Assembly: GCF_048403405.1 (NCBI RefSeq) | Contig: NZ_CP183129.1 | Length of the DNA stretch: 64,000 nucleotides | Source: Escherichia coli | Lineage (GTDB): Bacteria > Pseudomonadota > Gammaproteobacteria > Enterobacterales > Enterobacteriaceae | Reading direction: 5' to 3' (one strand) | In this document: piece after piece, positions 1 to 64,000 of the stretch | Layout of the letters: every line of letters starts with the position of its first letter | Position numbering within the stretch: position 1 is the first letter of the stretch | Notes under the pieces: model-generated | What the model was told of the DNA's origin: nothing | Database searches by the model: none | Seen by the model: the letters and a program-made list of their open reading frames with translations, nothing else | Position numbers and translations under genes: made by a program

Positions 1-10621: not shown

Positions 10622-11653
10622 ATGATCGCTGAACTGTTTACAAATAATGCGCTTAATCTGGTCATTATTTTCGGTAGCTGCGCAGCATTGATTCTGATGA
10701 GCTTTTGGTTTCGCCGCGGAAATCGTAAAAGAAAAGGTTTTTTATTCCATGCGGTGCAATTTTTAATCTACACCATAATTATCAGTGCTGTTGGTAGCAT
10801 CATTAATTATGTTATAGAAAACTATAAACTCAAATTTATCACCCCAGGCGTTATCGATTTTATCTGTACGTCCCTGATTGCGGTTATTCTGACGATTAAG
10901 CTATTTCTGCTGATTAATCAGTTTGAAAAACAGCAGATTAAAAAAGGTCGCGATATCACCAGTGCGCGGATTATGTCGCGTATCATCAAAATCACCATTA
11001 TTGTGGTGCTTGTTCTGCTTTATGGCGAACATTTCGGCATGAGCCTTTCTGGCTTGTTGACCTTTGGTGGTATTGGTGGTCTGGCTGTCGGTATGGCCGG
11101 TAAAGATATTCTGAGTAACTTCTTTTCCGGGATTATGCTCTATTTCGACCGTCCTTTTAGTATTGGCGACTGGATCCGTTCACCGGACAGAAATATCGAA
11201 GGTACAGTAGCGGAAATTGGCTGGCGAATTACCAAGATTACGACTTTTGATAATCGTCCGTTGTACGTACCGAACTCGCTGTTTTCGTCAATCAGCGTAG
11301 AAAACCCAGGACGAATGACCAACCGGCGCATTACCACGACCATTGGTTTACGTTATGAGGATGCGGCAAAAGTGGGCGTTATTGTCGAAGCCGTACGTGA
11401 GATGCTGAAAAACCACCCGGCCATTGACCAGCGACAAACCTTACTGGTTTATTTCAACCAGTTTGCTGACTCCTCATTGAATATTATGGTTTATTGCTTT
11501 ACCAAAACCACGGTATGGGCTGAATGGCTTGCTGCACAGCAAGACGTTTATTTGAAGATTATCGATATTGTACAGTCACACGGCGCGGACTTTGCCTTCC
11601 CCAGCCAGACGCTGTATATGGATAACATTACACCGCCGGACCAGGGTCGCTAA
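10622..11653 (+). CDS. ynaI: MscS-family mechanosensitive channel
   Basis: 343-aa ORF; N-terminal TM helices and MscS-like beta domain. Confidence 0.88.
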
Positions 11654-11664
11654 ATCAGACATCA

Positions 11665-11692
11665 CTGGCGTTATCCACAAGGGTAACGCCAG
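11665..11692. terminator. Hairpin between convergent ynaI and mppA
   Basis: Perfect 9-bp inverted repeat CTGGCGTTA-N10-TAACGCCAG; flanking T/A runs are weak. Confidence 0.5.
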
Positions 11693-11703
11693 TTCCCATC
11701 ACA

Positions 11704-13317
11704 TCAATGCTTCACAATATACATAGTCCGACTGTACGCCACATCTTCCGGGTTATTAATGGGATAACCTTTCAGCCACGGCTTGATTAATCGTCCATTG
11801 GTATATTGATAAATTGGTGCAATCGGTGCTTGCTCCATGAGGATTTTTTCTGCCGTATTGTAATCGGCATTACGCGCTTTAACGGTATTTTCCGTTGATG
11901 CCTGGGCCAGTACTTTGTCGTATGCCGGATTGTTAAAGCGTGAAATATTCCCTGAATGCGTTGACGTTAACAACGTAAGGAAAGTGGAGGGTTCATTATA
12001 ATCCCCTACCCATGAGGCGCGGATAACATCAAAATTGCCGGTGTTACGGCTATCGATATAGGTTTTCCATTCCTGATTCTGCAATTTAACATCTACGCCA
12101 AGGTTCTTTTTCCACATCGATGCTACAGCAATCGCAATTTTTTGATGGTTTTCTGAAGTGTTATACAAAAGCGTCAGCTTCAGCGGTTTTTGCGGACCAT
12201 AACCAGCTGCGCTCAACAAAGTTTTTGCCTGCGCATTCAGTTCTTCCTGACTCATTTGTTCAAACGGCGAAGGCTCCGGCGTAAAACCGGCAGTAACATC
12301 TGGTGTAAAATGCCACGCTGGCTTTTCCCCCGTCCCCAACACTTTTTCGGTCATCAGGCGGCGATCTATCGTCATACTTAATGCCAGGCGAACACGCTGA
12401 TCGGCCGTCGGCCCTTTTTGCGTGTTAAACGCATAATAATAGGTCCCGAGCTGCGGCGGCGTATAAACCTGCCCCGGAATATCCTTCAACAGCTTCTGAT
12501 ACATATTTTTCGGGAAGGATTCGGTGATATCAATATCCCCCGCGAGATAACGCTTAGTGGCTGCGGATTCCTGATTAATTGGCAGGAAGGTCACTTTTTG
12601 CAGTACCGTTTTGGCGTTATCCCAATAATGGGTATTCGGCACCACGACCAGTTTTTCATTGACTATGCGCTCTTTAAGAACATAAGCGCCATTGCCGATC
12701 AGATTTCCGGGTTTCGTCCACTCTTTACTGCTTTCTACGTTGGCTTTTTGCACTGGGAAGAAGGCAAAGTTAGCGGTTAAATTCACAAACCACGGCAACG
12801 GTTTATCAAGCTGGATTTTCAAAGTATGGGCATCAACTGCGGTGACGCCAAGCTGGTCAGGCGTGGCTTTACCATCAATAATCGCCTGTGCGTTGTTAAT
12901 TCCCGCCAGCGCGGCAAACCATGCAAATGGCGACAATGTTTTTGGGTCCACCAGACGTTGCCAGCTGTAGACAAAATCTTGCGCCGTTACCGGTGTGCCA
13001 TCCGCCCATTTTGCGTTATCGCGCAGGGTAAAAGTCCAGATACGGTTGTCATTACTTTTCCACTGAGTCGCAACGCCGGGGACAATCTCCCCTTTCTCGT
13101 TCTGATTCACCAGTCCTTCAAACAGATCGCGAATGACCTGAATCTCCGGCAGGCCCACGGCTTTAGCGGGATCCAGAGACGCTGGCTCATCTTTAATGTG
13201 GCGCACCAGCTCCTGCTTCTCTGCCAGTACTGTGCCGCTCGGAACTTCAGCAGCATACGAAAGAGAAATGCTGCTGACCAACAGCGCACAACACGTGACT
13301 GAAACAGAGTGCTTCAT
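11704..13317 (-). CDS. mppA: Periplasmic murein tripeptide-binding protein (OppA paralogue, SBP family 5)
   Basis: ORF 11704..13338; start taken at MKHSVSV (537 aa) with signal peptide. Confidence 0.88.
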   Translation of the reverse strand: MKHSVSVTCCALLVSSISLSYAAEVPSGTVLAEKQELVRHIKDEPASLDPAKAVGLPEIQVIRDLFEGLVNQNEKGEIVPGVATQWKSNDNRIWTFTLRDNAKWADGTPVTAQDFVYSWQRLVDPKTLSPFAWFAALAGINNAQAIIDGKATPDQLGVTAVDAHTLKIQLDKPLPWFVNLTANFAFFPVQKANVESSKEWTKPGNLIGNGAYVLKERIVNEKLVVVPNTHYWDNAKTVLQKVTFLPINQESAATKRYLAGDIDITESFPKNMYQKLLKDIPGQVYTPPQLGTYYYAFNTQKGPTADQRVRLALSMTIDRRLMTEKVLGTGEKPAWHFTPDVTAGFTPEPSPFEQMSQEELNAQAKTLLSAAGYGPQKPLKLTLLYNTSENHQKIAIAVASMWKKNLGVDVKLQNQEWKTYIDSRNTGNFDVIRASWVGDYNEPSTFLTLLTSTHSGNISRFNNPAYDKVLAQASTENTVKARNADYNTAEKILMEQAPIAPIYQYTNGRLIKPWLKGYPINNPEDVAYSRTMYIVKH

Positions 13318-13374
13318 AAGTTTCCCTCTAACCGACATTAAAATTGATGCGTAATTATTTGTTTCGCCTTAAAG

Positions 13375-13404
13375 AAATGCAAACAACTTCCATCAAAAAA
13401 GTGA
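13375..13404 (+). repeat. 30-bp direct repeat, copy 1 (AAATGCAAACAACTTCCATCAAAAAAGTGA)
   Basis: Identical 30-mer recurs at 16486..16515 in the same orientation. Confidence 0.95.
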
Positions 13405-13653
13405 CAAAGGAAGCATCAAATGTTTTAAGTATCAATATATCAAATCAGATTTAGTGTAAATAATAGTCTCCAAAATGCGGTAAAGCACATAGAACTCCGA
13501 ACACTACGTTCGGGCTTCGCACGTTCAAACCCGTTTTCGGTATCATAATCAGCATCTGTCGCCATTGTACGAAGAATAAAAAATGACCAAAACGTTGAAA
13601 GGAACTGAGAATACGTTAAGAGAAGAATTAAATTAATGTATCAGCAAGTAGTG

Positions 13654-14553
13654 CTAAACAGCACCTTTATACTTCAGCCTATCTATAAATAATGAGAATG
13701 CCGAGCCAGCATGTCGACGGTGTGGATAGTACAGGTGATAACCGGGTAAATCTGGTGTGAATTTATCCAAAACACGTATCAGTTTTTTTTCTTTAATAGC
13801 CCGCTCAACTTGATCATAAGGTAGATACGCCAATCCATGCCCATCAATTGCAGCATCAATGATCAGGTCTATCGTATTCAGTAAAAGCTGACCTTCCATG
13901 CGAACACGAACTTCACGTCCACCGCGTATTAATCTCCAGCGATTTGCTGTACCCGATGTGGGAAGATACAAATTAATTGCCTGATGATCTATTAATTGTG
14001 ACACTGACGTTGGAGCACTTCGACGAGAAAAATAATCCGGTGAGCCAACAATAGCCATTGGTATATCTGGCCCGATTCGAATGGCGATCATATCTTTATC
14101 CATCTCCCCACCCAGACGGACGCCTGCATCAAAACGTTCAGAAACGACATCGGTCAAACCATAATCAATGGTAAGCTGGATATCAATTTCAGGATGCGAT
14201 TTCAGGAATGTGCGCATAGCTGGTAACAATATCGTTTTTGCTGCATGTTCTACAGTAGTAATACGTATTGTCCCGGATGGGCGGTTCTGCAGATCGCTCA
14301 GGGATGTCAGGGCAGAATCTATGTCATGCAACATAGGGCCAAGAACAGACAAAAGATGCTCGCCCGCTTCAGTGGGTACAACGCTGCGCGTGGTTCGCGT
14401 CAGAAGCCGCAATCCCAATCGTTCTTCTATACGGCGCACTATCTGGCTTAAAGCTGACTGCGCCATGCTCAGGCGGGCTGCTGCGCGAGTGAAGCTACGC
14501 TCCTCTGCAACGACGACAAACGCCATCAGATCAGCGATTTCTTCACGCTTCAT
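13654..14553 (-). CDS. pgrR: LysR-family regulator PgrR (YcjZ)
   Basis: 299-aa ORF, N-terminal LysR HTH, divergent from ycjY. Confidence 0.85.
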   Translation of the reverse strand: MKREEIADLMAFVVVAEERSFTRAAARLSMAQSALSQIVRRIEERLGLRLLTRTTRSVVPTEAGEHLLSVLGPMLHDIDSALTSLSDLQNRPSGTIRITTVEHAAKTILLPAMRTFLKSHPEIDIQLTIDYGLTDVVSERFDAGVRLGGEMDKDMIAIRIGPDIPMAIVGSPDYFSRRSAPTSVSQLIDHQAINLYLPTSGTANRWRLIRGGREVRVRMEGQLLLNTIDLIIDAAIDGHGLAYLPYDQVERAIKEKKLIRVLDKFTPDLPGYHLYYPHRRHAGSAFSLFIDRLKYKGAV

Positions 14554-14690
14554 TCAGTATCTCCATACAATCTATTAATCATTTAAATGATAGGTCTAAT
14601 CATAATTTAGGGTCTAATCAACTTAATGATCAATATCTATAGTGATATCACCAACCGTCAAAACGAACCGACAACTCCATGAGGAACGGA

Positions 14691-15611
14691 ATGATGAATA
14701 ATAAAGTCAGCTTCACTAACAGCAATAATCCAACCATCTCTTTGTCTGCAGTGATCTATTTCCCTCCAAAATTTGATGAAATCCGTCAGTATCCGGCAAT
14801 TGTGGTATCTCACCCAGGTGGGGGCGTTAAAGAGCAAACGGCTGGAACCTATGCCGAAAAACTGGCGGAAAAGGGATTTGTCACTATTGCTTATGACGCA
14901 TCTTATCAAGGTGAAAGCGGCGGCGAGCCGCGTCAGTTAGAAAACCCATACATTCGTACTGAAGACGTCAGTGCCGTGATTGATTACCTGACAACGCTTT
15001 CTTATGTCGACAATACCCGAATTGGTGCGATGGGAATTTGTGCCGGTGCAGGATATACAGCCAATGCTGCAATTCAGGATCGCCGCATCAAGGCCATCGG
15101 TACTGTTAGTGCGGTCAATATTGGTTCGATGTTCCGTAATGGTTGGGAAAACAATGTGAAATCTATTGATGCCCTACCATACGTTGACGCGGGTTCAAAC
15201 GCCCGAACCAGCGATATTAGTAGCGGAGAATACGCCACTATGCCACTGGCACCAATGAAGGAGTCCGATGCGCCGAACGAAGAACTGCGTCAGGCCTGGG
15301 AGTATTACCACACCCCTCGCGCGCAGTATCCAACAGCACCGGGTTACGCTACTTTGCGCAGCCTTAACCAGATTATTACCTATGATGCTTACCATATGGC
15401 GGAAGTGTACCTGACTCAGCCGATACAGATTGTGGCGGGCAGCCAGGCAGGGAGCAAATGGATGAGTGACGACCTGTACGATCGAGCATCAAGCCAGGAT
15501 AAACGCTATCACATTGTTGAAGGCGCAAACCATATGGATCTTTATGACGGCAAAGTCTATGTGGCTGAAGCAATTTCAGTATTAGCGCCGTTCTTTGAGG
15601 AAACTCTGTAA
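14691..15611 (+). CDS. ycjY: Alpha/beta hydrolase (dienelactone hydrolase-like) YcjY
   Basis: ORF 14679..15611; start placed at the second ATG (14691), which follows a GAGGA Shine-Dalgarno. Confidence 0.8.
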   Translation: MMNNKVSFTNSNNPTISLSAVIYFPPKFDEIRQYPAIVVSHPGGGVKEQTAGTYAEKLAEKGFVTIAYDASYQGESGGEPRQLENPYIRTEDVSAVIDYLTTLSYVDNTRIGAMGICAGAGYTANAAIQDRRIKAIGTVSAVNIGSMFRNGWENNVKSIDALPYVDAGSNARTSDISSGEYATMPLAPMKESDAPNEELRQAWEYYHTPRAQYPTAPGYATLRSLNQIITYDAYHMAEVYLTQPIQIVAGSQAGSKWMSDDLYDRASSQDKRYHIVEGANHMDLYDGKVYVAEAISVLAPFFEETL

Positions 15612-15685
15612 TGAAACATATTCAAATCCGCAATAGTGATATGGCCTGGCATATTACTGCCAATAATCTGGGAAAAGTTTCATGA
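15611..15685 (+). CDS. 24-aa micro-ORF (YmjD-like) coupled between ycjY and ymjC
   Basis: ATG overlaps the ycjY stop (TAATG) and its TGA overlaps the ymjC ATG (ATGA). Below the ORF-track size cutoff; coding status unproven. Confidence 0.35.
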   Translation: MKHIQIRNSDMAWHITANNLGKVS

Positions 15686-16320
15686 AAAATGTACTGATTC
15701 TTGGTGCTGGCGGTCAGATAGCCCGCCATGTGATTAATCAACTGGCAGATAAACAAACCATTAAACAAACTTTATTTGCCCGTCAGCCAGCAAAAATCCA
15801 CAAACCCTATCCCACTAATAGCAAGATTATTATGGGGGATGTACTGAATCATGCAGCACTGAAGCAGGCCATGCAGGGACAGGATGTTGTGTATGCCAAC
15901 CTTACGGGGGAAGATTTAGATATTCAGGCAAATTCAGTGATCGCTGCGATGAAAGCCGGTGATGTTAAACGTCTGATCTTTGTTCTTTCCCTCGGTATTT
16001 ATGATGAAGTTCCAGGAAAATTTGGCGAATGGAATAATGCAGTTATTGGTGAGCCCCTAAAACCATTCCGCAGGGCTGCGGATGCAATTGAGGCTTCTGG
16101 ACTGGAATATACAATTCTTCGCCCTGCCTGGCTGACTGATGAAGATATTATTGATTATGAGCTTACCTCACGCAATGAACCATTCAAAGGTACGATCGTA
16201 TCACGTAAGAGTGTCGCTGCATTAATTACAGATATCATCGATAAACCTGAGAAACACATTGGTGAGAATATAGGCATCAATCAACCCGGGACTGATGGTG
16301 ATAAGCCATTCTTCATGTAA
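15682..16320 (+). CDS. ymjC: NAD(P)-binding Rossmann-fold protein (NmrA/atypical SDR-like), YmjC-type
   Basis: 212-aa intact ORF with N-terminal GAGGQIA glycine-rich motif. Confidence 0.75.
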   Translation: MKNVLILGAGGQIARHVINQLADKQTIKQTLFARQPAKIHKPYPTNSKIIMGDVLNHAALKQAMQGQDVVYANLTGEDLDIQANSVIAAMKAGDVKRLIFVLSLGIYDEVPGKFGEWNNAVIGEPLKPFRRAADAIEASGLEYTILRPAWLTDEDIIDYELTSRNEPFKGTIVSRKSVAALITDIIDKPEKHIGENIGINQPGTDGDKPFFM

Positions 16321-16338
16321 ATCAATTATATAGCTACC

Positions 16339-16370
16339 ATCGTACTGTACTATGTGCAGTACGATTTATT
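16339..16370 (+). terminator. Intrinsic terminator downstream of ymjC
   Basis: Perfect 9-bp stem ATCGTACTG-N9-CAGTACGAT followed by TTATT. Confidence 0.6.
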
Positions 16371-16485
16371 AAACTTATTAAGGTGAACTGATCAATCAGA
16401 TGCGATTAACATGTGTAGAACCAGTAAGAATAAAATACGCCATGTATATAACATTACGACAATTCTAATATCTGCACATCAATGA

Positions 16486-16515
16486 AAATGCAAACAACTT
16501 CCATCAAAAAAGTGA
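16486..16515 (+). repeat. 30-bp direct repeat, copy 2
   Basis: Exact match to 13375..13404, about 96-125 bp upstream of mpaA. Confidence 0.95.
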
Positions 16516-16610
16516 TACAAGATCGATAACATAGCGTTGAAGAAAAGGATTTGATAATCCGCAAAATTTGCACAACACTGCCTGTAATACTTCCTGAACC
16601 AGAGACGATC

Positions 16611-17313
16611 ATGACCGTAACTCGCCCACGCGCCGAACGCGGCGCATTTCCGCCCGGAACAGAACATTACGGACGTTCATTATTGGGCGCGCCGTTAATC
16701 TGGTTTCCGGCCCCTGCAGCCAGTCACGAAAGTGGTTTGATTCTGGCTGGCACTCACGGTGATGAAAACTCTTCGGTCGTCACGCTCTCCTGTGCTCTGC
16801 GGACGTTGACACCGTCTTTGCGCCGCCATCATGTGGTGCTGTGTGTGAATCCTGACGGCTGCCAGTTGGGGTTACGGGCCAATGCTAATGGTGTGGATTT
16901 AAACAGAAACTTTCCGGCGGCGAACTGGAAGGAAGGTGAAACCGTTTATCGCTGGAACAGCGCCGCTGAAGAACGTGATGTCGTATTGCTGACAGGTGAC
17001 AAACCTGGCTCCGAACCTGAAACCCAGGCGCTGTGCCAGCTTATACACCGCATTCAACCCGCCTGGGTGGTCTCATTCCACGATCCGCTGGCCTGTATTG
17101 AAGATCCCAGACACAGCGAATTAGGCGAATGGCTGGCCCAGGCGTTTGAATTGCCTCTGGTAACCAGCGTCGGTTATGAAACGCCTGGCTCTTTCGGCAG
17201 TTGGTGTGCAGATCTCAACTTGCATTGCATCACCGCAGAGTTTCCGCCCATCTCCTCCGACGAAGCCAGCGAAAAATATCTCTTTGCGATGGCAAACTTG
17301 CTGCGCTGGCATC

Positions 17314-17339
<26 letters not shown>
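16611..17339 (+). CDS. mpaA: Murein peptide amidase A (zinc carboxypeptidase-like)
   Basis: ORF 16551..17339; start at MTVTRPRAERG (242 aa); HGDE zinc motif (GTHGDENSS). Confidence 0.85.
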
Positions 17340-18289
<950 letters not shown>

Positions 18290-18397
18290 TGTTGTCGCGG
18301 TGGTCTGCGGATTAAGCGCAAATAGCGTTTGCTGTGTTATTGACAGTTAGCATAAACTAGGTGTGACGTTAACTATATGTAAACAGGAAAGATAATC

Positions 18398-18904
18398 ATG
18401 TCACAAACCGTTCATTTCCAGGGCAACCCGGTTACAGTCGCCAATTCCATCCCGCAGGCGGGTAGCAAAGCGCAGACTTTTACTCTCGTGGCAAAAGATC
18501 TGTCTGACGTCACCCTCGGTCAGTTTGCGGGTAAACGCAAAGTGCTGAACATTTTCCCGAGTATTGATACCGGTGTTTGCGCCGCATCAGTACGTAAGTT
18601 TAATCAACTGGCAACCGAGATCGACAACACCGTTGTGCTGTGTATCTCTGCCGATCTGCCGTTCGCCCAGTCTCGTTTCTGCGGCGCAGAAGGTCTGAAC
18701 AACGTTATCACCCTCTCCACTTTCCGTAATGCTGAATTCCTGCAAGCCTACGGTGTGGCAATTGCTGATGGCCCACTGAAAGGTCTGGCAGCGCGTGCCG
18801 TTGTGGTTATTGATGAAAATGACAATGTGATTTTCAGCCAGCTGGTGGATGAAATCACCACCGAGCCGGATTACGAAGCAGCTCTGGCTGTACTGAAAGC
18901 ATAA
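18398..18904 (+). CDS. tpx: Thiol peroxidase
   Basis: 168-aa ORF with peroxiredoxin Cys motif (..TGVCAAS..). Confidence 0.92.
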
Positions 18905-18908
18905 GTTA

Positions 18909-18942
18909 ATATGCCTGATGGTGTTGCACCATCAGGCATATT
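18909..18942. terminator. Bidirectional terminator between convergent tpx and tyrR
   Basis: Near-perfect palindrome ATATGCCTGATGGTG-ttg-CACCATCAGGCATAT with A/T-rich flanks. Confidence 0.7.
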
Positions 18943-18947
18943 CGCGC

Positions 18948-20489
18948 TTACTCTTCGTTCTTCTTCTGACTCAGACCGTATTCCCGCAACTTATTGGCAA
19001 TCGCGGTATGCGAAACGCCCAGGCGTTTTGCCAGTTTGCGCGTGCTGGGATAATTGCGATAAAGCTGGGTTAATACCGAGCGTTCAAAACGGCTGGTGAT
19101 TTCGTCCAGCGAACCTTCCATCGCATCTTCGCCCACGGCTACCGTTGCGGCGTCATAATCCGGTAACAAAATATCCTGTGGACGCAGCTCATAACCGTCC
19201 AGTTGTGTTAGTGCGCGATAAATAGCGTTCTTTAACTGCCGCACATTTCCCGGCCACGCATAACGCGTAAGTACAGTATTCAGGTCAGCGGCCAGTTTCG
19301 GACGCGGCACGCCCTGCTCGTCGGCAAAGCGGGCGACGAACAGCTCGGTTAAAGGCATGATGTCCTGCGGACAGTCACGTAGCGGCGGCAGATTGAGCGT
19401 CAACACGTTCAGACGATAATAGAGATCTTCACGGAACACGCCTTTTTGCACCAGTTCGACCAGATTCTTCTGCGTAGCGCAAATCACCCGCACATCGACA
19501 TGCACCTCATGGTCTTCGCCAACCCGACGGAAAGTGCCATCATTAAGGAAACGCAGTAATTTCGCCTGCATCCGTGGTGACATCTCACCTATTTCATCCA
19601 GCAGTACCGAACCACCGTTCGCCTGCTCAAAGAACCCTTTCTTCCCTTCCGGGGCATGACCAAACAGTTCACTCTCGACCGCATCTTCCGGGATAGACGC
19701 ACAGTTCAGTGCCAGGTAAGGTTTGCTCGCTCTGGGGCTTGCCTGATGACAGGCATACGCAAAGAGATCTTTTCCGGTGCCGGTATCACCGGTTATCAAC
19801 AATGGCGCGCTTAGCATCGCCAGTTTCTGCGCCTGTTCGACAACATGCTTCATTTTCGGGCTGACAGCGACAATTTGACTAAAGGCGCTGACGTCCTGGG
19901 CGGCGACATTTTGCAACTGACGGCCCATACGAATCGTTGATCGCAGCATCACCACCGCACCGGTCAGGACGTGTTGATCATTTTCATCCTGAAGATAAAC
20001 AGGCGTAATCTCCATCAGGAAATTCTGTCCATTAATAACGACATGCTCGTTATGGGAATCCTGCGGTTCGCTTTCCAGCCAGCGTAAAAAATTAAAGCCG
20101 TTAATCAATTGTGCGGCGGTATGGTTGCGCAGACGATCCAATTTTTGCCCAAAAAGCTGACAGCTCGCCGGGTTCGCCATATCCACTTTGCTTTTCATAT
20201 CGACAGAGAGCACAGGTTCAGGCAACGCTTCCAGTAACGCGCTCAACGCCAGATGCTCACGTTCAGAAGGCATCCACGGGACAGTACGGACATCGGTAAC
20301 ACCTGCAATACGGCGTATTTCGGCCATCAGACTGCTGAAACTCTCAAACTCCAGTTCAGCAAAATTGAGGTAGATTCGCCCAATGGGGTCAATCTCAATA
20401 CCGCGTAAATCAATGCCTCTTAGCACGAGTAGATCGAGTAATTCGCGGGTCAGACCGAGTCGGTCTTCACAAAAGACTTCCAGACGCAT
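18948..20489 (-). CDS. tyrR: Tyrosine repressor TyrR (sigma54-type AAA+ regulator without activation function)
   Basis: ORF 18948..20516; start at MRLEVFCEDRLG (513 aa); Walker A GDTGTGKD, C-terminal HTH. Confidence 0.92.
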   Translation of the reverse strand: MRLEVFCEDRLGLTRELLDLLVLRGIDLRGIEIDPIGRIYLNFAELEFESFSSLMAEIRRIAGVTDVRTVPWMPSEREHLALSALLEALPEPVLSVDMKSKVDMANPASCQLFGQKLDRLRNHTAAQLINGFNFLRWLESEPQDSHNEHVVINGQNFLMEITPVYLQDENDQHVLTGAVVMLRSTIRMGRQLQNVAAQDVSAFSQIVAVSPKMKHVVEQAQKLAMLSAPLLITGDTGTGKDLFAYACHQASPRASKPYLALNCASIPEDAVESELFGHAPEGKKGFFEQANGGSVLLDEIGEMSPRMQAKLLRFLNDGTFRRVGEDHEVHVDVRVICATQKNLVELVQKGVFREDLYYRLNVLTLNLPPLRDCPQDIMPLTELFVARFADEQGVPRPKLAADLNTVLTRYAWPGNVRQLKNAIYRALTQLDGYELRPQDILLPDYDAATVAVGEDAMEGSLDEITSRFERSVLTQLYRNYPSTRKLAKRLGVSHTAIANKLREYGLSQKKNEE

Positions 20490-20559
20490 GGGAACCTTCA
20501 CCTGAAAAAAGAACAATTAATATGATGATATGACACTATTTGGATAGCAGGAAGGTTTC

Positions 20560-20577
20560 TGTCAACAATCATTGACA
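20560..20577. promoter_or_regulatory. Perfect palindrome TGTCAA-N6-TTGACA upstream of tyrR (candidate TyrR box)
   Basis: 18-bp palindrome 71-88 bp upstream of the tyrR start; resembles the TyrR box consensus TGTAAA-N6-TTTACA. Confidence 0.4.
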
Positions 20578-20636
20578 CAAAGACGGAAAAACGGGCACTT
20601 CGGCGTAAAGATATCCGGTCAGCACCCGATATTGCA

Positions 20637-21698
20637 TTATTTTTCGCTGGGCGTTTTGCCTTTTTGCAGCGTCTCTTTCACCTGACCGATAAGCTGACGA
20701 CGGAAATCCCCGAGGCGAGGTTTGTCATCGTCAATCCACGGCAGAGGGCGGCAAAGCTCCATAGCTTTAATCCCCAGTCGTGCCGTCAGAAGTCCTGCAC
20801 CAATCCCCTGAGCTGCCCGGGTAGACAAACGCGCAGCGAGATCTTGCGACATCCAGTCCATCCCCACTTCGCGCACCAGTTCGCTGGCTCCGGCGAAAGC
20901 GATATTCAGCAATACCAGCTTAAACAGGCGCAAACGGCTGTAATATCCCAGTTCAATGCCATACAGCGTGGCGATGCGATTGATCAAACGCAGATTGCGC
21001 CAGGCGATAAATGCCATATCCACCAGCGCCAGCGGGCTAACGGCGATCATTAACGTTGATTCCGCTGCCGAACGGCTGATTTCGCGCCGCGCCTGGGCAT
21101 CTAAAACCGGCTGGACCAGATGAGCATACAGGCTGACCACTTCACGATCGTTCTGCGTTTCATGGATTGAGGCATACCAGCGTTGCAGTGCCGGATGCGA
21201 CTGGTCGATGCCCGCCTGCTGCGCCAGTTTTTCGCAGAATGCACGGCCTTTACCCGTGCCGTGACTGTGCAACAAATCGCGCGCTTCGTCGCGTTCATGG
21301 GCGCGCTGTCGCAAGCGCCATAAGCGCCGCCACTCTGTTACCACAGAACCTACGCCAGCGCCGATAATCAATGCCCCAGCGGCACATCCACCCAGCGCCA
21401 CCCAGTCCTGGGTTTGCCAGGCGTTCATTGTCCACTGTACACCCTGCCCGACAACGCTTGCGCCAAACAGAGCCAGCCCGCCCATCACCATTTTGCGCCA
21501 CAGGCTGCGTTTAGGACGTAACGCTGCATCCATTACCGCTTCAACTTGCCCCTCTTCTTCCTGCGCTTCATCGAGCGTGGCCGGGGCAAAATTTTGCGCC
21601 TGATTTTCGTCAAAGGTCTGCTGCGCCCTGAATTTTGGATTCTGATCGACCTCCAGTGGACCGTCGAAATCAATACGTGGTTTTAACGGTTCGGTCAT
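20637..21698 (-). CDS. ycjF: UPF0283 inner-membrane protein YcjF
   Basis: 353-aa ORF; start overlaps the ycjX stop by 4 bp. Confidence 0.85.
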
Positions 21699-23092
21699 CG
21701 CAATTTATCTCCTATTAAAAATTCCAGCGCAGCATCAAGGCGAATATGCGGCAGCGGTTTGTCGACATCCATCACCTGCGGACGAAACGCCTCAAACTGG
21801 AAGCCTTGCTTATCCCAGAACGCCTGACCAGGCAAACGTGCGGGAACTTCGCCAGGATAAACAGTGAGCGGTGCGCCATCACTGAGTCGATTACCGCGCA
21901 GCGCCGGGATTTTCTCACCGTTAACATCAATAATGCCGCTGGTGGTCGCCTGAACTGACGCCAGCCCCAGGCAGTCCATGCTGATCCCTTCGAACGCCGC
22001 ATTTTGCCAGGCATCCTGAATTAGTTGTTGCAGTAATGAAACCATATTGGCGTGCTGATCGATGGTCACATGGTCTGCTTTAGTGGCAGCAAACAATAGC
22101 TTATCGATAACCGGCGAAAACAAACGCCGGAACAGGGTTCGCTGCCCGTAGTGGAAACTTTGCATCAGCTGCGTCAGCGCCAGACGCATATCATTAAATG
22201 CCTGTGGCCCACTGTTGAGAGGCTGCAGGCAATCCACCAGCACAATCTGGCGGTCAAAGCGCAGAAAATGATTCTTATAGAACCCCTTCACCACTTTCTC
22301 GCAGTAATAATTAAAGCGCTCGCGCAGCATTCCGGCATTGGTATGCTTATCGGCCTGCGCCAGTTTGGACTCGCCCCAGGCATCGATATCCGGCCACGGG
22401 AAGAATTGCAGCGCGGGTGCTCCTGCCATATCGCCAGGCAAAACAAAGCGTCCTGGCTGAATAAAGTGCAGCCCCTGCTGTTTGCAGTGATGGAGATAAT
22501 CGGTCCACGCGGCGGCAATGTCTGCCAGCCGGTTTTCGTCGGCAGGCGCTAGCGGGTCCAGCCCTTCGCACATCATTCGCCATTTCGCCGACCATTCGCC
22601 GCGCTGACCATTGAGTAAGCCCGTCATCTGGCGCGACCAGCTTAAATAGTCCTGCGCCAGCATCGGCAGGTCGAGCAACCATTCGCCGGGGTAATCCACA
22701 ATTTCCAGATACAGCGTGGAGGTGTCCTTAAAGTGGCGTAGCAGCGAATCGTTCGATTTAAAACGTAACGCCAGGCGAATTTCACTGACGCCGCGCGTAG
22801 GCGTCGGCCAGGCGGGAGGATCGCCATATAACTGCGCCAACCCTTCATCATAGGTGAAGCGCGGAATGCCAAAGTCACGCTGGGGAATGCGTTTTACGCC
22901 CAGCAGGCGCTCTTCACGCACCGCACTTAAAAGCGGCAAACGTGCTCCGGCATGAATATTGAGCAACTGATTAACCATCGCGGTGATAAACGCTGTTTTG
23001 CCGCTGCGACTAAGTCCGGTTACAGCGAGGCGCAGATGTCTGTCGACACCCCGATTCACCAGCGCATTGAGTTCATTTTTAAGTCGCTTCAT
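21695..23092 (-). CDS. ycjX: P-loop NTPase YcjX
   Basis: ORF 21695..23173; start at [12 protein letters not shown] (465 aa); Walker A GLSRSGKT. Confidence 0.85.
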
Positions 23093-23246
23093 TGCTGTCC
23101 TGTGCTGCTCTGAAGACCAGAAAAAAATCATTCGTAAGGATATGAATGTGGGGGCCAGGCCATTGATTATCAACTGCCCGTGTTGTCATCGACGGGCGAA
23201 CTCCATAAGATGTGCAACATTCACGTTCGGACGGAGTTCCTGACCT

Positions 23247-24245
23247 ATGTCCCCTACTATTTATGATATTGCCAGGGTTGCAGGCGTATCAAAATCCACC
23301 GTATCACGCGTGCTGAATAAGCAAACCAATATCTCCCCGGAAGCGCGCGAAAAAGTGTTACGGGCCATTGAAGAATTACAGTATCAACCAAACAAGCTGG
23401 CACGCGCGCTGACCTCTTCGGGTTTTGATGCCATTATGGTGATTTCTACCCGTTCGACCAAAACTACGGCGGGTAATCCGTTTTTCTCGGAAGTTTTACA
23501 TGCCATCACCGCCAAAGCTGAAGAAGAAGGTTTCGACGTGATATTGCAGACGTCGCACAACCTGGCAGAAGACTTACAAAAATGCGAAAGCAAAATTAAG
23601 CAGAAAATGATTAAAGGCATTATTATGCTAAGTTCGCCAGCGGATGAGTCATTTTTTGCCCAACTCGATAAATATGATATTCCGGTGGTGGTAATTGGCA
23701 AAGTTGAAGGTCAATATGCCCATGTTTATTCTGTCGATACCGATAATTTTGGCGACAGCATTGCGTTGACCGATGCGTTAATTGAAAGTGGGCATCAAAA
23801 TATTGCCTGCCTGCATGCTCCGCTTGATGTCCATGTTTCGGTTGACCGCGTTAATGGCTATAAGCAAAGTCTGGCTGCGCATAATATTGCAGTGCGTGAT
23901 GAATGGATTGTTGACGGCGGTTATACCCATGAAACAGCCTTGCAAGCCGCACGGCAATTATTAAGCCAGTCGCCGTTGCCAGAAGCCGTATTTGCCACTG
24001 ACAGCCTGAAATTAATGAGCATTTATCGTGCGGCAGCAGAGAAAAATATTGCTATTCCGCAGCAGTTAGCGGTGGTGGGTTATAGCAATGAAACGCTGTC
24101 ATTTATTTTAACGCCTGCACCGGGCGGCATCGATGTTCCGACGCAGGAGTTAGGGCAACAAAGCTGCGAGTTATTATTCCGCTTAATTTCTGGAAAACCG
24201 TCACCACAGAATATTACCGTTGCCACGCATATGACGCTGAAATAA
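23247..24245 (+). CDS. ycjW: LacI-family transcriptional regulator YcjW
   Basis: 332-aa ORF; N-terminal LacI HTH ([20 protein letters not shown]) and periplasmic-binding-protein-like sugar domain. Confidence 0.88.
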
Positions 24246-24259
24246 ATACCAGCTACCTT

Positions 24260-24342
24260 GCCTGAATGCCGGATGCGATGCTAGCGCATCTTATCCGGCC
24301 TACATTTATAGATCGGATAAAGTACTCGCGCCGCATCCGGCA
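24260..24342. repeat. REP pair (BIME-like) between ycjW and ompG
   Basis: Two inverted REP-like palindromes (GCCGGATGCG...CATCTTATCCGGCC and GATCGGATAAAG...GCCGCATCCGGC). Confidence 0.75.
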
Positions 24343-24355
24343 ATTTAACCCATTA

Positions 24356-25261
24356 TCAGAACGAGTAATTTACGCCGACACCTGCATAATGGAATTTATC
24401 GCTGTCGCCTTCGTCGTGATCCTGCCACTCAAACGCGTATTCCAGCGAAACGGAAAGACCATTCTGGAAATCATAACCGTAAAATAACCCCACACGGTTA
24501 AAATCATGGCCTTCACGTTCAATATCATCCTGCCAGTCCCAGTTACTCCAGCGATCCAGCCCAATGCGCGTATACGGCGTCACCGAGTGGTTGCCGAGCG
24601 TCAGCGGCAAATAGGCACGAATTTCTTGCGTGGAAAACTCACCGTTATTGCGGCTGTCGTCCATATTGAAGCCGCGCTCGAGATAATAGTTCACTCGCAA
24701 AGCAACCGTTTCGTTGAAGGTATATTGCAGACCTGTTTCCGTTTCGACTCGGGTATCAGCGTAACCGGTCGTGTTCAGATCGTTGGCAAATTTATACATC
24801 GATAACCAACCGTTGAAACGTAAATCGTCAGTCAGTTTCACATCCCAGTCTGGCGCGATTTTCCAGCGCTGCATATTCGCCGTGTCTTTACCCGGTTCAT
24901 CAACGTAGTGATAACCATAATTACGAAAACCGCCGGTCAGGCCGAAACTGAAATCATCGCTTTCGAGGAACTGATAATGCACCTCCAGCTCCGGGCGATC
25001 AAACCATGTTCCACGTTTACCCGCGCTATAATCTACCGGCCCTTCCTGATAATAAGCCAGAGAAATTCTCCACGGCCCGTTGGCGGCATTAAAATAGACA
25101 GAAGGCTCCGCGAGCCCATCCATATCTTCGCCATAACCCTCGACGTTTTCTATTTCGTACATCGCGCCGATATTAAAGTGCCAGTCGTTCTTTTCCTCGG
25201 CCTGTGCGCAGGCCATTCCCGCACACATCACCAGTGCGGTACAGGGTAATAACTTTTTCAT
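24356..25261 (-). CDS. ompG: Outer-membrane porin OmpG
   Basis: 301-aa ORF with signal peptide and beta-barrel pattern ending in an aromatic residue (..YSF). Confidence 0.9.
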   Translation of the reverse strand: MKKLLPCTALVMCAGMACAQAEEKNDWHFNIGAMYEIENVEGYGEDMDGLAEPSVYFNAANGPWRISLAYYQEGPVDYSAGKRGTWFDRPELEVHYQFLESDDFSFGLTGGFRNYGYHYVDEPGKDTANMQRWKIAPDWDVKLTDDLRFNGWLSMYKFANDLNTTGYADTRVETETGLQYTFNETVALRVNYYLERGFNMDDSRNNGEFSTQEIRAYLPLTLGNHSVTPYTRIGLDRWSNWDWQDDIEREGHDFNRVGLFYGYDFQNGLSVSLEYAFEWQDHDEGDSDKFHYAGVGVNYSF

Positions 25262-25305
25262 TATTGTTCCTTGTATTATCCTGGGGGAATGCCTTCCCCC
25301 TGTAT

Positions 25306-26388
25306 TTAGCGAATTGCTATTTCCGTTTCTGCATCAAAGAAATGACATTTAGTCATATCAAAATGAATAGTGATATTTTCTCCTGCATGATAATCATTTA
25401 ACGCACCAGCACGGACCACTAACTCGTGCCCCCCAACCGTGGTGTAGAGCATAAATTCCGCACCGGTTAATTCTGCCACGCTAATTTTGGCGGAAATGTT
25501 ATTTTCCTCTTGCGCGTCCGGATGAATATCTTCCGGGCGTATTCCCATCACGATGGGCTTATGCAAACTTTCCTGTGTTTTCAGAACCGCTAATTTCTCT
25601 TCGGGAATGGTTAATTTAAGCGTTTCAGTAACGAATTTATCGCCATCGATCGTGCCGCGAATAAAATTCATCGCCGGTGATCCAATAAATCCGGCAACAA
25701 ACATATTCGCGGGTTGGTTATAAACCGTTTTCGGCGCACCTACTTGCTGAACAATCCCATCCTTCATAATCACAATCCGCGTCGCCATGGTCATCGCTTC
25801 GGTCTGATCGTGGGTCACGTAGATCATGGTGGTGTTCAGTTTCTGATGCAGCTTGCTGATCTCTGCGCGCATTTGTACGCGCAGCTTGGCATCAAGGTTA
25901 GAGAGCGGTTCATCCATTAAAAACACGCCCGCTTCGCGCACAATCGCCCGCCCGAGCGCCACACGCTGGCGTTGCCCGCCAGAAAGCGCCCCCGGCTTGC
26001 GTTTCAGGTACTCACGCAGGCCGAGAATTTGCGCCGCCCAGTTCACCCGCTCATCAATCACCTCTTTGGCGATTTTTTGCATCTTCAGGCCAAACGCCAT
26101 GTTGTCGTAGACCGTCATATGCGGATACAGCGCGTAGTTCTGGAACACCATCGCAATATTGCGCGCTTTGGCTGGAACGTCATTCATTCGTTTGCCGTCG
26201 ATCAACAGATCGCCGCCGCTGATCTCCTCAAGCCCGGCAATCATGCGCAGGGTGGTCGATTTACCGCAGCCTGACGGACCGACAAAGACAATGAACTCTT
26301 TATCGGCAATTTCCAGGTTGAAGTCCTTCACCACATGCACCTGGTTATCGTAGATTTTTTGAATATGTTGTAACGAAAGCTGAGCCAT
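25306..26388 (-). CDS. ycjV: ABC transporter ATP-binding protein (MalK-like), apparently intact
   Basis: 360-aa ORF; Walker A GPSGCGKST, signature LSGGQRQR, Walker B, C-terminal regulatory domain. Confidence 0.85.
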   Translation of the reverse strand: MAQLSLQHIQKIYDNQVHVVKDFNLEIADKEFIVFVGPSGCGKSTTLRMIAGLEEISGGDLLIDGKRMNDVPAKARNIAMVFQNYALYPHMTVYDNMAFGLKMQKIAKEVIDERVNWAAQILGLREYLKRKPGALSGGQRQRVALGRAIVREAGVFLMDEPLSNLDAKLRVQMRAEISKLHQKLNTTMIYVTHDQTEAMTMATRIVIMKDGIVQQVGAPKTVYNQPANMFVAGFIGSPAMNFIRGTIDGDKFVTETLKLTIPEEKLAVLKTQESLHKPIVMGIRPEDIHPDAQEENNISAKISVAELTGAEFMLYTTVGGHELVVRAGALNDYHAGENITIHFDMTKCHFFDAETEIAIR

Positions 26389-26401
26389 GTTGATTCCTTT
26401 G

Positions 26402-27061
26402 CTATACGTTTTGCCAGAAGGCCGATAACCGCGGCCAGGTCAGGGAGTCCGTTGAGGGCAACAATAATTGCGCCCCGGTTAAGCCCGCGCCGATCCCCAC
26501 CGAGCGCATACCGCTGGCGTTAATGGCGTCAATGCCCGCCTGCGCATCTTCAATACCGATACATGCCTGCGGCGGCACGCCCAGTCCGGCACAGGCGGCG
26601 AGAAAGATTTCCGGGTCCGGTTTCGAGTTTTTAAGTTGGGAAGCGTCCGCGCAGAAGGTGAAAAACTCGCGCAGCTCCAGCGCTGCTAAAATCGTCGGCG
26701 CATTCAGGGAGACAGAAGCCAGCCCTATAGGGATCTGCTGTGCGCAGAGATCTGTCAGCAAAGAGCGAATGCCGGGCAGCACAGCATTAACCGTCAGTTT
26801 GCGCAGTGAGTGGACGTAGAGCAGATTTTTGCGATACGCCAGTTGCGCCCTTTCCTGCGGGTTAAAGTCGCCCTCTTTGCCCCCGTGTTGCAGAATGCGT
26901 CGCAGAGACTCATCGCGGCTGATCCCTTTTAGGGATTCGTTAAACTGCGCATCAATGCTGATGCCAATTTCAGCGGCAATCTGCTGCCACGCCTTGAAAT
27001 GCAGATGCGCGGTATCGGTGATTACACCATCCAGATCGAAAATTACCCCTTGCAGTTTCAT
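26402..27061 (-). CDS. ycjU: Beta-phosphoglucomutase (HAD superfamily)
   Basis: 219-aa ORF; HAD motif [10 protein letters not shown]. Confidence 0.88.
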
Positions 27062-29325
27062 TCATCCTCCTGATGCGTGGTAGCGGTCCCATTGAAGGGC
27101 AAAATAAAATCACCCAAACAGAAAACAGATTCTTCAGCCACAGATATAAGCTGCCCGTTCAAACGCAGTGAAACGGGCGCAGAAGTTCGAATCGCAATAC
27201 GCTGCGCGTCGAGAGTGACCTGTAATTCGCAGCCCTGCCAGAACAGAGGGAAAGACAACTGTTGCCACTGCACAGGTAACGCCGGATTCAAATTTAATTC
27301 ACCGTCACGCACGCTCACCCCGGCAAAACCCTGAATCGCCCCCAGCCAGATAGCGCCAGTTGCGGCAGCATGGATACCGTCGTCGCAGCTATGCGGGTCA
27401 GCACCGAGATCGATTTCAGTCCCCTCCCGCCAGAACTGATAACTTTGCGCCAACAGGCCACAGCGTGCGGCAACAATGCCGTGGATCGCTTTACTCAGTG
27501 AAGAGTCGTGAATGGTGCGCGGTTCATAAAATTGCAGATTGGCAAGACACGATGCCGCTGAGTACTGCTCCGGCAGCATGTAATTGAGCATCACCACATC
27601 AGCTTGTTTGAGGATCTGCATCTCGTTCACTTCTGCGCGTGAATAATCCAGCAGAATGGTTTGCTTCCCCGCCGCCGCTTTGTATTTCGCCAGATTAATC
27701 GCTGGTTTCGCCATAAACGAATCATCCTGCGGCAAAACGCCGTCGGGCTGAATTTCTGGCAGCCGCAGTTCTTTAAGGAACATTTCGGCGCGATGGATAA
27801 ACGCATCGTCGCTACAGCCAAATTGACGAGCGATGTTCAGCGCCTGCTGGACGTTGTAATACGCCATATAGCTGGTGAAGGCGTTATTATTGACATGTTC
27901 GGTATATTCGTCTGGCCCAATAACATCATGAATTTCCAGACGGTCGTTAACCCTCACCGTGCGGCTAATCCAGAACTTTGCAGTTTCCAGAAGTAGCGCC
28001 ATGCCTTCATGAGCAATGAAACTTTCATCCCCCGTGGTCTGCCAGTATTGAACAACCGCCCAGGCGATATCGGCGACCAGATGATGTTCCGCCTGCGCCG
28101 AGGCCACTTTTTGCCGCAGCCCGGTGCGAATGTTAATGGCGGCAAATTCCGGCGTCTCTTCTTCGCCGCTGCGCGCGCTTTCCCACGGAAATAGCGCGCC
28201 CTGCCAGCCGTTGCGTCGCGCTTTCTCCTGCGCGCCTGGCAAGTTGTGCCAGCGATAACGCAGTAAACTTCTGGCAATCGTCGGTTCGCTAAACAGATGG
28301 AACGGCAGTAAAAATACTTCCGTATCCCAGAAAACGTGGCCTTTGTAGCCTTCCCCGGTCAAACCTTTTGCCGCAATACTGCTGCGCTCGTCGTGAGCAG
28401 GCGTCATGATGCATAGGTGATAAAGCGCATAATCTAACGCTTGCTGATCGTGCGCATCGCCACCGTTTACCGTGATACGACGTTTCTGCCACCATTGACG
28501 CCAGTTTTCTGTGGATGCTGCAAGAAGTTGGTCGTAACTCTGCTGTACACACATTTCAAGCTGACGAAGCGACGCACTGCCCCACTCGTCTAAAGCGACG
28601 TGCCTGTCATCCCGCCAGTCGATCCACACCAGTTTTTGCAGCGTCAGCGTTTCGCCTGCGTGAAGTTGCGCACTGGTATGTTGCAGCAAGCGGCGCTCTT
28701 TGGCGGTATAGCATTGCTGCACATCACCGCTCACCTTACAGCAACAGCTGATGGCCACATCACTGCGCCCATCCTGGGTGGTGTAGATCCCCTGCATCAA
28801 ATGCTGACCAAACACCCGCACCTGGGTTTCGTCGAGATGCTGGCGACCGTGGTTGGTTTGCGTGGCGTCAATGCCTGTTGAAATCAGCACTGACGCGTCA
28901 GCGTCCAGCGGCGTAATGCTGATTTCCAGCGCCATCAGCGGCAGTTGTTCTGCCGAAACAAAGCGACGGCTGGCAATGGCATAACGTGCGCCGCTGGCTG
29001 AAGACCAGACGACATTGCGACGTAATTCTCCACTGGCGAAGTCAAGCTCGCGCTGCCACGTTTCGCGGGATAGCGCAAAAAGTTCACCATTCAAGGTAAT
29101 CTCCATCCCTATGACGTCAGGCAGGTTCACCAGTTCGTTGATGTCATTTTTCCCCGCGCGATGATAAAGCCCCGCCAGATACATACCGCGTGTCTGGCGC
29201 GTATAATCTTCTTCATGGCTGGCGCGAAGCCCAAGATAGCCGTTCCCCTGCGCCATCAGCGAAGCATACTTGTTCAGGGTATGCTGGCTGAAATGGGGTT
29301 CCGTTAACGTTACTGGCCTGATCAT
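27058..29325 (-). CDS. ycjT: Glycoside hydrolase family 65 phosphorylase (kojibiose phosphorylase-type)
   Basis: 755-aa ORF; start overlaps ycjS stop, stop overlaps ycjU start. Confidence 0.85.
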
Positions 29326-30377
29326 AATTCCACACGCGTCCCTGTTTCTGCGGATTGATACAACGCCGCCACCAGTTGCTGGATGATGTACCCCTGCTCG
29401 GCGTCGGCTATCATCACGGGCTTGCCCTGTACGTGATTAATAAAGGCTTCCATGCTGCGCAAATGGCGATTGTCGTCTGCCATTTCCCGCTGCATCAGCG
29501 TCATCAATTCACCGTTGTTATCGGTGTAGATATGTGCTGGAAACAGCGTTGCACCAGCTTTATCACCACAAAAGCTGACGTTCATAATCGACTGTTCGCG
29601 GATGTTGAGTGCAAATGACGTTTCCAGCCACAGAATGCCGCCGTTATGAAATTCAATGGTGCCAAATAACGAATCTTCGACGCTGTAAGTTGCCGGATCC
29701 CACTCGCCAAATTGACCACAGCTCTTTTGTGTGCCGATCTTTTGAAAGCTATGCGCGGTCACGCTTTTCACCGCCGGAAAGCCCAGTACATACATCGCCG
29801 CATCCAGCATATGAATGCCGATGTCGATCAGCGGCCCGCCGCCCTGCAATTCTTTATTGGTAAAAACGCCCCAGCCGGGAACGCCGCAGCGACGCAGGGC
29901 GCGGGCGGTGGTAACGTAAATCTCTCCCAAAACGCCGTTGGTCACCTGTTCACGCAGCTGTTGCGTATCGAGTGCAAAACGATGGTGAAAGTCGTAGGCC
30001 AGCACCTTGCCCTGTTTGCGCGCGGTATCGCACATTTCCCGCGCCTGTTCTGGCGTCATGGCGGGCGGTTTTTCGCACATCACATGGCAGCCCGCTTCCA
30101 GTGCCATCAGGGTATGTTCGTAATGAAAACGGTTAGGTGAGCAGACGCTAACCACATCAGGTTTCACCGCCAGCAGCATGGCCTGCGGATCGTCCCACAC
30201 GGATGCATTCCCGTATTTTTCTGCCAGCGCCTGCGCCTGGGAAAGGCAGCTGTCACAGACAGCCACCAGTTCCAGATCGTTGCGGGTGCAGTAGTACGAA
30301 GCATGAACCTTATCCGCCACCTGGCCTGCGCCTATTATCGCGACCCGCAGCGGAGAGCTTGTCATTGCACTTTTCAC
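29322..30377 (-). CDS. ycjS: Gfo/Idh/MocA-family NAD-dependent sugar oxidoreductase
   Basis: 351-aa ORF; N-terminal Rossmann motif (IIGAGQVA). Confidence 0.85.
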   Translation of the reverse strand: MKSAMTSSPLRVAIIGAGQVADKVHASYYCTRNDLELVAVCDSCLSQAQALAEKYGNASVWDDPQAMLLAVKPDVVSVCSPNRFHYEHTLMALEAGCHVMCEKPPAMTPEQAREMCDTARKQGKVLAYDFHHRFALDTQQLREQVTNGVLGEIYVTTARALRRCGVPGWGVFTNKELQGGGPLIDIGIHMLDAAMYVLGFPAVKSVTAHSFQKIGTQKSCGQFGEWDPATYSVEDSLFGTIEFHNGGILWLETSFALNIREQSIMNVSFCGDKAGATLFPAHIYTDNNGELMTLMQREMADDNRHLRSMEAFINHVQGKPVMIADAEQGYIIQQLVAALYQSAETGTRVEL

Positions 30378-30386
30378 AAAGACCTC

Positions 30387-31175
30387 TTAGCAGGTACGCA
30401 ACCAGGCCAACGAATCACGGTACGCCTGGGCAGGATCTTCCGCCCGGATACGCCCTTCGTACACTACATAGCCCTGATAGTTATCCGCGCGCAGCTGTTC
30501 AAACAGCGCGTGGAAATCGAGGGTGCCGCTGCCCGGCTGGTAGCGATGGTTATCCGCAATATGCACATGACCGAGCAGGTCGCGGTTGTCATGCAGCGCC
30601 TGCGCCAGGTTATCTTCTTCGATATTCATGTGATAGAAATCGCCGATAATCTGTACATGTTTAAGATCGTTTTCGACGATGTAACGGCGGGCATCGGCGA
30701 GAGTGTTGATCATATGATCCTGATAGCGGTTTAACGGTTCGAGATACACCACGGTTCCGGTACGCGCGGCGACCTGTTCAAGTACGCGCAGGGAATCACT
30801 CACCATTTTACGATCGCCGTTCAGGCTGCGCGGCGAGGTCATCGGCGGTAAGCGGAAGGTAAACATGCCCCACGCTGCCGGAACGACGATACCCTTACCC
30901 CCCACTTCTGCCAGCGCTTCGAGAATGCGTTCGATCTGCTTTAAGCCATTAAGACGACGCTCTTCAATAAAGTCACCAATCCAGCCGTCATAGCCACCGC
31001 AGGCGGTGGTCACCGGTAAACCGGTTTCTTTAATCGCCGCTTTGACTTCTTCGATGTTGTTGACCAGCAGTTTGCCGTCAATCTCAAAACCATCGAAGCC
31101 CATCTCTTTGATATAACGAAATTTCTCGCGGATATTTTCCGGAAAGAATGCCTGATTCTGTGTGCCTATTTTCAT
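30387..31175 (-). CDS. ycjR: Xylose-isomerase-like TIM-barrel sugar epimerase
   Basis: ORF 30387..31304; start moved to MKIGTQNQAF (31175), downstream of the ycjQ stop, giving 262 aa. Confidence 0.8.
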   Translation of the reverse strand: MKIGTQNQAFFPENIREKFRYIKEMGFDGFEIDGKLLVNNIEEVKAAIKETGLPVTTACGGYDGWIGDFIEERRLNGLKQIERILEALAEVGGKGIVVPAAWGMFTFRLPPMTSPRSLNGDRKMVSDSLRVLEQVAARTGTVVYLEPLNRYQDHMINTLADARRYIVENDLKHVQIIGDFYHMNIEEDNLAQALHDNRDLLGHVHIADNHRYQPGSGTLDFHALFEQLRADNYQGYVVYEGRIRAEDPAQAYRDSLAWLRTC

Positions 31176-31192
31176 TTTTTCATTCCTTTGAA

Positions 31193-32245
31193 TTAAAACG
31201 TAACGCCCATTTTGATGCTCTGTTCCGGATGCTGATCGACATACTGCATGTAGCTTTCCGGGCTCTTGGCAAAGGTCACTACCGGGTCGATTAAATCTTC
31301 GCAATTGAGATAACCGTTCATCAGCAGTTCCCAGCAGGTTTCTTCAATACGCTTACGGCTCCAGCGCGGATAATCCGGGTTCGGTTCGCTGCACGCGCGG
31401 GAGAAAACAATTTTGGCGTTATTGAAATGCGCTTCGCGTCCGAGGTTAAATCCTTCAGCAAATGGTTTGGCAAACGCGACATAGGAGATGGTGCCACCGT
31501 AGGCCAGACCGCGCAGCGCCGATTGCAACGCGTCGGCGTAACCGCTGGTTTCGATAATCACATCGGCACCCTGCTTGCCGGTCAGCGTTTTGATCTCTTT
31601 TCCTACGTCAGTGCCAATGGGGTTAAGGCAGAAATCAGCACCGTGGCGACGGGCAATATCACAGCGATAGGCGATAGGATCGACGCCAATCACCACCGAC
31701 GCGCCAGCGCGTTTCGCCAGTTGGATGGCTATTTGACCAATCGCGCCAAGCCCTACCACCACCACAAAATCACCCACGCGCACGTTGGCATCGCGCACGC
31801 CGCTCATGGCAAACTGCGCCGGGTCGTAACAAACGGCGTTTTTCCACGAGCTGCCTTCCGGCATTTTGCGCAGCTTGTAGTTATTCACCGCGTTAATGAT
31901 GACCGTCTCGGAGAGCGGGCCGTAGCCGCATACGCTGTCGCCCACCGCGTAGTCGGTAACGTCGCTGCCGCACTCGATAATGTCGCCAACCACCATGTTG
32001 CCAAGCTGGAATTTGCCAAACTCAATGCCGCGCGGCGCATCTGCCGGACGCGGAGTGAACATCTGCCATTCGCCGTTAAAGTCTTCATCGATAAACGGGC
32101 TGGCGGCGCGGAAGTCGACCACTTCCGTTCCGTGTTTCGGTGCGCCGAAACGCACGCGGATTTTCACTTCATTGGCTAAAATCGCCCGATCTTCATACTC
32201 AACCAGCGCAGCAACACGCGGTGCTGTGGCTACTAACTTTTTCAT
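31193..32245 (-). CDS. ycjQ: Zinc-dependent alcohol/sugar dehydrogenase (MDR family)
   Basis: 350-aa ORF; GxGxxG NAD motif (VVVGLGAIG) and Zn-binding Cys/His residues. Confidence 0.85.
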   Translation of the reverse strand: MKKLVATAPRVAALVEYEDRAILANEVKIRVRFGAPKHGTEVVDFRAASPFIDEDFNGEWQMFTPRPADAPRGIEFGKFQLGNMVVGDIIECGSDVTDYAVGDSVCGYGPLSETVIINAVNNYKLRKMPEGSSWKNAVCYDPAQFAMSGVRDANVRVGDFVVVVGLGAIGQIAIQLAKRAGASVVIGVDPIAYRCDIARRHGADFCLNPIGTDVGKEIKTLTGKQGADVIIETSGYADALQSALRGLAYGGTISYVAFAKPFAEGFNLGREAHFNNAKIVFSRACSEPNPDYPRWSRKRIEETCWELLMNGYLNCEDLIDPVVTFAKSPESYMQYVDQHPEQSIKMGVTF

Positions 32246-32275
32246 TTAAAACTCCTTGTAAAGAAACTGGCCGCT

Positions 32276-33118
32276 TTAGCCCTTCACGCCACCGGCGGTC
32301 AAACCACTCTTAATAAAACGTTCCGAAAGCGCATACATAATCACCACCGGCAATGCGGTCACCAGTGAGGCCGCCATCATCCGTCCCCAGATGTAATCTG
32401 GCGTACTGAACAGCGCGTTCAGGCCCACCGGTAAGGTGAAATTGCTGGCGCTGGAGAGGAAAATCGACGCAAACAGATAGTCGTTCCACGCCACCATAAA
32501 GCAGTAGACGAACACGGATATCAGCCCGGACATCGCCAACGGCACGGTGATGCGGAAGATAATTTGCAGACGGTTGAGGCCATCCATCATCGCCGCTTCT
32601 TCGATCTCATCGGGGATGGTGTCGAAGTAGCTTTTCAGCATAAACACGGCGGTGGGCAGAGTTTGCGTCACCATGGTGATGATCAGCGCCATCTCGGTGT
32701 CGTAAATGCCCAGCGCGGTGATGATTTTGAACAGCGGCACCACCAGCAAAATGCCAGAGAACATATACACCGTGTAAAAGCTGGCATTGATGGTCATCCG
32801 ACCTTTAAAGCGCAGGCGGGAAAGCGCGTAAGCCCCAAGAATGCCGAGGAATACCGCCACCACGGATGAAACCACCGACACCACCAGACTGTTACGGAAG
32901 TAGTCGACAAACGGGAAAATCATCGGGTTAAAAATGTCGACGTAATGCTCCAGCGTCCACTGCTGCGGCAGCAGCGTAGGATGCAGTGAGATCGCCTCTT
33001 TCGCGCCCTTGAACGAGGTCATCAGCATCACAAAAAATGGAAACAGCGTGATGATGAGAAACAGCGCCAGCCCGCAGTAAAAACCGATGCGACTGAGTGT
33101 GCGTTTATTTGTTGCCAT
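32276..33118 (-). CDS. ycjP: ABC sugar transporter permease
   Basis: 280-aa polytopic membrane protein with permease EAA-type loop. Confidence 0.85.
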   Translation of the reverse strand: MATNKRTLSRIGFYCGLALFLIITLFPFFVMLMTSFKGAKEAISLHPTLLPQQWTLEHYVDIFNPMIFPFVDYFRNSLVVSVVSSVVAVFLGILGAYALSRLRFKGRMTINASFYTVYMFSGILLVVPLFKIITALGIYDTEMALIITMVTQTLPTAVFMLKSYFDTIPDEIEEAAMMDGLNRLQIIFRITVPLAMSGLISVFVYCFMVAWNDYLFASIFLSSASNFTLPVGLNALFSTPDYIWGRMMAASLVTALPVVIMYALSERFIKSGLTAGGVKG

Positions 33119-33986
33119 TGAGGTTCACCCGTTTCCTGGTCAGCAGAATGACAGCGAAAATAATGATGAAGAGCACCACCGAGATCGCCGCCGCTTTTCC
33201 TAAATCATTAAAGGCAAAGGCGGTTTTGTAGAGATATACACCGAGAATATCGACCTTGGTCGTCAGCAGATAAACATCCGCGAACATGTAGAACATCCAG
33301 ATGGTGCGCAGGGTCACCACCGTCGCCAGGACCGGCATAATCGCGGGCAGCGTGACAATGCGAAACCGCTGCCAGGCATTAGCGCCATCCATCTCTGCCG
33401 CTTCGTACAACGATTTATCAATGGTCTGCAAAATCGCCAGAAACGAAATAAAGGCATAGGGGAAGTAGCGCCAGATGGCGAACAGCACCACCAGCACAAA
33501 GCTACTGCCCGGATTATCGAACCACAGCGGTGCCTGCTCATAGAGATGCAGAAGATCGACGCCGAGGTAGTTCACAATGCCGTAACCGTTGTTGAACATG
33601 TATTTCCAGGCGAACACCAGCGAAATAGACGGCGTTACGTAGGAGAGGATCACCAGCGAACGCGCGGTTTTGCGCAGGCGGAACTCGCGGTTGAAAAACA
33701 TCGCCACGGCCAGCCCGAGCACGGTGCTGCCCGTCACCACCAGTGTGGTATACCAGACCGTCATCCACAGCGAGTGCCAGAAGCCGGGATCGGAGAGAAT
33801 ACGCACGTAGTTGCTTACCCCAACAAACGTTGACTCGATGTTGGGATTGAGCGGCAGACGTAAAAAACTGATTTCGATATTCGACACCATCGGCCACGCC
33901 ACCAGACCGCCCAGCAGTAATAAGCTGGGCGCGAGAAGCAACAGCGCAAAGGGCATATCGGAACGACCTGAAAAAAGCCTGTTCAT
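33105..33986 (-). CDS. ycjO: ABC sugar transporter permease
   Basis: 293-aa polytopic membrane protein; overlaps ycjP start by 14 bp. Confidence 0.85.
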   Translation of the reverse strand: MNRLFSGRSDMPFALLLLAPSLLLLGGLVAWPMVSNIEISFLRLPLNPNIESTFVGVSNYVRILSDPGFWHSLWMTVWYTTLVVTGSTVLGLAVAMFFNREFRLRKTARSLVILSYVTPSISLVFAWKYMFNNGYGIVNYLGVDLLHLYEQAPLWFDNPGSSFVLVVLFAIWRYFPYAFISFLAILQTIDKSLYEAAEMDGANAWQRFRIVTLPAIMPVLATVVTLRTIWMFYMFADVYLLTTKVDILGVYLYKTAFAFNDLGKAAAISVVLFIIIFAVILLTRKRVNLNGNK

Positions 33987-34006
33987 TGCGGATTCCTGTC
34001 CTGGGT

Positions 34007-35299
34007 TTAGTGCTGTTCAACCAACTCATCCAGCTTTTTCTGGCTCGTTTGCAGCGTGCCAGGGAGGTCGGCTTTACCCACGGTGACGTTATGCACCATG
34101 GAGCTCACCACGCCAGAACCCGTCACATCGCCCATGCGGGTAAAATTTTTATCCCCTACTGCGCCAAAGACCTGAATATTTGGCAGTTCGCTGATTAACT
34201 GATTTGGCAGCTCACCCAGCGCCTTAATAACGTCGTTGTCTTTCCAGGTGGCGGTAGTGACAACCGCTTTGTTCACCGGCAGCGCCGCGCCTGGCGACAT
34301 CATCACCCAGTCGGCAATGTTGTCTGCCTGCTCCATAAAGGTGACAAATTTTTCTGCTGCTTCCGTCTCTTCGGTCTTTTGCCCGGCGGTAATGGTCAGC
34401 GAGGTCAACATGCCGTAGACCGCAGAGTTTTTCTCGGTTGGCACCACGAAACCGACGTTTTTCGGATCGCCTTCTTTAATTACAGCCGGAAGGATATAGG
34501 TGGAGTAAATCGCCAGCGGCGCGGTGCCGTTCATAAAGGCGTCTTTCACTTCCATGATGTCGTTAGAACCCGGCATCGTGTTGGCGGCAAGGTCGCGGTA
34601 ATAGGTCAGCGCCTGCATCATCTCTGGGGTATCAAGGGTGATTTTGCCTTCTGCGTTAAAGACGTTGGCCTGGTTGGATAACGCAAACTGGGAGAAGGAT
34701 TGTTCCGTCAGTACGCTTTCTGCCGTCGGCAGTGCAATGCCGTATTTTTTATTCGCCGGGTCATTCAGTTTCTGTGCAACGTCCAGTAGCTGTTGCCAGT
34801 TTTTCGGCTCCTCCAGCCCCGCTTTTGCCAGCACATCTTTGCGATACCAGATGCCGCCAATCCAGGCACTCACAGGAACACCGGTCCATGCGCTACCATC
34901 TTCGGTGCGCACAATACGCAGTACGCCATCGTAAAACGCGCCTTCACCCACGTTGCTGATGACTGTGGCAACCGCTTTGCGATCGATAAGCTGCTCTTTG
35001 TCCATAACTTTGGCGTAGTCATGGCTGGTTTCGATCACTTCCGGCAGTGAGCCGCTACGTGACAGGGTTATGACTTTGGTGTTATAGGCATCTTCTTCCA
35101 CTGGCACTTGTTTAACGGTGATGCCCGAGTTTTCTTTTTCAAAACGGGCAATCAATTTACTGATAACGGCTTGACGCTCCTGCTCCACCGAAGAATGCAT
35201 AAATTCGATGGATACATGGGTTTTATTTTCTTCTTTACAGCCTGAAATCAGGGCGCAGGAAACCAGTGCTGATAACAGCACGATTTTTGATTTAATCAT
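34007..35299 (-). CDS. ycjN: Periplasmic sugar-binding protein (SBP family 1)
   Basis: 430-aa ORF with lipoprotein-type signal (LISGC). Confidence 0.85.
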   Translation of the reverse strand: MIKSKIVLLSALVSCALISGCKEENKTHVSIEFMHSSVEQERQAVISKLIARFEKENSGITVKQVPVEEDAYNTKVITLSRSGSLPEVIETSHDYAKVMDKEQLIDRKAVATVISNVGEGAFYDGVLRIVRTEDGSAWTGVPVSAWIGGIWYRKDVLAKAGLEEPKNWQQLLDVAQKLNDPANKKYGIALPTAESVLTEQSFSQFALSNQANVFNAEGKITLDTPEMMQALTYYRDLAANTMPGSNDIMEVKDAFMNGTAPLAIYSTYILPAVIKEGDPKNVGFVVPTEKNSAVYGMLTSLTITAGQKTEETEAAEKFVTFMEQADNIADWVMMSPGAALPVNKAVVTTATWKDNDVIKALGELPNQLISELPNIQVFGAVGDKNFTRMGDVTGSGVVSSMVHNVTVGKADLPGTLQTSQKKLDELVEQH

Positions 35300-35313
35300 G
35301 AGATGTTCCTTTT

Positions 35314-36993
35314 TTATTTAATCCACATAACCTGCCAGGGGCGCAGCGTTATTTCATTACCCAATATATCAACTTCACTAATCAGATCCCGACCGTGCAG
35401 ATCAGTAATATTTATATGCTGAATATTTTCACTGACATTAAACAATCCTGTCAGACAATTACCATCCGCGTTGTTTCTTTGAATACGCATTACGGATGAA
35501 TTAACCGTGTCGATGGTAAAATCATTATCCGGATGAAACTCGTTATGACTGCAACGAAGTGTAATTAAACGCGACAACTGATGATATACCGCATGCCTTA
35601 ATGTATCTTCATCGTTCAGTTCTCGGGTTATCTCTTCATTGTGATATTTTTTACGGTTAATCGCACGGTTATATCCCAGTTTTTCGACACCTGCGTAATC
35701 ATTACGCGAGCCAAGAATACTTTGAATATATATCGCTGGCACACCGGGGAAACTTAACAAAATCGCATGGGCAAGGATAAACCTGGCACACCGCTCTTCA
35801 TCGCTACTCTCGCGGCGGCTTAACGCATCCATATAGGTGACATTTATTTCATAGGGACTGCGCGTACCGTCGGGATTATTTTTCCAGTTTACTAATGCAC
35901 CTTCCTGCTGTAACGCCTCGACCAGCGCTAATATTTCGCTTTCTGGTAACAAGCCACGCAGTGGGTTCAGCCCGATGCCATCGTGAGAGGCGAGGAAGTT
36001 AAACCAGGTGGTGTTGCTGGAAGGTAGTGTCAGGTTTTGCGCCCACGCACAAAGCGCCTCAACGTTCTGTTTTTGCACCGCATGCAGCACCAGCGGCGGC
36101 AGCGAGAACTGGTACACCATATGCGCTTCGTCATCGCCTTCGCCAAAGTAAGCAATGTTGTCTTTATGCGGAACATTGGTCTCGGTAATGATCACTGTAC
36201 CTGGTGCTACGTCATCAATAATCGACCGTAACAGCTTGATAATCAGATGTGTTTTTTCCAGATGGATGCAGCTTGTTCCTGGCTCTTTCCACATAAAGCC
36301 AACGGCATCCAGCCGGACATATTCTGCGCCCTTTTCCAGGTAGCACAGCAATACATCCACCATCGCCAGCAACACTTCAGGGCTACGGTAATTGAGGTCA
36401 ATTTGATCGTCGCTAAAGGTGGTCCATAAATGGCGCGTGGAATTATCATCCATTTGAAACGGTGTTAATAGCGGTAACGCACGCGGACGGGTGACGGCGC
36501 TGAGATCGGTTTGCGGATCAACAGCAATAAAAAAATCTTCAAAACCTGGCTGCTGTTGTAAATAGTTTTTAAACCATTCACTTTTTGCCGACATATGGTT
36601 GCAGACAAAATCAAACATTAAATGACTGCATTCACCGAGTTGCTGAATATCCTGCCACTCCCCCGCTTCACTGGCGACCTGATGATAATCAATTACCGAA
36701 AACCCATCATCAGATGACCATGGATAAAAAGGTAATAAATGAACATGTGAAAAAATGCTTTGCAGCCATTGATGGTAAAACTGATTAAATGTGGGTAGTG
36801 GTTTTAAATCATTACTGTGAAATTGATCAGCATAGGTAATTAACACGACATCACTTTCATCCCAGTGTTTTTTACGTCGCTGTGTAATTAATCGTTTCGC
36901 ACTCTCAAGACGCGTTACAAGTTTCTGTAAATGAGTCGCGGTAAATGTTCCACCGTAGATTTCGTCCAGGTAATCCGTAATTTTCTGTTTCAT
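35314..36993 (-). CDS. ycjM: GH13 sucrose-phosphorylase-like glycoside phosphorylase
   Basis: ORF 35314..37020; start taken at MKQKITDYLDEIYGG (559 aa). Confidence 0.85.
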   Translation of the reverse strand: MKQKITDYLDEIYGGTFTATHLQKLVTRLESAKRLITQRRKKHWDESDVVLITYADQFHSNDLKPLPTFNQFYHQWLQSIFSHVHLLPFYPWSSDDGFSVIDYHQVASEAGEWQDIQQLGECSHLMFDFVCNHMSAKSEWFKNYLQQQPGFEDFFIAVDPQTDLSAVTRPRALPLLTPFQMDDNSTRHLWTTFSDDQIDLNYRSPEVLLAMVDVLLCYLEKGAEYVRLDAVGFMWKEPGTSCIHLEKTHLIIKLLRSIIDDVAPGTVIITETNVPHKDNIAYFGEGDDEAHMVYQFSLPPLVLHAVQKQNVEALCAWAQNLTLPSSNTTWFNFLASHDGIGLNPLRGLLPESEILALVEALQQEGALVNWKNNPDGTRSPYEINVTYMDALSRRESSDEERCARFILAHAILLSFPGVPAIYIQSILGSRNDYAGVEKLGYNRAINRKKYHNEEITRELNDEDTLRHAVYHQLSRLITLRCSHNEFHPDNDFTIDTVNSSVMRIQRNNADGNCLTGLFNVSENIQHINITDLHGRDLISEVDILGNEITLRPWQVMWIK

Positions 36994-37206
36994 GTTGCCT
37001 TTCCGTGGTAGCGGTCCCATGAAACGAGAGACTACTCCGCAGAAAATAAACTGTCAATTGAGTACAAGGGTTTTAGTCACGCAGGAAATCATTTTTTACC
37101 AGGGAAAAAGCGTATTTGTGAGCTGACGCAAATAATCTATGGGGATGTAAATAAGGTGTGACAGAAAAAGTAAACGGCGCATAAGCGCCGCTTAGGGTGG
37201 ATTCTT

Positions 37207-37521
37207 TTAACCTTTGACCTTCGGCATTGCGATGTCTTTCAGGCCACCGGCGTTCTCAACGTGGGTATATCCCATCTCGCTAAGGATCTCTTTTGCCTGC
37301 CCTGACTGGCGTCCGGCATTGCAATACACTTTCACGGTGTCGTTTTTATCCGGAACGGCGGTGGCAATGCGCTCTTTTACTTCCTTCAGGGGAATATTGA
37401 TGGCTCCCTGAACGTGCTCTTGCTGATACTGCTCTGGAACACGAACATCGATCCAGTGTTCAGCGGCGAAAACGGGCAGTGAAAACACCAGTGTCAGAGC
37501 AAGTAAGCCTTTTTTAAACAT
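37207..37521 (-). CDS. pspE: Periplasmic rhodanese (thiosulfate sulfurtransferase) PspE
   Basis: 104-aa ORF; signal peptide; active-site Cys in YCNAGRQS. Confidence 0.9.
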   Translation of the reverse strand: MFKKGLLALTLVFSLPVFAAEHWIDVRVPEQYQQEHVQGAINIPLKEVKERIATAVPDKNDTVKVYCNAGRQSGQAKEILSEMGYTHVENAGGLKDIAMPKVKG

Positions 37522-37595
37522 GTAAGCGTCCTTCTATGGATGAAAATTGCCATCCATAATATGCCTTAGCTTTAACAATTTTTGCGAAACTCCCC

Positions 37596-37817
37596 TCACC
37601 TTTTATAACGCTGCGCCAGTTTATTGGCAGCCCGACTTAACAGCGGTTCCAGCGCCACGGCCAGCAACATTTTCAGTGGTCGGCGAGCAACTGATTTTAT
37701 CGCCCAGCCAGCTACACCCGCCGGGCCATAGCGCAGTGCGGTAAGAAGTACCAGCTTGCCTGCTAATTTGAAACCAGGCTTCACCTTTTGCCCGGCCTGT
37801 TGCCAGCGAGTATTCAT
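37596..37817 (-). CDS. pspD: Phage shock protein D
   Basis: ORF 37596..37829; start at MNTRWQQAG (73 aa). Confidence 0.85.
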
Positions 37818-37825
37818 AACTTTCC

Positions 37826-38185
37826 TCACAGTTGACGGAAACGGCTACGTAACGTGAAAGTATCGGAAGTGACATAACGTTCCATCTCGCGTAAAGGCGT
37901 TTCACTTGCCGCCAGTTCACGGTCGACTTCATCCAGCAATTCGCTGCTGGAAGGTAGCTGCTCACCAAAGGCCATGTTGTCCGGCATTGGATCAAGCGCA
38001 AATGACAAAATGATGTAAGCAACCAGGGTAAACAGCGCCAGACCGAAGAAAATCGACAGCACCACCAGGATACGCACCAGTTTTACCGGTACATCAAAAT
38101 AGTTGGCAATCCCGGCGCAGACGCCGCGTACCATGCCCCGCTGTGGAATACGCCATAATTTTTTATTGAGATTAATGCCCGCCAT
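37826..38185 (-). CDS. pspC: Phage shock protein C
   Basis: 119-aa ORF with single TM segment; start overlaps pspB stop. Confidence 0.9.
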
Positions 38186-38409
38186 TAGCGATCCCTCCAG
38201 TTCGGATGTTCTGCATCAAGAATGGATTCCAGCGCCTGAATACGTTCGCGCATCCGTTTTGCTTCATCAGCCAGTTGCGCTAATCGCTGCTGCTCACTTT
38301 GCGACAATTCACTGCGACCAGAACGATTGCTGTAATGCAGCCATAACCAGATCGGTAAAACAAACAGCACAAAAATGGTTAACGGAATAGCCAGAAATAG
38401 CGCGCTCAT
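38185..38409 (-). CDS. pspB: Phage shock protein B
   Basis: 74-aa ORF, single TM helix. Confidence 0.9.
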   Translation of the reverse strand: MSALFLAIPLTIFVLFVLPIWLWLHYSNRSGRSELSQSEQQRLAQLADEAKRMRERIQALESILDAEHPNWRDR

Positions 38410-38462
38410 AAGGACTCCTTAGACGATGAGCGGCGGCGCGTTCGGACGCCGCCGGGATGTTA

Positions 38463-39203
<741 letters not shown>

Positions 39204-39297
39204 TTATCTTTTTGATTTATAAAGATCTGATTGAAGAATCAACAGCAACATGCCAGGATGAGTTAGCGAATTACACTAACAAGTGGCGAATTTCATC

Positions 39298-40275
39298 ATG
39301 GCAGAATACAAAGATAATTTACTCGGTGAGGCGAACAGCTTTCTCGAAGTGCTGGAACAGGTTTCGCATCTCGCACCGCTGGACAAACCGGTGCTCATCA
39401 TCGGCGAGCGCGGCACAGGTAAAGAGCTCATTGCCAGCCGTCTGCATTATCTCTCCTCCCGTTGGCAGGGGCCGTTTATTTCCCTTAACTGCGCGGCGTT
39501 AAATGAAAATCTGCTGGATTCCGAACTGTTTGGTCACGAAGCGGGCGCGTTTACCGGTGCGCAAAAACGTCATCCAGGGAGATTTGAACGTGCCGACGGC
39601 GGTACGCTATTTCTTGATGAACTCGCTACGGCACCGATGATGGTGCAGGAGAAATTATTGCGCGTGATTGAGTACGGTGAACTGGAGCGCGTCGGCGGCA
39701 GCCAGCCATTGCAGGTGAATGTACGGTTGGTATGCGCGACGAATGCCGATCTCCCGGCGATGGTCAATGAAGGTACTTTTCGCGCTGACCTACTCGACCG
39801 GCTGGCTTTCGATGTAGTGCAACTGCCGCCCCTGCGCGAGCGCGAAAGCGACATTATGCTGATGGCAGAACACTTTGCCATTCAGATGTGTCGGGAAATC
39901 AAGCTGCCTCTGTTCCCGGGGTTTACGGAGCGCGCCAGAGAAACATTGCTGAATTATCGCTGGCCGGGAAATATTCGTGAATTGAAAAACGTGGTGGAAC
40001 GTTCAGTGTATCGCCACGGCACCAGCGATTATCCGCTTGATGACATCATTATTGATCCCTTTAAACGGCGTCCGCCTGAAGACGCTATCGCCGTTTCAGA
40101 AACCACCTCGCTTCCAACACTGCCGCTGGATTTACGTGAGTTTCAGATGCAGCAGGAAAAAGAGTTGCTGCAACTCAGTTTGCAACAAGGGAAATATAAC
40201 CAGAAGCGCGCGGCTGAATTGCTGGGGTTAACCTATCATCAGTTCCGCGCGTTGTTGAAAAAGCACCAGATTTAG
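39298..40275 (+). CDS. pspF: Sigma54-dependent activator PspF
   Basis: ORF 39283..40275 (GTG in track); ATG start at MAEYKDNLLG (325 aa); Walker A GERGTGKE, GAFTGA motif, C-terminal HTH. Confidence 0.92.
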   Translation: MAEYKDNLLGEANSFLEVLEQVSHLAPLDKPVLIIGERGTGKELIASRLHYLSSRWQGPFISLNCAALNENLLDSELFGHEAGAFTGAQKRHPGRFERADGGTLFLDELATAPMMVQEKLLRVIEYGELERVGGSQPLQVNVRLVCATNADLPAMVNEGTFRADLLDRLAFDVVQLPPLRERESDIMLMAEHFAIQMCREIKLPLFPGFTERARETLLNYRWPGNIRELKNVVERSVYRHGTSDYPLDDIIIDPFKRRPPEDAIAVSETTSLPTLPLDLREFQMQQEKELLQLSLQQGKYNQKRAAELLGLTYHQFRALLKKHQI

Positions 40276-40296
40276 CGAAGTTGGGCAATACAACTT

Positions 40297-40378
40297 GCCG
40301 GATGCGGCGTGAACGCCTTATCCGGCATACATAATCAATACGTCGTTTGCAGGCCTGATAAGCGCAGCGTATCAGACA
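40297..40378. repeat. REP/BIME cluster between pspF and puuE
   Basis: TGCCGGATGCGGCGTGAACGCCTTATCCGGCATACA followed by a second REP-like palindrome GCCTGATAAGCGCAGCGTATCAG. Confidence 0.8.
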
Positions 40379-40394
40379 TTATTGCGTTGGGCTA

Positions 40395-41660
40395 TTAATC
40401 GCTCAGCGCATCCTGCAAAATTTTCATTGCCGCATCGAATTGCGCATCCGGGATGGTCAGCGGATACAGGAAACGAATCACGTTGCCGTATGCGCCACAG
40501 GTCAGTAGAAGCAGCCCCTGCGCCAGCGCGCGTTGCTGGATTTTCTGTGCAATCGCCGCTGACGGCTCGCCCGTTTGCGGATCGTTAAACTCTGCCGCAA
40601 TCATAGACCCCAGACCGCGTACCGCCGCGATGGCCGGAACGCTTTCTTTGGCATCAATCAACGTGTTTGTCAGGCGCTGGCCCAGTTGATTCGCGCGTTC
40701 ACAGAGTGATTCTTTGTCGATAATGTTGAGCACAGCGTGCGCGGCAGCCACCGCCAGCGGGTTCCCGGCGTAGGTACCACCCAACCCGCCCGGCGCGGGC
40801 GCGTCCATAATATTCGCGTTACCGACCACGCCCGAAAGCGGCATCCCGCCCGCGAGGCTTTTCGCCATCGTCATTAAGTCCGGCTTATCGGCGTAGTGAT
40901 CCATGGCAAACAGTTTACCGGTACGCGCAAAGCCGCTTTGCACTTCATCGGCAATCATCACAATGCCGTGCTCGTCGCACAGGCGGCGAATGGCGGCAAC
41001 CAGCTCTGTTGGTGCAACGTTGAAACCGCCTTCGCCCTGCACCGGTTCGAAAATAATCGCCGCCACCTGCTTCGCTTCAATGTCCGATTTAAACAAGCGT
41101 TCGATGGCGTCGAGAGAGTCCTGCGTTGAAACGCCATGTAAATCTGACGGATAAGGTACGTGATATACCGAACCGGGGAACGGGCCGAAGCCGATTTTGT
41201 ACGGCGCGACCTTTCCGGTCAGCGCCATGGTCATATATGTACGACCGTGGAAGCCGCCGCTAAACGCAATCACGCCAGGGCGTCCGGTATGGGCGCGGGC
41301 GATTTTCACCGCGTTCTCCACCGCTTCCGCACCGGTGGTGAAGAACGCAGTTTTAGCCTGCCCGCTCACCGGGGCAAGGGCGTTAATTTTCTCCGCCAGG
41401 GTGACGTAGCTTTCGTACGGCACAATCTGATACGCCGTGTGGGTAAACTGTTGCAATTGCTGCTCCACCGCCGCGACCAGATCAGGGTGGCGATGCCCGG
41501 TATTCAGCACCGCAATGCCTGCGGCGAAATCGATGTATTCGTTGCCCTCTACATCCTTCAGCGTGGCGTTTTCTGCCGACTGGGCGAAGAAGTTACACAT
41601 CACGCCAACCCCGCGTGGGGTAGCAGAAAGACGACGCTGATGGAATTCATTGTTGCTCAT
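40395..41660 (-). CDS. puuE: 4-Aminobutyrate aminotransferase (PLP-dependent, class III)
   Basis: 421-aa ORF of the class-III aminotransferase family. Confidence 0.9.
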   Translation of the reverse strand: MSNNEFHQRRLSATPRGVGVMCNFFAQSAENATLKDVEGNEYIDFAAGIAVLNTGHRHPDLVAAVEQQLQQFTHTAYQIVPYESYVTLAEKINALAPVSGQAKTAFFTTGAEAVENAVKIARAHTGRPGVIAFSGGFHGRTYMTMALTGKVAPYKIGFGPFPGSVYHVPYPSDLHGVSTQDSLDAIERLFKSDIEAKQVAAIIFEPVQGEGGFNVAPTELVAAIRRLCDEHGIVMIADEVQSGFARTGKLFAMDHYADKPDLMTMAKSLAGGMPLSGVVGNANIMDAPAPGGLGGTYAGNPLAVAAAHAVLNIIDKESLCERANQLGQRLTNTLIDAKESVPAIAAVRGLGSMIAAEFNDPQTGEPSAAIAQKIQQRALAQGLLLLTCGAYGNVIRFLYPLTIPDAQFDAAMKILQDALSD

Positions 41661-41697
41661 GTTTCACACCTTTTGACTCTTCACTGTTAATCGGAAA

Positions 41698-42978
41698 TTA
41701 AACGCCCAGACGATCGCGCAGGCTGTAATAAGCCGCGCCCATCGCGGTAAACGGAACGCGCAGCGTGCGCCCGCCGGGGAACGGGTAATGCGGCAGATTG
41801 GCGAAGGCGTCGAAGCGCTCGGCGTCACCGCGCAGCAGTTCAGCAATCAAACGCCCGGCGAGGTGGGTACAGGTGACGCCGTGGCCGCTGTAGCCCTGCA
41901 TGTAGTAGATGTTGGTATCGAGGCGACCAAACTGCGGCATGCGTGACAGGGTCAGCAGGAAGTTGCCCGTCCAGCGGTAATCAATTTTCACGCCCTTCAG
42001 TTGCGGGAAGGTTTTCAGCAGTTTCGGCACCACAAGGCGCTCAACATCGTCCGGGTCGCGTGCGCCGTAGACCACGCCGCCGCCGTACAGCAGGCGGTTA
42101 TCGGCAGTCAGACGGTAGTAATCAAGCAGATAGTTACAGTCTTCAACGCAGTAGTTTTTCGGGATCAGCGAACGGGCTAAATCATCGGAAAGCCGCTCGG
42201 TGGTGATCACCTGCGTGCCGCACGGCATGCTGCGTTTCGCCAGTTCCGGTTCCACTTTATCGCCCAGATACGCATTCCCGGCGACAATCACGTATTTCGC
42301 CGTCACCTGACCTTTGGCAGTTCGCACAACGGCTGGCGTGGTGTGCTGGATCTGCGTCACGGCAGAAAGTTCATACACGCGCCCGCCGTTCAGGCGGATG
42401 GCGTCCGCTTCGCCAATGGCGAGGTTTAGCGGATGAATATGCCCACCGCTGTGATCCAGCAGCGCACCAGTGTAGCGATCGCTGGCGACCTCGCGGCGAA
42501 TAGCGTTGGCGTCCAGCAGCTCCAGCTGTTTATTGCCGTAGCGTTCCCAGTTCTCTTTCTGCTCTTCGAGTGTGGCGAGCTGTTTATCATTCATCGCCAC
42601 AAACAGGCCGCCGGGGCGGTAGTCGCAGTCAATCTGATAACGTTTGATACGTTCGCGGATGATCTCGCCGCCTTCGAACATCATGCTGCCGAGCATACGG
42701 GCGGTGTCCATGCCGTAGTTTTTTTCAATGACGTCGATGTCGCGGCTGTAGGAGTTCACAAGCTGCCCGCCGTTGCGTCCGCTTGCGCCGAAGCCGATGC
42801 GTGAGGCTTCAAGAACCACCACGTCAAAGCCCGCTTCCGCCAGATGCAGCGCGGAAGAAAGCCCGGTATAGCCGCCGCCGACCACGCAAACATCGCAGGA
42901 AATCGACTCATTCAGCGTGTCGAATGGTGCGTATTTATTCGCACTGGCGGCGTAATAACTGCTGGTATGTTCGGTCAT
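41698..42978 (-). CDS. puuB: Gamma-glutamylputrescine oxidase (FAD-dependent)
   Basis: 426-aa ORF; N-terminal FAD motif VCVVGGGYTG. Confidence 0.9.
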   Translation of the reverse strand: MTEHTSSYYAASANKYAPFDTLNESISCDVCVVGGGYTGLSSALHLAEAGFDVVVLEASRIGFGASGRNGGQLVNSYSRDIDVIEKNYGMDTARMLGSMMFEGGEIIRERIKRYQIDCDYRPGGLFVAMNDKQLATLEEQKENWERYGNKQLELLDANAIRREVASDRYTGALLDHSGGHIHPLNLAIGEADAIRLNGGRVYELSAVTQIQHTTPAVVRTAKGQVTAKYVIVAGNAYLGDKVEPELAKRSMPCGTQVITTERLSDDLARSLIPKNYCVEDCNYLLDYYRLTADNRLLYGGGVVYGARDPDDVERLVVPKLLKTFPQLKGVKIDYRWTGNFLLTLSRMPQFGRLDTNIYYMQGYSGHGVTCTHLAGRLIAELLRGDAERFDAFANLPHYPFPGGRTLRVPFTAMGAAYYSLRDRLGV

Positions 42979-42979
42979 T

Positions 42980-44467
42980 TCAGGCCTCCAGGCTTATCCA
43001 GATAGTTTTCAGTTCGGTGAATTTTTCAAGGGCGTGCAGGGATTTGTCGCGACCGTTGCCGCTCTGCTTATAGCCGCCAAACGGCACGGTCATATCGCCG
43101 TCGTTGTAGTTATTGACAAAGACGGAACCGGCTTTCAGGCGACGGCTCATGCGGTGCGCGCGGGAGAGGTCGCGCGTCCATACTGCCGCGCCAAGTCCGT
43201 ACTGGCTGTCGTTAGCAAGCTGTAGCGCCTGTTCTTCTGATGTGAAACGCGTGACCACCAGCACTGGACCGAAAATCTCTTCGCGGCTTAAGGACGCATC
43301 CGGGTCTACATCCACAAAGATCGTCGGGCCGATGGCGGCAGCCAGCTCGGCGTTACGGCCATCCAGCAGCAGTTGCCCTTTGCTTTCGCCTTCACGAATA
43401 AAGCTATGGACCGAGTCGGCGTGGGCGCAGTCGATTAAGGTGCCCATGGTGGTTGCGGGATCAAGTGGATGGCCCGGCTGCCAGTTTTGCGCCTGCTGTT
43501 TTAACAGGTCTAAGAATTCATCGGCGATGCTCTCTTCCAGCAACAGGCGCGTTCCGGCGATACACACCTGCCCCTGGTTGTAGAAAATGCCCGCAGCGGT
43601 CGCGCTCGCCGCTTTTTGCAAATCCGGACAGTCAGCGAAAACGATGTTGGCGCTTTTGCCGCCCGCTTCCAGCCAGACGCGTTTCATGTTGCTGTCGCCT
43701 GCATCTTTCAGCAGCTGTTTCCCGGTGCGGGTTGAGCCAGTAAAGGCGATGGCATCGATATCGTTATGACGCGACAGCGCCTGCCCCGCTTCATGACCAA
43801 AACCCGTCACCACGTTCAACACGCCATCCGGCAGCCCCGCTTCTTTCGCCAGCCCCGCGAGACGAATCGCACTGAGCGGTGATTTTTCAGACGGTTTTAG
43901 GATCACGCTGTTTCCCGCCGCCAGCGCCGGGCCGAGTTTCCAGCAAGTCAGCAGCAGCGGGAAGTTCCACGGCACGATGGCGGCAATCACGCCGACCGGT
44001 TCACGCACGATCATCGCCAGCTCATGGCTACTGGTGGTCGCCACTTCGCCATACACTTTGTCGATCGCTTCGGCGTACCAGCGAATGGCGCGCGCCGCGC
44101 CGGGAATATCATCACGCAGACTGTGACGAATCGGTTTGCCGGTGTCGAGCGTTTCCAGCAGCGCCAGTTCTTCAGCGTTAGCTTCCATTAAATCGGCGAG
44201 TTTATTCAGCACCGCTTTACGCTTAGCCGGAGAAGAGAGTGACCAGTCGCCACGTTCAAACACGCCGCGTGCTGCGCTCACCGCACGGTCAATATCGACG
44301 CTCTTGCCGCGGGCAATATTCGCCAGCGGTGCCTGGGTGACCGGATCAACGGTTTCAAAAGTTTCATTTTCCGCCGCAGCAGTATATTCACCGTTAATAA
44401 ATAAGCGGGTTTCAATGGCGAGACTTAACGCTTTATCCTGCCAGTAAGCCAGATGATGAAAATTCAT
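42980..44467 (-). CDS. puuC: Gamma-glutamyl-gamma-aminobutyraldehyde dehydrogenase (ALDH family)
   Basis: ORF 42980..44563; start taken at MNFHHLAYWQ (495 aa); catalytic Cys in QGQVCIAGTR. Confidence 0.88.
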   Translation of the reverse strand: MNFHHLAYWQDKALSLAIETRLFINGEYTAAAENETFETVDPVTQAPLANIARGKSVDIDRAVSAARGVFERGDWSLSSPAKRKAVLNKLADLMEANAEELALLETLDTGKPIRHSLRDDIPGAARAIRWYAEAIDKVYGEVATTSSHELAMIVREPVGVIAAIVPWNFPLLLTCWKLGPALAAGNSVILKPSEKSPLSAIRLAGLAKEAGLPDGVLNVVTGFGHEAGQALSRHNDIDAIAFTGSTRTGKQLLKDAGDSNMKRVWLEAGGKSANIVFADCPDLQKAASATAAGIFYNQGQVCIAGTRLLLEESIADEFLDLLKQQAQNWQPGHPLDPATTMGTLIDCAHADSVHSFIREGESKGQLLLDGRNAELAAAIGPTIFVDVDPDASLSREEIFGPVLVVTRFTSEEQALQLANDSQYGLGAAVWTRDLSRAHRMSRRLKAGSVFVNNYNDGDMTVPFGGYKQSGNGRDKSLHALEKFTELKTIWISLEA

Positions 44468-44616
44468 TATGACTCCTGTTTCACGTCTATCAGATATATG
44501 CAGTTTGTGAACGTCAGGGCGCAGAGATCCCCGGGCCGTATGCCCGTTTATTTCTGGCGACATTCTTTATGGATTGCCGGGCGCATTGCGCTTACCCGGC
44601 TTACAGAACAAAAAGA

Positions 44617-45174
44617 TTAAAACGTGGTGGGCGTATGGGCGCTGATAATTCGGCAAATACCTGCCGACGTATTACTGAAACTGTGCGGGATGCCGGTATT
44701 AATGGCATAACTTTGCCCCGCGACGAGGTGGTAATCCTGACCATTAATCGTCAGAACAATTTCACCTTCCAGTACAGTGCCTATTTCCTCACCCTGATGC
44801 TTAATTCTTTCCCCAGTGGTTGTGCCCGGCTGGTAAGTTTCAAAGATCATCGCCAGCGTGCGATTCGGGTTACCGTTATGAACCAGCTTCATTGACACAC
44901 CCTGACTGCCCATCTCAATTAAGTCGTCCTGATTAATGACGACCTGCGGCTCATCAGGTTTTTCCGGCTCGGAAAAGAATTCCGAGAGTGACAGACCATA
45001 CACCTTCAGCAGCTTTTGCAGCGTACTGATGGCAGGGCTGACTTTATCTTGTTCTATCGTACTGATAGCACTGTGAGTCAGCCCGGAGAGTTCGGCGGCA
45101 CGACGTTGTGAAAGCCCCTGCTGCTGGCGGATTTCCGACAAGCGTTTTCCTGGCGCCAGTCCCTCATCACTCAT
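44617..45174 (-). CDS. puuR: HTH-type repressor PuuR (XRE HTH plus cupin)
   Basis: 185-aa ORF with N-terminal XRE-type HTH and C-terminal cupin. Confidence 0.9.
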   Translation of the reverse strand: MSDEGLAPGKRLSEIRQQQGLSQRRAAELSGLTHSAISTIEQDKVSPAISTLQKLLKVYGLSLSEFFSEPEKPDEPQVVINQDDLIEMGSQGVSMKLVHNGNPNRTLAMIFETYQPGTTTGERIKHQGEEIGTVLEGEIVLTINGQDYHLVAGQSYAINTGIPHSFSNTSAGICRIISAHTPTTF

Positions 45175-45200
45175 ATTTGCATTTCCTTAAACTGTAGTGG

Positions 45201-45965
45201 TCAGAGTCGCTGTTTTTCAGCGATATGGTGCTGACAAGCGGTGATAAAGCCCTCGAACAATATACGCGAAAGCGCGTACTCGCTACTGTTCCATTCCGGG
45301 TGCCACTGTACGCCCAGCGCAAAAGGATGATTGATGACGCTAACCGCCTCAACTAAGCCATCCGGCGAGCGAGCTTCAACACGCAACCGTGGGCTAACGA
45401 CCTTCGCCCCTTGTCCATGCAGAGAGTTTACCCAAAAGTTGCTACATTCAGGTAACAACGCAGACAGTAATCCCCCCTCTTCAACCTGAACTTCATGCGA
45501 CGGCGCATATTGCTGCTCCACCGGCAGTTCGGGATCTTCCCGATGTTCCAGCAATTCAGGCTGTTCGCACAGCTTGCGATGCAACGAACCACCGGTTGCC
45601 ACCACCAGTTCCTGTAAACCCCGGCAGATGGCGAAAATGGGGATGCGCCTTTCGAGTGCGGCATTAATTAACGCCATGCTCAGAAGATCACGCCCGGGAT
45701 CGGCGTCAGGCTCATCGCCGTTTTCACCATATAGGTGCGGCTGCACATTGCTGGGACTACCAGGAAGATAAATGCCATCGAGTTTCGGCAAAAGTTGTTC
45801 AAGTAATGACGGTTCCGCCAGCGCATGTGGCAGCGCAATTGGCAAGCCGCCTGCGTGGATGATGGCATTCAGGTACTTTTCTTGCAGAGTCTGGGTCGCA
45901 TGACCCTTAAGCCTGTTCCTGCACATTACGACACCGATAACCGGATTGTTCATTATATTTTCCAT
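45201..45965 (-). CDS. puuD: Gamma-glutamyl-GABA hydrolase (class I glutamine amidotransferase-like)
   Basis: ORF 45201..45977; start at MENIMNNPVIG; nucleophile Cys in AICRGLQ. Confidence 0.88.
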   Translation of the reverse strand: MENIMNNPVIGVVMCRNRLKGHATQTLQEKYLNAIIHAGGLPIALPHALAEPSLLEQLLPKLDGIYLPGSPSNVQPHLYGENGDEPDADPGRDLLSMALINAALERRIPIFAICRGLQELVVATGGSLHRKLCEQPELLEHREDPELPVEQQYAPSHEVQVEEGGLLSALLPECSNFWVNSLHGQGAKVVSPRLRVEARSPDGLVEAVSVINHPFALGVQWHPEWNSSEYALSRILFEGFITACQHHIAEKQRL

Positions 45966-46176
45966 GCTCAATCTCACAAAGTGGACTAAATTATCGCCAT
46001 TACTGCGCTTTAAATGACCTTTATGTTCAATATTTTTTCAATCTAGCAGTGGGTTTTCATTTTTGCAAACTCAATTTAACATTTGACAAACATTTAGTTT
46101 GCATACAGATTCGAATGGTGGTCATTATATTTTACGCTTTGATAACGAGCGGAAAACAAACCAAAGGCGAAGAATC

Positions 46177-47595
46177 ATGGAAACCAATATCGTTGAAGTA
46201 GAGAACTTTGTTCAGCAGTCAGAAGAGAGGCGGGGTAGCGCCTTTACGCAGGAAGTGAAACGCTACCTGGAGCGCTACCCGAATACGCAATATGTTGATG
46301 TTTTACTTACCGATTTGAATGGTTGCTTCCGTGGAAAACGTATTCCTGTTTCAAGCCTGAAGAAGCTCGAGAAAGGGTGTTATTTCCCGGCCTCGGTATT
46401 TGCAATGGATATTCTGGGTAATGTAGTAGAAGAAGCGGGCCTGGGTCAGGAAATGGGCGAGCCGGATCGTACCTGTGTTCCTGTTCTCGGTTCCTTAACC
46501 CCTTCTGCCGCCGATCCAGAGTTTATAGGTCAGATGCTCCTGACCATGGTCGATGAAGATGGCGCTCCCTTTGACGTTGAGCCGCGGAACGTTCTTAACC
46601 GCCTGTGGCAGCAGCTGCGCCAGCGCGGATTGTTCCCGGTCGTAGCGGTAGAGCTGGAGTTCTATTTACTGGATCGCCAGCGCGACGCTGAAGGGTATCT
46701 GCAACCGCCCTGCGCGCCCGGCACCGATGACCGCAATACACAAAGCCAGGTTTACTCCGTTGATAATCTCAACCACTTCGCCGACGTGCTCAATGATATT
46801 GATGAACTGGCGCAGTTACAGCTGATTCCGGCAGATGGAGCGGTCGCTGAGGCCTCGCCAGGTCAGTTTGAAATCAATCTTTACCATACCGATAACGTGC
46901 TGGAAGCTTGCGATGATGCGCTGGCACTAAAACGCCTGGTGCGTCTGATGGCAGAAAAGCATAAGATGCACGCCACTTTTATGGCGAAGCCGTATGAAGA
47001 GCACGCGGGCAGCGGGATGCATATCCATATCAGTATGCAAAATAACCGTGGCGAGAACGTGCTTTCTGACGCGGAAGGCGAAGATTCGCCGCTGCTGAAA
47101 AAGATGCTTGCCGGGATGATTGACCTGATGCCGTCATCAATGGCGTTGCTGGCACCAAACGTGAACTCGTATCGCCGCTTCCAGCCAGGTATGTATGTAC
47201 CGACGCAGGCGTCGTGGGGCCATAACAACCGCACCGTCGCCCTGCGTATTCCGTGCGGCGATCGCCATAATCACCGCGTGGAATATCGCGTGGCGGGTGC
47301 CGATGCCAACCCGTATCTGGTGATGGCGGTGATTTTTGCCGGTATTTTGCATGGCCTTGATAACGAACTGCCATTACAGGAAGAAGTCGAAGGTAACGGG
47401 CTGGAACAGGAAGGCTTACCCTTCCCGATTCGTCAGAGCGATGCCCTGGGTGAGTTTATCGAGAATGATCACCTGCGCCGCTATTTAGGCGAACGCTTCT
47501 GCCATGTCTATCACGCCTGTAAAAATGATGAGCTGTTGCAGTTTGAGCGCCTCATCACAGAAACAGAAATTGAGTGGATGTTGAAAAACGCGTAA
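46177..47595 (+). CDS. puuA: Glutamate-putrescine ligase (glutamine synthetase family)
   Basis: ORF 46099..47595; start at METNIVEVENF (472 aa). Confidence 0.9.
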   Translation: METNIVEVENFVQQSEERRGSAFTQEVKRYLERYPNTQYVDVLLTDLNGCFRGKRIPVSSLKKLEKGCYFPASVFAMDILGNVVEEAGLGQEMGEPDRTCVPVLGSLTPSAADPEFIGQMLLTMVDEDGAPFDVEPRNVLNRLWQQLRQRGLFPVVAVELEFYLLDRQRDAEGYLQPPCAPGTDDRNTQSQVYSVDNLNHFADVLNDIDELAQLQLIPADGAVAEASPGQFEINLYHTDNVLEACDDALALKRLVRLMAEKHKMHATFMAKPYEEHAGSGMHIHISMQNNRGENVLSDAEGEDSPLLKKMLAGMIDLMPSSMALLAPNVNSYRRFQPGMYVPTQASWGHNNRTVALRIPCGDRHNHRVEYRVAGADANPYLVMAVIFAGILHGLDNELPLQEEVEGNGLEQEGLPFPIRQSDALGEFIENDHLRRYLGERFCHVYHACKNDELLQFERLITETEIEWMLKNA

Positions 47596-47603
47596 TACCC
47601 CTT

Positions 47604-47625
47604 GCGGGGTTGTTTCATCGGCCTG
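47604..47625 (+). terminator. Intrinsic terminator downstream of puuA
   Basis: Hairpin ACCCC-ttgc-GGGGT followed by TGTTTC. Confidence 0.55.
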
Positions 47626-47897
47626 AGCGGAGCCAGGCCTGACATTTGCTGGTAATCCAGACATTTTCCGGATGTCGCGTTATGGAGCGCAGGCGGCAAC
47701 GGGCTTCCGTTAACGATTAAGACTGTGACGAGGAAATGAGATGATGCCGATGATTAAATCCCCGCATGGCGAGGGAGGCTGCGTATGCGCCCCTCCTGCG
47801 ACTGACTGGACTCCGCCCCCTTTGCTTCCCTTGCTAAACAGGTTTGATTTCAGGTCGACACGACCGCGAACCTTATTACGCAGGGGAGGCAGCAATT

Positions 47898-49283
47898 ATG
47901 GCTATTAATTCACCACTAACTATTGCTGCGCAATCTGGCAAAACCCGTCTGCGAAAATCACTGAAATTGTGGCAGGTGGTGATGATGGGTCTGGCCTATC
48001 TCACGCCGATGACCGTATTTGATACTTTTGGTATTGTCTCCGGCATTAGCGACGGTCACGTTCCGGCGTCCTATTTGCTGGCGCTGGCGGGCGTGCTGTT
48101 TACCGCTATCAGCTACGGCAAACTGGTTCGCCAGTTTCCGGAAGCCGGTTCGGCCTATACCTACGCGCAAAAGTCGATTAACCCGCACGTCGGATTTATG
48201 GTCGGCTGGTCATCACTGCTGGATTATCTCTTTTTGCCAATGATCAACGTTTTATTGGCGAAAATCTATCTCTCCGCCCTCTTCCCGGAAGTGCCGCCGT
48301 GGGTGTGGGTGGTAACCTTCGTCGCCATTTTAACCGCCGCGAATCTGAAGAGCGTCAACCTGGTCGCTAACTTCAATACCCTGTTTGTACTGGTGCAAAT
48401 CTCCATCATGGTGGTGTTTATCTTCCTGGTGGTTCAGGGACTGCATAAAGGAGAAGGCGTTGGCACAGTCTGGTCACTTCAGCCGTTTATCAGCGAGAAC
48501 GCGCACCTGATCCCGATTATTACCGGGGCGACGATTGTCTGTTTCTCCTTCCTCGGTTTCGATGCGGTGACCACGCTTTCGGAAGAGACGCCGGACGCCG
48601 CACGCGTGATCCCAAAAGCCATCTTCCTGACGGCGGTATACGGCGGCGTTATCTTTATCGCTGCGTCGTTCTTTATGCAGCTGTTCTTTCCCGATATCAG
48701 CCGCTTTAAAGACCCGGACGCCGCACTGCCTGAAATTGCGCTGTACGTCGGCGGCAAGCTCTTCCAGTCGATTTTCCTCTGCACCACGTTTGTGAACACG
48801 TTAGCGTCTGGCCTGGCTTCACATGCCAGCGTGTCGCGTCTGCTGTATGTGATGGGGCGTGACAATGTGTTTCCGGAGCGCGTGTTTGGCTATGTGCACC
48901 CGAAATGGCGCACGCCAGCGCTGAACGTCATTATGGTCGGGATTGTTGCGCTGTCGGCGCTGTTCTTTGATTTAGTCACCGCGACAGCATTGATTAACTT
49001 CGGTGCTCTGGTGGCATTTACCTTCGTAAATCTGTCGGTGTTTAATCATTTCTGGCGGCGTAAAGGAATGAATAAAAGCTGGAAGGATCACTTTCACTAT
49101 TTGCTGATGCCGCTGGTTGGCGCGCTGACGGTGGGTGTGCTGTGGGTTAACCTCGAGTCAACGTCACTGACACTCGGTCTGGTATGGGCTTCGTTAGGCG
49201 GCGCATATTTGTGGTATCTGATCCGCCGCTATCGCAAAGTGCCGTTGTATGATGGTGACAGAACGCCGGTGAGCGAAACGTAA
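47898..49283 (+). CDS. puuP: Putrescine importer (APC superfamily)
   Basis: ORF 47844..49283; start at [10 protein letters not shown] (461 aa); 12-TM APC-type permease. Confidence 0.9.
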
Positions 49284-49416
49284 TAGTCGGATGCGCGGCG
49301 CATTATCCTGCCTGAGGGTAATGCACCGCGCCATTAACTATAAAAAGATGTATGACCCGGATCACGAGTGCTATCATCCGCCCTTATGCTTAGCGCATTA
49401 ACCCCAGGGGCAAATA

Positions 49417-49662
49417 ATGAACCACGATATCCCGCTAAAATATTTTGATATTGCCGATGAGTACGCGACCGAATGCGCAGAGCCTGTCGCAGACGCTGAA
49501 CGCACACCGCTGGCCCACTACTTCCAGTTACTGCTCACCCGTTTGATGAACAATGAAGAGATCAGCGAAGAAGCCCAACATGAAATGGCTGCTGAAGCGG
49601 GGATTAATCCCGTACGCATTGATGAGATCGCAGAGTTTTTGAATCAATGGGGTAATGAGTAA
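49417..49662 (+). CDS. ymjA: Small acidic protein YmjA (DUF2543)
   Basis: 81-aa ORF between puuP and sapA as in K-12. Confidence 0.8.
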
Positions 49663-49695
49663 TTATTTCATTGCAGACGCTCGGTCAGTATCGTT

Positions 49696-49726
49696 GCCCG
49701 GATAAAGCGTTCACGCCGCATCCGGC
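49696..49726. repeat. REP element between ymjA and sapA
   Basis: GCCCGGATAAAGCGTTCACGCCGCATCCGGC, a canonical REP palindrome. Confidence 0.8.
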
Positions 49727-49974
49727 TAAAAATGACACGCACTGCAGCGTGCTTTAATGGGGTTCTCACGATCGTACCGCTCTGCTCCTCGCTAAGTTGT
49801 TCTGTGAGTTATAGTTATAGAGAAATCACGGGTACGAATGTTGAACAGATGGCGACGTCACCTGTTCAACGACCAACCACACGGCCCTCATTACGACCCC
49901 TGAACACAAACGGTAATGGCAAATGTCATTAAATATTAGTAAGATAGCCTCTTTACATAAAATCCATTAATATT

Positions 49975-51618
49975 ATGCGCCAGGTATTATCGTCTCTTTT
50001 GGTGATTGCTGGACTTGTGAGTGGTCAGGCAATCGCCGCGCCTGAATCCCCCCCGCATGCTGATATCCGCGACAGCGGTTTTGTCTATTGCGTCAGCGGG
50101 CAAGTCAACACCTTTAACCCATCCAAAGCGAGCAGTGGGTTAATTGTCGATACCCTTGCCGCCCAGTTTTATGATCGACTGCTGGATGTCGATCCCTATA
50201 CCTATCGCCTGATGCCGGAACTTGCCGAAAGCTGGGAAGTTCTCGATAACGGCGCGACCTATCGCTTCCACCTGCGTCGCGATGTTCCGTTTCAAAAAAC
50301 CGACTGGTTTACTCCCACTCGTAAAATGAATGCCGACGATGTGGTGTTTACCTTCCAGCGAATTTTTGACCGCAACAACCCGTGGCATAACGTCAACGGC
50401 AGCAACTTCCCCTACTTCGACAGCCTGCAATTTGCCGATAACGTGAAAAGCGTCCGCAAACTGGATAATCATACGGTTGAGTTCCGACTCGCCCAGCCGG
50501 ATGCTTCTTTTTTGTGGCACCTGGCGACCCATTATGCATCGGTCATGTCGGCAGAATATGCCCGGAAGTTAGAGAAAGAAGATCGCCAGGAGCAACTCGA
50601 CCGTCAACCGGTCGGCACTGGACCGTATCAGTTGTCGGAATACCGCGCCGGGCAATTTATTCGCCTACAACGTCATGATGACTTCTGGCGCGGTAAACCG
50701 TTAATGCCGCAGGTGGTGGTGGATTTAGGCTCCGGCGGCACCGGACGTCTGTCGAAACTCCTGACCGGGGAATGCGACGTTCTGGCCTGGCCTGCTGCGA
50801 GCCAGCTATCCATTTTGCGTGACGACCCGCGCTTGCGTTTAACGCTGCGTCCTGGGATGAACGTCGCCTATCTGGCATTTAACACCGCCAAACCGCCACT
50901 AAATAATCCCGATGTCCGCCATGCGCTGGCACTGGCGATTAATAACCAGCGCCTGATGCAATCCATCTATTATGGTACGGCTGAAACGGCGGCCTCTATT
51001 TTACCGCGCGCCTCGTGGGCCTATGACAACGAGGCTAAAATTACTGAATATAATCCGGCGAAATCGCGCGAACAGTTGAAGGCGTTGGGGCTGGAAAACT
51101 TAACGCTGAAACTGTGGGTACCAACACGTTCGCAGGCGTGGAACCCCAGTCCACTGAAAACTGCCGAATTGATTCAGGCGGATATGGCACAGGTTGGCGT
51201 AAAAGTGGTGATTGTGCCGGTAGAAGGTCGCTTTCAGGAGGCGCGGTTGATGGATATGAGCCATGATCTGACGTTATCCGGTTGGGCGACTGACAGTAAC
51301 GACCCGGACAGTTTCTTCCGTCCGTTACTGAGCTGCGCGGCAATTCATTCGCAGACCAACCTCGCCCACTGGTGCGATCCGAAATTCGACAGCGTATTGC
51401 GTAAGGCGCTCTCCTCGCAGCAACTGGCGGCGCGCATCGAAGCCTATGACGAAGCGCAGAGTATTCTGGCGCAGGAATTGCCCATTTTGCCGCTGGCGTC
51501 GTCATTGCGTTTGCAGGCCTATCGGTACGATATCAAAGGTCTGGTACTTAGCCCGTTTGGTAACGCCTCCTTTGCTGGGGTGTATCGCGAGAAACAGGAT
51601 GAGGTGAAAAAACCATGA
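49975..51618 (+). CDS. sapA: Periplasmic peptide-binding protein SapA (SBP family 5)
   Basis: 547-aa ORF with signal peptide. Confidence 0.9.
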
Positions 51619-52580
51619 TTATCTTCACCTTACGCCGCATTTTGTTATTGATTGTCACCTTGTTCCTGCTGACCTTCGTTGGCTTCAGCTTGAGCTATTT
51701 CACTCCACACGCGCCGTTACAAGGCGCGTCACTGTGGAATGCCTGGGTGTTCTGGTTTAATGGCCTGATCCACTGGGATTTTGGTGTTTCCAGCATTAAC
51801 GGTCAACCGATTGCCGAACAGTTAAAAGAGGTCTTCCCGGCGACGATGGAACTGTGCATCCTCGCCTTCGGTTTTGCGCTGATTGTTGGCATCCCCGTGG
51901 GGATGATTGCCGGGATTACGCGCCATAAGTGGCAGGATAACTTGATCAACGCCATCGCCTTACTGGGCTTTTCCATCCCGGTGTTCTGGCTGGCGCTTCT
52001 GTTGACGCTATTTTGTTCACTCACGCTAGGTTGGTTGCCCGTTTCAGGGCGTTTCGATCTGCTCTACGAAGTGAAACCGATTACCGGTTTTGCGTTGATT
52101 GATGCCTGGCTTTCGGACTCACCATGGCGGGATGAAATGGTCATGAGCGCAATCCGCCATATGATATTGCCCGTGATCACCCTGTCGGTTGCGCCAACAA
52201 CTGAAGTGATCCGACTGATGCGTATCAGCACTATCGAAGTGTATGACCAGAACTATGTTAAAGCAGCGGCGACCCGCGGTTTGTCGCGCTTTACTATTTT
52301 GCGTCGCCACGTTCTGCATAACGCGTTACCTCCGGTTATTCCTCGCCTGGGCTTACAGTTTTCTACCATGCTGACGCTGGCGATGATCACCGAAATGGTT
52401 TTTAGCTGGCCGGGTTTAGGGCGCTGGTTAATTAACGCTATCCGCCAGCAGGATTACGCAGCCATTTCCGCCGGAGTGATGGTGTGTGGCTCACTGGTCA
52501 TTATTGTTAACGTGATTTCTGATATTTTGGGTGCCATGGCTAACCCTCTGAAACATAAGGAATGGTATGCCTTACGATAG
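51615..52580 (+). CDS. sapB: ABC permease SapB
   Basis: 321-aa polytopic membrane protein; overlaps sapA stop. Confidence 0.9.
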
Positions 52581-53457
52581 CGTATACAGCGAAAAGCGCC
52601 CGCCGGGCACGCTGCGTACCGCCTGGCGCAAATTTTATAGTGACGCCTCTGCGATGGTCGGCCTGTACGGCTGCGCGGGGCTGGCTGTACTGTGTATTTT
52701 TGGCGGCTGGTTTGCGCCTTACGGCATCGATCAGCAATTTCTCGGTTATCAATTATTGCCACCGTCATGGTCGCGCTATGGCGAAGTTTCTTTCTTCCTT
52801 GGGACTGACGACCTCGGACGCGATGTTTTAAGCCGTTTACTGAGCGGAGCTGCGCCAACCGTAGGCGGCGCATTTGTGGTGACGCTTGCCGCGACGATCT
52901 GTGGCCTGGTACTGGGCACCTTCGCCGGGGCGACGCACGGCCTACGCTCAGCGGTGCTTAACCATATTCTGGATACCTTACTGGCGATCCCTTCCCTACT
53001 GCTGGCAATTATCGTTGTAGCGTTTGCCGGACCGAGTTTGTCTCACGCCATGTTTGCCGTCTGGCTGGCGCTGCTGCCTCGTATGGTACGTTCGATTTAC
53101 AGCATGGTGCATGACGAACTGGAAAAAGAGTACGTTATCGCCGCCCGTCTGGATGGCGCATCAACGCTGAATATTCTCTGGTTTGCTGTGATGCCAAACA
53201 TCACCGCCGGGCTGGTCACCGAGATCACCCGCGCACTGTCGATGGCAATTCTCGATATCGCCGCGCTGGGCTTTCTCGATCTCGGCGCACAACTCCCCTC
53301 ACCTGAATGGGGAGCGATGCTCGGTGATGCGCTGGAACTGATTTATGTCGCTCCGTGGACTGTCATGCTGCCAGGTGCGGCAATTATGATTAGCGTGCTG
53401 TTGGTTAACCTCCTTGGCGACGGTGTCCGTCGTGCAATTATTGCGGGGGTGGAATAA
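52567..53457 (+). CDS. sapC: ABC permease SapC
   Basis: 296-aa polytopic membrane protein. Confidence 0.9.
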
Positions 53458-54449
53458 TGCCATTACTCGATATTCGTAACCTGACCATTGAATTTAAAAC
53501 CGGTGATGAGTGGGTTAAAGCCGTCGACCGCGTAAGTATGACCTTAACCGAAGGTGAAATCCGCGGTCTTGTTGGCGAATCAGGTTCCGGCAAAAGTTTG
53601 ATTGCGAAAGCAATTTGTGGGGTGAATAAAGATAACTGGCGTGTTACAGCTGATCGTATGCGTTTTGATGATATCGATTTGCTGCGTCTCTCCGCACGCG
53701 AACGGCGCAAGCTGGTTGGTCACAACGTGTCGATGATTTTCCAGGAACCGCAGTCGTGTCTTGATCCTTCAGAACGAGTGGGTCGCCAGTTGATGCAAAA
53801 CATCCCAGCCTGGACCTATAAAGGCCGTTGGTGGCAGCGTTTTGGCTGGCGCAAACGCCGTGCCATTGAACTGCTGCACCGCGTGGGGATTAAAGATCAC
53901 AAAGATGCGATGCGCAGTTTTCCCTATGAGTTGACCGAAGGTGAATGTCAGAAAGTGATGATAGCCATTGCACTGGCGAATCAACCGCGTCTGCTGATTG
54001 CTGACGAACCGACAAACTCAATGGAGCCAACAACCCAGGCGCAAATCTTTCGCCTCCTGACGCGTCTCAATCAAAACAGCAATACCACTATTTTGCTTAT
54101 CAGCCATGACTTACAAATGCTTAGCCAATGGGCGGATAAAATTAACGTGCTTTACTGCGGTCAAACGGTGGAAACCGCGCCAAGTAAGGAATTGGTGACA
54201 ATGCCACATCATCCTTATACCCAGGCGCTGATCCGCGCGATACCAGACTTCGGCAGCGCGATGCCGCATAAAAGTCGCCTCAATACGCTGCCCGGCGCTA
54301 TCCCACTGCTGGAACAGTTACCGATTGGGTGTCGTCTGGGGCCGCGTTGCCCGTATGCACAACGAGAATGCATTGTGACGCCACGTTTGACGGGGGCGAA
54401 AAATCATCTCTATGCCTGTCATTTCCCGCTGAACATGGAGAAAGAGTGA
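53457..54449 (+). CDS. sapD: ABC ATP-binding protein SapD
   Basis: 330-aa ORF; Walker A GESGSGKS. Confidence 0.9.
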
Positions 54450-54450
54450 G

Positions 54451-55257
54451 ATGATCGAAACGCTGCTTGAAGTGCGTAATTTAAGTAAAACGTTCCGCTA
54501 CCGGACCGGCTGGTTTCGTCGTCAGACCGTAGAAGCGGTAAAACCCTTGAGCTTTACGCTACGTGAAGGCCAGACACTGGCGATCATTGGTGAGAATGGT
54601 TCTGGTAAATCCACGCTGGCAAAAATGCTGGCGGGAATGATAGAACCTACCAGCGGCGAGTTATTGATTGACGATCATCCGCTGCATTTTGGCGATTATT
54701 CCTTCCGCAGTCAGCGTATTCGCATGATTTTTCAGGATCCTTCGACCTCGTTGAATCCCCGTCAACGTATCTCGCAAATTCTGGATTTTCCACTGCGTCT
54801 GAACACCGATCTGGAACCTGAACAGCGTCGCAAACAGATTATTGAAACGATGCGTATGGTTGGGCTGCTACCGGATCACGTCAGTTACTATCCGCATATG
54901 TTGGCACCCGGGCAAAAACAGCGTCTGGGGCTGGCGCGCGCGCTGATATTGCGCCCAAAAGTCATTATTGCCGATGAAGCCCTCGCCTCACTGGATATGT
55001 CGATGCGTTCGCAGTTGATTAATCTGATGCTTGAGTTACAGGAAAAACAGGGCATTTCGTATATTTATGTTACCCAGCATATCGGAATGATGAAGCACAT
55101 TAGCGACCAGGTGCTGGTGATGCATCAGGGCGAGGTTGTCGAGCGAGGCAGCACCGCCGATGTGCTGGCATCGCCGCTGCATGAACTCACCAAACGGCTG
55201 ATCGCCGGTCATTTTGGCGAGGCATTGACGGCGGATGCGTGGCGTAAGGACCGTTAG
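54451..55257 (+). CDS. sapF: ABC ATP-binding protein SapF
   Basis: 268-aa ORF; Walker A GENGSGKST. Confidence 0.9.
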   Translation: MIETLLEVRNLSKTFRYRTGWFRRQTVEAVKPLSFTLREGQTLAIIGENGSGKSTLAKMLAGMIEPTSGELLIDDHPLHFGDYSFRSQRIRMIFQDPSTSLNPRQRISQILDFPLRLNTDLEPEQRRKQIIETMRMVGLLPDHVSYYPHMLAPGQKQRLGLARALILRPKVIIADEALASLDMSMRSQLINLMLELQEKQGISYIYVTQHIGMMKHISDQVLVMHQGEVVERGSTADVLASPLHELTKRLIAGHFGEALTADAWRKDR

Positions 55258-55264
55258 TGTTTTG

Positions 55265-55302
55265 CACCTCATCCTGACAGGGGCCCCCCTCAGGATGAGG
55301 TG
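55265..55302. terminator. Bidirectional terminator hairpin between sapF and the efflux-island MFS gene
   Basis: Perfect 13-bp stem CACCTCATCCTGA / TCAGGATGAGGTG with a 12-nt G/C-rich loop; T-run follows on the plus strand. Confidence 0.7.
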
Positions 55303-55306
55303 TTCA

Positions 55307-56470
55307 TTACTTTTGATTGTCGATTCTGGTGAGAGCAACCAGCAATGCCAGCGTATAACACACCGTAATTGCCAGACTCATTTTTAACAGTGTTTCTCCG
55401 CCAATTCCCGACAATGGCGCGGCTATACCGCCGAAGACAAACATGCTCATCCCCATCAACGCAGACGCCGTTCCAGATTCCTGCGTCCCTACTGCACTCA
55501 TAGCCTCTGCCCCGCCAACAGTGCCGATGCCGCTACAAAATGCGATGGTGAAAAATAATGCCACCAGTGCCGGAATGGGCAATTGTATCCATGCGCATAA
55601 GACCGTGAGCAATGCACACAAAATTGCCGCTATCAGGCCACCTCGCAACAATGTCATCGCGTTAATCCGTCGCGCCAGGCGCGAGAAGATCCATGAAGCA
55701 ATGATAAGTCCGATGCCGTTAAGGCCAAACACCAGGCTAAATTGCATTGGATTAAAGCCAAATTCCTTCTGCAACACGAACGACGAAGAGCCGATATATG
55801 CAAACAAACCGGCCAGCATAAAACTTTGAATCAGGCAAAAGCGCATAAAACGGCGGTTCTGCACCACGCTTCGTCCGGTTAATAGCAATGATGAGCCCCT
55901 TTTATTTTCTGGCAAGGTCTCATTAATAAATAACAGGCAGCCCAGCAACAGTACGGTGCTAATTTCAGCCATTACCCAGAATAAAGTGCGCCAGTCAAAA
56001 GTGCTGACAATGTACCCGCCCAGCACTGGCGACAACACCGGTGCCAGGCCATTCACCGTCATTAACAGCGCAAAAAACTGGGTCAACGTTACTCCCTGAT
56101 ATTTGTCACGAGCAATAGAACGAGAGAGCACCGAACCACCCGCCCCCGCGATCCCTTGAATAAAACGCCAGACCACCAGCCAGTAAATATTGTTCGTTGT
56201 CGCGCACAAAATGGAAGAAACAATAAACAATAGCAACGACAAGATTAACGGACGTTTACGCCCTATTTTGTCGCTCAGAGGGCCAAATAACAGTTGTCCG
56301 ACGCCAAGACCGATCAGTGATGCAGTCAGCGTTAATTGCGTTATGGTCGTGGTTGCCGCCAGTTGCTCAGACATCTCCGGCAAAGCCGGCAAATAAAGAT
56401 CGGTACACATCGGGCCGATACCGGCTAAAAGACCAAGAATCAATGCCCATGAAAGAGAGACTCTAGCCAT
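55307..56470 (-). CDS. MFS transporter, DHA1 (Bcr/CflA-like) drug:H+ antiporter family
   Basis: 387-aa ORF with 12 predicted TM helices and the DHA1-type motif GPLSDKIGRKRPL after TM2; AGGA Shine-Dalgarno inside the 3' end of the upstream OMF gene. Confidence 0.8.
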   Translation of the reverse strand: MARVSLSWALILGLLAGIGPMCTDLYLPALPEMSEQLAATTTITQLTLTASLIGLGVGQLLFGPLSDKIGRKRPLILSLLLFIVSSILCATTNNIYWLVVWRFIQGIAGAGGSVLSRSIARDKYQGVTLTQFFALLMTVNGLAPVLSPVLGGYIVSTFDWRTLFWVMAEISTVLLLGCLLFINETLPENKRGSSLLLTGRSVVQNRRFMRFCLIQSFMLAGLFAYIGSSSFVLQKEFGFNPMQFSLVFGLNGIGLIIASWIFSRLARRINAMTLLRGGLIAAILCALLTVLCAWIQLPIPALVALFFTIAFCSGIGTVGGAEAMSAVGTQESGTASALMGMSMFVFGGIAAPLSGIGGETLLKMSLAITVCYTLALLVALTRIDNQK

Positions 56471-56478
56471 ATTATTCC

Positions 56479-64000: not shown

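Follow-up and report, generated by a model that had tools for sequence, protein, structure and literature searches.

The 30 bp sequence AAATGCAAACAACTTCCATCAAAAAAGTGA, present twice in the 64,000 nt window of Escherichia coli DNA (contig NZ_CP183129.1) that forms the whole of the stretch analysed here, is very probably a duplication of target DNA flanking a horizontally acquired cassette. The repeat is read here as a scar left where horizontally acquired DNA split the divergent promoter region of mppA and mpaA and duplicated its centre, rather than as the operator of a regulator. The insertion itself is ordinary genome history. A duplication of 30 bp is an unusual footprint where no mobility gene can be recognised, and is worth recording.

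Exact matches to the 30-mer are located at 13375–13404 (copy 1, the mppA-proximal half of the duplication) and at 16486–16515 (copy 2, the mpaA-proximal half), both on the + strand and with no third site in the 64 kb window, which bears out the two identical, same-orientation copies described in an earlier note on this DNA. At up to 3 mismatches no further matches were found in the window, nor were any found in 100 shuffles. When the surroundings of the two copies are compared without gaps, the similarity reaches 37 nt at 92% before stopping sharply on either side. Gene assignments are based on the RefSeq annotation of strain 4621, which is 100% identical. The start codon of mppA ends at 13317 and mpaA starts at 16611, and the distances given previously, 58–87 nt from mppA for copy 1 and 96–125 nt from mpaA for copy 2, are therefore right. 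The bracketed genes are also as named before, being pgrR on the − strand and ycjY and a short-chain oxidoreductase (SDR) gene on the + strand; the last of these, named ymjC in the earlier note, is the full-length, intact form of the K-12 ymjC/ymjD.

Membership of a dispersed repeat family, which the earlier note had regarded as an argument against a locus-specific role, is excluded across 5,426 E. coli genomes. REP/BIME, ERIC and MITE-type families are likewise ruled out, as the 30-mer is found in no more than two places per genome, all of them at the mppA–mpaA locus. The predicted folding energy of the 30-mer is no better than that of shuffles on either strand, and an Rfam scan of 13000–17000 returned nothing above threshold, the sole match (E = 0.21) being within pgrR. 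With no Rfam match and no structure, the reading of the 30-mer as an RNA element was rejected.

The ancestral neighbours of the site are mppA on the left, encoding the murein tripeptide binding protein (11704–13317, − strand), and mpaA on the right, encoding the murein tripeptide amidase (16611–17339, + strand), the former placed by the annotation of strain 4621 and the latter by annotation, each with a tblastn map. In 76 other Enterobacteriaceae these are divergent neighbours, separated by a spacer of 176–203 bp that contains one copy of the 30-mer. These 76 spacers are from species-representative genomes, with E. albertii, E. whittamii, Citrobacter, Enterobacter, Kluyvera and Raoultella among them. 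The spacer is 182 bp in Escherichia, and the same empty site, made up of mppA, the 182 bp spacer with its one 30-mer copy, and mpaA, is present in 174 of 5,418 complete E. coli genomes. The arithmetic is exact. The empty spacer is 57 + 30 + 95 = 182 bp, to which occupation adds 3,111 bp, made up of a cassette of 3,081 bp and a second copy of the 30-mer. The earlier note had suggested looking for relatives that are without the module and have a single repeat copy; the 174 E. coli genomes and every outgroup examined are of this kind. Its alternative reading of the repeats as the footprint of an insertion that delivered the 3.1 kb module is strongly supported by these single-copy empty sites in E. 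coli and in the outgroups. The flanks of the ST648-type empty alleles are identical to those of occupied alleles, a state that either precise excision or homologous exchange with an empty allele would give.

The inserted cassette starts directly after copy 1 with a non-coding left end of 249 bp (13405–13653; 36% G+C), which is without homology to the version found on Klebsiella plasmids. This is followed by pgrR (ycjZ), annotated as a LysR-type regulator gene (13654–14553, − strand), and by the divergent pgrR–ycjY spacer (14554–14690), the region in which PgrR binding has been reported and which is unrelated in sequence to the 30-mer. Beyond this are ycjY, annotated as an alpha/beta hydrolase gene (14691–15611, + strand), and the NmrA-like SDR oxidoreductase gene (15682–16320, + strand), which is intact in the window strain and truncated to ymjC/ymjD in K-12-type strains. 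The right end of the cassette (16321–16485; 165 bp, 32% G+C) contains a hairpin with a 12 bp stem after the SDR gene (16339–16365, + strand; RNA fold −16.6 kcal/mol, z = −3.1). This is a possible terminator, although it was not called in the terminator scan, its T run being too short.

Several natural alleles of the cassette differ by deletion. A second hydrolase gene follows ycjY in O157-type strains and in Klebsiella and has been deleted in the window strain; it is present in 1,283 E. coli genomes, and is annotated as frameshifted in one O157 record that was read. The SDR gene is truncated in 2,293 E. coli genomes. The K-12-type deletion ends flush with copy 2 at the junction and takes with it the hairpin that separates the SDR gene from mpaA, and the S87-type deletion ends 146 nt to the left of copy 2. 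Four natural allele classes are found: the empty site, the four-gene type (O157), the window type and the K-12 type. In the cassette, a LysR/hydrolase/hydrolase/SDR operon survives as a fragment that is decaying.

The G+C content of the cassette is 43.9%, compared with 50.9% for the window and 54–55% for mpaA and ycjG. The same gene set is found at 79% nucleotide identity on conjugative Klebsiella plasmids and on Klebsiella and Salmonella chromosomes, where the copies are in unrelated contexts and without the 30-mer; none of the cassette-bearing loci of other genera contains it. PgrR has homologues of 88–90% identity in Klebsiella, Raoultella, Kluyvera, Salmonella and others. Outside E. coli, the regulator homologue adjoins hydrolase, SDR or old-yellow-enzyme genes, with no visible murein link. 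These comparisons support a foreign origin of the cassette.

No donor was found that has the 249 bp left and 165 bp right ends of the cassette. A plasmid vehicle was considered and rejected, in that the E. coli "plasmid" matches are chromosome-sized or chromosome-derived records carrying mpaA-ycjG-tpx-tyrR, and the true Klebsiella plasmid copies are only 79% identical and without the 30-mer. A 28 nt pair in pKGB1a was considered as a target duplication. This is a hairpin-like motif, GTCCGCTATGAGCGA, which is also present in chromosomes of Klebsiella and Salmonella, on the downstream side of the LysR gene, and is therefore not a target duplication. In O157 records, a 75 nt stretch of the cassette left end is annotated as a queH fragment. 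Its 47 aa translation matches only E. coli and Shigella fragments, and no NCBIfam model even at E = 10; as the annotation is unsupported and gives no donor, it was rejected as a donor pointer. One transfer of the cassette is documented, from E. coli to Escherichia sp. E1V33, and took place via ordinary homologous flanks, with the right switch 26–46 nt beyond copy 2. For E1V33, Campbell-type integration of a circle sharing the 30-mer only was rejected, since E. coli-type bases reach 26 nt beyond copy 2.

Carrying the predicted −35 hexamer of mppA, the 30-mer is cis-regulatory DNA in origin. The predicted σ70 promoter of mppA (13354–13382, − strand) has a −10 hexamer AATAAT at 13359–13354, a 17 nt spacer, and a −35 hexamer TTGCAT at 13382–13377, which lies inside copy 1. 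The two hexamers have 9 of 12 consensus matches in a consensus scan, and both are in the most conserved blocks of the 76 spacers, with a majority fraction of 0.8–0.99. The assignment of the mppA promoter is a prediction from consensus matching and conservation. Across the 76 empty-site spacers, the mean conservation is 0.80 within the 30-mer and 0.665 outside it. Both AATGCAAAC and AAAnTTGAT are conserved across Enterobacteriaceae. To the right of copy 2 is the ancestral mpaA-proximal control region (16516–16610, + strand), defined by alignment of the 76 empty-site spacers, with conserved blocks GAAAAGGATTTGATAAT (16542–16558) and TTTGCACAACACTGC (16567–16581). The segment within the ancestral 182 bp spacer is like other divergent promoter regions in being positioned between divergent, functionally linked genes and in carrying the predicted −35 of one of them. 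Unlike these, the shared region in E. coli is split and its centre is duplicated.

It is possible, though doubtful, that both copies have been selected as working cis elements. Copy 1 would then be the −35 and upstream part of the mppA promoter and copy 2 an activating or repressing site of the mpaA promoter, whose regulator would also bind the GAAA..TTGAT block. This is compatible with an origin by insertion, from which it differs only in the present-day function of copy 2. The conservation of the two motifs across the family is in keeping with such a role, as are the similar GAAA-N-TTGAT block 40 nt nearer mpaA and the sparing of copy 2 by all natural deletions examined (K-12 type, S87 type). 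However, constraint is not strict over the full length of either copy, as copy 2 varies among E. coli lineages (G5A; GG or AT) and copy 1 of O157 has an indel. In addition, no promoter-like site was called upstream of mpaA in the scan, there is no known regulator, and K-12 mpaA is reported to be in the ycjY operon (PMC5934670).

The two copies are not usually identical in E. coli. Copy 1 reads ..CCATC.. in nearly all E. coli, and copy 2 usually has the ancestral ..CCGGC..; this GG reading is shared by copy 2 of most E. coli, every empty site and every Escherichia outgroup. In the window strain copy 2 is the same as copy 1. The exact AT version of the 30-mer is present in 4,932 of 5,426 complete E. 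coli genomes at 4,992 places, and there are therefore approximately 60 genomes with two exact copies. The GG version is present exactly in 3,714 E. coli genomes. Copy 2 of K-12 has 2 differences, while copy 2 of O157 and of IHE3034 has 3, including G5A. Between the window and the collinear B2 strain IHE3034 there are 82 differences in 6 kb, of which 3 are in copy 2, all of them towards the sequence of copy 1. Perfect identity is a lineage-specific feature; given the AT of copy 1 and the GG of copy 2 in most E. coli, copy 2 in the minor lineage of the window has probably been homogenised to copy 1 by gene conversion, an event that would be recorded by three sites only. If the copies began as two identical GG copies, the change of copy 1 from GG to AT required two adjacent substitutions with the other 28 positions unchanged in 4,932 genomes. 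Such a pattern is odd, and may indicate that a variant copy came in with the foreign DNA.

The course of events begins from divergent mppA and mpaA, 182 bp apart in Escherichia, with a single copy of the segment. Part of a LysR-regulated hydrolase/hydrolase/SDR operon, approximately 3–4 kb long, was then inserted directly to the right of this segment in the lineage of E. coli, leaving the segment on both sides of the insert; these two steps are shown by the comparisons, and the later ones are proposed. The duplicated segment would be the centre of the control region that both genes share, with the predicted mppA −35 at the left end and AAAnTTGAT, a second conserved motif, at the right. The DNA directly upstream of each gene would thereby have stayed complete over 87 bp (mppA) and 125 bp (mpaA), which is the probable reason for the insertion having been tolerated and having spread. 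The duplication itself may have been made through repair of a staggered break, or else through recombination with an incoming molecule that bore its own copy of the segment. The copies would then have drifted apart, copy 1 having AT and copy 2 retaining the ancestral GG, before copy 2 in the window lineage was converted to copy 1. At present the repeats may be the substrates through which the cassette is now and then precisely lost, and the boundaries for its exchange between lineages.

Transposon target-site duplications share with this locus the host direct repeats around the insert, the single copy in the empty site, and a foreign insert of lower G+C. Such duplications are usually 2–15 bp. 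At 30 bp with sharp edges, the present one is outside the typical range of transposase staggers and, to our knowledge, is far longer than any known transposase makes. It also differs in that the insert is a metabolic operon fragment with its own regulator. No transposase, integrase or terminal inverted repeats were found at the cassette ends in the annotation, the ORF lists or the repeat comparison; the end segments contain short ORFs only, and no inverted repeat pairs both ends.

That the 30-mers are instead attL/attR-like cores of a site-specific integration, with the cassette being the remnant of an integrative element or having been moved in trans, is improbable. In integrative elements, the element's own copy of the target restores the function that was interrupted. 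The imperfect copies (AT versus GG), the complete upstream regions of both genes and the precise empty alleles are all features shared with attL/attR cores, as are direct repeats flanking an insert with a single copy in the empty site. The AT/GG pattern would fit attP and attB differing at two positions, with the crossover in the first 17 nt. The flanks of the ST648-type empty alleles are as expected after precise excision, and the K-12-type deletion ends exactly at the junction. However, there is no integrase or recombinase gene, or remnant of one, in or beside the cassette, nor are there other element genes, and the insert lies in a promoter spacer, not in a tRNA or at a gene end. The 30-mer is without the internal inverted repeats that core sites usually have, the cassette in other genomes is without this sequence or comparable target repeats, and the documented transfer between lineages, into E1V33, used homologous recombination in ordinary flanks. 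It is also improbable that the edges of the 30-mer mark where an unrecognised site-specific process with a 30 bp stagger cleaves DNA or exchanges strands. This process would have inserted the cassette and later made the K-12-type deletion, and would mediate precise loss of the cassette. If true, the repeat would be the fossil of a new cassette mobility targeting a promoter spacer.

The repeat had also been proposed to be a shared PgrR element, both mppA and mpaA being described as reported PgrR targets. This is correct for mpaA, through the ycjY operon, and incorrect for mppA, which is absent from the published PgrR regulon of ycjY-ymjDC-mpaA, ycjG and ycjXF-tyrR; mpaA is included only as the last gene of ycjY-ymjDC-mpaA (PMC5934670). 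Binding of PgrR has been reported in the pgrR–ycjY spacer (PMC10505187, PMC5934670), and the PgrR SELEX list contains ycjY/ycjZ and ten other loci, with neither 30-mer site among them (PMC5934670). There is no T-N11-A dyad in either copy, and the best ungapped match of the 30-mer to the pgrR–ycjY spacer is 16/30, with common words of 6-mers at most. The 30-mer does not co-occur with PgrR, being conserved also where a species or strain has no cassette at this locus; its conservation in species lacking the module there makes it older than the module.

On these grounds, a shared PgrR element is unsupported and it is very unlikely that the 30-mer is an operator through which PgrR co-regulates mppA and mpaA. 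The copies are upstream of peptidoglycan-recycling genes and flank pgrR, and PgrR is reported to lower mpaA expression (PMC9928106), as might be expected of such an operator. Against this, the 30-mer is conserved across the 76 species that have no cassette at this locus, and in most E. coli the two copies are not identical. The sole likeness to LysR operators, with their T-N11-A boxes, is the location upstream of genes linked to the reported regulon; unlike them, the 30-mer has neither a dyad nor a listed SELEX peak, and it predates the arrival of the regulator.

With the repeat read as an insertion scar, PgrR is reframed, in that the "regulator of peptidoglycan recycling" and the hydrolase and SDR genes form a foreign, decaying cassette. 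As the cassette is foreign and its homologues elsewhere have no visible murein link, mpaA of K-12 probably came under PgrR control by accident, through the position at which the cassette landed. Loss of the SDR–mpaA hairpin by the K-12-type deletion may reinforce this control. Accidental capture of this kind predicts that regulation of murein-peptide catabolism is strain-dependent.

The possibility that the cassette is ancestral and that the single-copy state reflects repeated deletion between the repeats is effectively refuted by the outgroup distribution: although recombination between 30 bp direct repeats would yield exactly the empty site, and the ST648-type empty alleles resemble recent derivatives of occupied alleles, precise loss would be needed in more than 70 species of at least 15 genera, all with a collinear, conserved spacer of 176–203 bp, and the cassette is foreign in G+C and is also found elsewhere in unrelated contexts. 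Deletion between the repeats may still explain some of the 174 empty sites in E. coli.

The integrase of strain MFDS1019527 is that of a prophage inserted within mppA, which is a different site. In Salmonella arizonae and diarizonae, the same spacer contains an insertion without a flanking duplication.

The 30 bp direct repeat described in the earlier note around the pgrR-ycjY-SDR module is real, with exact copies of AAATGCAAACAACTTCCATCAAAAAAGTGA at 13375–13404 and 16486–16515, both on the + strand. Copy 1 is next to mppA (− strand, start codon boundary at 13317) and copy 2 is next to mpaA (+ strand, from 16611); the distances from the repeat to these genes given in the note are correct according to the gene map. 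Between the copies are pgrR (13654–14553, −), ycjY (14691–15611, +) and an intact SDR gene (15682–16320, +), the full-length form of K-12 ymjC/ymjD, and ycjG (−) is located beyond mpaA. Similarity between the copies reaches 37 nt at 92% and ends abruptly on either side. No third site was found in the window when up to 3 mismatches were allowed, and none in 100 shuffles. Strain 4621 has 100% identity to the window over 6 kb.

An empty arrangement was found in 174 of 5,418 complete E. coli genomes, using a junction query from a module-less strain. Here mppA and mpaA lie directly beside each other in divergent orientation, with one copy of the 30-mer in the 182 bp between them. A scan for MpaA in one genome per bacterial species gave 80 loci, and mapping of the neighbouring genes identified the same arrangement in E. 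albertii, E. whittamii, three further non-coli Escherichia, Citrobacter, Enterobacter, Lelliottia, Leclercia, Kluyvera, Raoultella, Kosakonia, Pluralibacter, Trabulsiella and Yokenella, with 76 empty-type spacers in total (176–203 bp). Relatives with a single repeat copy and no module, which the earlier note had proposed as a check, therefore exist both within and outside E. coli. From the mppA start to the segment is 57 bp and from the segment to the mpaA start 95 bp, which with the 30 bp segment makes 182 bp, and the occupied locus is an exact fit to 182 bp plus 3,111 bp. The wide occurrence of empty spacers and this exact arithmetic indicate that the empty site is the ancestral state and that the module is an insertion, along with which the second 30-mer arose. 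This bears out the suggestion that the repeat is a duplication or insertion footprint, and the feature is accounted for by a duplication of ancestral promoter DNA that accompanied the insertion, its copies being homogenised in the window lineage. Footprints of this type are already known; this example stands out by its length and its bearing on the origin of PgrR control.

The most conserved blocks in the alignment of ancestral spacers are GTAATTATTTGTTT, AATGCAAAC, AAAnTTGAT, GAAACnATTTGAT and TTTGCACAACACTGC. On the mppA strand, GTAATTATTTGTTT and AATGCAAAC give TTGCAT and AATAAT with a 17 nt spacer, the sole promoter-like site called near mppA. Because the conserved blocks give this pair, the left end of the 30-mer is predicted to carry the mppA −35 hexamer. 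The right end has the AAAnTTGAT block, which is located in a T-rich tract upstream of the predicted hexamer. Mean conservation is 0.80 within the 30-mer, compared with 0.665 in the rest of the spacer. The insertion point is directly after the 30 bp segment and, since a copy of it stands on either side of the insert, mppA has kept 87 bp and mpaA 125 bp of original upstream DNA, which we infer to be the reason that the insertion was tolerated. Copy 2 might still act on mpaA as a present-day element. Two blocks upstream of mpaA at 16542–16581, GAAAAGGATTTGATAAT and TTTGCACAACACTGC, rank with the best-conserved stretches of the spacer across 76 Enterobacteriaceae; no σ70-like promoter was called in these blocks.

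Perfect identity between the two copies is an exception among E. coli. The AT version of the 30-mer (..CCATC..) has exact matches in 4,932 genomes, at only 4,992 places, therefore approximately 60 genomes have two exact copies. The GG version (..CCGGC..), exact in 3,714 genomes, is carried by all four empty-site E. coli genomes read, by most copy 2 sequences and by three of five non-coli Escherichia outgroups, the remaining two differing by one base there. There are 82 differences across 6 kb between the window and the collinear B2 strain IHE3034, three of which are inside copy 2, and each of these makes copy 2 of the window match copy 1. The simplest reading of this comparison is that copy 2 took on the sequence of copy 1 through a short gene conversion in the window lineage. 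The AT in copy 1 may be due to two adjacent substitutions that were fixed once the duplication existed. Alternatively, the incoming DNA may have carried its own slightly different copy; a crossover within the first 17 nt would then leave precisely the observed AT in copy 1 and the GG in copy 2.

The module has a G+C content of 43.9%, against 50.9% for the window and 54–55% for mpaA and ycjG. In related gene sets, a LysR regulator diverges from two alpha/beta hydrolases plus an NmrA-like SDR, and these are often followed by genes for a short-chain dehydrogenase and for an old-yellow-enzyme reductase. With 79% nucleotide identity and 88–90% PgrR protein identity, such sets are found on conjugative Klebsiella plasmids and on chromosomal contigs, where the PgrR homologues are assigned to Klebsiella sp. 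R390 and Salmonella enterica. The PgrR homologue list, which covers homologue names rather than contexts, further includes Raoultella, Kluyvera, Citrobacter and Enterobacter. The contexts read (Klebsiella plasmids, Klebsiella and Salmonella contigs) are unlike each other, and none has the 30-mer, or mppA or mpaA as a neighbour. On K. variicola plasmid pKGB1a (L089), a 28 nt imperfect direct repeat (3878–3905 and 7597–7624) brackets a homologous cassette. It includes a hairpin-like motif, GTCCGCTATGAGCGA, that is also present downstream of the LysR gene on Klebsiella and Salmonella chromosomes, and is more probably a small repeated element than a target duplication.

The cassette is decaying in E. 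coli. In O157-type alleles, ycjY and the SDR gene are separated by a second alpha/beta hydrolase gene (L003 5111–6041), which is kept in 1,283 E. coli genomes and annotated as frameshifted in the single O157 record read. The window type lacks this gene and has a 70 bp spacer (15612–15681) in its place. On top of this loss, 2,293 of 5,426 E. coli genomes, including K-12, have a 665 bp deletion, equivalent to 15820–16485 of the window and observed at 5321/5322 in locus record L002, that truncates the SDR gene into the K-12 ymjC/ymjD pseudogene. Strain S87 is an example of further cassette deletions. In O157 records, RefSeq places a 25-codon 'epoxyqueuosine reductase QueH' fragment at the left end of the cassette (window 13481–13555; L003 2982–3056), for which protein search and NCBIfam gave no support.

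The cassette has neither a transposase nor an integrase and lacks terminal inverted repeats, and 30 bp exceeds the transposase staggers known to us. The duplication may have been generated by fill-in of a staggered break or by recombination with a copy of the segment on the incoming DNA. A site-specific process at the junction is kept at a small probability, because the right endpoint of the K-12-type deletion is 0–1 nt from the left edge of copy 2, the original insertion junction, a coincidence with a chance of approximately 1–2% if endpoints are random within the spacer.

PgrR reportedly binds the promoter region of its own gene, with negative autoregulation (PMC10505187), and reportedly reduces mpaA expression when cells grow in rich medium (PMC9928106). 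Its listed regulon is ycjG, ycjXF-tyrR and ycjY-ymjDC-mpaA (PMC5934670). Of the two genes that the earlier note took to be reported targets, mpaA is therefore listed, as part of the ycjY operon, but mppA is absent from this regulon as well as from the SELEX list, which names ycjY/ycjZ and ten other loci, and there is no listed peak at either 30-mer location (PMC5934670). The proposal that the 30-mer is a shared PgrR operator is out as far as sequence analysis goes, since it has nothing in common with the pgrR-ycjY spacer beyond 6-mers, contains no T-N11-A dyad and is conserved in species that lack the cassette. Control of mpaA by PgrR seems to follow from the position at which the cassette inserted. 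In the window type, the SDR gene is separated from copy 2 by a 165 bp spacer with a strong hairpin (16339–16365, −16.6 kcal/mol, z = −3.1). The K-12-type deletion takes out both, leaving the ancestral 125 bp of mpaA directly behind the truncated SDR gene, and this layout fits with the operon reported in K-12. Regulation of mpaA may differ in strains of other allele classes.

ST648-type empty alleles have flanks identical to those of occupied alleles, compatible with precise loss through recombination between the repeats. In the E200086- and MFDS-type empty alleles, the mppA leader is diverged and resembles Escherichia sp. MOD1-EC7003; these alleles look older or imported. Escherichia sp. E1V33, with flanks that group with E. 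whittamii and have 86–90% identity to E. coli, has a K-12-type cassette (L011 4373–7001). Mismatches to K-12 are approximately 2% in the cassette genes versus 10–13% in the flanks, and the switch from recipient to E. coli sequence is inside copy 1 on the left and 26–46 nt beyond copy 2 on the right. These switch positions indicate an inter-species homologous import with crossovers hugging the heterology; acquisition by integration through the 30-mer only is contradicted by the position of the right-hand switch.

The empty-site strain MFDS1019527 (L005 1–6066) has a prophage inside mppA, approximately 66 nt into the gene, with a tyrosine integrase, NinB and a replicative helicase. In Salmonella enterica subsp. 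arizonae (L028 3848–7000) and diarizonae (L031 3562–7000), the mppA-mpaA spacer contains another insert, of 3.1–3.4 kb, encoding a CdtB protein (NF011787, E = 1e-113) flanked by two lipoprotein-like ORFs that look like cdtA and cdtC. No duplication flanks this different insert, and the mppA-proximal promoter blocks are replaced there; the spacer has therefore been struck independently. Elsewhere in the window, a perfect 16 bp inverted repeat with a 3 nt loop (18908–18942) is located directly after tpx, where tpx and tyrR converge, and probably acts as a bidirectional terminator.

Follow-up and report, generated by a model that had tools for sequence, protein, structure and literature searches.

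A 24-codon reading frame lies between ycjY and ymjC in the Escherichia coli DNA analyzed here, joined to each neighbor by a stop-start overlap. Such an arrangement raises the question of whether the frame is a device that relays ribosomes into the downstream gene, as a sequence-only reading of the locus had proposed, or whether its neat geometry has another origin. The window, to which all positions refer unless another locus is named, is a stretch of 64,000 nucleotides from contig NZ_CP183129.1. Comparison with K-12, with other E. coli genomes and with the one close outgroup found allows the history of the frame to be reconstructed step by step.

Geometry of the locus

The ycjY stop codon is TAA (15609-15611), and the ATG of the micro-ORF (15611-15613) shares its final A, giving the sequence TAATG (15609-15613). 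The ORF 15611..15685 (+) comprises 24 codons with the product MKHIQIRNSDMAWHITANNLGKVS, and its TGA (15683-15685) overlaps the ymjC ATG (15682-15684) in the sequence ATGA (15682-15685). The cistrons are co-directional, with overlaps of 1 nt between ycjY and the micro-ORF and 4 nt between the micro-ORF and ymjC. The ymjC frame (15682..16320) is uninterrupted over 212 codons, and its product matches the Pfam model NAD_binding_10 from end to end (1-184/184, E 2.7e-54). The sequence-only reading had described the TAATG and ATGA overlaps, the 24-codon frame and an intact 212-aa ymjC, and all of these are borne out at the positions given. The features of the locus are collected in Table 1.

Table 1. 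Features of the pgrR-ycjY-ymjD-ymjC region, in window coordinates
Feature	Position	Strand	Remarks
pgrR	13654..14553	-	Divergent LysR-type regulator of the ycjY-ymjDC(-mpaA) operon
ycjY	14691..15611	+	Alpha/beta hydrolase, first gene of the operon; start as in PGAP
Shine-Dalgarno (SD) GAGGAA of the micro-ORF	15597..15602	+	Within the 3' end of ycjY; anti-SD duplex -6.2 kcal/mol
Micro-ORF, ortholog of K-12 ymjD (b4673) plus 3 codons	15611..15685	+	24 codons
5' segment, 55 nt	15611..15665	+	Equals the first 55 nt of full-length hydrolase-2 except for the A16T SNP at 15656
Junction of the in-frame 867-nt (289-codon) deletion	15665..15666	+	From comparison with L091
3' segment ATCTGGGA	15666..15673	+	Final 8 coding nt of the hydrolase gene (..H L G)
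Weak SD GGGA of ymjC	15670-15673	+	Inside the 3' segment; -4.2 kcal/mol
AAA codon, at the site of the earlier TAA stop (hydrolase gene and 21-codon ymjD)	15674..15676	+	Stop-loss creating the ATGA overlap
ymjC, intact, 212 aa	15682..16320	+	NAD(P)H-binding (atypical SDR); lacks 12 nt (4 codons) directly after the ATG relative to hydrolase-keeping strains
12-bp hairpin with U-rich tail, probable operon terminator	16339..16365	+	-16.2 kcal/mol, z -4.74; deleted in K-12

Two starts are available for ycjY: that chosen by PGAP (14691) is preceded by an SD of -6.9 kcal/mol, and that of the longer ORF (14679) by one of +0.1 kcal/mol, which amounts to none. The start of ycjY in K-12 has also been re-mapped in a tetracycline ribosome-profiling paper.

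Identity with K-12 ymjD

The micro-ORF is this strain's ortholog of K-12 ymjD (b4673). It occupies the same position, flanked by ycjY and ymjC and co-oriented with them, its ATG sharing one base with the ycjY TAA, and its peptide is identical to K-12 YmjD at 19 of 21 residues. In the curated MG1655 record, ymjD spans 1390868-1390933 (21 codons) with ycjY from 1390933, a 1-nt overlap, and is followed by a 60-aa ymjC (b4525). UniProt holds the K-12 peptide as 'Protein YmjD' (YMJD_ECOLI). The exact peptide of the window is already public as 'hypothetical protein', and both 24-aa forms are public under such names, on 620 and at least 1000 contigs. None of the RefSeq records examined has a PGAP annotation for the ORF, and no YmjD model was found in NCBIfam.

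The K-12 and window alleles have in common their position, the TAATG overlap, the SD, the junction of an 867-nt deletion and a 12-nt deletion at the start of ymjC. K-12 ymjD retains a TAA stop, has 21 codons, ends 7 nt before the ymjC ATG, carries Asp12 and Ala16 and precedes the truncated 60-aa ymjC, whereas the window allele has AAA in place of TAA, 24 codons, the ATGA overlap, Ala12 and Thr16, and an intact ymjC. The sequence-only reading had taken ymjD and ymjC to be fragments or pseudogenes in K-12 and proposed a comparison to find the lesion; this places it in ymjC, as a 665-nt deletion (window 15821-16485) that leaves a 60-aa ORF. The micro-ORF is an allele of an already known, annotated gene, a classic in-frame deletion remnant within a standard arrangement of overlapping cistrons, and it has no feature beyond known categories. 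The addition made here is small: one stop-loss separates the 24-codon form, with its intact ymjC, from the 21-codon form of K-12.

A deleted hydrolase gene as the source

Approximately 25% of E. coli genomes carry, between ycjY and ymjC, a full-length alpha/beta hydrolase gene of 309-310 codons, termed hydrolase-2 here, whose product is a paralog of YcjY (41% identical). Its ATG overlaps the ycjY stop in an identical TAATG. The gene is intact (309-310 aa) in three E. coli loci (L090, L091, and L092), and in O157:H7 (L001) a frameshifted hydrolase-2 coding sequence begins at the same TAATG; in all four, the start is preceded by the GAGGAA SD. The only close outgroup found, a Pseudocitrobacter metagenome-assembled genome (L004), has the order pgrR, ycjY, intact hydrolase-2 (its ATG again overlapping the ycjY stop) and ymjC.

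The micro-ORF consists of the first 55 nt and the last 8 nt of hydrolase-2, with 867 nt, a multiple of three, missing relative to L091. It is colinear with both the 5' and the 3' ends of the full gene, as befits a deletion remnant, and the junction (GCCAATA followed directly by ATCTGGGA) is identical across all 11 remnant loci compared. Full-length hydrolase-2 (WP_000680602.1, WP_001612930.1, and the Pseudocitrobacter gene of L004) shares with the micro-ORF the SD, the start, the first 18 codons and the last codons; in contrast to the full-length gene, the micro-ORF has lost 289 of 310 codons and with them the whole catalytic fold. The micro-ORF is thus a pseudogene stump: a hydrolase gene in a tightly packed three-gene operon lost 867 nt in frame, and its two ends remain.

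Two further observations concern the full-length gene. Its inactivation in O157:H7 is due to a +1 frameshift in a G-run (L001 2154-2166), which has 9 G as against 8 G in the intact L090; O169:H41 and several strains of commensal or animal origin have the gene intact. The best NCBIfam match of an intact copy (L091 1522-2451) is to the UilS family of quorum-quenching N-acyl-homoserine lactonases (E 7e-21, 75 bits), a score far under the family cut-off of 400 and hence a distant hint only.

Origin of the two overlaps

The start overlap and its SD were inherited unchanged from the full-length gene. The end overlap can be traced by aligning the 3' ends of the alleles. The ancestral hydrolase gene reads CTG GGA TAA GTT TC ATG (L091, L092), the K-12-type remnant GGA TAA TTT TC ATG, a rare intermediate GGA TAA GTT TC ATG, and the window-type remnant GGA AAA GTT TCA TGA. 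The codon equivalent to 15674-15676 is TAA in four further loci (L002, L086, L095, and L097) as well as in L091 and L092. The ATGA overlap thus arose by a single TAA→AAA substitution at 15674-15676; with this stop lost, the frame runs three more codons into the TGA of ATGA. The double-overlap geometry is not a matter of chance, being accounted for by descent from a deleted gene and one stop-loss. A history in which two stops (TGA and TAA) were lost was also considered and ruled out, GGA being the ancestral last codon (L091 and L092; GAG in Pseudocitrobacter). The TGA found at the last hydrolase codon in O157/O169 is derived.

A 12-nt stretch at the start of ymjC (ATGAGAAATATT, lying between ATGAnAAAT repeats) is likewise missing from every remnant allele. 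Hydrolase-keeping strains have at this point a pair of in-frame ATGs, spaced 12 nt apart (L091 2460-2490), the upstream of which matches the long N-terminus of the Pseudocitrobacter protein (L004 2989; MKNIIQKVL vs MRNIMKNVL). The start that PGAP assigns in these strains, giving a 212-aa ymjC, may be four codons short. The ancestral hydrolase gene stops 8 nt ahead of the upstream ymjC ATG, and the TAA stump of K-12 form 7 nt ahead of its ymjC ATG. This spacing is nearly unchanged, and the ATGA overlap is therefore not needed for a geometry that permits coupling.

Alleles in the E. coli population

Across 5426 complete E. coli genomes, three architectures of the locus were found. Any match to the region was obtained in 5237/5426 genomes; 3948/5426 carry the deletion remnant in one allele or another, and about 1290/5426 (5237 − 3948) still have hydrolase-2. 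The 24-codon core (AAA) is present in 1516/5426 genomes, with ymjC intact in 39/40 sampled rows. The 21-codon core (TAA TTT) is present in 2288/5426, and all 40 sampled rows have a truncated ymjC. The intermediate (TAA GTT; 7/5426) likewise has a truncated ymjC in 7/7 rows and carries the 665-nt deletion of K-12, so that the pooled TAA alleles have a truncated ymjC in 47/47 sampled rows. This association of the stop-loss with an intact ymjC could hint at selection for the overlap; a single ancestral split gives the same pattern.

The association is an argument for supposing that the stump was co-opted as a minimal coupler cistron, the TAA→AAA change having been selected after loss of the hydrolase and the exact ATGA overlap restoring or boosting YmjC synthesis. 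If true, a selected coupler would account for the near-restriction of intact ymjC to the 24-codon allele and for its truncation in all TAA alleles sampled, and the hydrolase deletion being in frame agrees with it. We nevertheless consider it improbable. The association is explicable by one ancestral split and is effectively a sample of one, and an in-frame deletion has a prior of 1/3. With a stop-to-start spacing of 7 nt in the TAA stump as against 8 nt in the ancestor, there was nothing to restore, and the strength of the ymjC SD is the same after the mutation (-4.0 vs -4.2 kcal/mol). Moreover, ymjC has been lost on the 24-codon background too (L084, L098).

Predicted translation and coupling into ymjC

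The anti-SD duplex energies are -6.9 kcal/mol for ycjY, -6.2 kcal/mol for the start of ymjD and -4.2 kcal/mol for ymjC. The last is weak in every allele (-4.0 to -4.2 kcal/mol), and the stop-loss leaves it unchanged. A consensus scan found no promoter or terminator match between ycjY and ymjC, and an Rfam scan of 14400-16700 at E<=1 gave no match. The predicted fold of 15580-15730 is not unusual (z -1.27). With neither an unusual fold nor an Rfam leader family, the micro-ORF does not have the character of a leader peptide or attenuator uORF.

The genes ycjY, ymjD and ymjC form one operon under the divergent PgrR (PMC3946193; PMC5934670), and the Shimada operon table lists it as ycjY-ymjDC (PMC3946193). 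In the work of Huber et al. (2019; PMC6728339), overlapping E. coli gene pairs tested experimentally are described as strictly coupled. Like the pairs described there, the present locus has co-directional cistrons in one operon, overlapping stop and start codons (1 nt and 4 nt) and an SD that lies within the gene upstream. It differs from them in having a pseudogene stump of 24 codons, not a real gene, as its middle cistron, with a predicted dependence of ymjC translation on it.

Translation of the stump is expected because its initiation signals are intact, and from these we infer a relay of ribosomes through the stump into ymjC. Ribosomes leaving ycjY, or loading at GAGGAA, would translate the stump as far as ATGA and, after terminating there, reinitiate on ymjC, whose own SD is weak. 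The in-frame deletion would in this way have passively kept the flow of ribosomes into ymjC that existed in the ancestral three-gene operon, and no newly evolved relay need be invoked. Such a relay is a plausible legacy of that operon. The sequence-only reading had taken the double overlap as a signature of translational coupling and the micro-ORF as a relay; the geometry is indeed compatible with termination-reinitiation, but the overlaps are inherited or due to one mutation, and the comparisons made here gave no evidence of an evolved or maintained relay.

The same origin could also be combined with a stump that is irrelevant to ymjC, which would initiate independently through its own GGGA/AAAG region while translation of the stump had no measurable effect. 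The ymjC SD, though weak, is recognizable and suitably spaced (-4.2 kcal/mol), and the local mRNA is not unusually structured (z -1.27), so that unmasking by upstream ribosomes would not be required. Against this, overlapping or near-overlapping E. coli pairs were strictly coupled in the cases tested in that study (PMC6728339), and ycjY and ymjD both have stronger SDs than ymjC. We regard independent initiation as rather unlikely, while giving it some weight, and prefer passive coupling through the stump.

Constraint on the stump and decay of the operon

No sign of selection on the peptide or on the relay was found in these comparisons. Across the six remnant loci in which the flanking genes are intact, the stump has a nonsynonymous polymorphism of 0.034 per site, as against 0.007 in ycjY and 0.012 in ymjC; in intact hydrolase alleles it is 0.006. 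The stump value derives from tiny counts (2 synonymous and 2 nonsynonymous changes) and is not significant. Known variants of the stump are A12D (K-12), W13R (E2348/69) and A16T (window), and the same 18 codons are invariant in four hydrolase-bearing alleles. The direction of these differences points to relaxed constraint, with counts too few for significance.

A conserved small protein would look different: the outgroup has a full-length gene, the peptide is 21 or 24 aa long, and there are three nonsynonymous variants in 21 codons. YmjD is annotated as a protein in the curated K-12 record, and a tagged form was reportedly detected in K-12 by Hemm et al. in 2008; both points speak for an independent function of the small protein. 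We hold this to be very improbable, however, given that outside the deletion lineages the sequence is found solely at the N-terminus of a 310-aa enzyme, that its length differs between lineages and its substitutions (A12D, W13R, A16T) are radical, that IS1 interrupts it in one locus (L093), and that it is absent from 174 genomes and has no NCBIfam model. A full-text literature search for ymjD returned only the Shimada operon table, and the supplementary data of three papers (TetRP, Weaver, Mg-starvation) contain no ymjD entry. The peptide of the stump is most likely without function, and the ATGA overlap most likely a neutral by-product of the stop-loss.

The remainder of the operon fares little better. 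In L093, IS1 lies after codon 7 of the stump and ymjC is gone. On the 24-codon background, ymjC was lost in L084 and L098 by different deletions (window 15771-16337 plus 13883-15098), and in these two loci the pgrR-ycjY promoter region was lost along with most of ymjC. Truncation or loss of ymjC has occurred independently at least three times. The ycjY operon locus is decaying and dispensable in E. coli. Downstream, the mpaA frame of ATCC 25922 (L085) is interrupted by a stop codon.

Boundaries and distribution of the module

A direct repeat of 37 nt, identical over a 30-nt core (AAATGCAAACAACTTCCATCAAAAAAGTGA), occurs at 13375-13411 and at 16486-16522, and its two copies bracket exactly the pgrR-ycjY-ymjD-ymjC block. 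A precise empty site is found in 174/5426 E. coli genomes, in which mppA and mpaA are adjacent and divergent and a single copy of the repeat remains. The whole block is therefore a dispensable indel, an inserted or excisable module in the murein-tripeptide mppA/mpaA intergenic region. The 665-nt ymjC deletion of K-12 ends at most 1 nt from the left edge of the right repeat copy, which may be a coincidence or may mark a recombination-prone junction.

The operon probably terminates at the hairpin downstream of ymjC (16339-16365), which was missed by the consensus terminator scan. The K-12 operon is listed as ycjY-ymjDC-mpaA (PMC5934670), and loss of the hairpin from K-12 fits an operon listed as running on into mpaA.

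Homologs of YmjC are patchily distributed, with 83% identity in Pseudocitrobacter, then 60-69% in Afipia, Mesorhizobium, Stenotrophomonas and Burkholderiales, and approximately 50% in lactobacilli and Bacteroidota. In a search of genome contigs with YmjC, no other representative of the Enterobacteriaceae was matched, and all matches outside Pseudocitrobacter were at or below 69% and in unrelated taxa. This lack of other enterobacterial homologs suggests that the module was acquired horizontally.

Implications

Taken as a whole, the account in which ymjD is the stump of a deleted hydrolase gene, with inherited initiation signals, one stop-loss, a passive relay to ymjC and a non-functional peptide, has in our estimate a probability of about 0.72. 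For annotation, it means that ymjD exists in 21- and 24-codon forms that PGAP does not annotate, in a ycjY operon that is eroding; past this, the finding matters little. What looks like a neat relay micro-ORF can be no more than the two ends that a gene deletion left behind, and double stop-start overlaps around tiny ORFs should be compared with relatives before they are called a device.

Follow-up and report, generated by a model that had tools for sequence, protein, structure and literature searches.

The inverted repeat at positions 20560-20577, just upstream of tyrR, is very probably the strong TyrR box of the tyrR promoter and thus the operator for negative autoregulation of this gene. 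Judging from its position, its match to the TyrR consensus and its conservation, the element would correspond to the published tyrR box, although literature text searched with the operator sequence as 18-mers and sub-strings, on both strands, contained no relevant match. The tyrR operator is already described and ordinary: TyrR is the master regulator of the synthesis and transport of aromatic amino acids, and this is the textbook site of its autoregulation. What we add here is a phylogenetic footprint of the site together with the layout of the promoter around it, in which the box is followed by a weak -35 and then by the -10 at an invariant distance. This layout corrects the idea that the TTGACA arms of the repeat are promoter elements, and it exposes a puzzle, namely that TyrR represses tyrR from a position where it activates elsewhere.

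The window, i.e., the whole stretch of 64,000 nucleotides that was analysed, was identified as Escherichia coli chromosome, and the 601 bases around the dyad are matched in 5415 of 5426 complete E. coli genomes. According to the RefSeq annotation of an identical genome, tyrR (513 aa) occupies 18948..20489 and ycjF 20637..21698, both on the minus strand; ycjX lies beyond ycjF, also on the minus strand, and tpx is carried on the plus strand. The tyrR product scores 1057 bits against the NCBIfam TyrR equivalog NF008085 (cut-off 576) and contains a TyrR/PhhR helix-turn-helix (HTH) domain at residues 460-507. Thus, ycjF sits upstream of tyrR and on the same strand, with its stop codon 60 nt upstream of the dyad. 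Counting upstream from the A of the tyrR ATG, the dyad occupies nucleotides 71-88, a position that had been given in a preliminary description of this DNA and that the RefSeq coordinates of tyrR bear out. The ycjF-tyrR spacer of the window is identical to that of MG1655, where coordinates equal 1407209 minus the window coordinate and the dyad falls at 1386632-1386649. Elsewhere in the window, the McaS/IsrA small RNA was recognized at 1992-2087 on the plus strand (Rfam RF00115, 112.8 bits).

On the plus strand the dyad reads TGTCAACAATCATTGACA, which can be parsed as TGTCAA-CAATCA-TTGACA, and in the direction of tyrR it reads TGTCAATGATTGTTGACA. The preliminary description had presented it as a perfect 18-bp palindrome. 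This holds for the two 6-nt arms, which are perfect inverted repeats of each other, but not for the centre, where CAATCA is asymmetric and not self-complementary; with 7 of its 9 pairs symmetric, the element is better described as a 6-N6-6 dyad. When the flanks are included, it grows into an extended imperfect dyad at 20556..20581 with 10-nt arms (20556-20565 and 20572-20581) that are 90% complementary, carrying a single mismatch.

Compared with the TyrR consensus TGTAAA-N6-TTTACA, the dyad has two mismatches and therefore agrees at 10 of the 12 arm positions. Strong TyrR boxes have been defined as those with at least 10 of 12 consensus matches, a G and a C placed 14 bp apart being essential (PMC4374768). 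The dyad falls into this class: it reaches the 10 matches, and its G and C occupy positions 2 and 17 of TGTCAACAATCATTGACA. It is also located within the promoter region of tyrR, which belongs to the TyrR regulon. A second sequence with 10 of 12 consensus matches and the same G-N14-C arrangement, TGTAAATAAGGTGTGACA, was noted at 37146-37163. It is found directly after a terminator-like hairpin, in the spacer between a 104-aa open reading frame (ORF; 37207..37521, minus strand) and a 568-aa ORF (35314..37020, minus strand), which, from their position, may be pspE and ycjM. Matches of this grade, such as TGTAAATAAGGTGTGACA, occur at about the frequency expected by chance.

The conservation of the dyad was assessed in a scan of one genome per species, which yielded 80 Enterobacteriaceae loci with TyrR proteins of 84-99% identity, from Escherichia, Citrobacter, Salmonella, Enterobacter, Klebsiella, Raoultella, Kosakonia, Buttiauxella and other genera; together with the window these make 81 sequences. 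We found the dyad at all 80 loci, 84-99 nt upstream of the ATG. Its arms read exactly TGTCAA and TTGACA at 77 of these loci and in the window (78/81), the remaining three (two Buttiauxella species and 'Enterobacter sp. R1(2018)') deviating by one base of the proximal arm, and the essential G and C are invariant at all 81 orthologous sites. Mean column identity is 0.997 in the arms and 0.907 in the central six bases, compared to 0.638 in the rest of the intergenic spacer. The centre accordingly appears in many versions, including TATTTG, TAATTG, TGTTTG, TGATTG and CTTTTC. A site bound by a dimeric protein, and not an RNA stem, would be expected to combine invariant arms with a centre that varies and is rich in A/T. 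Taken together, the 10 of 12 matches, the G-N14-C arrangement and the near-invariance of the arms across 80 species uphold the proposal of the preliminary description that a TyrR box precedes tyrR.

Several features of the flanks were also recorded. The box is bordered by C and G (CTGTCAA-N6-TTGACAG) in 47 of 55 distinct sequences, and symmetry further out is weak; the distal flanking base is G in the window and in the closest Escherichia loci shown. At some loci of Enterobacter, Lelliottia, Leclercia and Pseudenterobacter the palindrome is extended by at least 4 bases, with flanks of the GGC/GCC type. An extended cruciform or hairpin was considered and rejected, as the complementarity of the flanks decays after one base. 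LexA boxes have the form CTG-N10-CAG, and a LexA-like reading of the flanked dyad (CTGT...ACAG) was rejected because its spacing is CTG-N14-CAG. Finally, a box-like 18-mer that overlaps the strong box at an offset of +10 in 71 of the 81 sequences is a by-product of two conserved elements, an arm of the strong box and the neighbouring CTTCC; since the two boxes cannot both be filled at once, it was not treated as a site.

To place the box within the promoter, we relied on a published transcription start site (TSS) of tyrR at MG1655 coordinate 1386690, which is supported by 78 reads in Supplementary Data 1 and 2 of a SMRT-Cappable-seq study (PMC6131387). It comes from a single dataset and, mapped through the identical MG1655 spacer, corresponds to position 20519 on the minus strand. 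In an excerpt of the Cappable-seq supplement of PMC4782308, no TSS near tyrR was present among the entries listed. A -10 hexamer, TATCAT, is found on the minus strand at 20525..20530 (-11..-6), 6 nt upstream of the mapped TSS, and 17 bp further upstream lies TTCCTG (20548..20553, minus strand; -34..-29), a weak -35-like hexamer within the conserved CTTCC, which we infer from its spacing only to be the -35 of tyrR. The blocks CTTCC and TAT(C/T)AT are conserved downstream of the box: in the alignment the -10 columns and the bases CTTC are invariant, and TTCC(T/C/A)G is present in most of the 81 sequences. The box thereby spans -58 to -41 relative to the TSS, with its centre at -49.5 and its promoter-proximal edge 6 bp from TTCCTG.

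The dyad is thus not only conserved among orthologues but also held in fixed phase with the core promoter. The box and TAT(C/T)AT are exactly 29 bp apart in 81 of 81 sequences, whereas the -10 lies anywhere from 31 to 46 nt from the ATG, and the gap between the stop codon of the upstream ORF and the box ranges from 10 to 208 nt. Given one fixed distance among variable ones, we assign the box to the tyrR promoter and not to the 3' end of ycjF. TyrR has been stated to repress tyrR by binding upstream of its -35 (PMC4374768, citing Camakaris & Pittard 1982 and Cornish et al. 1986), and a box at these positions, upstream of a weak -35, agrees with that statement. The autoregulation suggested by the preliminary description is therefore supported both by the fixed spacing to the tyrR core promoter and by the literature.

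Resemblance to the TyrR consensus alone is not significant, the window containing 4 sites with at most two mismatches compared to 2.55 expected, and this near-chance frequency of 10/12 matches is what would favour reading the dyad as the site of another regulator or as a chance palindrome devoid of function. What places the dyad beyond chance is the combination of exact symmetry, position and conservation: the window has one copy of the exact pattern TGTCAA-N6-TTGACA where shuffles predict 0.01, the arms hardly vary among about 80 species, compared to 64% conservation in the rest of the spacer, the dyad precedes the gene for the very factor whose consensus it matches, and the literature puts a TyrR site upstream of the tyrR -35. 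We therefore give this explanation virtually no credence. Slightly less remote, yet still very unlikely, is the suggestion of the preliminary description that the arms double as working -35 hexamers, one for tyrR and the other for a divergent transcript running towards ycjF, in which case TyrR would repress either by occluding the -35 or by drawing polymerase away to an unproductive divergent promoter in the manner of aroP P1/P3. Each arm does read TTGACA on its own strand, aroP provides a precedent for recruitment of polymerase to a divergent promoter by TyrR, and at 28 nt from the arm the plus strand carries a conserved GTAAAG, complementary to CTTTAC. However, a scan of both strands revealed no -10-like hexamer at a distance of 16-18 bp from the TTGACA of either arm; towards tyrR, the six-base stretches at these spacings (CCAAAT, CAAATA and AAATAG) match at only 2-3 of 6 positions and fall in poorly conserved columns. 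A sigma-70 -35 is also expected to have the start about 7 nt beyond such a -10, whereas 41 nt separate the mapped TSS from the arm (at -46..-41), and in all species the conserved -10 follows this arm only after 29 bp. As for the second transcript, ycjF is co-directional with tyrR, leaving no divergent gene to serve, and, since ycjF is on the tyrR strand, RNA made in that direction would be antisense to ycjF at its 3' end; among the TSSs listed in the portions of the tables searched, none was on the reverse strand near the spacer. Neither part of this suggestion is supported.

Another way to explain the dyad would be at the level of RNA, as a hairpin (terminator, attenuator or processing site) in read-through RNA from ycjX-ycjF into tyrR. 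Such RNA exists, and the dyad is consequently transcribed in some molecules: both ycjXF and ycjXF-tyrR transcripts were reported by SMRT-Cappable-seq (PMC6131387), and RegulonDB, as quoted in PMC3041696, also lists transcription of tyrR by read-through from ycjX-ycjF. The 6-10 nt arms could, moreover, pair. Against this, an intrinsic terminator combines a G+C-rich stem-loop with a T-run, whereas the dyad would form a short A/U-rich stem that is followed by GAAACC and not by a T-run, and a terminator scan was negative. Furthermore, the arms are invariant and do not covary while the loop varies, symmetry of the flanks is lost after one base, a constant distance from the -10 speaks for a promoter element acting at the DNA level, and a separate hairpin with a T-run is already available upstream, at 20628..20587. 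We accordingly regard an RNA hairpin at the dyad as extremely unlikely and retain the TyrR operator as the explanation of this element.

The separate hairpin, at the 3' end of ycjF (20587..20628, minus strand), is terminator-like. Its 8-bp stem (20628..20621 paired with 20599..20592) encloses an unusually large loop of 21 nt and is followed by five T's (20591..20587). Across the alignment the stem positions can pair in 76.8% of cells, compared to 31-50% in slid controls, and the covariation score is 0.415 against at most 0.18 in these controls. The hairpin is present in the minimum free energy (MFE) fold, the single-sequence fold being unremarkable (z = -0.83); RNAalifold returned no consensus structure for the ycjF 3' region, where support was confined to the 8-bp stem when it was specified in advance, and the terminator scan of 20400-20760 found nothing. 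Such a hairpin would explain why ycjXF and ycjXF-tyrR transcripts are found side by side. Separately, a genomic SELEX table (PMC5493296), in the part available, records a peak in the ycjF>tyrR spacer (~20490-20636), within a section on constitutive promoters of the extracytoplasmic-stress sigma factor.

A conserved CTTTAC falls within the loop of the ycjF hairpin and in E. coli forms part of TGACCGGATATCTTTACG (20604..20621, minus strand). With 7 of 12 consensus matches and a G-N14-C arrangement, TGACCGGATATCTTTACG may tentatively be viewed, from sequence, as a candidate weak TyrR box. Its centre is located 44 bp upstream of that of the strong box, which corresponds to about four helical turns. 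A box-like 18-mer is present at this offset in 45 of the 81 sequences, and the motif TT(T/C)AC is separated from the strong box by a fixed 27 nt in 53 of 81 and by 13 nt in another 10, while 16 sequences lack it. These observations raise the possibility that TyrR, bound to or looped across both boxes, also gates read-through from ycjX-ycjF into tyrR, in which case it would act as a roadblock or as a modulator of termination on the heat-shock-driven ycjX-ycjF unit. A sigma-32 promoter has been reported for ycjX (PMC3041696). We consider such gating very unlikely. In a weaker variant of the same proposal, the conserved GTAAAG would serve as the -10 of a divergent promoter that depends on TyrR.

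Returning to the strong box as the operator of tyrR, the following sequence of events can be envisaged. A TyrR dimer would bind TGTCAA-N6-TTGACA through its C-terminal helix-turn-helix and would thereby take the DNA between -41 and -58 that is normally used by the C-terminal domains of the RNA polymerase alpha subunits. The bound protein would presumably also lie against sigma region 4, the -35 of this promoter being poor, and its occupancy would be predicted to lower the recruitment of polymerase, although only modestly. In the reviews by Pittard, repression of tyrR is reportedly only few-fold and independent of aromatic amino-acid cofactors. The mode of repression is nevertheless not obvious, because a box near -50 occupies the position from which TyrR activates at other promoters.

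Among known systems, a comparable arrangement is that of aroP, where TyrR recruits polymerase to a divergent, non-productive promoter (P1/P3). There, likewise, a TyrR site is placed near the promoter and -35-like hexamers point both ways; the tyrR dyad differs in having no -10 partner, and no divergent start appears among the TSSs listed in the parts of the tables consulted. Unlike the tyrR box, the aroP boxes are located downstream of the P1 start (PMC4374768). The hexamer on each strand of the dyad is identical to the consensus sigma-70 -35 (TTGACA) but differs from such an element in lacking a -10 at 16-18 bp and in the position of the arm at -46..-41 relative to the mapped start. The closest parallels are the boxes of the E. 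coli TyrR regulon (aroF-tyrA, aroL, tyrP, aroP, mtr, tyrB, aroG, tyrR and folA), which have the same 18-bp 6-N6-6 dyad form; the element matches their consensus at 10 of 12 positions and has the G and C 14 bp apart. At the other members repressed by TyrR, the boxes overlap the -35, the -10 or the start site (PMC4374768), whereas the tyrR box is wholly upstream of the -35, a location that is more typical of activation by TyrR. We found the tyrR box to be otherwise not set apart from the boxes of the regulon, and, like the autoregulatory operator described for tyrR, it is a dyad in the tyrR promoter, upstream of the -35.

Follow-up and report, generated by a model that had tools for sequence, protein, structure and literature searches.

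An intact ycjV, the predicted ATPase gene of the YcjNOP sugar importer in Escherichia coli, and its frameshifted form in K-12

Introduction

Does ycjV encode a full-length transporter ATPase in Escherichia coli, and does it, together with ycjN, ycjO and ycjP, make up a complete ABC importer? The question is raised by the copy found in the window, i.e. the whole stretch of 64,000 nucleotides of E. coli DNA analysed here. In K-12 production strains ycjV is routinely referred to as a pseudogene and serves as a neutral site of integration (PMC10380740, PMC4786092), and in a genome paper it is listed among the reported EHEC factors of bovine gut colonisation (PMC8009128). The gene is part of an operon transcribed as ycjMNOPQRSTUV-ompG and repressed by YcjW, which comes off its operator in vitro in the presence of kojibiose (PMC6599011). 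YcjN has been described as a diacylated lipoprotein, lipidated at Cys21 and belonging to subcluster D-I of the substrate-binding proteins (PMC11543891).

The ycjV gene and its product

The ORF listing of the window contained ycjV as a single ORF on the minus strand (25306-26388), with an ATG start, a product of 360 aa and no internal stops. The preliminary description of this locus, in which the strand was unstated, had taken the ATPase to be intact, and the one unbroken reading frame, free of internal frameshifts and stops, agrees with this. Between the stop codon of pgmB/ycjU and the start codon of ycjV lie 13 nt, and an AAGGA Shine-Dalgarno sequence is located 6 nt ahead of the start.

The Walker A, LSGGQ and Walker B motifs and the MalK-like C-terminus named in the same description were all recovered by regular expressions on the translation and by Pfam searches. 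Walker A (GPSGCGKS, of the form GxxGxGK[ST]) occupies residues 37-44, the ABC signature LSGGQ residues 135-139 and Walker B (VFLMDE), which includes the catalytic Glu, residues 155-160. The same regular expression search located the Q-loop (VFQ, 81-83), the D-loop (SNLD, 163-166) and the H-loop (THD, 192-194). The Pfam family ABC_tran (PF00005) matched residues 21-162 (E = 1e-31), followed by OB_MalK (PF17912) at residues 236-288 (E = 2e-14) and TOBE_2 (PF08402) at residues 282-351 (E = 5e-10). This C-terminal pairing of OB_MalK and TOBE is the one that marks ATPases of the MalK/UgpC/MsmX (CUT1) type, and YcjV has this CUT1-type architecture in common with MalK and UgpC of E. coli.

Within this type, YcjV scored 485 bits against the NCBIfam UgpC subfamily NF008653, above the cutoff of 432, and 431 bits against the MalK equivalog NF008233, below the cutoff of 568. 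These scores mark it as a paralogue of the MalK/UgpC type that is not MalK. Neither is it ugpC, a separate paralogue with which ycjV shares only 70-74% nucleotide identity over a 416-bp core. Among solved structures, the best match was MsmX of Bacillus subtilis (6yir), with the same domain order, aligned end to end at E = 1e-148 and 498 bits; the published identity of the two proteins is 64% (PMC7658222). The next matches were AlgS, archaeal MalK, SugC and E. coli MalK, in full length, the last of these also end to end (E = 5e-100, 338 bits). Across the characterised members 6yir, 4tqu, 1q12 and 7cad the E-values ranged from 1e-148 to 1e-100, and the end-to-end alignments with MsmX and MalK put the match far beyond chance.

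Operon context

The complete operon ycjMNOPQRSTUV-ompG was found in the window, with 11 of 11 genes intact, of expected length, free of internal stops and all on the minus strand (Table 1). The genes are separated by spacers of −14 to +44 nt, a tight spacing that fits a single operon. The gene order pgmB-ycjV-ompG, with ycjW beyond, and a nucleotide identity of at least 95% to annotated ycjV identify the gene as the E. coli ycjV orthologue. As expected of a CUT1 ATPase, YcjV is encoded together with two BPD_transp_1 permeases, each with a canonical EAA motif, and with a sugar-binding protein of cluster D.

Table 1. Features of the window discussed in the text. Positions are those of the window; aa, amino acids.
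Feature	Position	Strand	Description	Basis
ycjW	23247..24245	+	LacI-family operon repressor, 332 aa, divergent	repressor function, PMC6599011
ompG	24356..25261	-	monomeric outer-membrane porin, 301 aa, last gene of the operon	Pfam Porin_OmpG
ycjV	25306..26388	-	ABC importer ATPase with MalK-type OB/TOBE domain, 360 aa	ORF, Pfam, NCBIfam, identity to WP_000057972.1
G6 homopolymer	25429..25434	-	C6 on the plus strand; gene nt 955-960, codons 319-320 (Gly-Gly)	alignment with K-12
pgmB/ycjU	26402..27061	-	beta-phosphoglucomutase, 219 aa
ycjT	27058..29325	-	GH65 kojibiose phosphorylase, 755 aa
ycjS	29322..30377	-	Gfo/Idh/MocA dehydrogenase, 351 aa
ycjR	30387..31175	-	sugar phosphate isomerase/epimerase family, 262 aa
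ycjQ	31193..32245	-	zinc-dependent dehydrogenase, 350 aa
ycjP	32276..33118	-	ABC permease, 280 aa, EAA motif at residue 174	Pfam BPD_transp_1 PF00528, motif
ycjO	33105..33986	-	ABC permease, 293 aa, EAA motif at residue 195	Pfam BPD_transp_1 PF00528, motif
ycjN	34007..35299	-	substrate-binding lipoprotein, 430 aa, lipobox LISGC, Cys21	Pfam SBP_bac_1 PF01547, SBP_bac_8, N-terminus
ycjM	35314..36993	-	GH13 glucosylglycerate phosphorylase, 559 aa, first gene of the operon
MFS efflux pump	55307-56470		sapF-fabI island
Outer-membrane factor	56479-57852		sapF-fabI island
RND permease	57856-60963		sapF-fabI island
Periplasmic adaptor	60963-62117		sapF-fabI island
TetR regulator	62233-62898		sapF-fabI island

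With intact ycjN, ycjO, ycjP and ycjV the window holds the four parts of the importer, and the earlier proposal that it completes the ycjNOP system stands as a sound genomic prediction. The phosphorylase genes ycjM and ycjT, placed alongside the importer in the same proposal, are likewise intact, as are pgmB and ompG. From the gene context and the literature, glycosides taken up by this importer would feed YcjM and YcjT. The partnership of YcjV with YcjNOP is probable on the same grounds, and the substrate would be kojibiose, glucosylglycerate or gulosides.

A scan for promoters and terminators around ycjV revealed nothing beyond the expectation from shuffled sequences except a hairpin in the 44-nt spacer between ycjV and ompG. 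The hairpin (25283-25300) has a 7-bp stem, GGGGGAA-GGCA-TTCCCCC, and is identical in K-12. Unlike a typical intrinsic terminator, it is not followed by a T run on the sense (minus) strand; it may serve in mRNA processing or stability ahead of ompG.

The K-12 frameshift

Pairwise alignment of the window ycjV (1083 nt) with that of K-12 W3110-P (1082 nt) displayed 25 substitutions and one gap, at a nucleotide identity of 97.6%. The gap is one G missing from the run at gene positions 955-960, which reads G5 instead of G6 in W3110-P and in MG1655, the two sequences being the same. The K-12 gene is thus not equally intact. At the same locus as the window gene, its frame shifts after residue 320 and reaches a stop two codons on, and its product has 320 native residues followed by Thr-Ser-stop. 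The last 40 residues are split off and remain encoded, native C-terminus included, in the ymjB frame. About one third of the C-terminal OB/TOBE domain is lost in this way, and the whole nucleotide-binding domain is kept. The reference genome NC_000913.3 lists both pieces as pseudogenes, ycjV as b1318 (1380821-1381789) and ymjB as b4524 (1381789-1381902), and PGAP labels the W3110-P ycjV 'frameshifted'. The statement in the preliminary description that K-12 ycjV is a disrupted pseudogene is thus borne out by both alignment and annotation.

All but one of the 25 substitutions were synonymous (n = 24), the exception being A232S. This ratio, together with the native ymjB frame downstream, indicates that the inactivation is recent and that the gene has been under purifying selection. 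The K-12 lesion is an event of the laboratory lineage and not the ancestral state, and the function of YcjV has probably been lost in K-12.

Distribution in E. coli

Among 5426 complete E. coli genomes, ycjV was present over at least 80% of the gene in 4980, and the whole 12.7-kb operon from ycjM to ompG, again over at least 80%, in 4943. The operon was entirely absent from about 380 genomes. An exact match to the 61-mer with the K-12 G5 tract was found in only 370 of 4995 genomes, and the other roughly 4600 carriers gave a 62-base match with one gap, i.e. the G6 state, their intactness at the tract being read from this search centred on the K-12 G5 tract and not from gene-by-gene translation. 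Nearly all of the 60 exact G5 matches listed (370 in total) were K-12 derivatives, including MG1655, W3110 lines, DH5alpha, DH1, C600, J53, TG1 and NCM3722. Intact ycjV is the norm of the species and the broken K-12 copy the exception; the intact gene is no peculiarity of the window.

Full-length copies between pgmB and ompG, as in the window, were also found in Ecol_316 and BL21. The Ecol_316 protein (WP_000057972.1, annotated 'ABC transporter ATP-binding protein') is 100% identical to that of the window. The BL21-derived strain Nico21(DE3) carries an intact ycjV whose product (WP_000057985.1) is identical at 359 of 360 residues; BL21 shares with K-12 a serine at residue 232, where the window protein has alanine.

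A single-base difference in a run of G is a classic site of sequencing error, and the intactness of the window gene could in principle be an artefact of sequencing or assembly at the homopolymer. The probability of this is negligible in our view, given the 62-base match of the G6 type in about 4600 independent complete genomes, the 100% identity of the gene to that of Ecol_316 and of the whole operon to that of TUM14771, and the fact that G6 restores a frame whose C-terminus aligns with MsmX through the last residue. The reading that remains is that the window carries a genuine full-length gene.

The idea that G5 is strictly confined to K-12 was rejected, because at least one other genome among the matches listed, that of the 5.6-Mb stool isolate 2014C-3051 (NZ_CP027338.1, locus L009, 277-1358), also has the G5 frameshift. 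Its ycjV allele differs from that of K-12 at about 22 sites mid-gene, and its G5 tract may have arisen by independent slippage, by recombination or as an assembly error in the homopolymer. The G tract was also considered as a general hot spot of lesions and dismissed as such upon examination of BH100 (NZ_CP025251.1, locus L004, 301-1384), which is annotated as frameshifted and has its lesion elsewhere, outside the G run: an A6 to A7 change at nucleotides 311-316, accompanied by Q83R in the Q-loop. In STS63-2-E (NZ_CP162161.1, locus L005, 5147-6412) an IS1-associated deletion extends from pspE into ycjV, and T28R too has an IS1-associated deletion.

Proposed role and consequences

We consider it highly probable that the window ycjV is the wild-type E. 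coli allele and that its product is the nucleotide-binding subunit of a binding-protein-dependent sugar importer of the CUT1 type (MalK/UgpC/MsmX-like). The allele is the usual one of a gene that is already annotated, and the reference annotation records the K-12 frameshift as well.

The working of the importer may be depicted as follows, by analogy with MalFGK2-MalE and other type I ABC importers. Substrates would enter through OmpG in the outer membrane and be captured by the periplasmic lipoprotein YcjN as binding protein, with YcjO and YcjP as permeases and YcjV as the ATPase motor. A YcjV homodimer would dock on the two permeases at their EAA coupling helices. Two ATP molecules would be bound per dimer, each held between the Walker A motif of one YcjV and the LSGGQ motif of its partner, and the OB/TOBE domains would provide a constitutive dimer contact and possibly a regulatory input. 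Once substrate-loaded YcjN has bound, hydrolysis involving Glu160 and His193 would drive alternating access and power the inward release of the substrate delivered. In the cytoplasm YcjT, YcjM, YcjQRS and YcjU would convert the imported glucosides to glucose and glucose phosphates.

The YcjV of BL21 (WP_000057985.1) has been expressed in B. subtilis and characterised biochemically, and according to the authors it retained ATPase activity (PMC7658222). The window protein, which differs from it in one residue, is predicted to hydrolyse ATP likewise. The BL21 protein was unable to energise the B. subtilis importers AraNPQ and GanSPQ (PMC7658222), a failure that is silent on YcjOP and marks YcjV as not promiscuous. 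Of the sugars tried with purified YcjN, including kojibiose, glucose and maltose, none produced a thermal shift (PMC11543891).

Other CUT1 systems of E. coli (mal, ugp) have ATPases of their own. This is relevant to the idea that YcjV is a shared, 'multitask' ATPase that serves several importers beyond YcjNOP in the manner of MsmX, an idea that draws on the closer similarity of YcjV to MsmX (498 bits) than to E. coli MalK (338 bits). We regard it as very unlikely. Unlike the multitask MsmX, YcjV is encoded in the same operon as its own permeases and ycjN; it has other residues in place of the charged ones put forward as a multitask signature, and it failed to substitute for MsmX in vivo (PMC7658222). 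A dedicated ATPase of the YcjNOP system remains the preferred reading.

The intact gene might nonetheless be of little physiological consequence, if the K-12 protein, truncated at residue 320, still works or if either MalK or UgpC, which are partly interchangeable in E. coli, can energise YcjOP. In keeping with such a view, the whole nucleotide-binding domain and about two thirds of the C-terminal domain lie ahead of the K-12 frameshift. The 40 lost residues, however, align with the end of the regulatory domain of MsmX and MalK, and in MalK this domain is the constitutive dimer contact. The 24 synonymous substitutions against a single nonsynonymous one, together with the C-terminus conserved throughout the species, also argue that the full length is selected. 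Integration into the ycjV locus of K-12 as a neutral site, with no phenotypes reported (PMC10380740), again favours the view of little consequence, and against it stands the observation, as given in PMC6599011, that K-12 MG1655 does not grow on kojibiose minimal medium despite an active YcjT. Taken together, we find it unlikely that the truncation is of little consequence.

That the frameshift in ycjV explains this lack of growth, in a strain with active YcjT and YcjU and a kojibiose-responsive YcjW, and also why no physiological substrate of the ycj system has been found, is a doubtful proposition, which we put forward tentatively. If true, kojibiose, glucosylglycerate or gulosides would be taken up by, and support the growth of, strains with the intact allele, as in the window. 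Two of the ycj papers are based on K-12: growth was tested in K-12 MG1655 (PMC6599011), and the wild-type strain listed in PMC13053599 is E. coli K-12. The word 'pseudogene' is absent from the ycj papers PMC6599011, PMC11543891 (preprint text) and PMC13053599, and 'frameshift' is absent from PMC6599011 and PMC13053599. As the importer ATPase of K-12 is without its 40 C-terminal residues, negative results of growth or uptake obtained in that strain may not carry over to natural E. coli. For tests of ycj-pathway substrates K-12 is a poor choice of strain, be it for kojibiose, glucosylglycerate, gulosides or transport by YcjN.

Flanking regions

TUM14771 matched the window at 100% identity over its left end and throughout the ycj operon. 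Compared with most E. coli the operon was only about 96% identical, and in 8 genomes the identity was at least 99%. This suggests that the allele or the lineage is one of the less common ones.

Collinearity of the window with Ecol_316 was considered and rejected: two accessory islands differ, and the identity is mosaic, the flanks 1886-12170 and 40169-55256 being 98.8-99.2% identical to Ecol_316 as against 100% for ycjV (in the region 24356-37020). At the left end (1-1885) an AraC-family regulator gene (1106-1921) and the end of an HlyD-family gene adjoin abgR, where Ecol_316 has smrA and dgcM. Of the 5426 genomes, 1457 contained this AraC/HlyD segment; the TUM14771 copy is 100% identical. To the right, a 7.9-kb accessory island (55258-63153) is located between sapF and fabI, replacing a stretch of about 0.7 kb that contains ycjD in Ecol_316. 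It carries the efflux and regulatory genes listed in Table 1 and was present in 2043 of the 5426 complete genomes, including those of O157:H7, ATCC 25922 and the type strain.

Follow-up and report, generated by a model that had tools for sequence, protein, structure and literature searches.

The spacer between puuA and puuP in Escherichia coli raises the question of whether a short open reading frame (ORF) within it is a chance frame or a leader whose translation governs that of puuP. Within the window analyzed here—64,000 nucleotides of contig NZ_CP183129.1 (assembly GCF_048403405.1)—the first-pass annotation had placed in this spacer a 55-codon frame that overlaps the puuP start, and had named both possibilities. 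Its anatomy was accurate. The Shine-Dalgarno (SD) sequence GAGGA lies at 47730-47734 and is followed, after a 6 nt spacing, by an ATG at 47741; the frame stays open in the ORF list to a TAA at 47906-47908, and thereby ends 11 nt into puuP (ATG 47898), in a different frame. The spacer, given as 300 bp, measures 302 nt, with the puuA stop at 47595. The location was thus correct; what had been missed is that the ORF is an annotated gene, ymjE, and that a probable structured RNA lies upstream of it. The features first needed are these:

47741-47908, + strand: ymjE ORF, 55 codons from the first ATG and 54 from the RefSeq start at 47744; stop TAA 47906-47908.
47730-47734, + strand: ymjE SD, GAGGA within the conserved GACGAGGAAAUGAG, in the 3' strand of predicted helix Px.
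47898-49283, + strand: puuP, encoding the putrescine/proton symporter (RefSeq annotation), the gene served by the leader.
47898-47908, + strand: the 11-nt ymjE/puuP overlap; the puuP ATG is at 47898-47900, and the TAA at 47906-47908 is formed by puuP codons 3 and 4 (AUU AAU).

The flagged frame is ymjE

The flagged ORF is the known gene ymjE. RefSeq lists a CDS of 54 aa, named protein YmjE or YmjE family protein, at 47744-47908, which begins at the second in-frame ATG (47744) and is identical in frame and stop to the ORF considered here. The annotated ymjE CDS maps to these coordinates between puuA and puuP in three RefSeq genomes, and a CDS is present at the ymjE position in 30 of 30 records sampled across the ranking. 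The translated frame matches PF23692 (YmjE-like) at E=1.2e-42 and 144 bits (cut-off 27), with residues 2-55 on profile positions 1-54 of 54, and is 98% identical to the K-12 protein, with a single Q-to-R change. No NCBIfam model matches YmjE, though RefSeq uses that name.

The gene is also expressed. K-12 YmjE was detected by means of a chromosomal epitope tag in 2018, and its ORF scored positive when ribosomes were profiled with tetracycline (PMC6001520), while the tagged protein was among the least abundant of the small proteins tested (bioRxiv 10.1101/511675). Within the literature library searched, nothing was found on a puuP leader, its upstream ORF (uORF), or the regulation of ymjE.

Conservation and selection along ymjE

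The alternative, that the spacer is merely G+C-rich and the ORF arose by chance or lacks a function, with the detected product as translational noise, would sit well with a gene that is short, unusual in composition, and low in protein level, and whose family is found by protein searches in Escherichia and Shigella only. Comparison at the level of the locus gives a different picture. Among 52 loci from other Enterobacterales, the frame is open in 52/52 and ends at puuP +9..+11, whereas the other five frames of the same loci hold 94-183 stops in total and are each free of stops in just 0-8 of the 52. When the ymjE frame is shuffled at matched composition, it remains open about 10% of the time. 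Every long-spacer locus carries an ATG-started ORF of 55-72 codons that ends at puuP +11, in Escherichia, Klebsiella, Raoultella, Citrobacter, Enterobacter, Cedecea, Trabulsiella, Lelliottia, Buttiauxella, Pluralibacter, Franconibacter, Hafnia, and Serratia. Frame, SD, tandem ATGs, and stop position are kept across ~15 genera, and the GAGG of the ymjE SD is invariant in 47/47 aligned leaders. PuuP identities of 66-99% exclude recent horizontal copies of one sequence among the loci.

The stop codon is held in place from within puuP. A ymjE-type stop occurs at puuP +9..+11 in 52/52 loci, and puuP codon 3 ends in T in all 52 (ACT 23, ATT 18, GCT 10, TTT 1), 33 of these codons being four-fold degenerate (ACT/GCT). 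Codon 4 is AAY, AAA, or AGA, the uORF stop being kept even where the Asn is lost. Other arrangements do exist: in Erwinia, shorter uORFs end on the puuP start itself, as TAATG or ATGA, and in some Serratia species the uORF is completely lost, with the upstream RNA domain described below driving puuP directly. The leader as a whole travels with puuP rather than puuA, since it is kept where puuA is absent (Shimwellia, locus L012) or displaced (Hafnia, locus L042); leader and puuP are jointly missing from ~19% of complete E. coli genomes.

A coding signature is confined to one end of the gene:

47741-47782, + strand: conserved N-terminal motif, the first 14 codons of ymjE; consensus MMQMFKYP(H/Q)GEGG, in E. 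coli MMPMIKSPHGEGGC.

Over these codons third positions vary and amino acids are kept, with dN/dS of 0.14, or 0.09 without the Citrobacter type, and dS of ~1.4, at which synonymous sites are saturated. The remainder of the ORF shows dN/dS of 0.6-0.7, so that, judged by substitution rates, strong amino-acid selection is limited to the first 14 codons. Frame conservation, closure of the other frames, the N-terminal coding signature, and a stop-creating puuP codon fixed at its synonymous position together effectively refute a chance origin, to which we attach next to no probability. A gene on the antisense strand was likewise rejected, since antisense frames are interrupted by stops in 44-50 of the 52 species. 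The antisense frame whose wobble positions coincide has a low dN/dS as well (0.40-0.75), an artefact of those shared third positions, and a dN/dS of 0.61 for Serratia puuP is an artefact of start-coordinate offsets and is disregarded.

Could the peptide instead work in trans, as a small protein in its own right—for instance on PuuP or another Puu enzyme—with the puuP overlap as ordinary operon packing? The accumulation of tagged YmjE to detectable levels (PMC6001520), purifying selection on the N-terminal motif, and the naming of its paralogue YoeI as a membrane protein in RefSeq are all compatible with such a role. The pace and pattern of its evolution are less so. The peptide has dN/dS of 0.32-0.57 versus 0.01-0.05 for puuA and puuP, evolving ~10 times faster than these neighbors, and between E. 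coli and Klebsiella YmjE is only 35-43% identical where PuuP is 92% identical. The middle of the ORF carries large indels among loci, much of what is conserved beyond the N-terminus is nucleotide sequence, and the complete loss of the uORF in some Serratia species also argues against a trans-acting product. E. coli YmjE is, moreover, Pro/Gly/Arg-rich with a pI of 9.8, low in abundance, and devoid of a hydrophobic segment (highest 15-residue hydropathy 0.27). We consider a role in trans decidedly unlikely.

A predicted hairpin masks the puuP ribosome-binding site

Within ymjE, a predicted RNA structure takes in the puuP SD:

47883-47889, + strand: puuP SD, GGGGAGG, 8 nt 5' of the puuP ATG; inside ymjE, in the 3' arm of the hairpin.
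47822-47892, + strand: long hairpin burying the puuP SD, from predicted fold and covariation.

In the predicted fold, an anti-SD UUCCC at 47826-47830, inside ymjE, pairs with GGGAG at 47884-47888, GC at 47833-47834 pairs with GC at 47880-47881, and the inner stem joins GGUUUG (47841-47846) to CGAACC (47867-47872). The E. coli hairpin folds at -35 kcal/mol with z = -6.4, and none of 200 shuffles was equally stable. In the consensus fold 96.3% of cells are paired, versus 35-53% with slid partners, an agreement somewhat inflated by predicting structures from the same alignments used for the pair counts. Seven of 13 pairs have changed on both sides, 0/500 shuffles do as well as the alignment, and compensatory changes (CG/UA and CG/GC) occur at the anti-SD:SD pairs themselves. 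Serratia arrives at the same SD-masking design from a different sequence, UUUCCCC:GGGGAAG. We attribute to this hairpin the low dS of the ymjE segment concerned, together with its rare codons CTA and AGG, which never vary.

Two familiar switching arrangements were considered for this region and set aside. A three-segment switch of the ermC type, in which the GEGG codons and the SD compete for the anti-SD, is not conserved (mean z -0.34): only Lelliottia, Huaxiibacter, Trabulsiella, and a few others show a strong alternative GEGG:anti-SD pairing, and Citrobacter, the Cedecea group, and Serratia lack it. An attenuator of the trp/his type, based on an intrinsic terminator, was rejected because the only terminator-like site found between 47400 and 48100, at 47597-47610, precedes the leader, and the 47822-47892 hairpin is followed by CAGCAAUUAUGG, which lacks a U-run.

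A structured RNA domain upstream of ymjE

The SD of ymjE itself also appears to lie within RNA structure:

47597-47610, + strand: G+C-rich terminator-like hairpin ACCCCTTGCGGGGT, directly after the puuA stop and ahead of a T-rich stretch; marks where the leader is bounded upstream.
47608-47750, + strand: structured 5' domain of ~140 nt, from consensus fold and covariation.

The boundary hairpin is present at this position in many genera, with varying sequence. Downstream of it, five elements are predicted. Helix P0 pairs 47612-47618 with the ymjE start codons at 47741-47747, the E. coli register being shifted onto 47736-47742. P1 (47620-47639) and P2 (47648-47660) are hairpins. P3 pairs GUCGC (47674-47678) with GCGGC (47693-47697), and in Px the segment CAUUUUC (47662-47668) pairs with the ymjE SD, GGAAAUG (47732-47738). 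Invariant GGA motifs occupy the P1 and P3 loops.

Cells of the 5' domain consensus are paired in 97.7-98.2% of cases, versus 25-50% with slid partners, and 0/500 shuffles reach its covariation score; here too, agreement is somewhat inflated, both by the shared alignments and by two Franconibacter rows fitted to the model. Once Franconibacter and Shimwellia are added, 13 of 28 pairs have changed on both sides, and Px has done so in Franconibacter (UUUUUCC:GGAAAAA), while Serratia forms an analogous helix, AUUUCUUC:GAGGAAAU. Helices P0 and P3 hardly vary among leaders, so that they are backed by conservation and not by covariation. Taken alone, the E. coli 5' domain has no exceptional stability (z = -1.05). 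A model of the domain, R1, matches 47608-47760 at E=5e-33, and a scan of both strands of 47000-48500 against Rfam 15, riboswitches included, gave no match at E<=1.

These comparisons point to a conserved multi-helix RNA that shows compensatory changes and takes in the ymjE ribosome-binding site, which is, in the modeled fold, what would be looked for in a riboswitch-like element generically. They suggest that the domain is a conserved structured RNA described in no database. We propose no dedicated puuP promoter, because a sigma-70 scan of 47400-48100 returned no site and conservation does not extend further upstream than the 5' domain.

The motifs of the leader would suit CsrA. The invariant GGA of the P1 loop, the P3 loop, and the ymjE SD are CsrA-type motifs, and a Serratia hairpin loop, GUACAGGAC, resembles the CsrA consensus ruACArGGAugu (quoted in PMC5694010). 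Among the CLIP-seq peaks consulted for CsrA, none is listed for puuA, puuP, or ymjE, the operon being weakly expressed in the conditions used.

A probable relay from ymjE to puuP

Our preferred reading is that ymjE is a cis-acting relay uORF and that its translation both unmasks puuP and supplies it with initiating ribosomes; we hold this to be probable, though well short of certain. Such devices have well-known counterparts. In the ermC leader, in secM-secA, and in coupled overlapping genes, one arm of a hairpin belongs to the upstream ORF and the other holds the downstream SD until the upstream ribosome opens the structure, and the upstream stop and downstream start fall within a few nt of each other. 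ymjE-puuP has the same layout, with the strand that pairs with the puuP SD inside the uORF and the uORF ending within a few nt of the puuP start. The ermC and secM leaders differ in their demonstrated drug- or secretion-dependent arrest, whereas ymjE has an additional, predicted structured RNA that would gate the leader ORF. The coupling proposed in the first-pass annotation agrees with the anatomy as modeled: a covarying hairpin that would hold the puuP SD against an arm in the uORF, and a uORF end atop the puuP start.

In this scheme, the upstream RNA at 47608-47750 would base-pair with the ymjE SD and start codons and so set the frequency of ymjE initiation. A ribosome on ymjE would then unwind the 5' arm of the 47822-47892 hairpin, without which the puuP SD would stay buried, and would terminate 8-11 nt past the puuP AUG. 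Termination there would leave the puuP start site unfolded, with a ribosome or 30S subunit in place to reinitiate, and these unmasking and termination steps would thus make PuuP synthesis dependent on ymjE translation. We infer both this dependence and the regulation of ymjE initiation by the 5' domain from the observed arrangement. Some independent initiation may take place when the hairpin breathes, because puuP has a strong SD of its own, and the relay is dispensable in principle, because some Serratia manage without a uORF.

A pure relay leaves the strong selection on the first 14 ymjE codons unexplained. Here a refinement of the relay, as opposed to its replacement, presents itself: the N-terminal motif of nascent YmjE may pause the ribosome upon exposure to putrescine or another polyamine, such that the hairpin is held open or the puuP start blocked and the importer is tuned to the polyamine level. 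The motif is conserved at the amino-acid level (dN/dS 0.09-0.14 with saturated synonymous sites), YoeI and the YoeI-like uORFs 5' of plaP-type importers begin in a similar way, with M-x-Q-x-F-x-hydrophobic-P/A, and E. coli offers precedents for uORFs that sense or answer to polyamine-pathway compounds in speFL (bioRxiv 10.1101/604074) and mdtU (PMC7815308). SpeFL exerts control of this kind over speF, and a like role has been proposed for MdtU at mdtJI. The geometry fits poorly with a sensory arrest peptide, since the motif lies at no constant distance from the anti-SD or stop—about 16 codons in E. coli and about 24-28 elsewhere, a spread of ~10-15 codons among genera—where an exit tunnel of fixed dimensions would call for fixed spacing. 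Escherichia, moreover, has a degenerate form of the motif (MPMIKSP), Citrobacter a replacement (MFKNPPRVS), and Serratia a different sequence (MTAITV), and the C-terminal residues near the stop are unreadable as an arrest motif because they are dictated by the puuP SD and start. Polyamine sensing by the peptide is accordingly possible but, in our estimation, unlikely.

More speculatively, the 5' domain may be a new metabolite or polyamine sensor, or a site for a regulatory protein, and together with the YmjE N-terminus may make up a post-transcriptional switch in two stages, by which synthesis of the putrescine importer is adjusted to the polyamine state of the cell, with related leaders serving the puuP/plaP family across Enterobacterales. 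We regard this composite as a long shot.

Relation to known leader ORFs

The closest parallel to the ymjE-puuP relay is found in a paralogous pair of E. coli K-12. The stop of yoeI lies 11 nt inside plaP, again formed by codons 3 and 4 (CAU AAC), and YoeI begins with an M-x-Q-x-F pattern. Edwardsiella, Photorhabdus, and a second Serratia copy have long YoeI-like uORFs that can be aligned with the YmjE type over their whole length (hhalign 81%, E=1.2e-5). E. coli yoeI differs in having 20 codons, with the uORF middle and the SD-sequestering hairpin lost, and model R1 does not find the puuP-leader 5' domain upstream of yoeI/plaP or of the Edwardsiella and Photorhabdus YoeI-like uORFs. A yoeI-plaP construct complements fully while plaP alone does so poorly, which suggests that yoeI promotes PlaP expression (PMC11630599).

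Two further E. coli leaders share the polyamine context without sharing the design. In mdtU-mdtJI, as here, a uORF lies in the long leader of a polyamine transporter; mdtU and its translation are needed for spermidine induction of the exporter, and its conserved part is predicted to pair with the mdtJ ribosome-binding site (PMC7815308). The mdtU stop lies 106 nt before mdtJ, however, whereas ymjE overlaps puuP; Rho-dependent premature termination is involved in mdtU-mdtJI; mdtU conservation is strongest at the C-terminus, while amino-acid selection in ymjE falls at the N-terminus; and the two have no sequence relationship. In speFL-speF, likewise a leader ORF ahead of a polyamine-pathway gene, an arrest peptide senses ornithine through an N-terminal sensor part and exerts control via ribosome position (bioRxiv 10.1101/604074; summarised in PMC7815308). 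SpeFL differs in being 34 residues long, in stalling at its own stop codon, and in acting mainly by blocking Rho, and it is not known to resemble YmjE in sequence.

Implications for polyamine transport

Both ymjE and yoeI are listed among validated E. coli small proteins of no known function. If ymjE is an RNA-gated relay uORF, control of PuuP, which is the main importer of putrescine in the Puu pathway, gains a post-transcriptional layer atop PuuR repression. Alongside speFL-speF and mdtU-mdtJI, E. coli polyamine transport would thereby supply a third and a fourth example of uORF control. There is a practical corollary for studies of these importers: puuP or plaP constructs that lack their leaders may under-express the transporters, as has already been observed for plaP.

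The upstream ORF and its identity

The short frame picked out by the first-pass annotation between puuA and puuP, the putrescine importer gene, is already known and annotated. RefSeq carries it as the 54-codon CDS ymjE (product "protein YmjE" or "YmjE family protein"; window 47744-47908), with identical frame and stop, and Pfam PF23692 (YmjE-like) matches YmjE end to end (E=1.2e-42). The anatomy first described proved accurate: a GAGGA Shine-Dalgarno (SD) sequence at 47730-47734 lies 6 bases before an ATG at 47741, and the 55-codon frame runs open to a TAA at 47906-47908. A second in-frame ATG lies at 47744. Because the puuP ATG lies at 47898, the two frames have 11 nt in common, as claimed, and the spacer put at about 300 bp is 302 nt (puuA stop, 47595). 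E. coli strain ST2747 is 100% identical to the window over the ymjE stretch, and a single Q-to-R change separates the window and K-12 proteins. A two-codon mini-ORF in another frame (ATG AGA TGA, 47736-47744), which comes after the ymjE SD and overlaps the ymjE start codons, is probably a by-product of the conserved AAAUGAGAUGAUG sequence.

Chromosomally tagged YmjE has been detected by immunoblot, in a study that also noted an earlier score for ymjE in a tetracycline ribosome-profiling screen and its position immediately upstream of puuP (VanOrsdel et al. 2018, PMC6001520). YmjE was among the least abundant small proteins compared by Weaver et al. (bioRxiv 10.1101/511675). Our literature search found no paper giving a function for YmjE or tying ymjE to puuP regulation.

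Conservation of the frame

Protein searches match YmjE in Escherichia and Shigella only, because the peptide diverges fast and not because it is absent elsewhere. We therefore compared 80 puuP loci from other species, fetched with PuuP as query to avoid bias. Upstream of puuP, every long-spacer locus has a +2-frame ORF that begins with ATG and is 55-72 codons long. These homologous upstream ORFs (uORFs) carry a conserved SD (GACGAGGAAAUGAG), usually start with tandem ATGs, end exactly at puuP +9 to +11, and occur in Escherichia, Pseudocitrobacter, Klebsiella, Raoultella, Citrobacter, Enterobacter, Cedecea, Trabulsiella, Lelliottia, Huaxiibacter, Buttiauxella, Pluralibacter, Franconibacter, Shimwellia, Hafnia and many Serratia. 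One record titled Chryseobacterium sp. 18061 holds an Enterobacteriaceae-type puuA-leader-puuP locus (PuuP 88%, PuuA 90% identical to E. coli) and is probably mislabelled or contaminated.

The possibility, initially left standing, that this is a chance frame is effectively excluded. Across 52 long-spacer loci the uORF frame contains no stop, while the other five frames contain 94-183 stops and are each open in just 0-8 loci; about 10% of composition-matched shuffles stay open. The puuP codon supplying the T of the ymjE stop is always T-ended (ACT 23, ATT 18, GCT 10, TTT 1), and the stop is retained even with Lys or Arg, not Asn, at puuP codon 4. Conservation in relatives, proposed as one check on the frame, extends to selection: within six clades its dN/dS is 0.32-0.57, against 0.7-1.7 in shifted frames and 0.01-0.05 in flanking puuA and puuP.

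A hairpin over the puuP Shine-Dalgarno sequence

In 35 core Enterobacteriaceae, the puuP SD is paired with an anti-SD strand within the uORF, with an inner stem of GGUUUG and CAAACC. The E. coli pairing joins UUCCC (47826-47830) to GGGAG (47884-47888), and the puuP AUG lies 6 nt past the end of the hairpin. This hairpin (47822-47892) folds at -35 kcal/mol (z = -6.4; 0/200 shuffles equally stable). Across genera the pairing changes on both sides (CCCCC:GGGGG, CCUCCC:GGGAGG, CCCCG:CGGGG, UUCCC:GGGAG), with 7 of 13 pairs so altered, 96.3% of cells paired against 35-53% with slid partners, and none of 500 shuffles matching the observed score. Serratia encodes a very different peptide, yet has the same arrangement (UUUCCCC:GGGGAAG). 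ymjE-puuP shows the anatomy of classical ribosome-binding-site unmasking and termination-reinitiation coupling.

Two further observations concern E. coli. Its ymjE has extra G-rich (GGCGAGGGAGGCU, 47768-47780) and C-rich (GCGCCCCUCCUGCG, 47789-47802) segments predicted to be able to pair with the anti-SD or the puuP SD, and full-length MFE and centroid folds disagree on which pairing forms. This alternative pairing is lineage-specific and not conserved. An ermC-like three-segment switch is not a conserved feature either. In E. coli CFSAN061770, an IS1 element (2825-3522 of the fetched locus) interrupts ymjE at about window 47867, downstream of the anti-SD arm and upstream of the puuP SD; it shortens YmjE and would break the coupling of puuP to its leader.

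A structured domain upstream of ymjE

The ~140 nt upstream of the uORF show higher conservation than the uORF does. Located between the puuA stop and ymjE (47608-47750), they are predicted to form a multi-helix fold.

Predicted helices of the 5′ domain (window coordinates)
P0, closing helix: 47612-47618 with 47741-47747; GCAUCAU:AUGAUGC, contains the tandem start codons
P1, hairpin: 47620-47639
P2, hairpin: 47648-47660
Px: 47662-47668 with 47732-47738; CAUUUCC:GGAAAUG, contains the ymjE SD
P3: 47674-47678 with 47693-47697

P1 and P2 covary, P0 and P3 are nearly invariant, and in P0 the E. coli strand GUUUCAU has its pairing shifted one register upstream. A covariance model built from this structure found the domain in Shimwellia, with no puuA nearby (E=2.5e-33), and in Franconibacter, where Px is altered on both sides (UUUUUCC:GGAAAAA). 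With these two added, 97.7% of cells are paired against 28-50% when slid, and 13 of 28 pairs show two-sided changes, in an alignment that was fitted to the model and so is biased toward this structure. In Serratia, a comparable helix pairs with the SD (AUUUCUUC:GAGGAAAU). Rfam gave no match for the domain. Taken by itself, the E. coli domain shows no unusual stability (z = -1.05), so the case for it is a comparative one.

Two hairpin loops carry invariant GGA motifs, which fit a CsrA site. The available CsrA CLIP-seq data (PMC5694010, supplementary file 3) list no peak at puuA, puuP or ymjE, in conditions where the operon is weakly expressed; for E. coli K-12 they list one within plaP, at 85-250 nt of its coding region. 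Immediately after the puuA stop comes a terminator-like hairpin (47597-47610) that has a T-rich tail; since the tail overlaps the P0 5′ strand, termination could affect or be affected by folding of the leader.

Linkage of the leader to puuP

The leader is tied to puuP. In Shimwellia, the gene that comes before leader, uORF and puuP encodes an unrelated hydrolase, and in Hafnia an aminotransferase gene lies between puuA and the leader. A megablast query (window 47560-49200) matched neither leader nor puuP in 1,052-1,053 of 5,426 complete E. coli genomes (~19%), so both are absent together; six matches to the locus sit on plasmids. Three short-spacer Serratia species (L043, L047, L061) have no uORF, and in them puuP is driven directly by the Serratia-type 5′ domain and SD. 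Two Erwinia species (L048, L044) have shorter uORFs (25 and 41 codons) that look unrelated and terminate in TAATG and ATGA overlaps with puuP. The relay module is therefore variable, and termination at the puuP start is the constant feature wherever a uORF exists.

A relay model and selection on the YmjE peptide

Taken together, ymjE is probably a relay uORF for puuP. The 5′ domain would limit ymjE initiation; a ribosome translating ymjE would have to unwind the 5′ arm of the hairpin, opening it, and would then terminate on top of the puuP start, to which it would be delivered.

The peptide overall is weakly constrained and fast-evolving: between E. coli and Klebsiella, uORF peptides are 35-43% identical and PuuP 92%. 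Selection differs along its length.

Selection along ymjE
First 14 codons, consensus MMQMFKYP(H/Q)GEGG: dN/dS 0.14 (0.09 without the Citrobacter type); dS ~1.4, saturated
Middle: dN/dS 0.60, many indels; dS ~1.4
Hairpin 5′ arm: dN/dS 0.64; dS 0.81, lowered
Tail over the puuP SD and start: dN/dS 0.71; dS 0.66, lowered

In the last third, the lowered dS and invariant rare codons (CTA, AGG) indicate nucleotide-level constraint, which is the RNA hairpin. Third positions are free in the first 14 codons (TTC/TTT, TAC/TAT, CAT/CAC, GAG/GAA, all four Gly codons), and the relay leaves this conserved N-terminal peptide unexplained. It might be accounted for by a sensory or arrest peptide of the SpeFL kind, or one with the role that has been proposed for MdtU; we regard this as unlikely, and the variable spacing from motif to stop speaks against an exit-tunnel mechanism of fixed geometry. 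A small protein acting in trans could also explain the conservation and seems a little less likely still: the peptide evolves fast, has indels, is lost in some species and contains no hydrophobic segment, all of which speak against a structured trans-acting protein. Both readings are compatible with the relay.

The yoeI-plaP paralogue

The E. coli paralogue of puuP, plaP, is preceded by yoeI (20 codons, MGQFFAYATVITVKENDHVA; 30856-30918, minus strand, of the locus from E. coli DH1); the yoeI stop falls 11 nt into plaP, exactly the overlap of ymjE-puuP. Longer YoeI-like uORFs of 69-77 codons, with their stop at +11, are found before puuP/plaP-like genes in Edwardsiella (L066, L069), Photorhabdus (L076, L079) and a second Serratia copy (L083); YoeI itself shares their M-x-Q-x-F N-terminal motif. 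They align with the YmjE type end to end (hhalign 81%, E=1.2e-5), sharing the M-x-Q-x-F N-terminus and a (D/E)-Y-G-(P/A) motif, a similarity due in part to the constraints that SD and start impose on both. In the work of Halvorsen et al. 2024 (PMC11630599), plaP alone complemented poorly and yoeI-plaP fully, and the authors suggest that yoeI affects PlaP expression. Their complementation is the only experimental hint of coupling in the ymjE/yoeI family.

Judged by the literature that could be searched, four points appear to be new: conservation of the uORF throughout Enterobacterales, two covarying RNA structures flanking ymjE, the ymjE-yoeI relationship, and a combination of features that predicts a testable relay mechanism. 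The previously undescribed 5′ RNA domain is the most novel part of the leader, which, though not startling, should be useful and directly testable for specialists in small proteins or polyamines. For the biology of the family, ymjE-puuP is likely to represent a further case of leader-ORF control of a polyamine transporter.

Follow-up and report, generated by a model that had tools for sequence, protein, structure and literature searches.

The hairpin between the convergent genes sapF and eefD of Escherichia coli is derived from a palindrome that carries a two-way promoter in related genomes and has lost this promoter here. At about even confidence, we regard it as an orphaned, promoter-dead palindrome of ycjD, which would now serve as a 3' stem-loop without U-tract for the convergent sap and eef mRNAs. 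The homology of the palindrome among haplotypes, the decay of the promoter elements and the lack of a proper U-tract can be read directly from the compared genomes; from these we infer the origin in a ycjD leader and the role at the 3' ends of the RNAs.

Structure of the hairpin at the sapF-eefD junction

In the window, i.e., the whole 64,000 nt stretch of DNA that was analyzed, sapABCDF is followed by five convergent genes (MFS, OMF, RND, MFP and TetR) and fabI, according to the RefSeq annotation of strain TUM14771, which is 100% identical. The five genes, previously addressed as an efflux island, form the published operon eefRABCD, in which eefD is the MFS gene (PMC12817139). The gap between the stop codons of sapF and eefD comprises 49 nt and contains the hairpin as it had been described, with perfect arms of 13 bp and a loop of 12 nt. 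All features are listed in Table 1.

Table 1. Features of the sapF-eefD junction and its surroundings (positions refer to the window).
Feature	Position	Strand	Remarks
sapF (last gene of sapABCDF)	54451..55257	+	ORF list; RefSeq annotation of 100% identical genome
sapF stop codon TAG	55255-55257	+	ORF of 268 aa
Spacer TGTTTTG, 7 nt	55258..55264		junctions compared side by side
Left arm CACCTCATCCTGA	55265-55277
ATCCTG, complement of the relic -10 of the reverse promoter	55271-55276		promoter assignment in homologues
Relic -35 CTGACA of the forward promoter	55274-55279		promoter assignment in homologues
Loop/center of the palindrome CAGGGGCCCCCC	55278-55289		former promoter spacer, 16 nt reduced to 11 nt here
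Right arm TCAGGATGAGGTG	55290-55302
Relic -10 CAGGAT	55291-55296		CAGAAT in the ycjD haplotype and in E. albertii
Spacer TTCA, 4 nt, from the right arm to the eefD stop	55303..55306		similarity to the ycjD haplotype stops here
eefD (MFS transporter; last gene of eefRABCD)	55307..56470	-	stop 55307-55309; ORF of 387 aa; convergent with sapF
Right end of the eef/ycjD replacement segment	63121..63154		strong similarity to K-12 back at 63154

When folded as RNA, the 49-nt spacer reaches -29.3 kcal/mol on the plus strand and -30.7 kcal/mol on the minus strand (z-scores of -5.3 and -6.2, respectively), and none of 200 dinucleotide shuffles of the spacer folded equally well. The 38-nt hairpin alone yields -26.8 kcal/mol (plus) and -29.6 kcal/mol (minus). 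At the DNA level it is the top-ranked inverted repeat of the 64-kb window, in which arms of 19 nt with 89% complementarity and 0 nt between them form a near-perfect palindrome of 38 bp. For any engineering of sapF or eefD it has to be considered that a hairpin of -27 to -30 kcal/mol starts 4 nt from the stop codon of eefD and 7 nt from that of sapF. With a 13-bp stem and a 12-nt loop it lies toward the long end of what is seen for terminators.

Each of 2043 E. coli genomes contains the palindrome at a single locus. The REP consensus GCC(G/T)GATGCG(G/A)CG matches seven other sites in the window and none at the hairpin, which agrees with the earlier statement that it does not resemble this consensus; together with the single locus per genome this rules out a dispersed-repeat or REP-like family. 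Assignment to an Rfam family was also rejected, as the best overlapping match was a eukaryotic miRNA model that reached 19 bits (E = 0.98), with the threshold set at 74. An operator of the TetR regulator of the island was discarded, since no related half-site lies near eefR or eefA. Nor is there support for a motif widespread in unrelated bacteria: in a scan of genome contigs for the exact pattern, whose recall is doubtful since it missed the representative genome of E. coli itself, the three matches in unrelated MAGs and the two in viral contigs were unrelated to the E. coli element. The G+C-rich ones belong to an unrelated repeat (CCTCATCCTGAGGAGCG...CGTCTCGAAGGAG) and the A+T-rich ones resemble chance terminator hairpins.

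The palindrome is shared by the eef and ycjD haplotypes

The eef operon has been reported for the phylogroups B2, D, E, F, and G, for E. albertii and for E. marmotae, whereas ycjD replaces it in the phylogroups A, B1, and C, and eef was inferred to have been lost repeatedly and not gained (PMC12817139). The operon is a marker of the infection-associated phylogroups B2/D/E/F/G; a DNA hairpin is not mentioned in that paper (PMC12817139). Among 5426 complete genomes we found the sapF-eefD junction in 2039 and the sapF-ycjD junction in 3375. eefD is present in 2043 and ycjD in 3378 of them, and the two genes are mutually exclusive in 5421 of the 5426. In a rare third haplotype, represented by strain N3, a convergent SMI1/KNR4 gene overlaps the sapF stop codon and the hairpin is absent, which shows that the hairpin is dispensable.

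Genomes of the K-12 type, which carry ycjD and lack eef, contain the homologous palindrome 27 nt past the sapF stop codon in the form TCACCTCATTCTGACAA-aagattaaatc-TTGTCAGAATGAGGTGA. Its arms are those of the window except for one pair that is switched on both sides (T:A to C:G). Over CACCTCATYCTGACA, the window and the ycjD haplotype are identical at 14 of 15 positions, to which the mirror arm adds, and both lie at the same place after sapF. The 7-nt spacer in front of the left arm is homologous to the first 7 nt past the sapF stop codon in the ycjD haplotype (TGTTYTG vs. TTTTCTG); there, 20 extra nucleotides (AATCCTCCTTCCAGATTATT) follow, which are absent from the window. In a short-word blastn of the 7.8-kb eef segment against the 0.56-kb ycjD segment only the hairpin arms and the two flanks were shared. 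Remnants of eef genes in the sapF-fabI region of K-12 were searched for by short-word blastn and none were detected.

According to the preliminary description the hairpin marks the left breakpoint of the island, and this is correct in that it borders, on the left, the segment in which eef+ and eef- genomes differ: the homology of the two haplotypes ends at most about 3 nt past the right arm. The left breakpoint lies just past this arm, at about 55303, with the palindrome on the backbone side. An island-specific element or insertion scar is incompatible with the homologous palindrome after sapF in K-12-type genomes. The comparison with K-12 that had been proposed in the same description assigns the palindrome to the backbone, and it is likewise found in E. 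albertii and in cryptic-clade Escherichia. As it occurs in the eef-less haplotype, in E. albertii and in the cryptic clades, it is older than the eef/ycjD polymorphism.

After sapF in Citrobacter, Enterobacter, and one further genus the same hairpin was not found, and unrelated hairpins are located there. Judged by these comparisons, Escherichia has carried the palindrome for long, as a single copy immediately 3' of sapF. The picture of the eef junction is thereby corrected, from an insertion scar to a palindrome that is as old as the genus and common to both haplotypes. In addition, the scenario in which eef was lost gains a testable detail, i.e., an ancestor that carried the ycjD module between sapF and eefD. 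This postulated double ancestor was not observed, as no E. coli genome among the 5426 complete ones has both ycjD and eefD.

The arms are promoter elements in related genomes

What had been overlooked before is that the relatives have a palindromic promoter here, whose -35 and -10 elements correspond to the arms. In K-12, the promoter scan detects CTGACA-16-CAGAAT with a preceding TG on both strands, with the -35 element in one arm and the -10 element in the other. By genomic SELEX with the RpoD holoenzyme, CTGACA-16-CAGAAT was identified as the constitutive promoter of ycjD in the spacer between ycjD and sapF (Shimada et al., 2014, PMC3946193). The core that is conserved throughout the genus (CATTCTGACA / TGTCAGAATG) consists of exactly these promoter elements. 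In E. albertii, which is devoid of ycjD, the two-way arrangement CTGACA-16-TGnCAGAAT is intact and was called on both strands. The genomes of the cryptic clade have a spacer of 13-15 nt, for which the promoter scan gave no match.

Compared with the ycjD promoter of K-12, the arms in the window are homologous and have the same -35 element CTGACA, and the -10 element CAGGAT is a one-base variant. However, the spacer has 11 instead of 16 nt, the TG of the extended -10 element is lost and no ycjD follows downstream. For this arrangement (CTGACA-11 nt-CAGGAT without TG) no promoter was called in the window. With a spacer of 11 nt and CAGGAT in both -10 copies the sequence does not fit a sigma-70 promoter, and the promoter is therefore dead.

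In genomes with ycjD the left arm provides the -35 element (CTGACA) and the right arm the extended -10 element (TGnCAGAAT) at a distance of 16 nt, and the symmetry of the palindrome creates the same elements on the other strand. In the genome of the window ycjD is absent and the spacer has collapsed to 11 nt. The locus is a clean natural case of a promoter that decays into a hairpin.

Relation of the palindrome to ycjD

The small gene ycjD encodes a DUF559 protein, a predicted Vsr-like nuclease of the PD-(D/E)XK type (PMC1189080). In most strains the ATG of ycjD lies 6 nt past the -10 element; in K-12 this position reads ATA and the annotated start is a GTG inside the right arm. The distance of 6 nt between the -10 element and the ATG suggests that the ycjD mRNA is leaderless.

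Homologues of ycjD with 60-67% identity are found at other loci, in Kluyvera and Klebsiella between the gene of a sulfate-binding protein and yfeX, and in Enterobacter and Phytobacter between hemW/yggM and yggN. In Kluyvera, 44 nt of the leader, among them CATTCTGACAA, could be aligned in register with the leader of ycjD-haplotype E. coli (p about 0.0025), and the leader of Klebsiella aligns weakly in the same register. For the spacer of the window, the match to the Kluyvera leader is limited to 9 of 10 positions (CATCCTGACA vs. CATTCTGACA, p about 0.06). The similarity of the Enterobacter leader was not significant (p = 0.16), and this leader has a strong hairpin of its own, with arms complementary to each other; in the Phytobacter leader no left arm is present. 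A -10-like motif CAGA(A/G)T is common to Kluyvera, Enterobacter, Phytobacter, and E. coli, while Klebsiella has CACTGT, and in all five the motif is located 6 nt before the ATG. The weight of the ycjD-leader origin is carried mainly by one independent locus, that of Kluyvera/Klebsiella. Distant DUF559 genes in viral contigs were rejected as relatives in this respect, as their leader is not homologous and only GGGAGAGGG-type repeats are found upstream.

In the window no ycjD adjoins the palindrome and eefD abuts the right arm. Taken together, we regard it as rather probable that the palindrome belongs to the ycjD module and that the copy between sapF and eefD is an orphan.

In IS10 and IS50, transcripts that read in from outside are subject to fold-back inhibition, in which an upstream segment pairs with the region of the transposase start. 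By analogy, RNA that reads through from sapF in ycjD genomes would pair the left with the right arm, which abuts the ATG of ycjD, and in a transcript that starts internally, at the promoter, the left arm would be missing. Unlike in IS10 and IS50, ycjD does not encode a transposase, and the parallel would be limited to the ycjD haplotype.

Variation of the palindrome

In eef+ E. coli the stem is nearly invariant, with differences only in the outer pairs (O157, O145, and strain N44), and within the loop nothing but the lengths of the G-run and the C-run differs. The GGGGCCCCCC version of the window belongs to a minority of about 100 genomes. In E. albertii (eef+) the palindrome reads CATTCTGACAG-ggagataatct-CTGTCAGAATG, with a stem of 11 bp, a loop similar to that of K-12 and unpaired outer bases. 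In cryptic-clade or marmotae-like genomes, which are eef+, the sequence is GCCTCATTCTGAC(A)GGGG-gaaat-CCCCGTCAGAATGAGGC, and one of them has CTGGCA/GCCAG. In E. ruysiae-like genomes, which carry ycjD, the outer three pairs are broken; overall, pairing is lost in the outer three to five stem positions of E. albertii and of an E. ruysiae-like genome.

In an alignment of 15 sequences 91% of the cells are paired, compared to 28-45% after a shift of the partner by 1-3 columns. Of the 14 stem pairs, three are switched in both partners; one-sided changes are absent, and no G:U intermediates occur. By quasipalindrome correction, template switching during replication copies mismatches in a palindrome to the partner arm or erases them from it. 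The symmetric changes may go back to selection on RNA pairing, to homogenization by template switching or to symmetric silencing of both promoter copies; for the first of these, terminators offer a precedent (PMC5381666). The switched stem positions 9 and 13 fall into the -10 and -35 hexamers.

An exact inversion of the 7-nt loop is found in at least 117 complete genomes of the ycjD type, and it follows that events of the template-switch type do occur at this palindrome. Symmetric and seemingly compensatory changes in a palindrome are on their own no proof of selection on RNA structure. The whole element could be a functionless relic of the ycjD promoter or leader, whose arms are kept complementary by intramolecular template switching, a reading that is the main rival of ours but that we consider rather unlikely. 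It accounts well for the inverted loop, in which the dynamics at the DNA level are directly visible, for the varying lengths of the central G and C runs and the erosion of the loop, for an IS that is inserted in the loop of one genome, and for the absence of one-sided (G:U) intermediates among the three switched pairs. The decay of the outer pairs in several lineages and the dispensability of the hairpin in strain N3 point in the same direction, and so does the Term-seq dataset of K-12 (PMC7815308, supplement), which has no 3' end between fabI and puuD and hence none at the homologous hairpin. A low expression of sap could explain that this 3' end is missing. What speaks against a mere relic is a stem that is kept in 2039 of the 2043 eef+ genomes (about 99.8%), and that has also been kept in species which diverged before E. 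coli although ycjD is absent there. In eef lineages, inner G:C pairs have been added to the stem and the tail has become somewhat richer in U, and the flanking intergenic bases have diverged much more than the arms.

Termination and RNA 3' ends

The hairpin had been proposed to terminate both transcripts, and we examined it as a two-way intrinsic terminator. The tail on the sapF side (UUCAUUACUUUU) has a T-score of 2.49, in comparison to 3.6-5.5 for model tails, and the tail on the eefD side (CAAAACAC) a T-score of 0.02. Similar values were obtained for the eef forms of E. coli and the cryptic clade, with 2.2-2.5 on the plus and about 0 on the minus strand; the scores are 0.07 (plus) and 1.34 (minus) in E. 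albertii and 0.67 on the sap strand for the ycjD form. The stability is kept across these forms at -16 to -34 kcal/mol. The terminator scan called the full 13-bp hairpin on neither strand. As no proper U-tract follows the stem on either side, the sequence gives no support to a canonical two-way intrinsic terminator.

We therefore consider it improbable that the hairpin and flanking U/A tracts release RNA polymerase from either side in a Rho-independent manner. The stable hairpin between convergent stop codons and the moderately U-rich tail on the sapF side would fit such a terminator, and on the plus strand the scan flags a 5-bp sub-hairpin with the tail TGTTCATT. However, next to the score on the eefD side and the failure of the full hairpin on both strands, the flanks on the plus strand have the order U-stem-U and not A-stem-U, the RNA of the minus strand is A-rich on both sides, and the U-richness is not conserved in E. 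albertii and the ycjD form.

The hairpin may act as a terminator element that depends on the stem and not on a U-tract, and works in both directions. As a precedent, two-way terminator elements that encode a hairpin and differ from intrinsic terminators have been described for convergent gene pairs (Ju et al., 2019, as cited in bioRxiv 10.1101/2022.10.23.513370). Such elements are characterized by overlapping, sharply defined 3' ends of the two transcripts and by a release that depends on collision and not on Rho. Like these elements, the hairpin is located where two convergent operons approach each other closely, would form in the RNA of both directions and does not resemble an intrinsic terminator. 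In contrast to them, the same palindrome persists between co-directional genes (sapF and ycjD).

A second precedent are protective stem-loops without U-tract at Rho-dependent 3' ends (PMC6061677). With these the hairpin has in common that it is stable, directly follows a stop codon, has no U-rich tail and is followed by a C-rich and G-poor sequence on the sap transcript. It differs in that it folds on both strands, would serve two convergent genes and can be traced back to a promoter. Past the hairpin, the C/G ratio of the sap transcript is 1.3-2.5 over +1 to +250 with a peak at +126..203, and that of the eefD transcript is 0.9-1.7, where composition is weak evidence in both cases. The C-rich and G-poor stretch on the sap transcript (C/G up to 2.5), 75-230 nt past the hairpin, is compatible with Rho.

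REPs have been described as terminator-stabilizers in 3'UTRs (bioRxiv 10.64898/2026.03.23.713779). The hairpin resembles them as an extragenic palindrome at the ends of genes, with a proposed dual role in limiting read-through and protecting the upstream mRNA, but it is a single-copy element without the REP consensus.

For the orphaned palindrome as a 3' stem-loop without U-tract, we propose the following mechanism. The remnant would be transcribed at the 3' ends of both sapABCDF and eefRABCD and form, in either RNA, a stem-loop without U-tract whose folding energy is about -27 to -30 kcal/mol. It could act as a pause or collision point for the converging RNA polymerases, and transcripts that read through would probably be ended further on by Rho, in untranslated antisense sequence. 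The hairpin would block 3'->5' exonucleases, and the read-through transcripts would be trimmed back to it. In this manner the hairpin likely defines the 3' ends of both mRNAs. The element is thus of an ordinary kind, with an informative history, and there is little here that would much surprise a specialist.

Possible mobility of the ycjD module

The presence of ycjD homologues at three or more unrelated intergenic sites in different genera raises the question whether the palindrome is the boundary of a mobile ycjD cassette, with the copy in the window being an excision footprint or a site that mediates the exchange of eef and ycjD. The same CCCTCTCCC/GGGAGAGGGTTAGGGTGAGGGG repeats follow each ycjD homologue, there are three alternative contents between sapF and fabI with the left breakpoint exactly at the palindrome, and the predicted PD-(D/E)XK, Vsr-like nuclease (PMC1189080) would suit such a cassette. 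Nevertheless, we judge this to be very improbable. The module is flanked by neither target-site duplications nor terminal inverted repeats, E. coli genomes do not contain a second copy, and in Phytobacter the left arm is absent. The distribution of the haplotypes is explained equally well by their exchange through ordinary homologous recombination in sapF and fabI.

In a broader version, to which we assign a low probability, the palindrome would be the signature end of an unrecognized small mobile cassette of the Enterobacteriaceae that relocates between intergenic sites and leaves solo palindromes as footprints. Such a cassette would consist of the self-complementary two-way promoter/hairpin, a probably leaderless gene of a DUF559 nuclease (Vsr-like, PD-(D/E)XK) and a 3' repeat of the GGGAGAGGG type. 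If this were true, the footprints would be open to co-option as two-way terminators without U-tract between convergent operons.

That the promoter is still active in the window and sends antisense transcripts into sapF and/or eefD is extremely improbable with a spacer of 11 nt (functional range about 15-19 nt), a -10 element CAGGAT without TG and no promoter found by the scan, even though the homologues of K-12 and E. albertii fit an extended -10 promoter in both directions, binding of the RNAP holoenzyme is reported for K-12 (PMC3946193) and antisense transcription at the 5' end of ycjD has been mentioned (PMC12817139).

At the opposite end of the replacement segment, just within its right border, lies a further inverted repeat of 12 nt (63121-63132 and 63138-63149).

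Divergence at the sapF junction and changes in the palindrome loop

The two main haplotypes, with either eefRABCD or ycjD between sapF and fabI, already differ within the end of sapF. Four synonymous differences are found in its last five codons and none in the 44 nt that precede them. The divergence is thus concentrated at the junction, which agrees with old haplotypes that would have evolved separately. Of 5426 genomes, about 5-8 belong to neither. Strain N3 represents a rare third haplotype, in which the interval between sapF and fabI contains a convergent gene of the SMI1/KNR4 family and lacks the palindrome, eef and ycjD. The end of this gene overlaps the sapF stop codon.

The loop of the palindrome behind sapF is altered in two records. 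In L017 the 7-nt ycjD-type loop is the exact reverse complement of that in the ycjD-haplotype sequence L013 (TTTAATC vs GATTAAA). At an identity of at least 99%, the variant recurs in 117 or more complete E. coli genomes whose hosts vary; this rules out an assembly error as its source and marks it, on the sequences compared, as a small inversion between the arms that has been inherited. In L034 the hairpin loop of the sapF-eefD gap holds an insertion sequence that encodes a DDE_Tnp_1 transposase of 396 aa. The end of this element (CTGAGGAATCCCC...), which may resemble IS10-type ends, was also found beside an eefD-like MFS gene in another record, L022.

Coordinates of the features described (L numbers denote compared DNA records)
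Feature	Record	Position	Sequence
sapF 3' end, eef haplotype	window	55243-55257	AAGGACCGTTAG
sapF 3' end, ycjD haplotype	L001 (K-12 type)	3444-3458	AAAGATCGCTAA
Third haplotype, strain N3	L018 (NZ_CP031609)	3036-3700	
Inverted loop	L017 (NZ_CP062855)	175-245	
Insertion sequence in loop	L034 (LR134270.1)	~2340-3670	
Mutated ycjD start	L001	3526-3550	
20 nt peculiar to ycjD haplotype	L001	3466-3485	AATCCTCCTTCCAGATTATT
Palindromic repeats	L001	3870-4090	CCCTCTCCC / GGGAGAGGGTTAGGGTGAGGGG
Same, downstream of ycjD homologues	L047, L049, L051, L064		
Same, upstream	L053-L058		
Partial copy of ycjD 3' end	L001	3925-3968	ggagacggtgctggagaatattcggcaaggtctgaaccg
12-nt inverted repeat, 5-nt loop	window	63121-63149	TCTGTACCGCAG / CTCCGGTACAGA
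Perfect 16-bp inverted repeat, 3-nt loop	window	18908-18942	AATATGCCTGATGGTG / CACCATCAGGCATATT
Separate repeat family	L005	7062-7116	CCTCATCCTGAGGAGCG...CGTCTCGAAGGAG
Same	L045	11705-11759	
Same	L046	3641-3695	

The 5' region of ycjD and the repeats of its family

Comparison of the K-12 type with L013 and L016 shows that the probable ATG start codon of ycjD is mutated to ATA in K-12, and because of this mutation the annotated K-12 coding sequence begins at a GTG within the right arm. All ycjD homologues keep a 6-nt spacing from the -10-like hexamer to the ATG, a sign that the ycjD mRNA may be leaderless. On the minus strand, the 20 nt peculiar to the ycjD haplotype read AAGGAGG. This motif is a strong Shine-Dalgarno sequence and lies a short way downstream of the palindromic promoter's reverse copy; no canonical start codon comes after it. 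It may lie behind the antisense transcription and translation that PMC12817139 mentions for the 5' end of ycjD.

Palindromic repeats of the CCCTCTCCC / GGGAGAGGGTTAGGGTGAGGGG type adjoin all the ycjD-family genes examined: each gene either runs into them or has them at its flanks. The conserved C-terminal PSPRPSP of the family is encoded by the repeat itself. Distant DUF559 genes on viral contigs carry the same repeats on their upstream side. About 50 nt past the ycjD stop codon, K-12 repeats part of the ycjD 3' end, a hint of an old duplication or of a second module that has since degraded.

Similar patterns and other inverted repeats

The CCTCATCCTGAGGAGCG...CGTCTCGAAGGAG repeat on G+C-rich environmental and viral contigs matches the arm pattern by chance and was rejected as a relative of the E. 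coli palindrome, as it belongs to a separate palindromic repeat family. An exact-pattern scan of genome_contigs for the palindrome gave matches in three unrelated MAGs; it missed the E. coli species representative, which was expected to carry the pattern, so its negatives are unreliable.

The 12-nt inverted repeat is located within the eef segment, right by its right-hand end, with the eefR promoter region on one side and the fabI promoter on the other, and only a degenerate version (CCGCAGCCTGCTCCGGT) is present in K-12. The perfect 16-bp inverted repeat ranks second in hairpin strength within the window.
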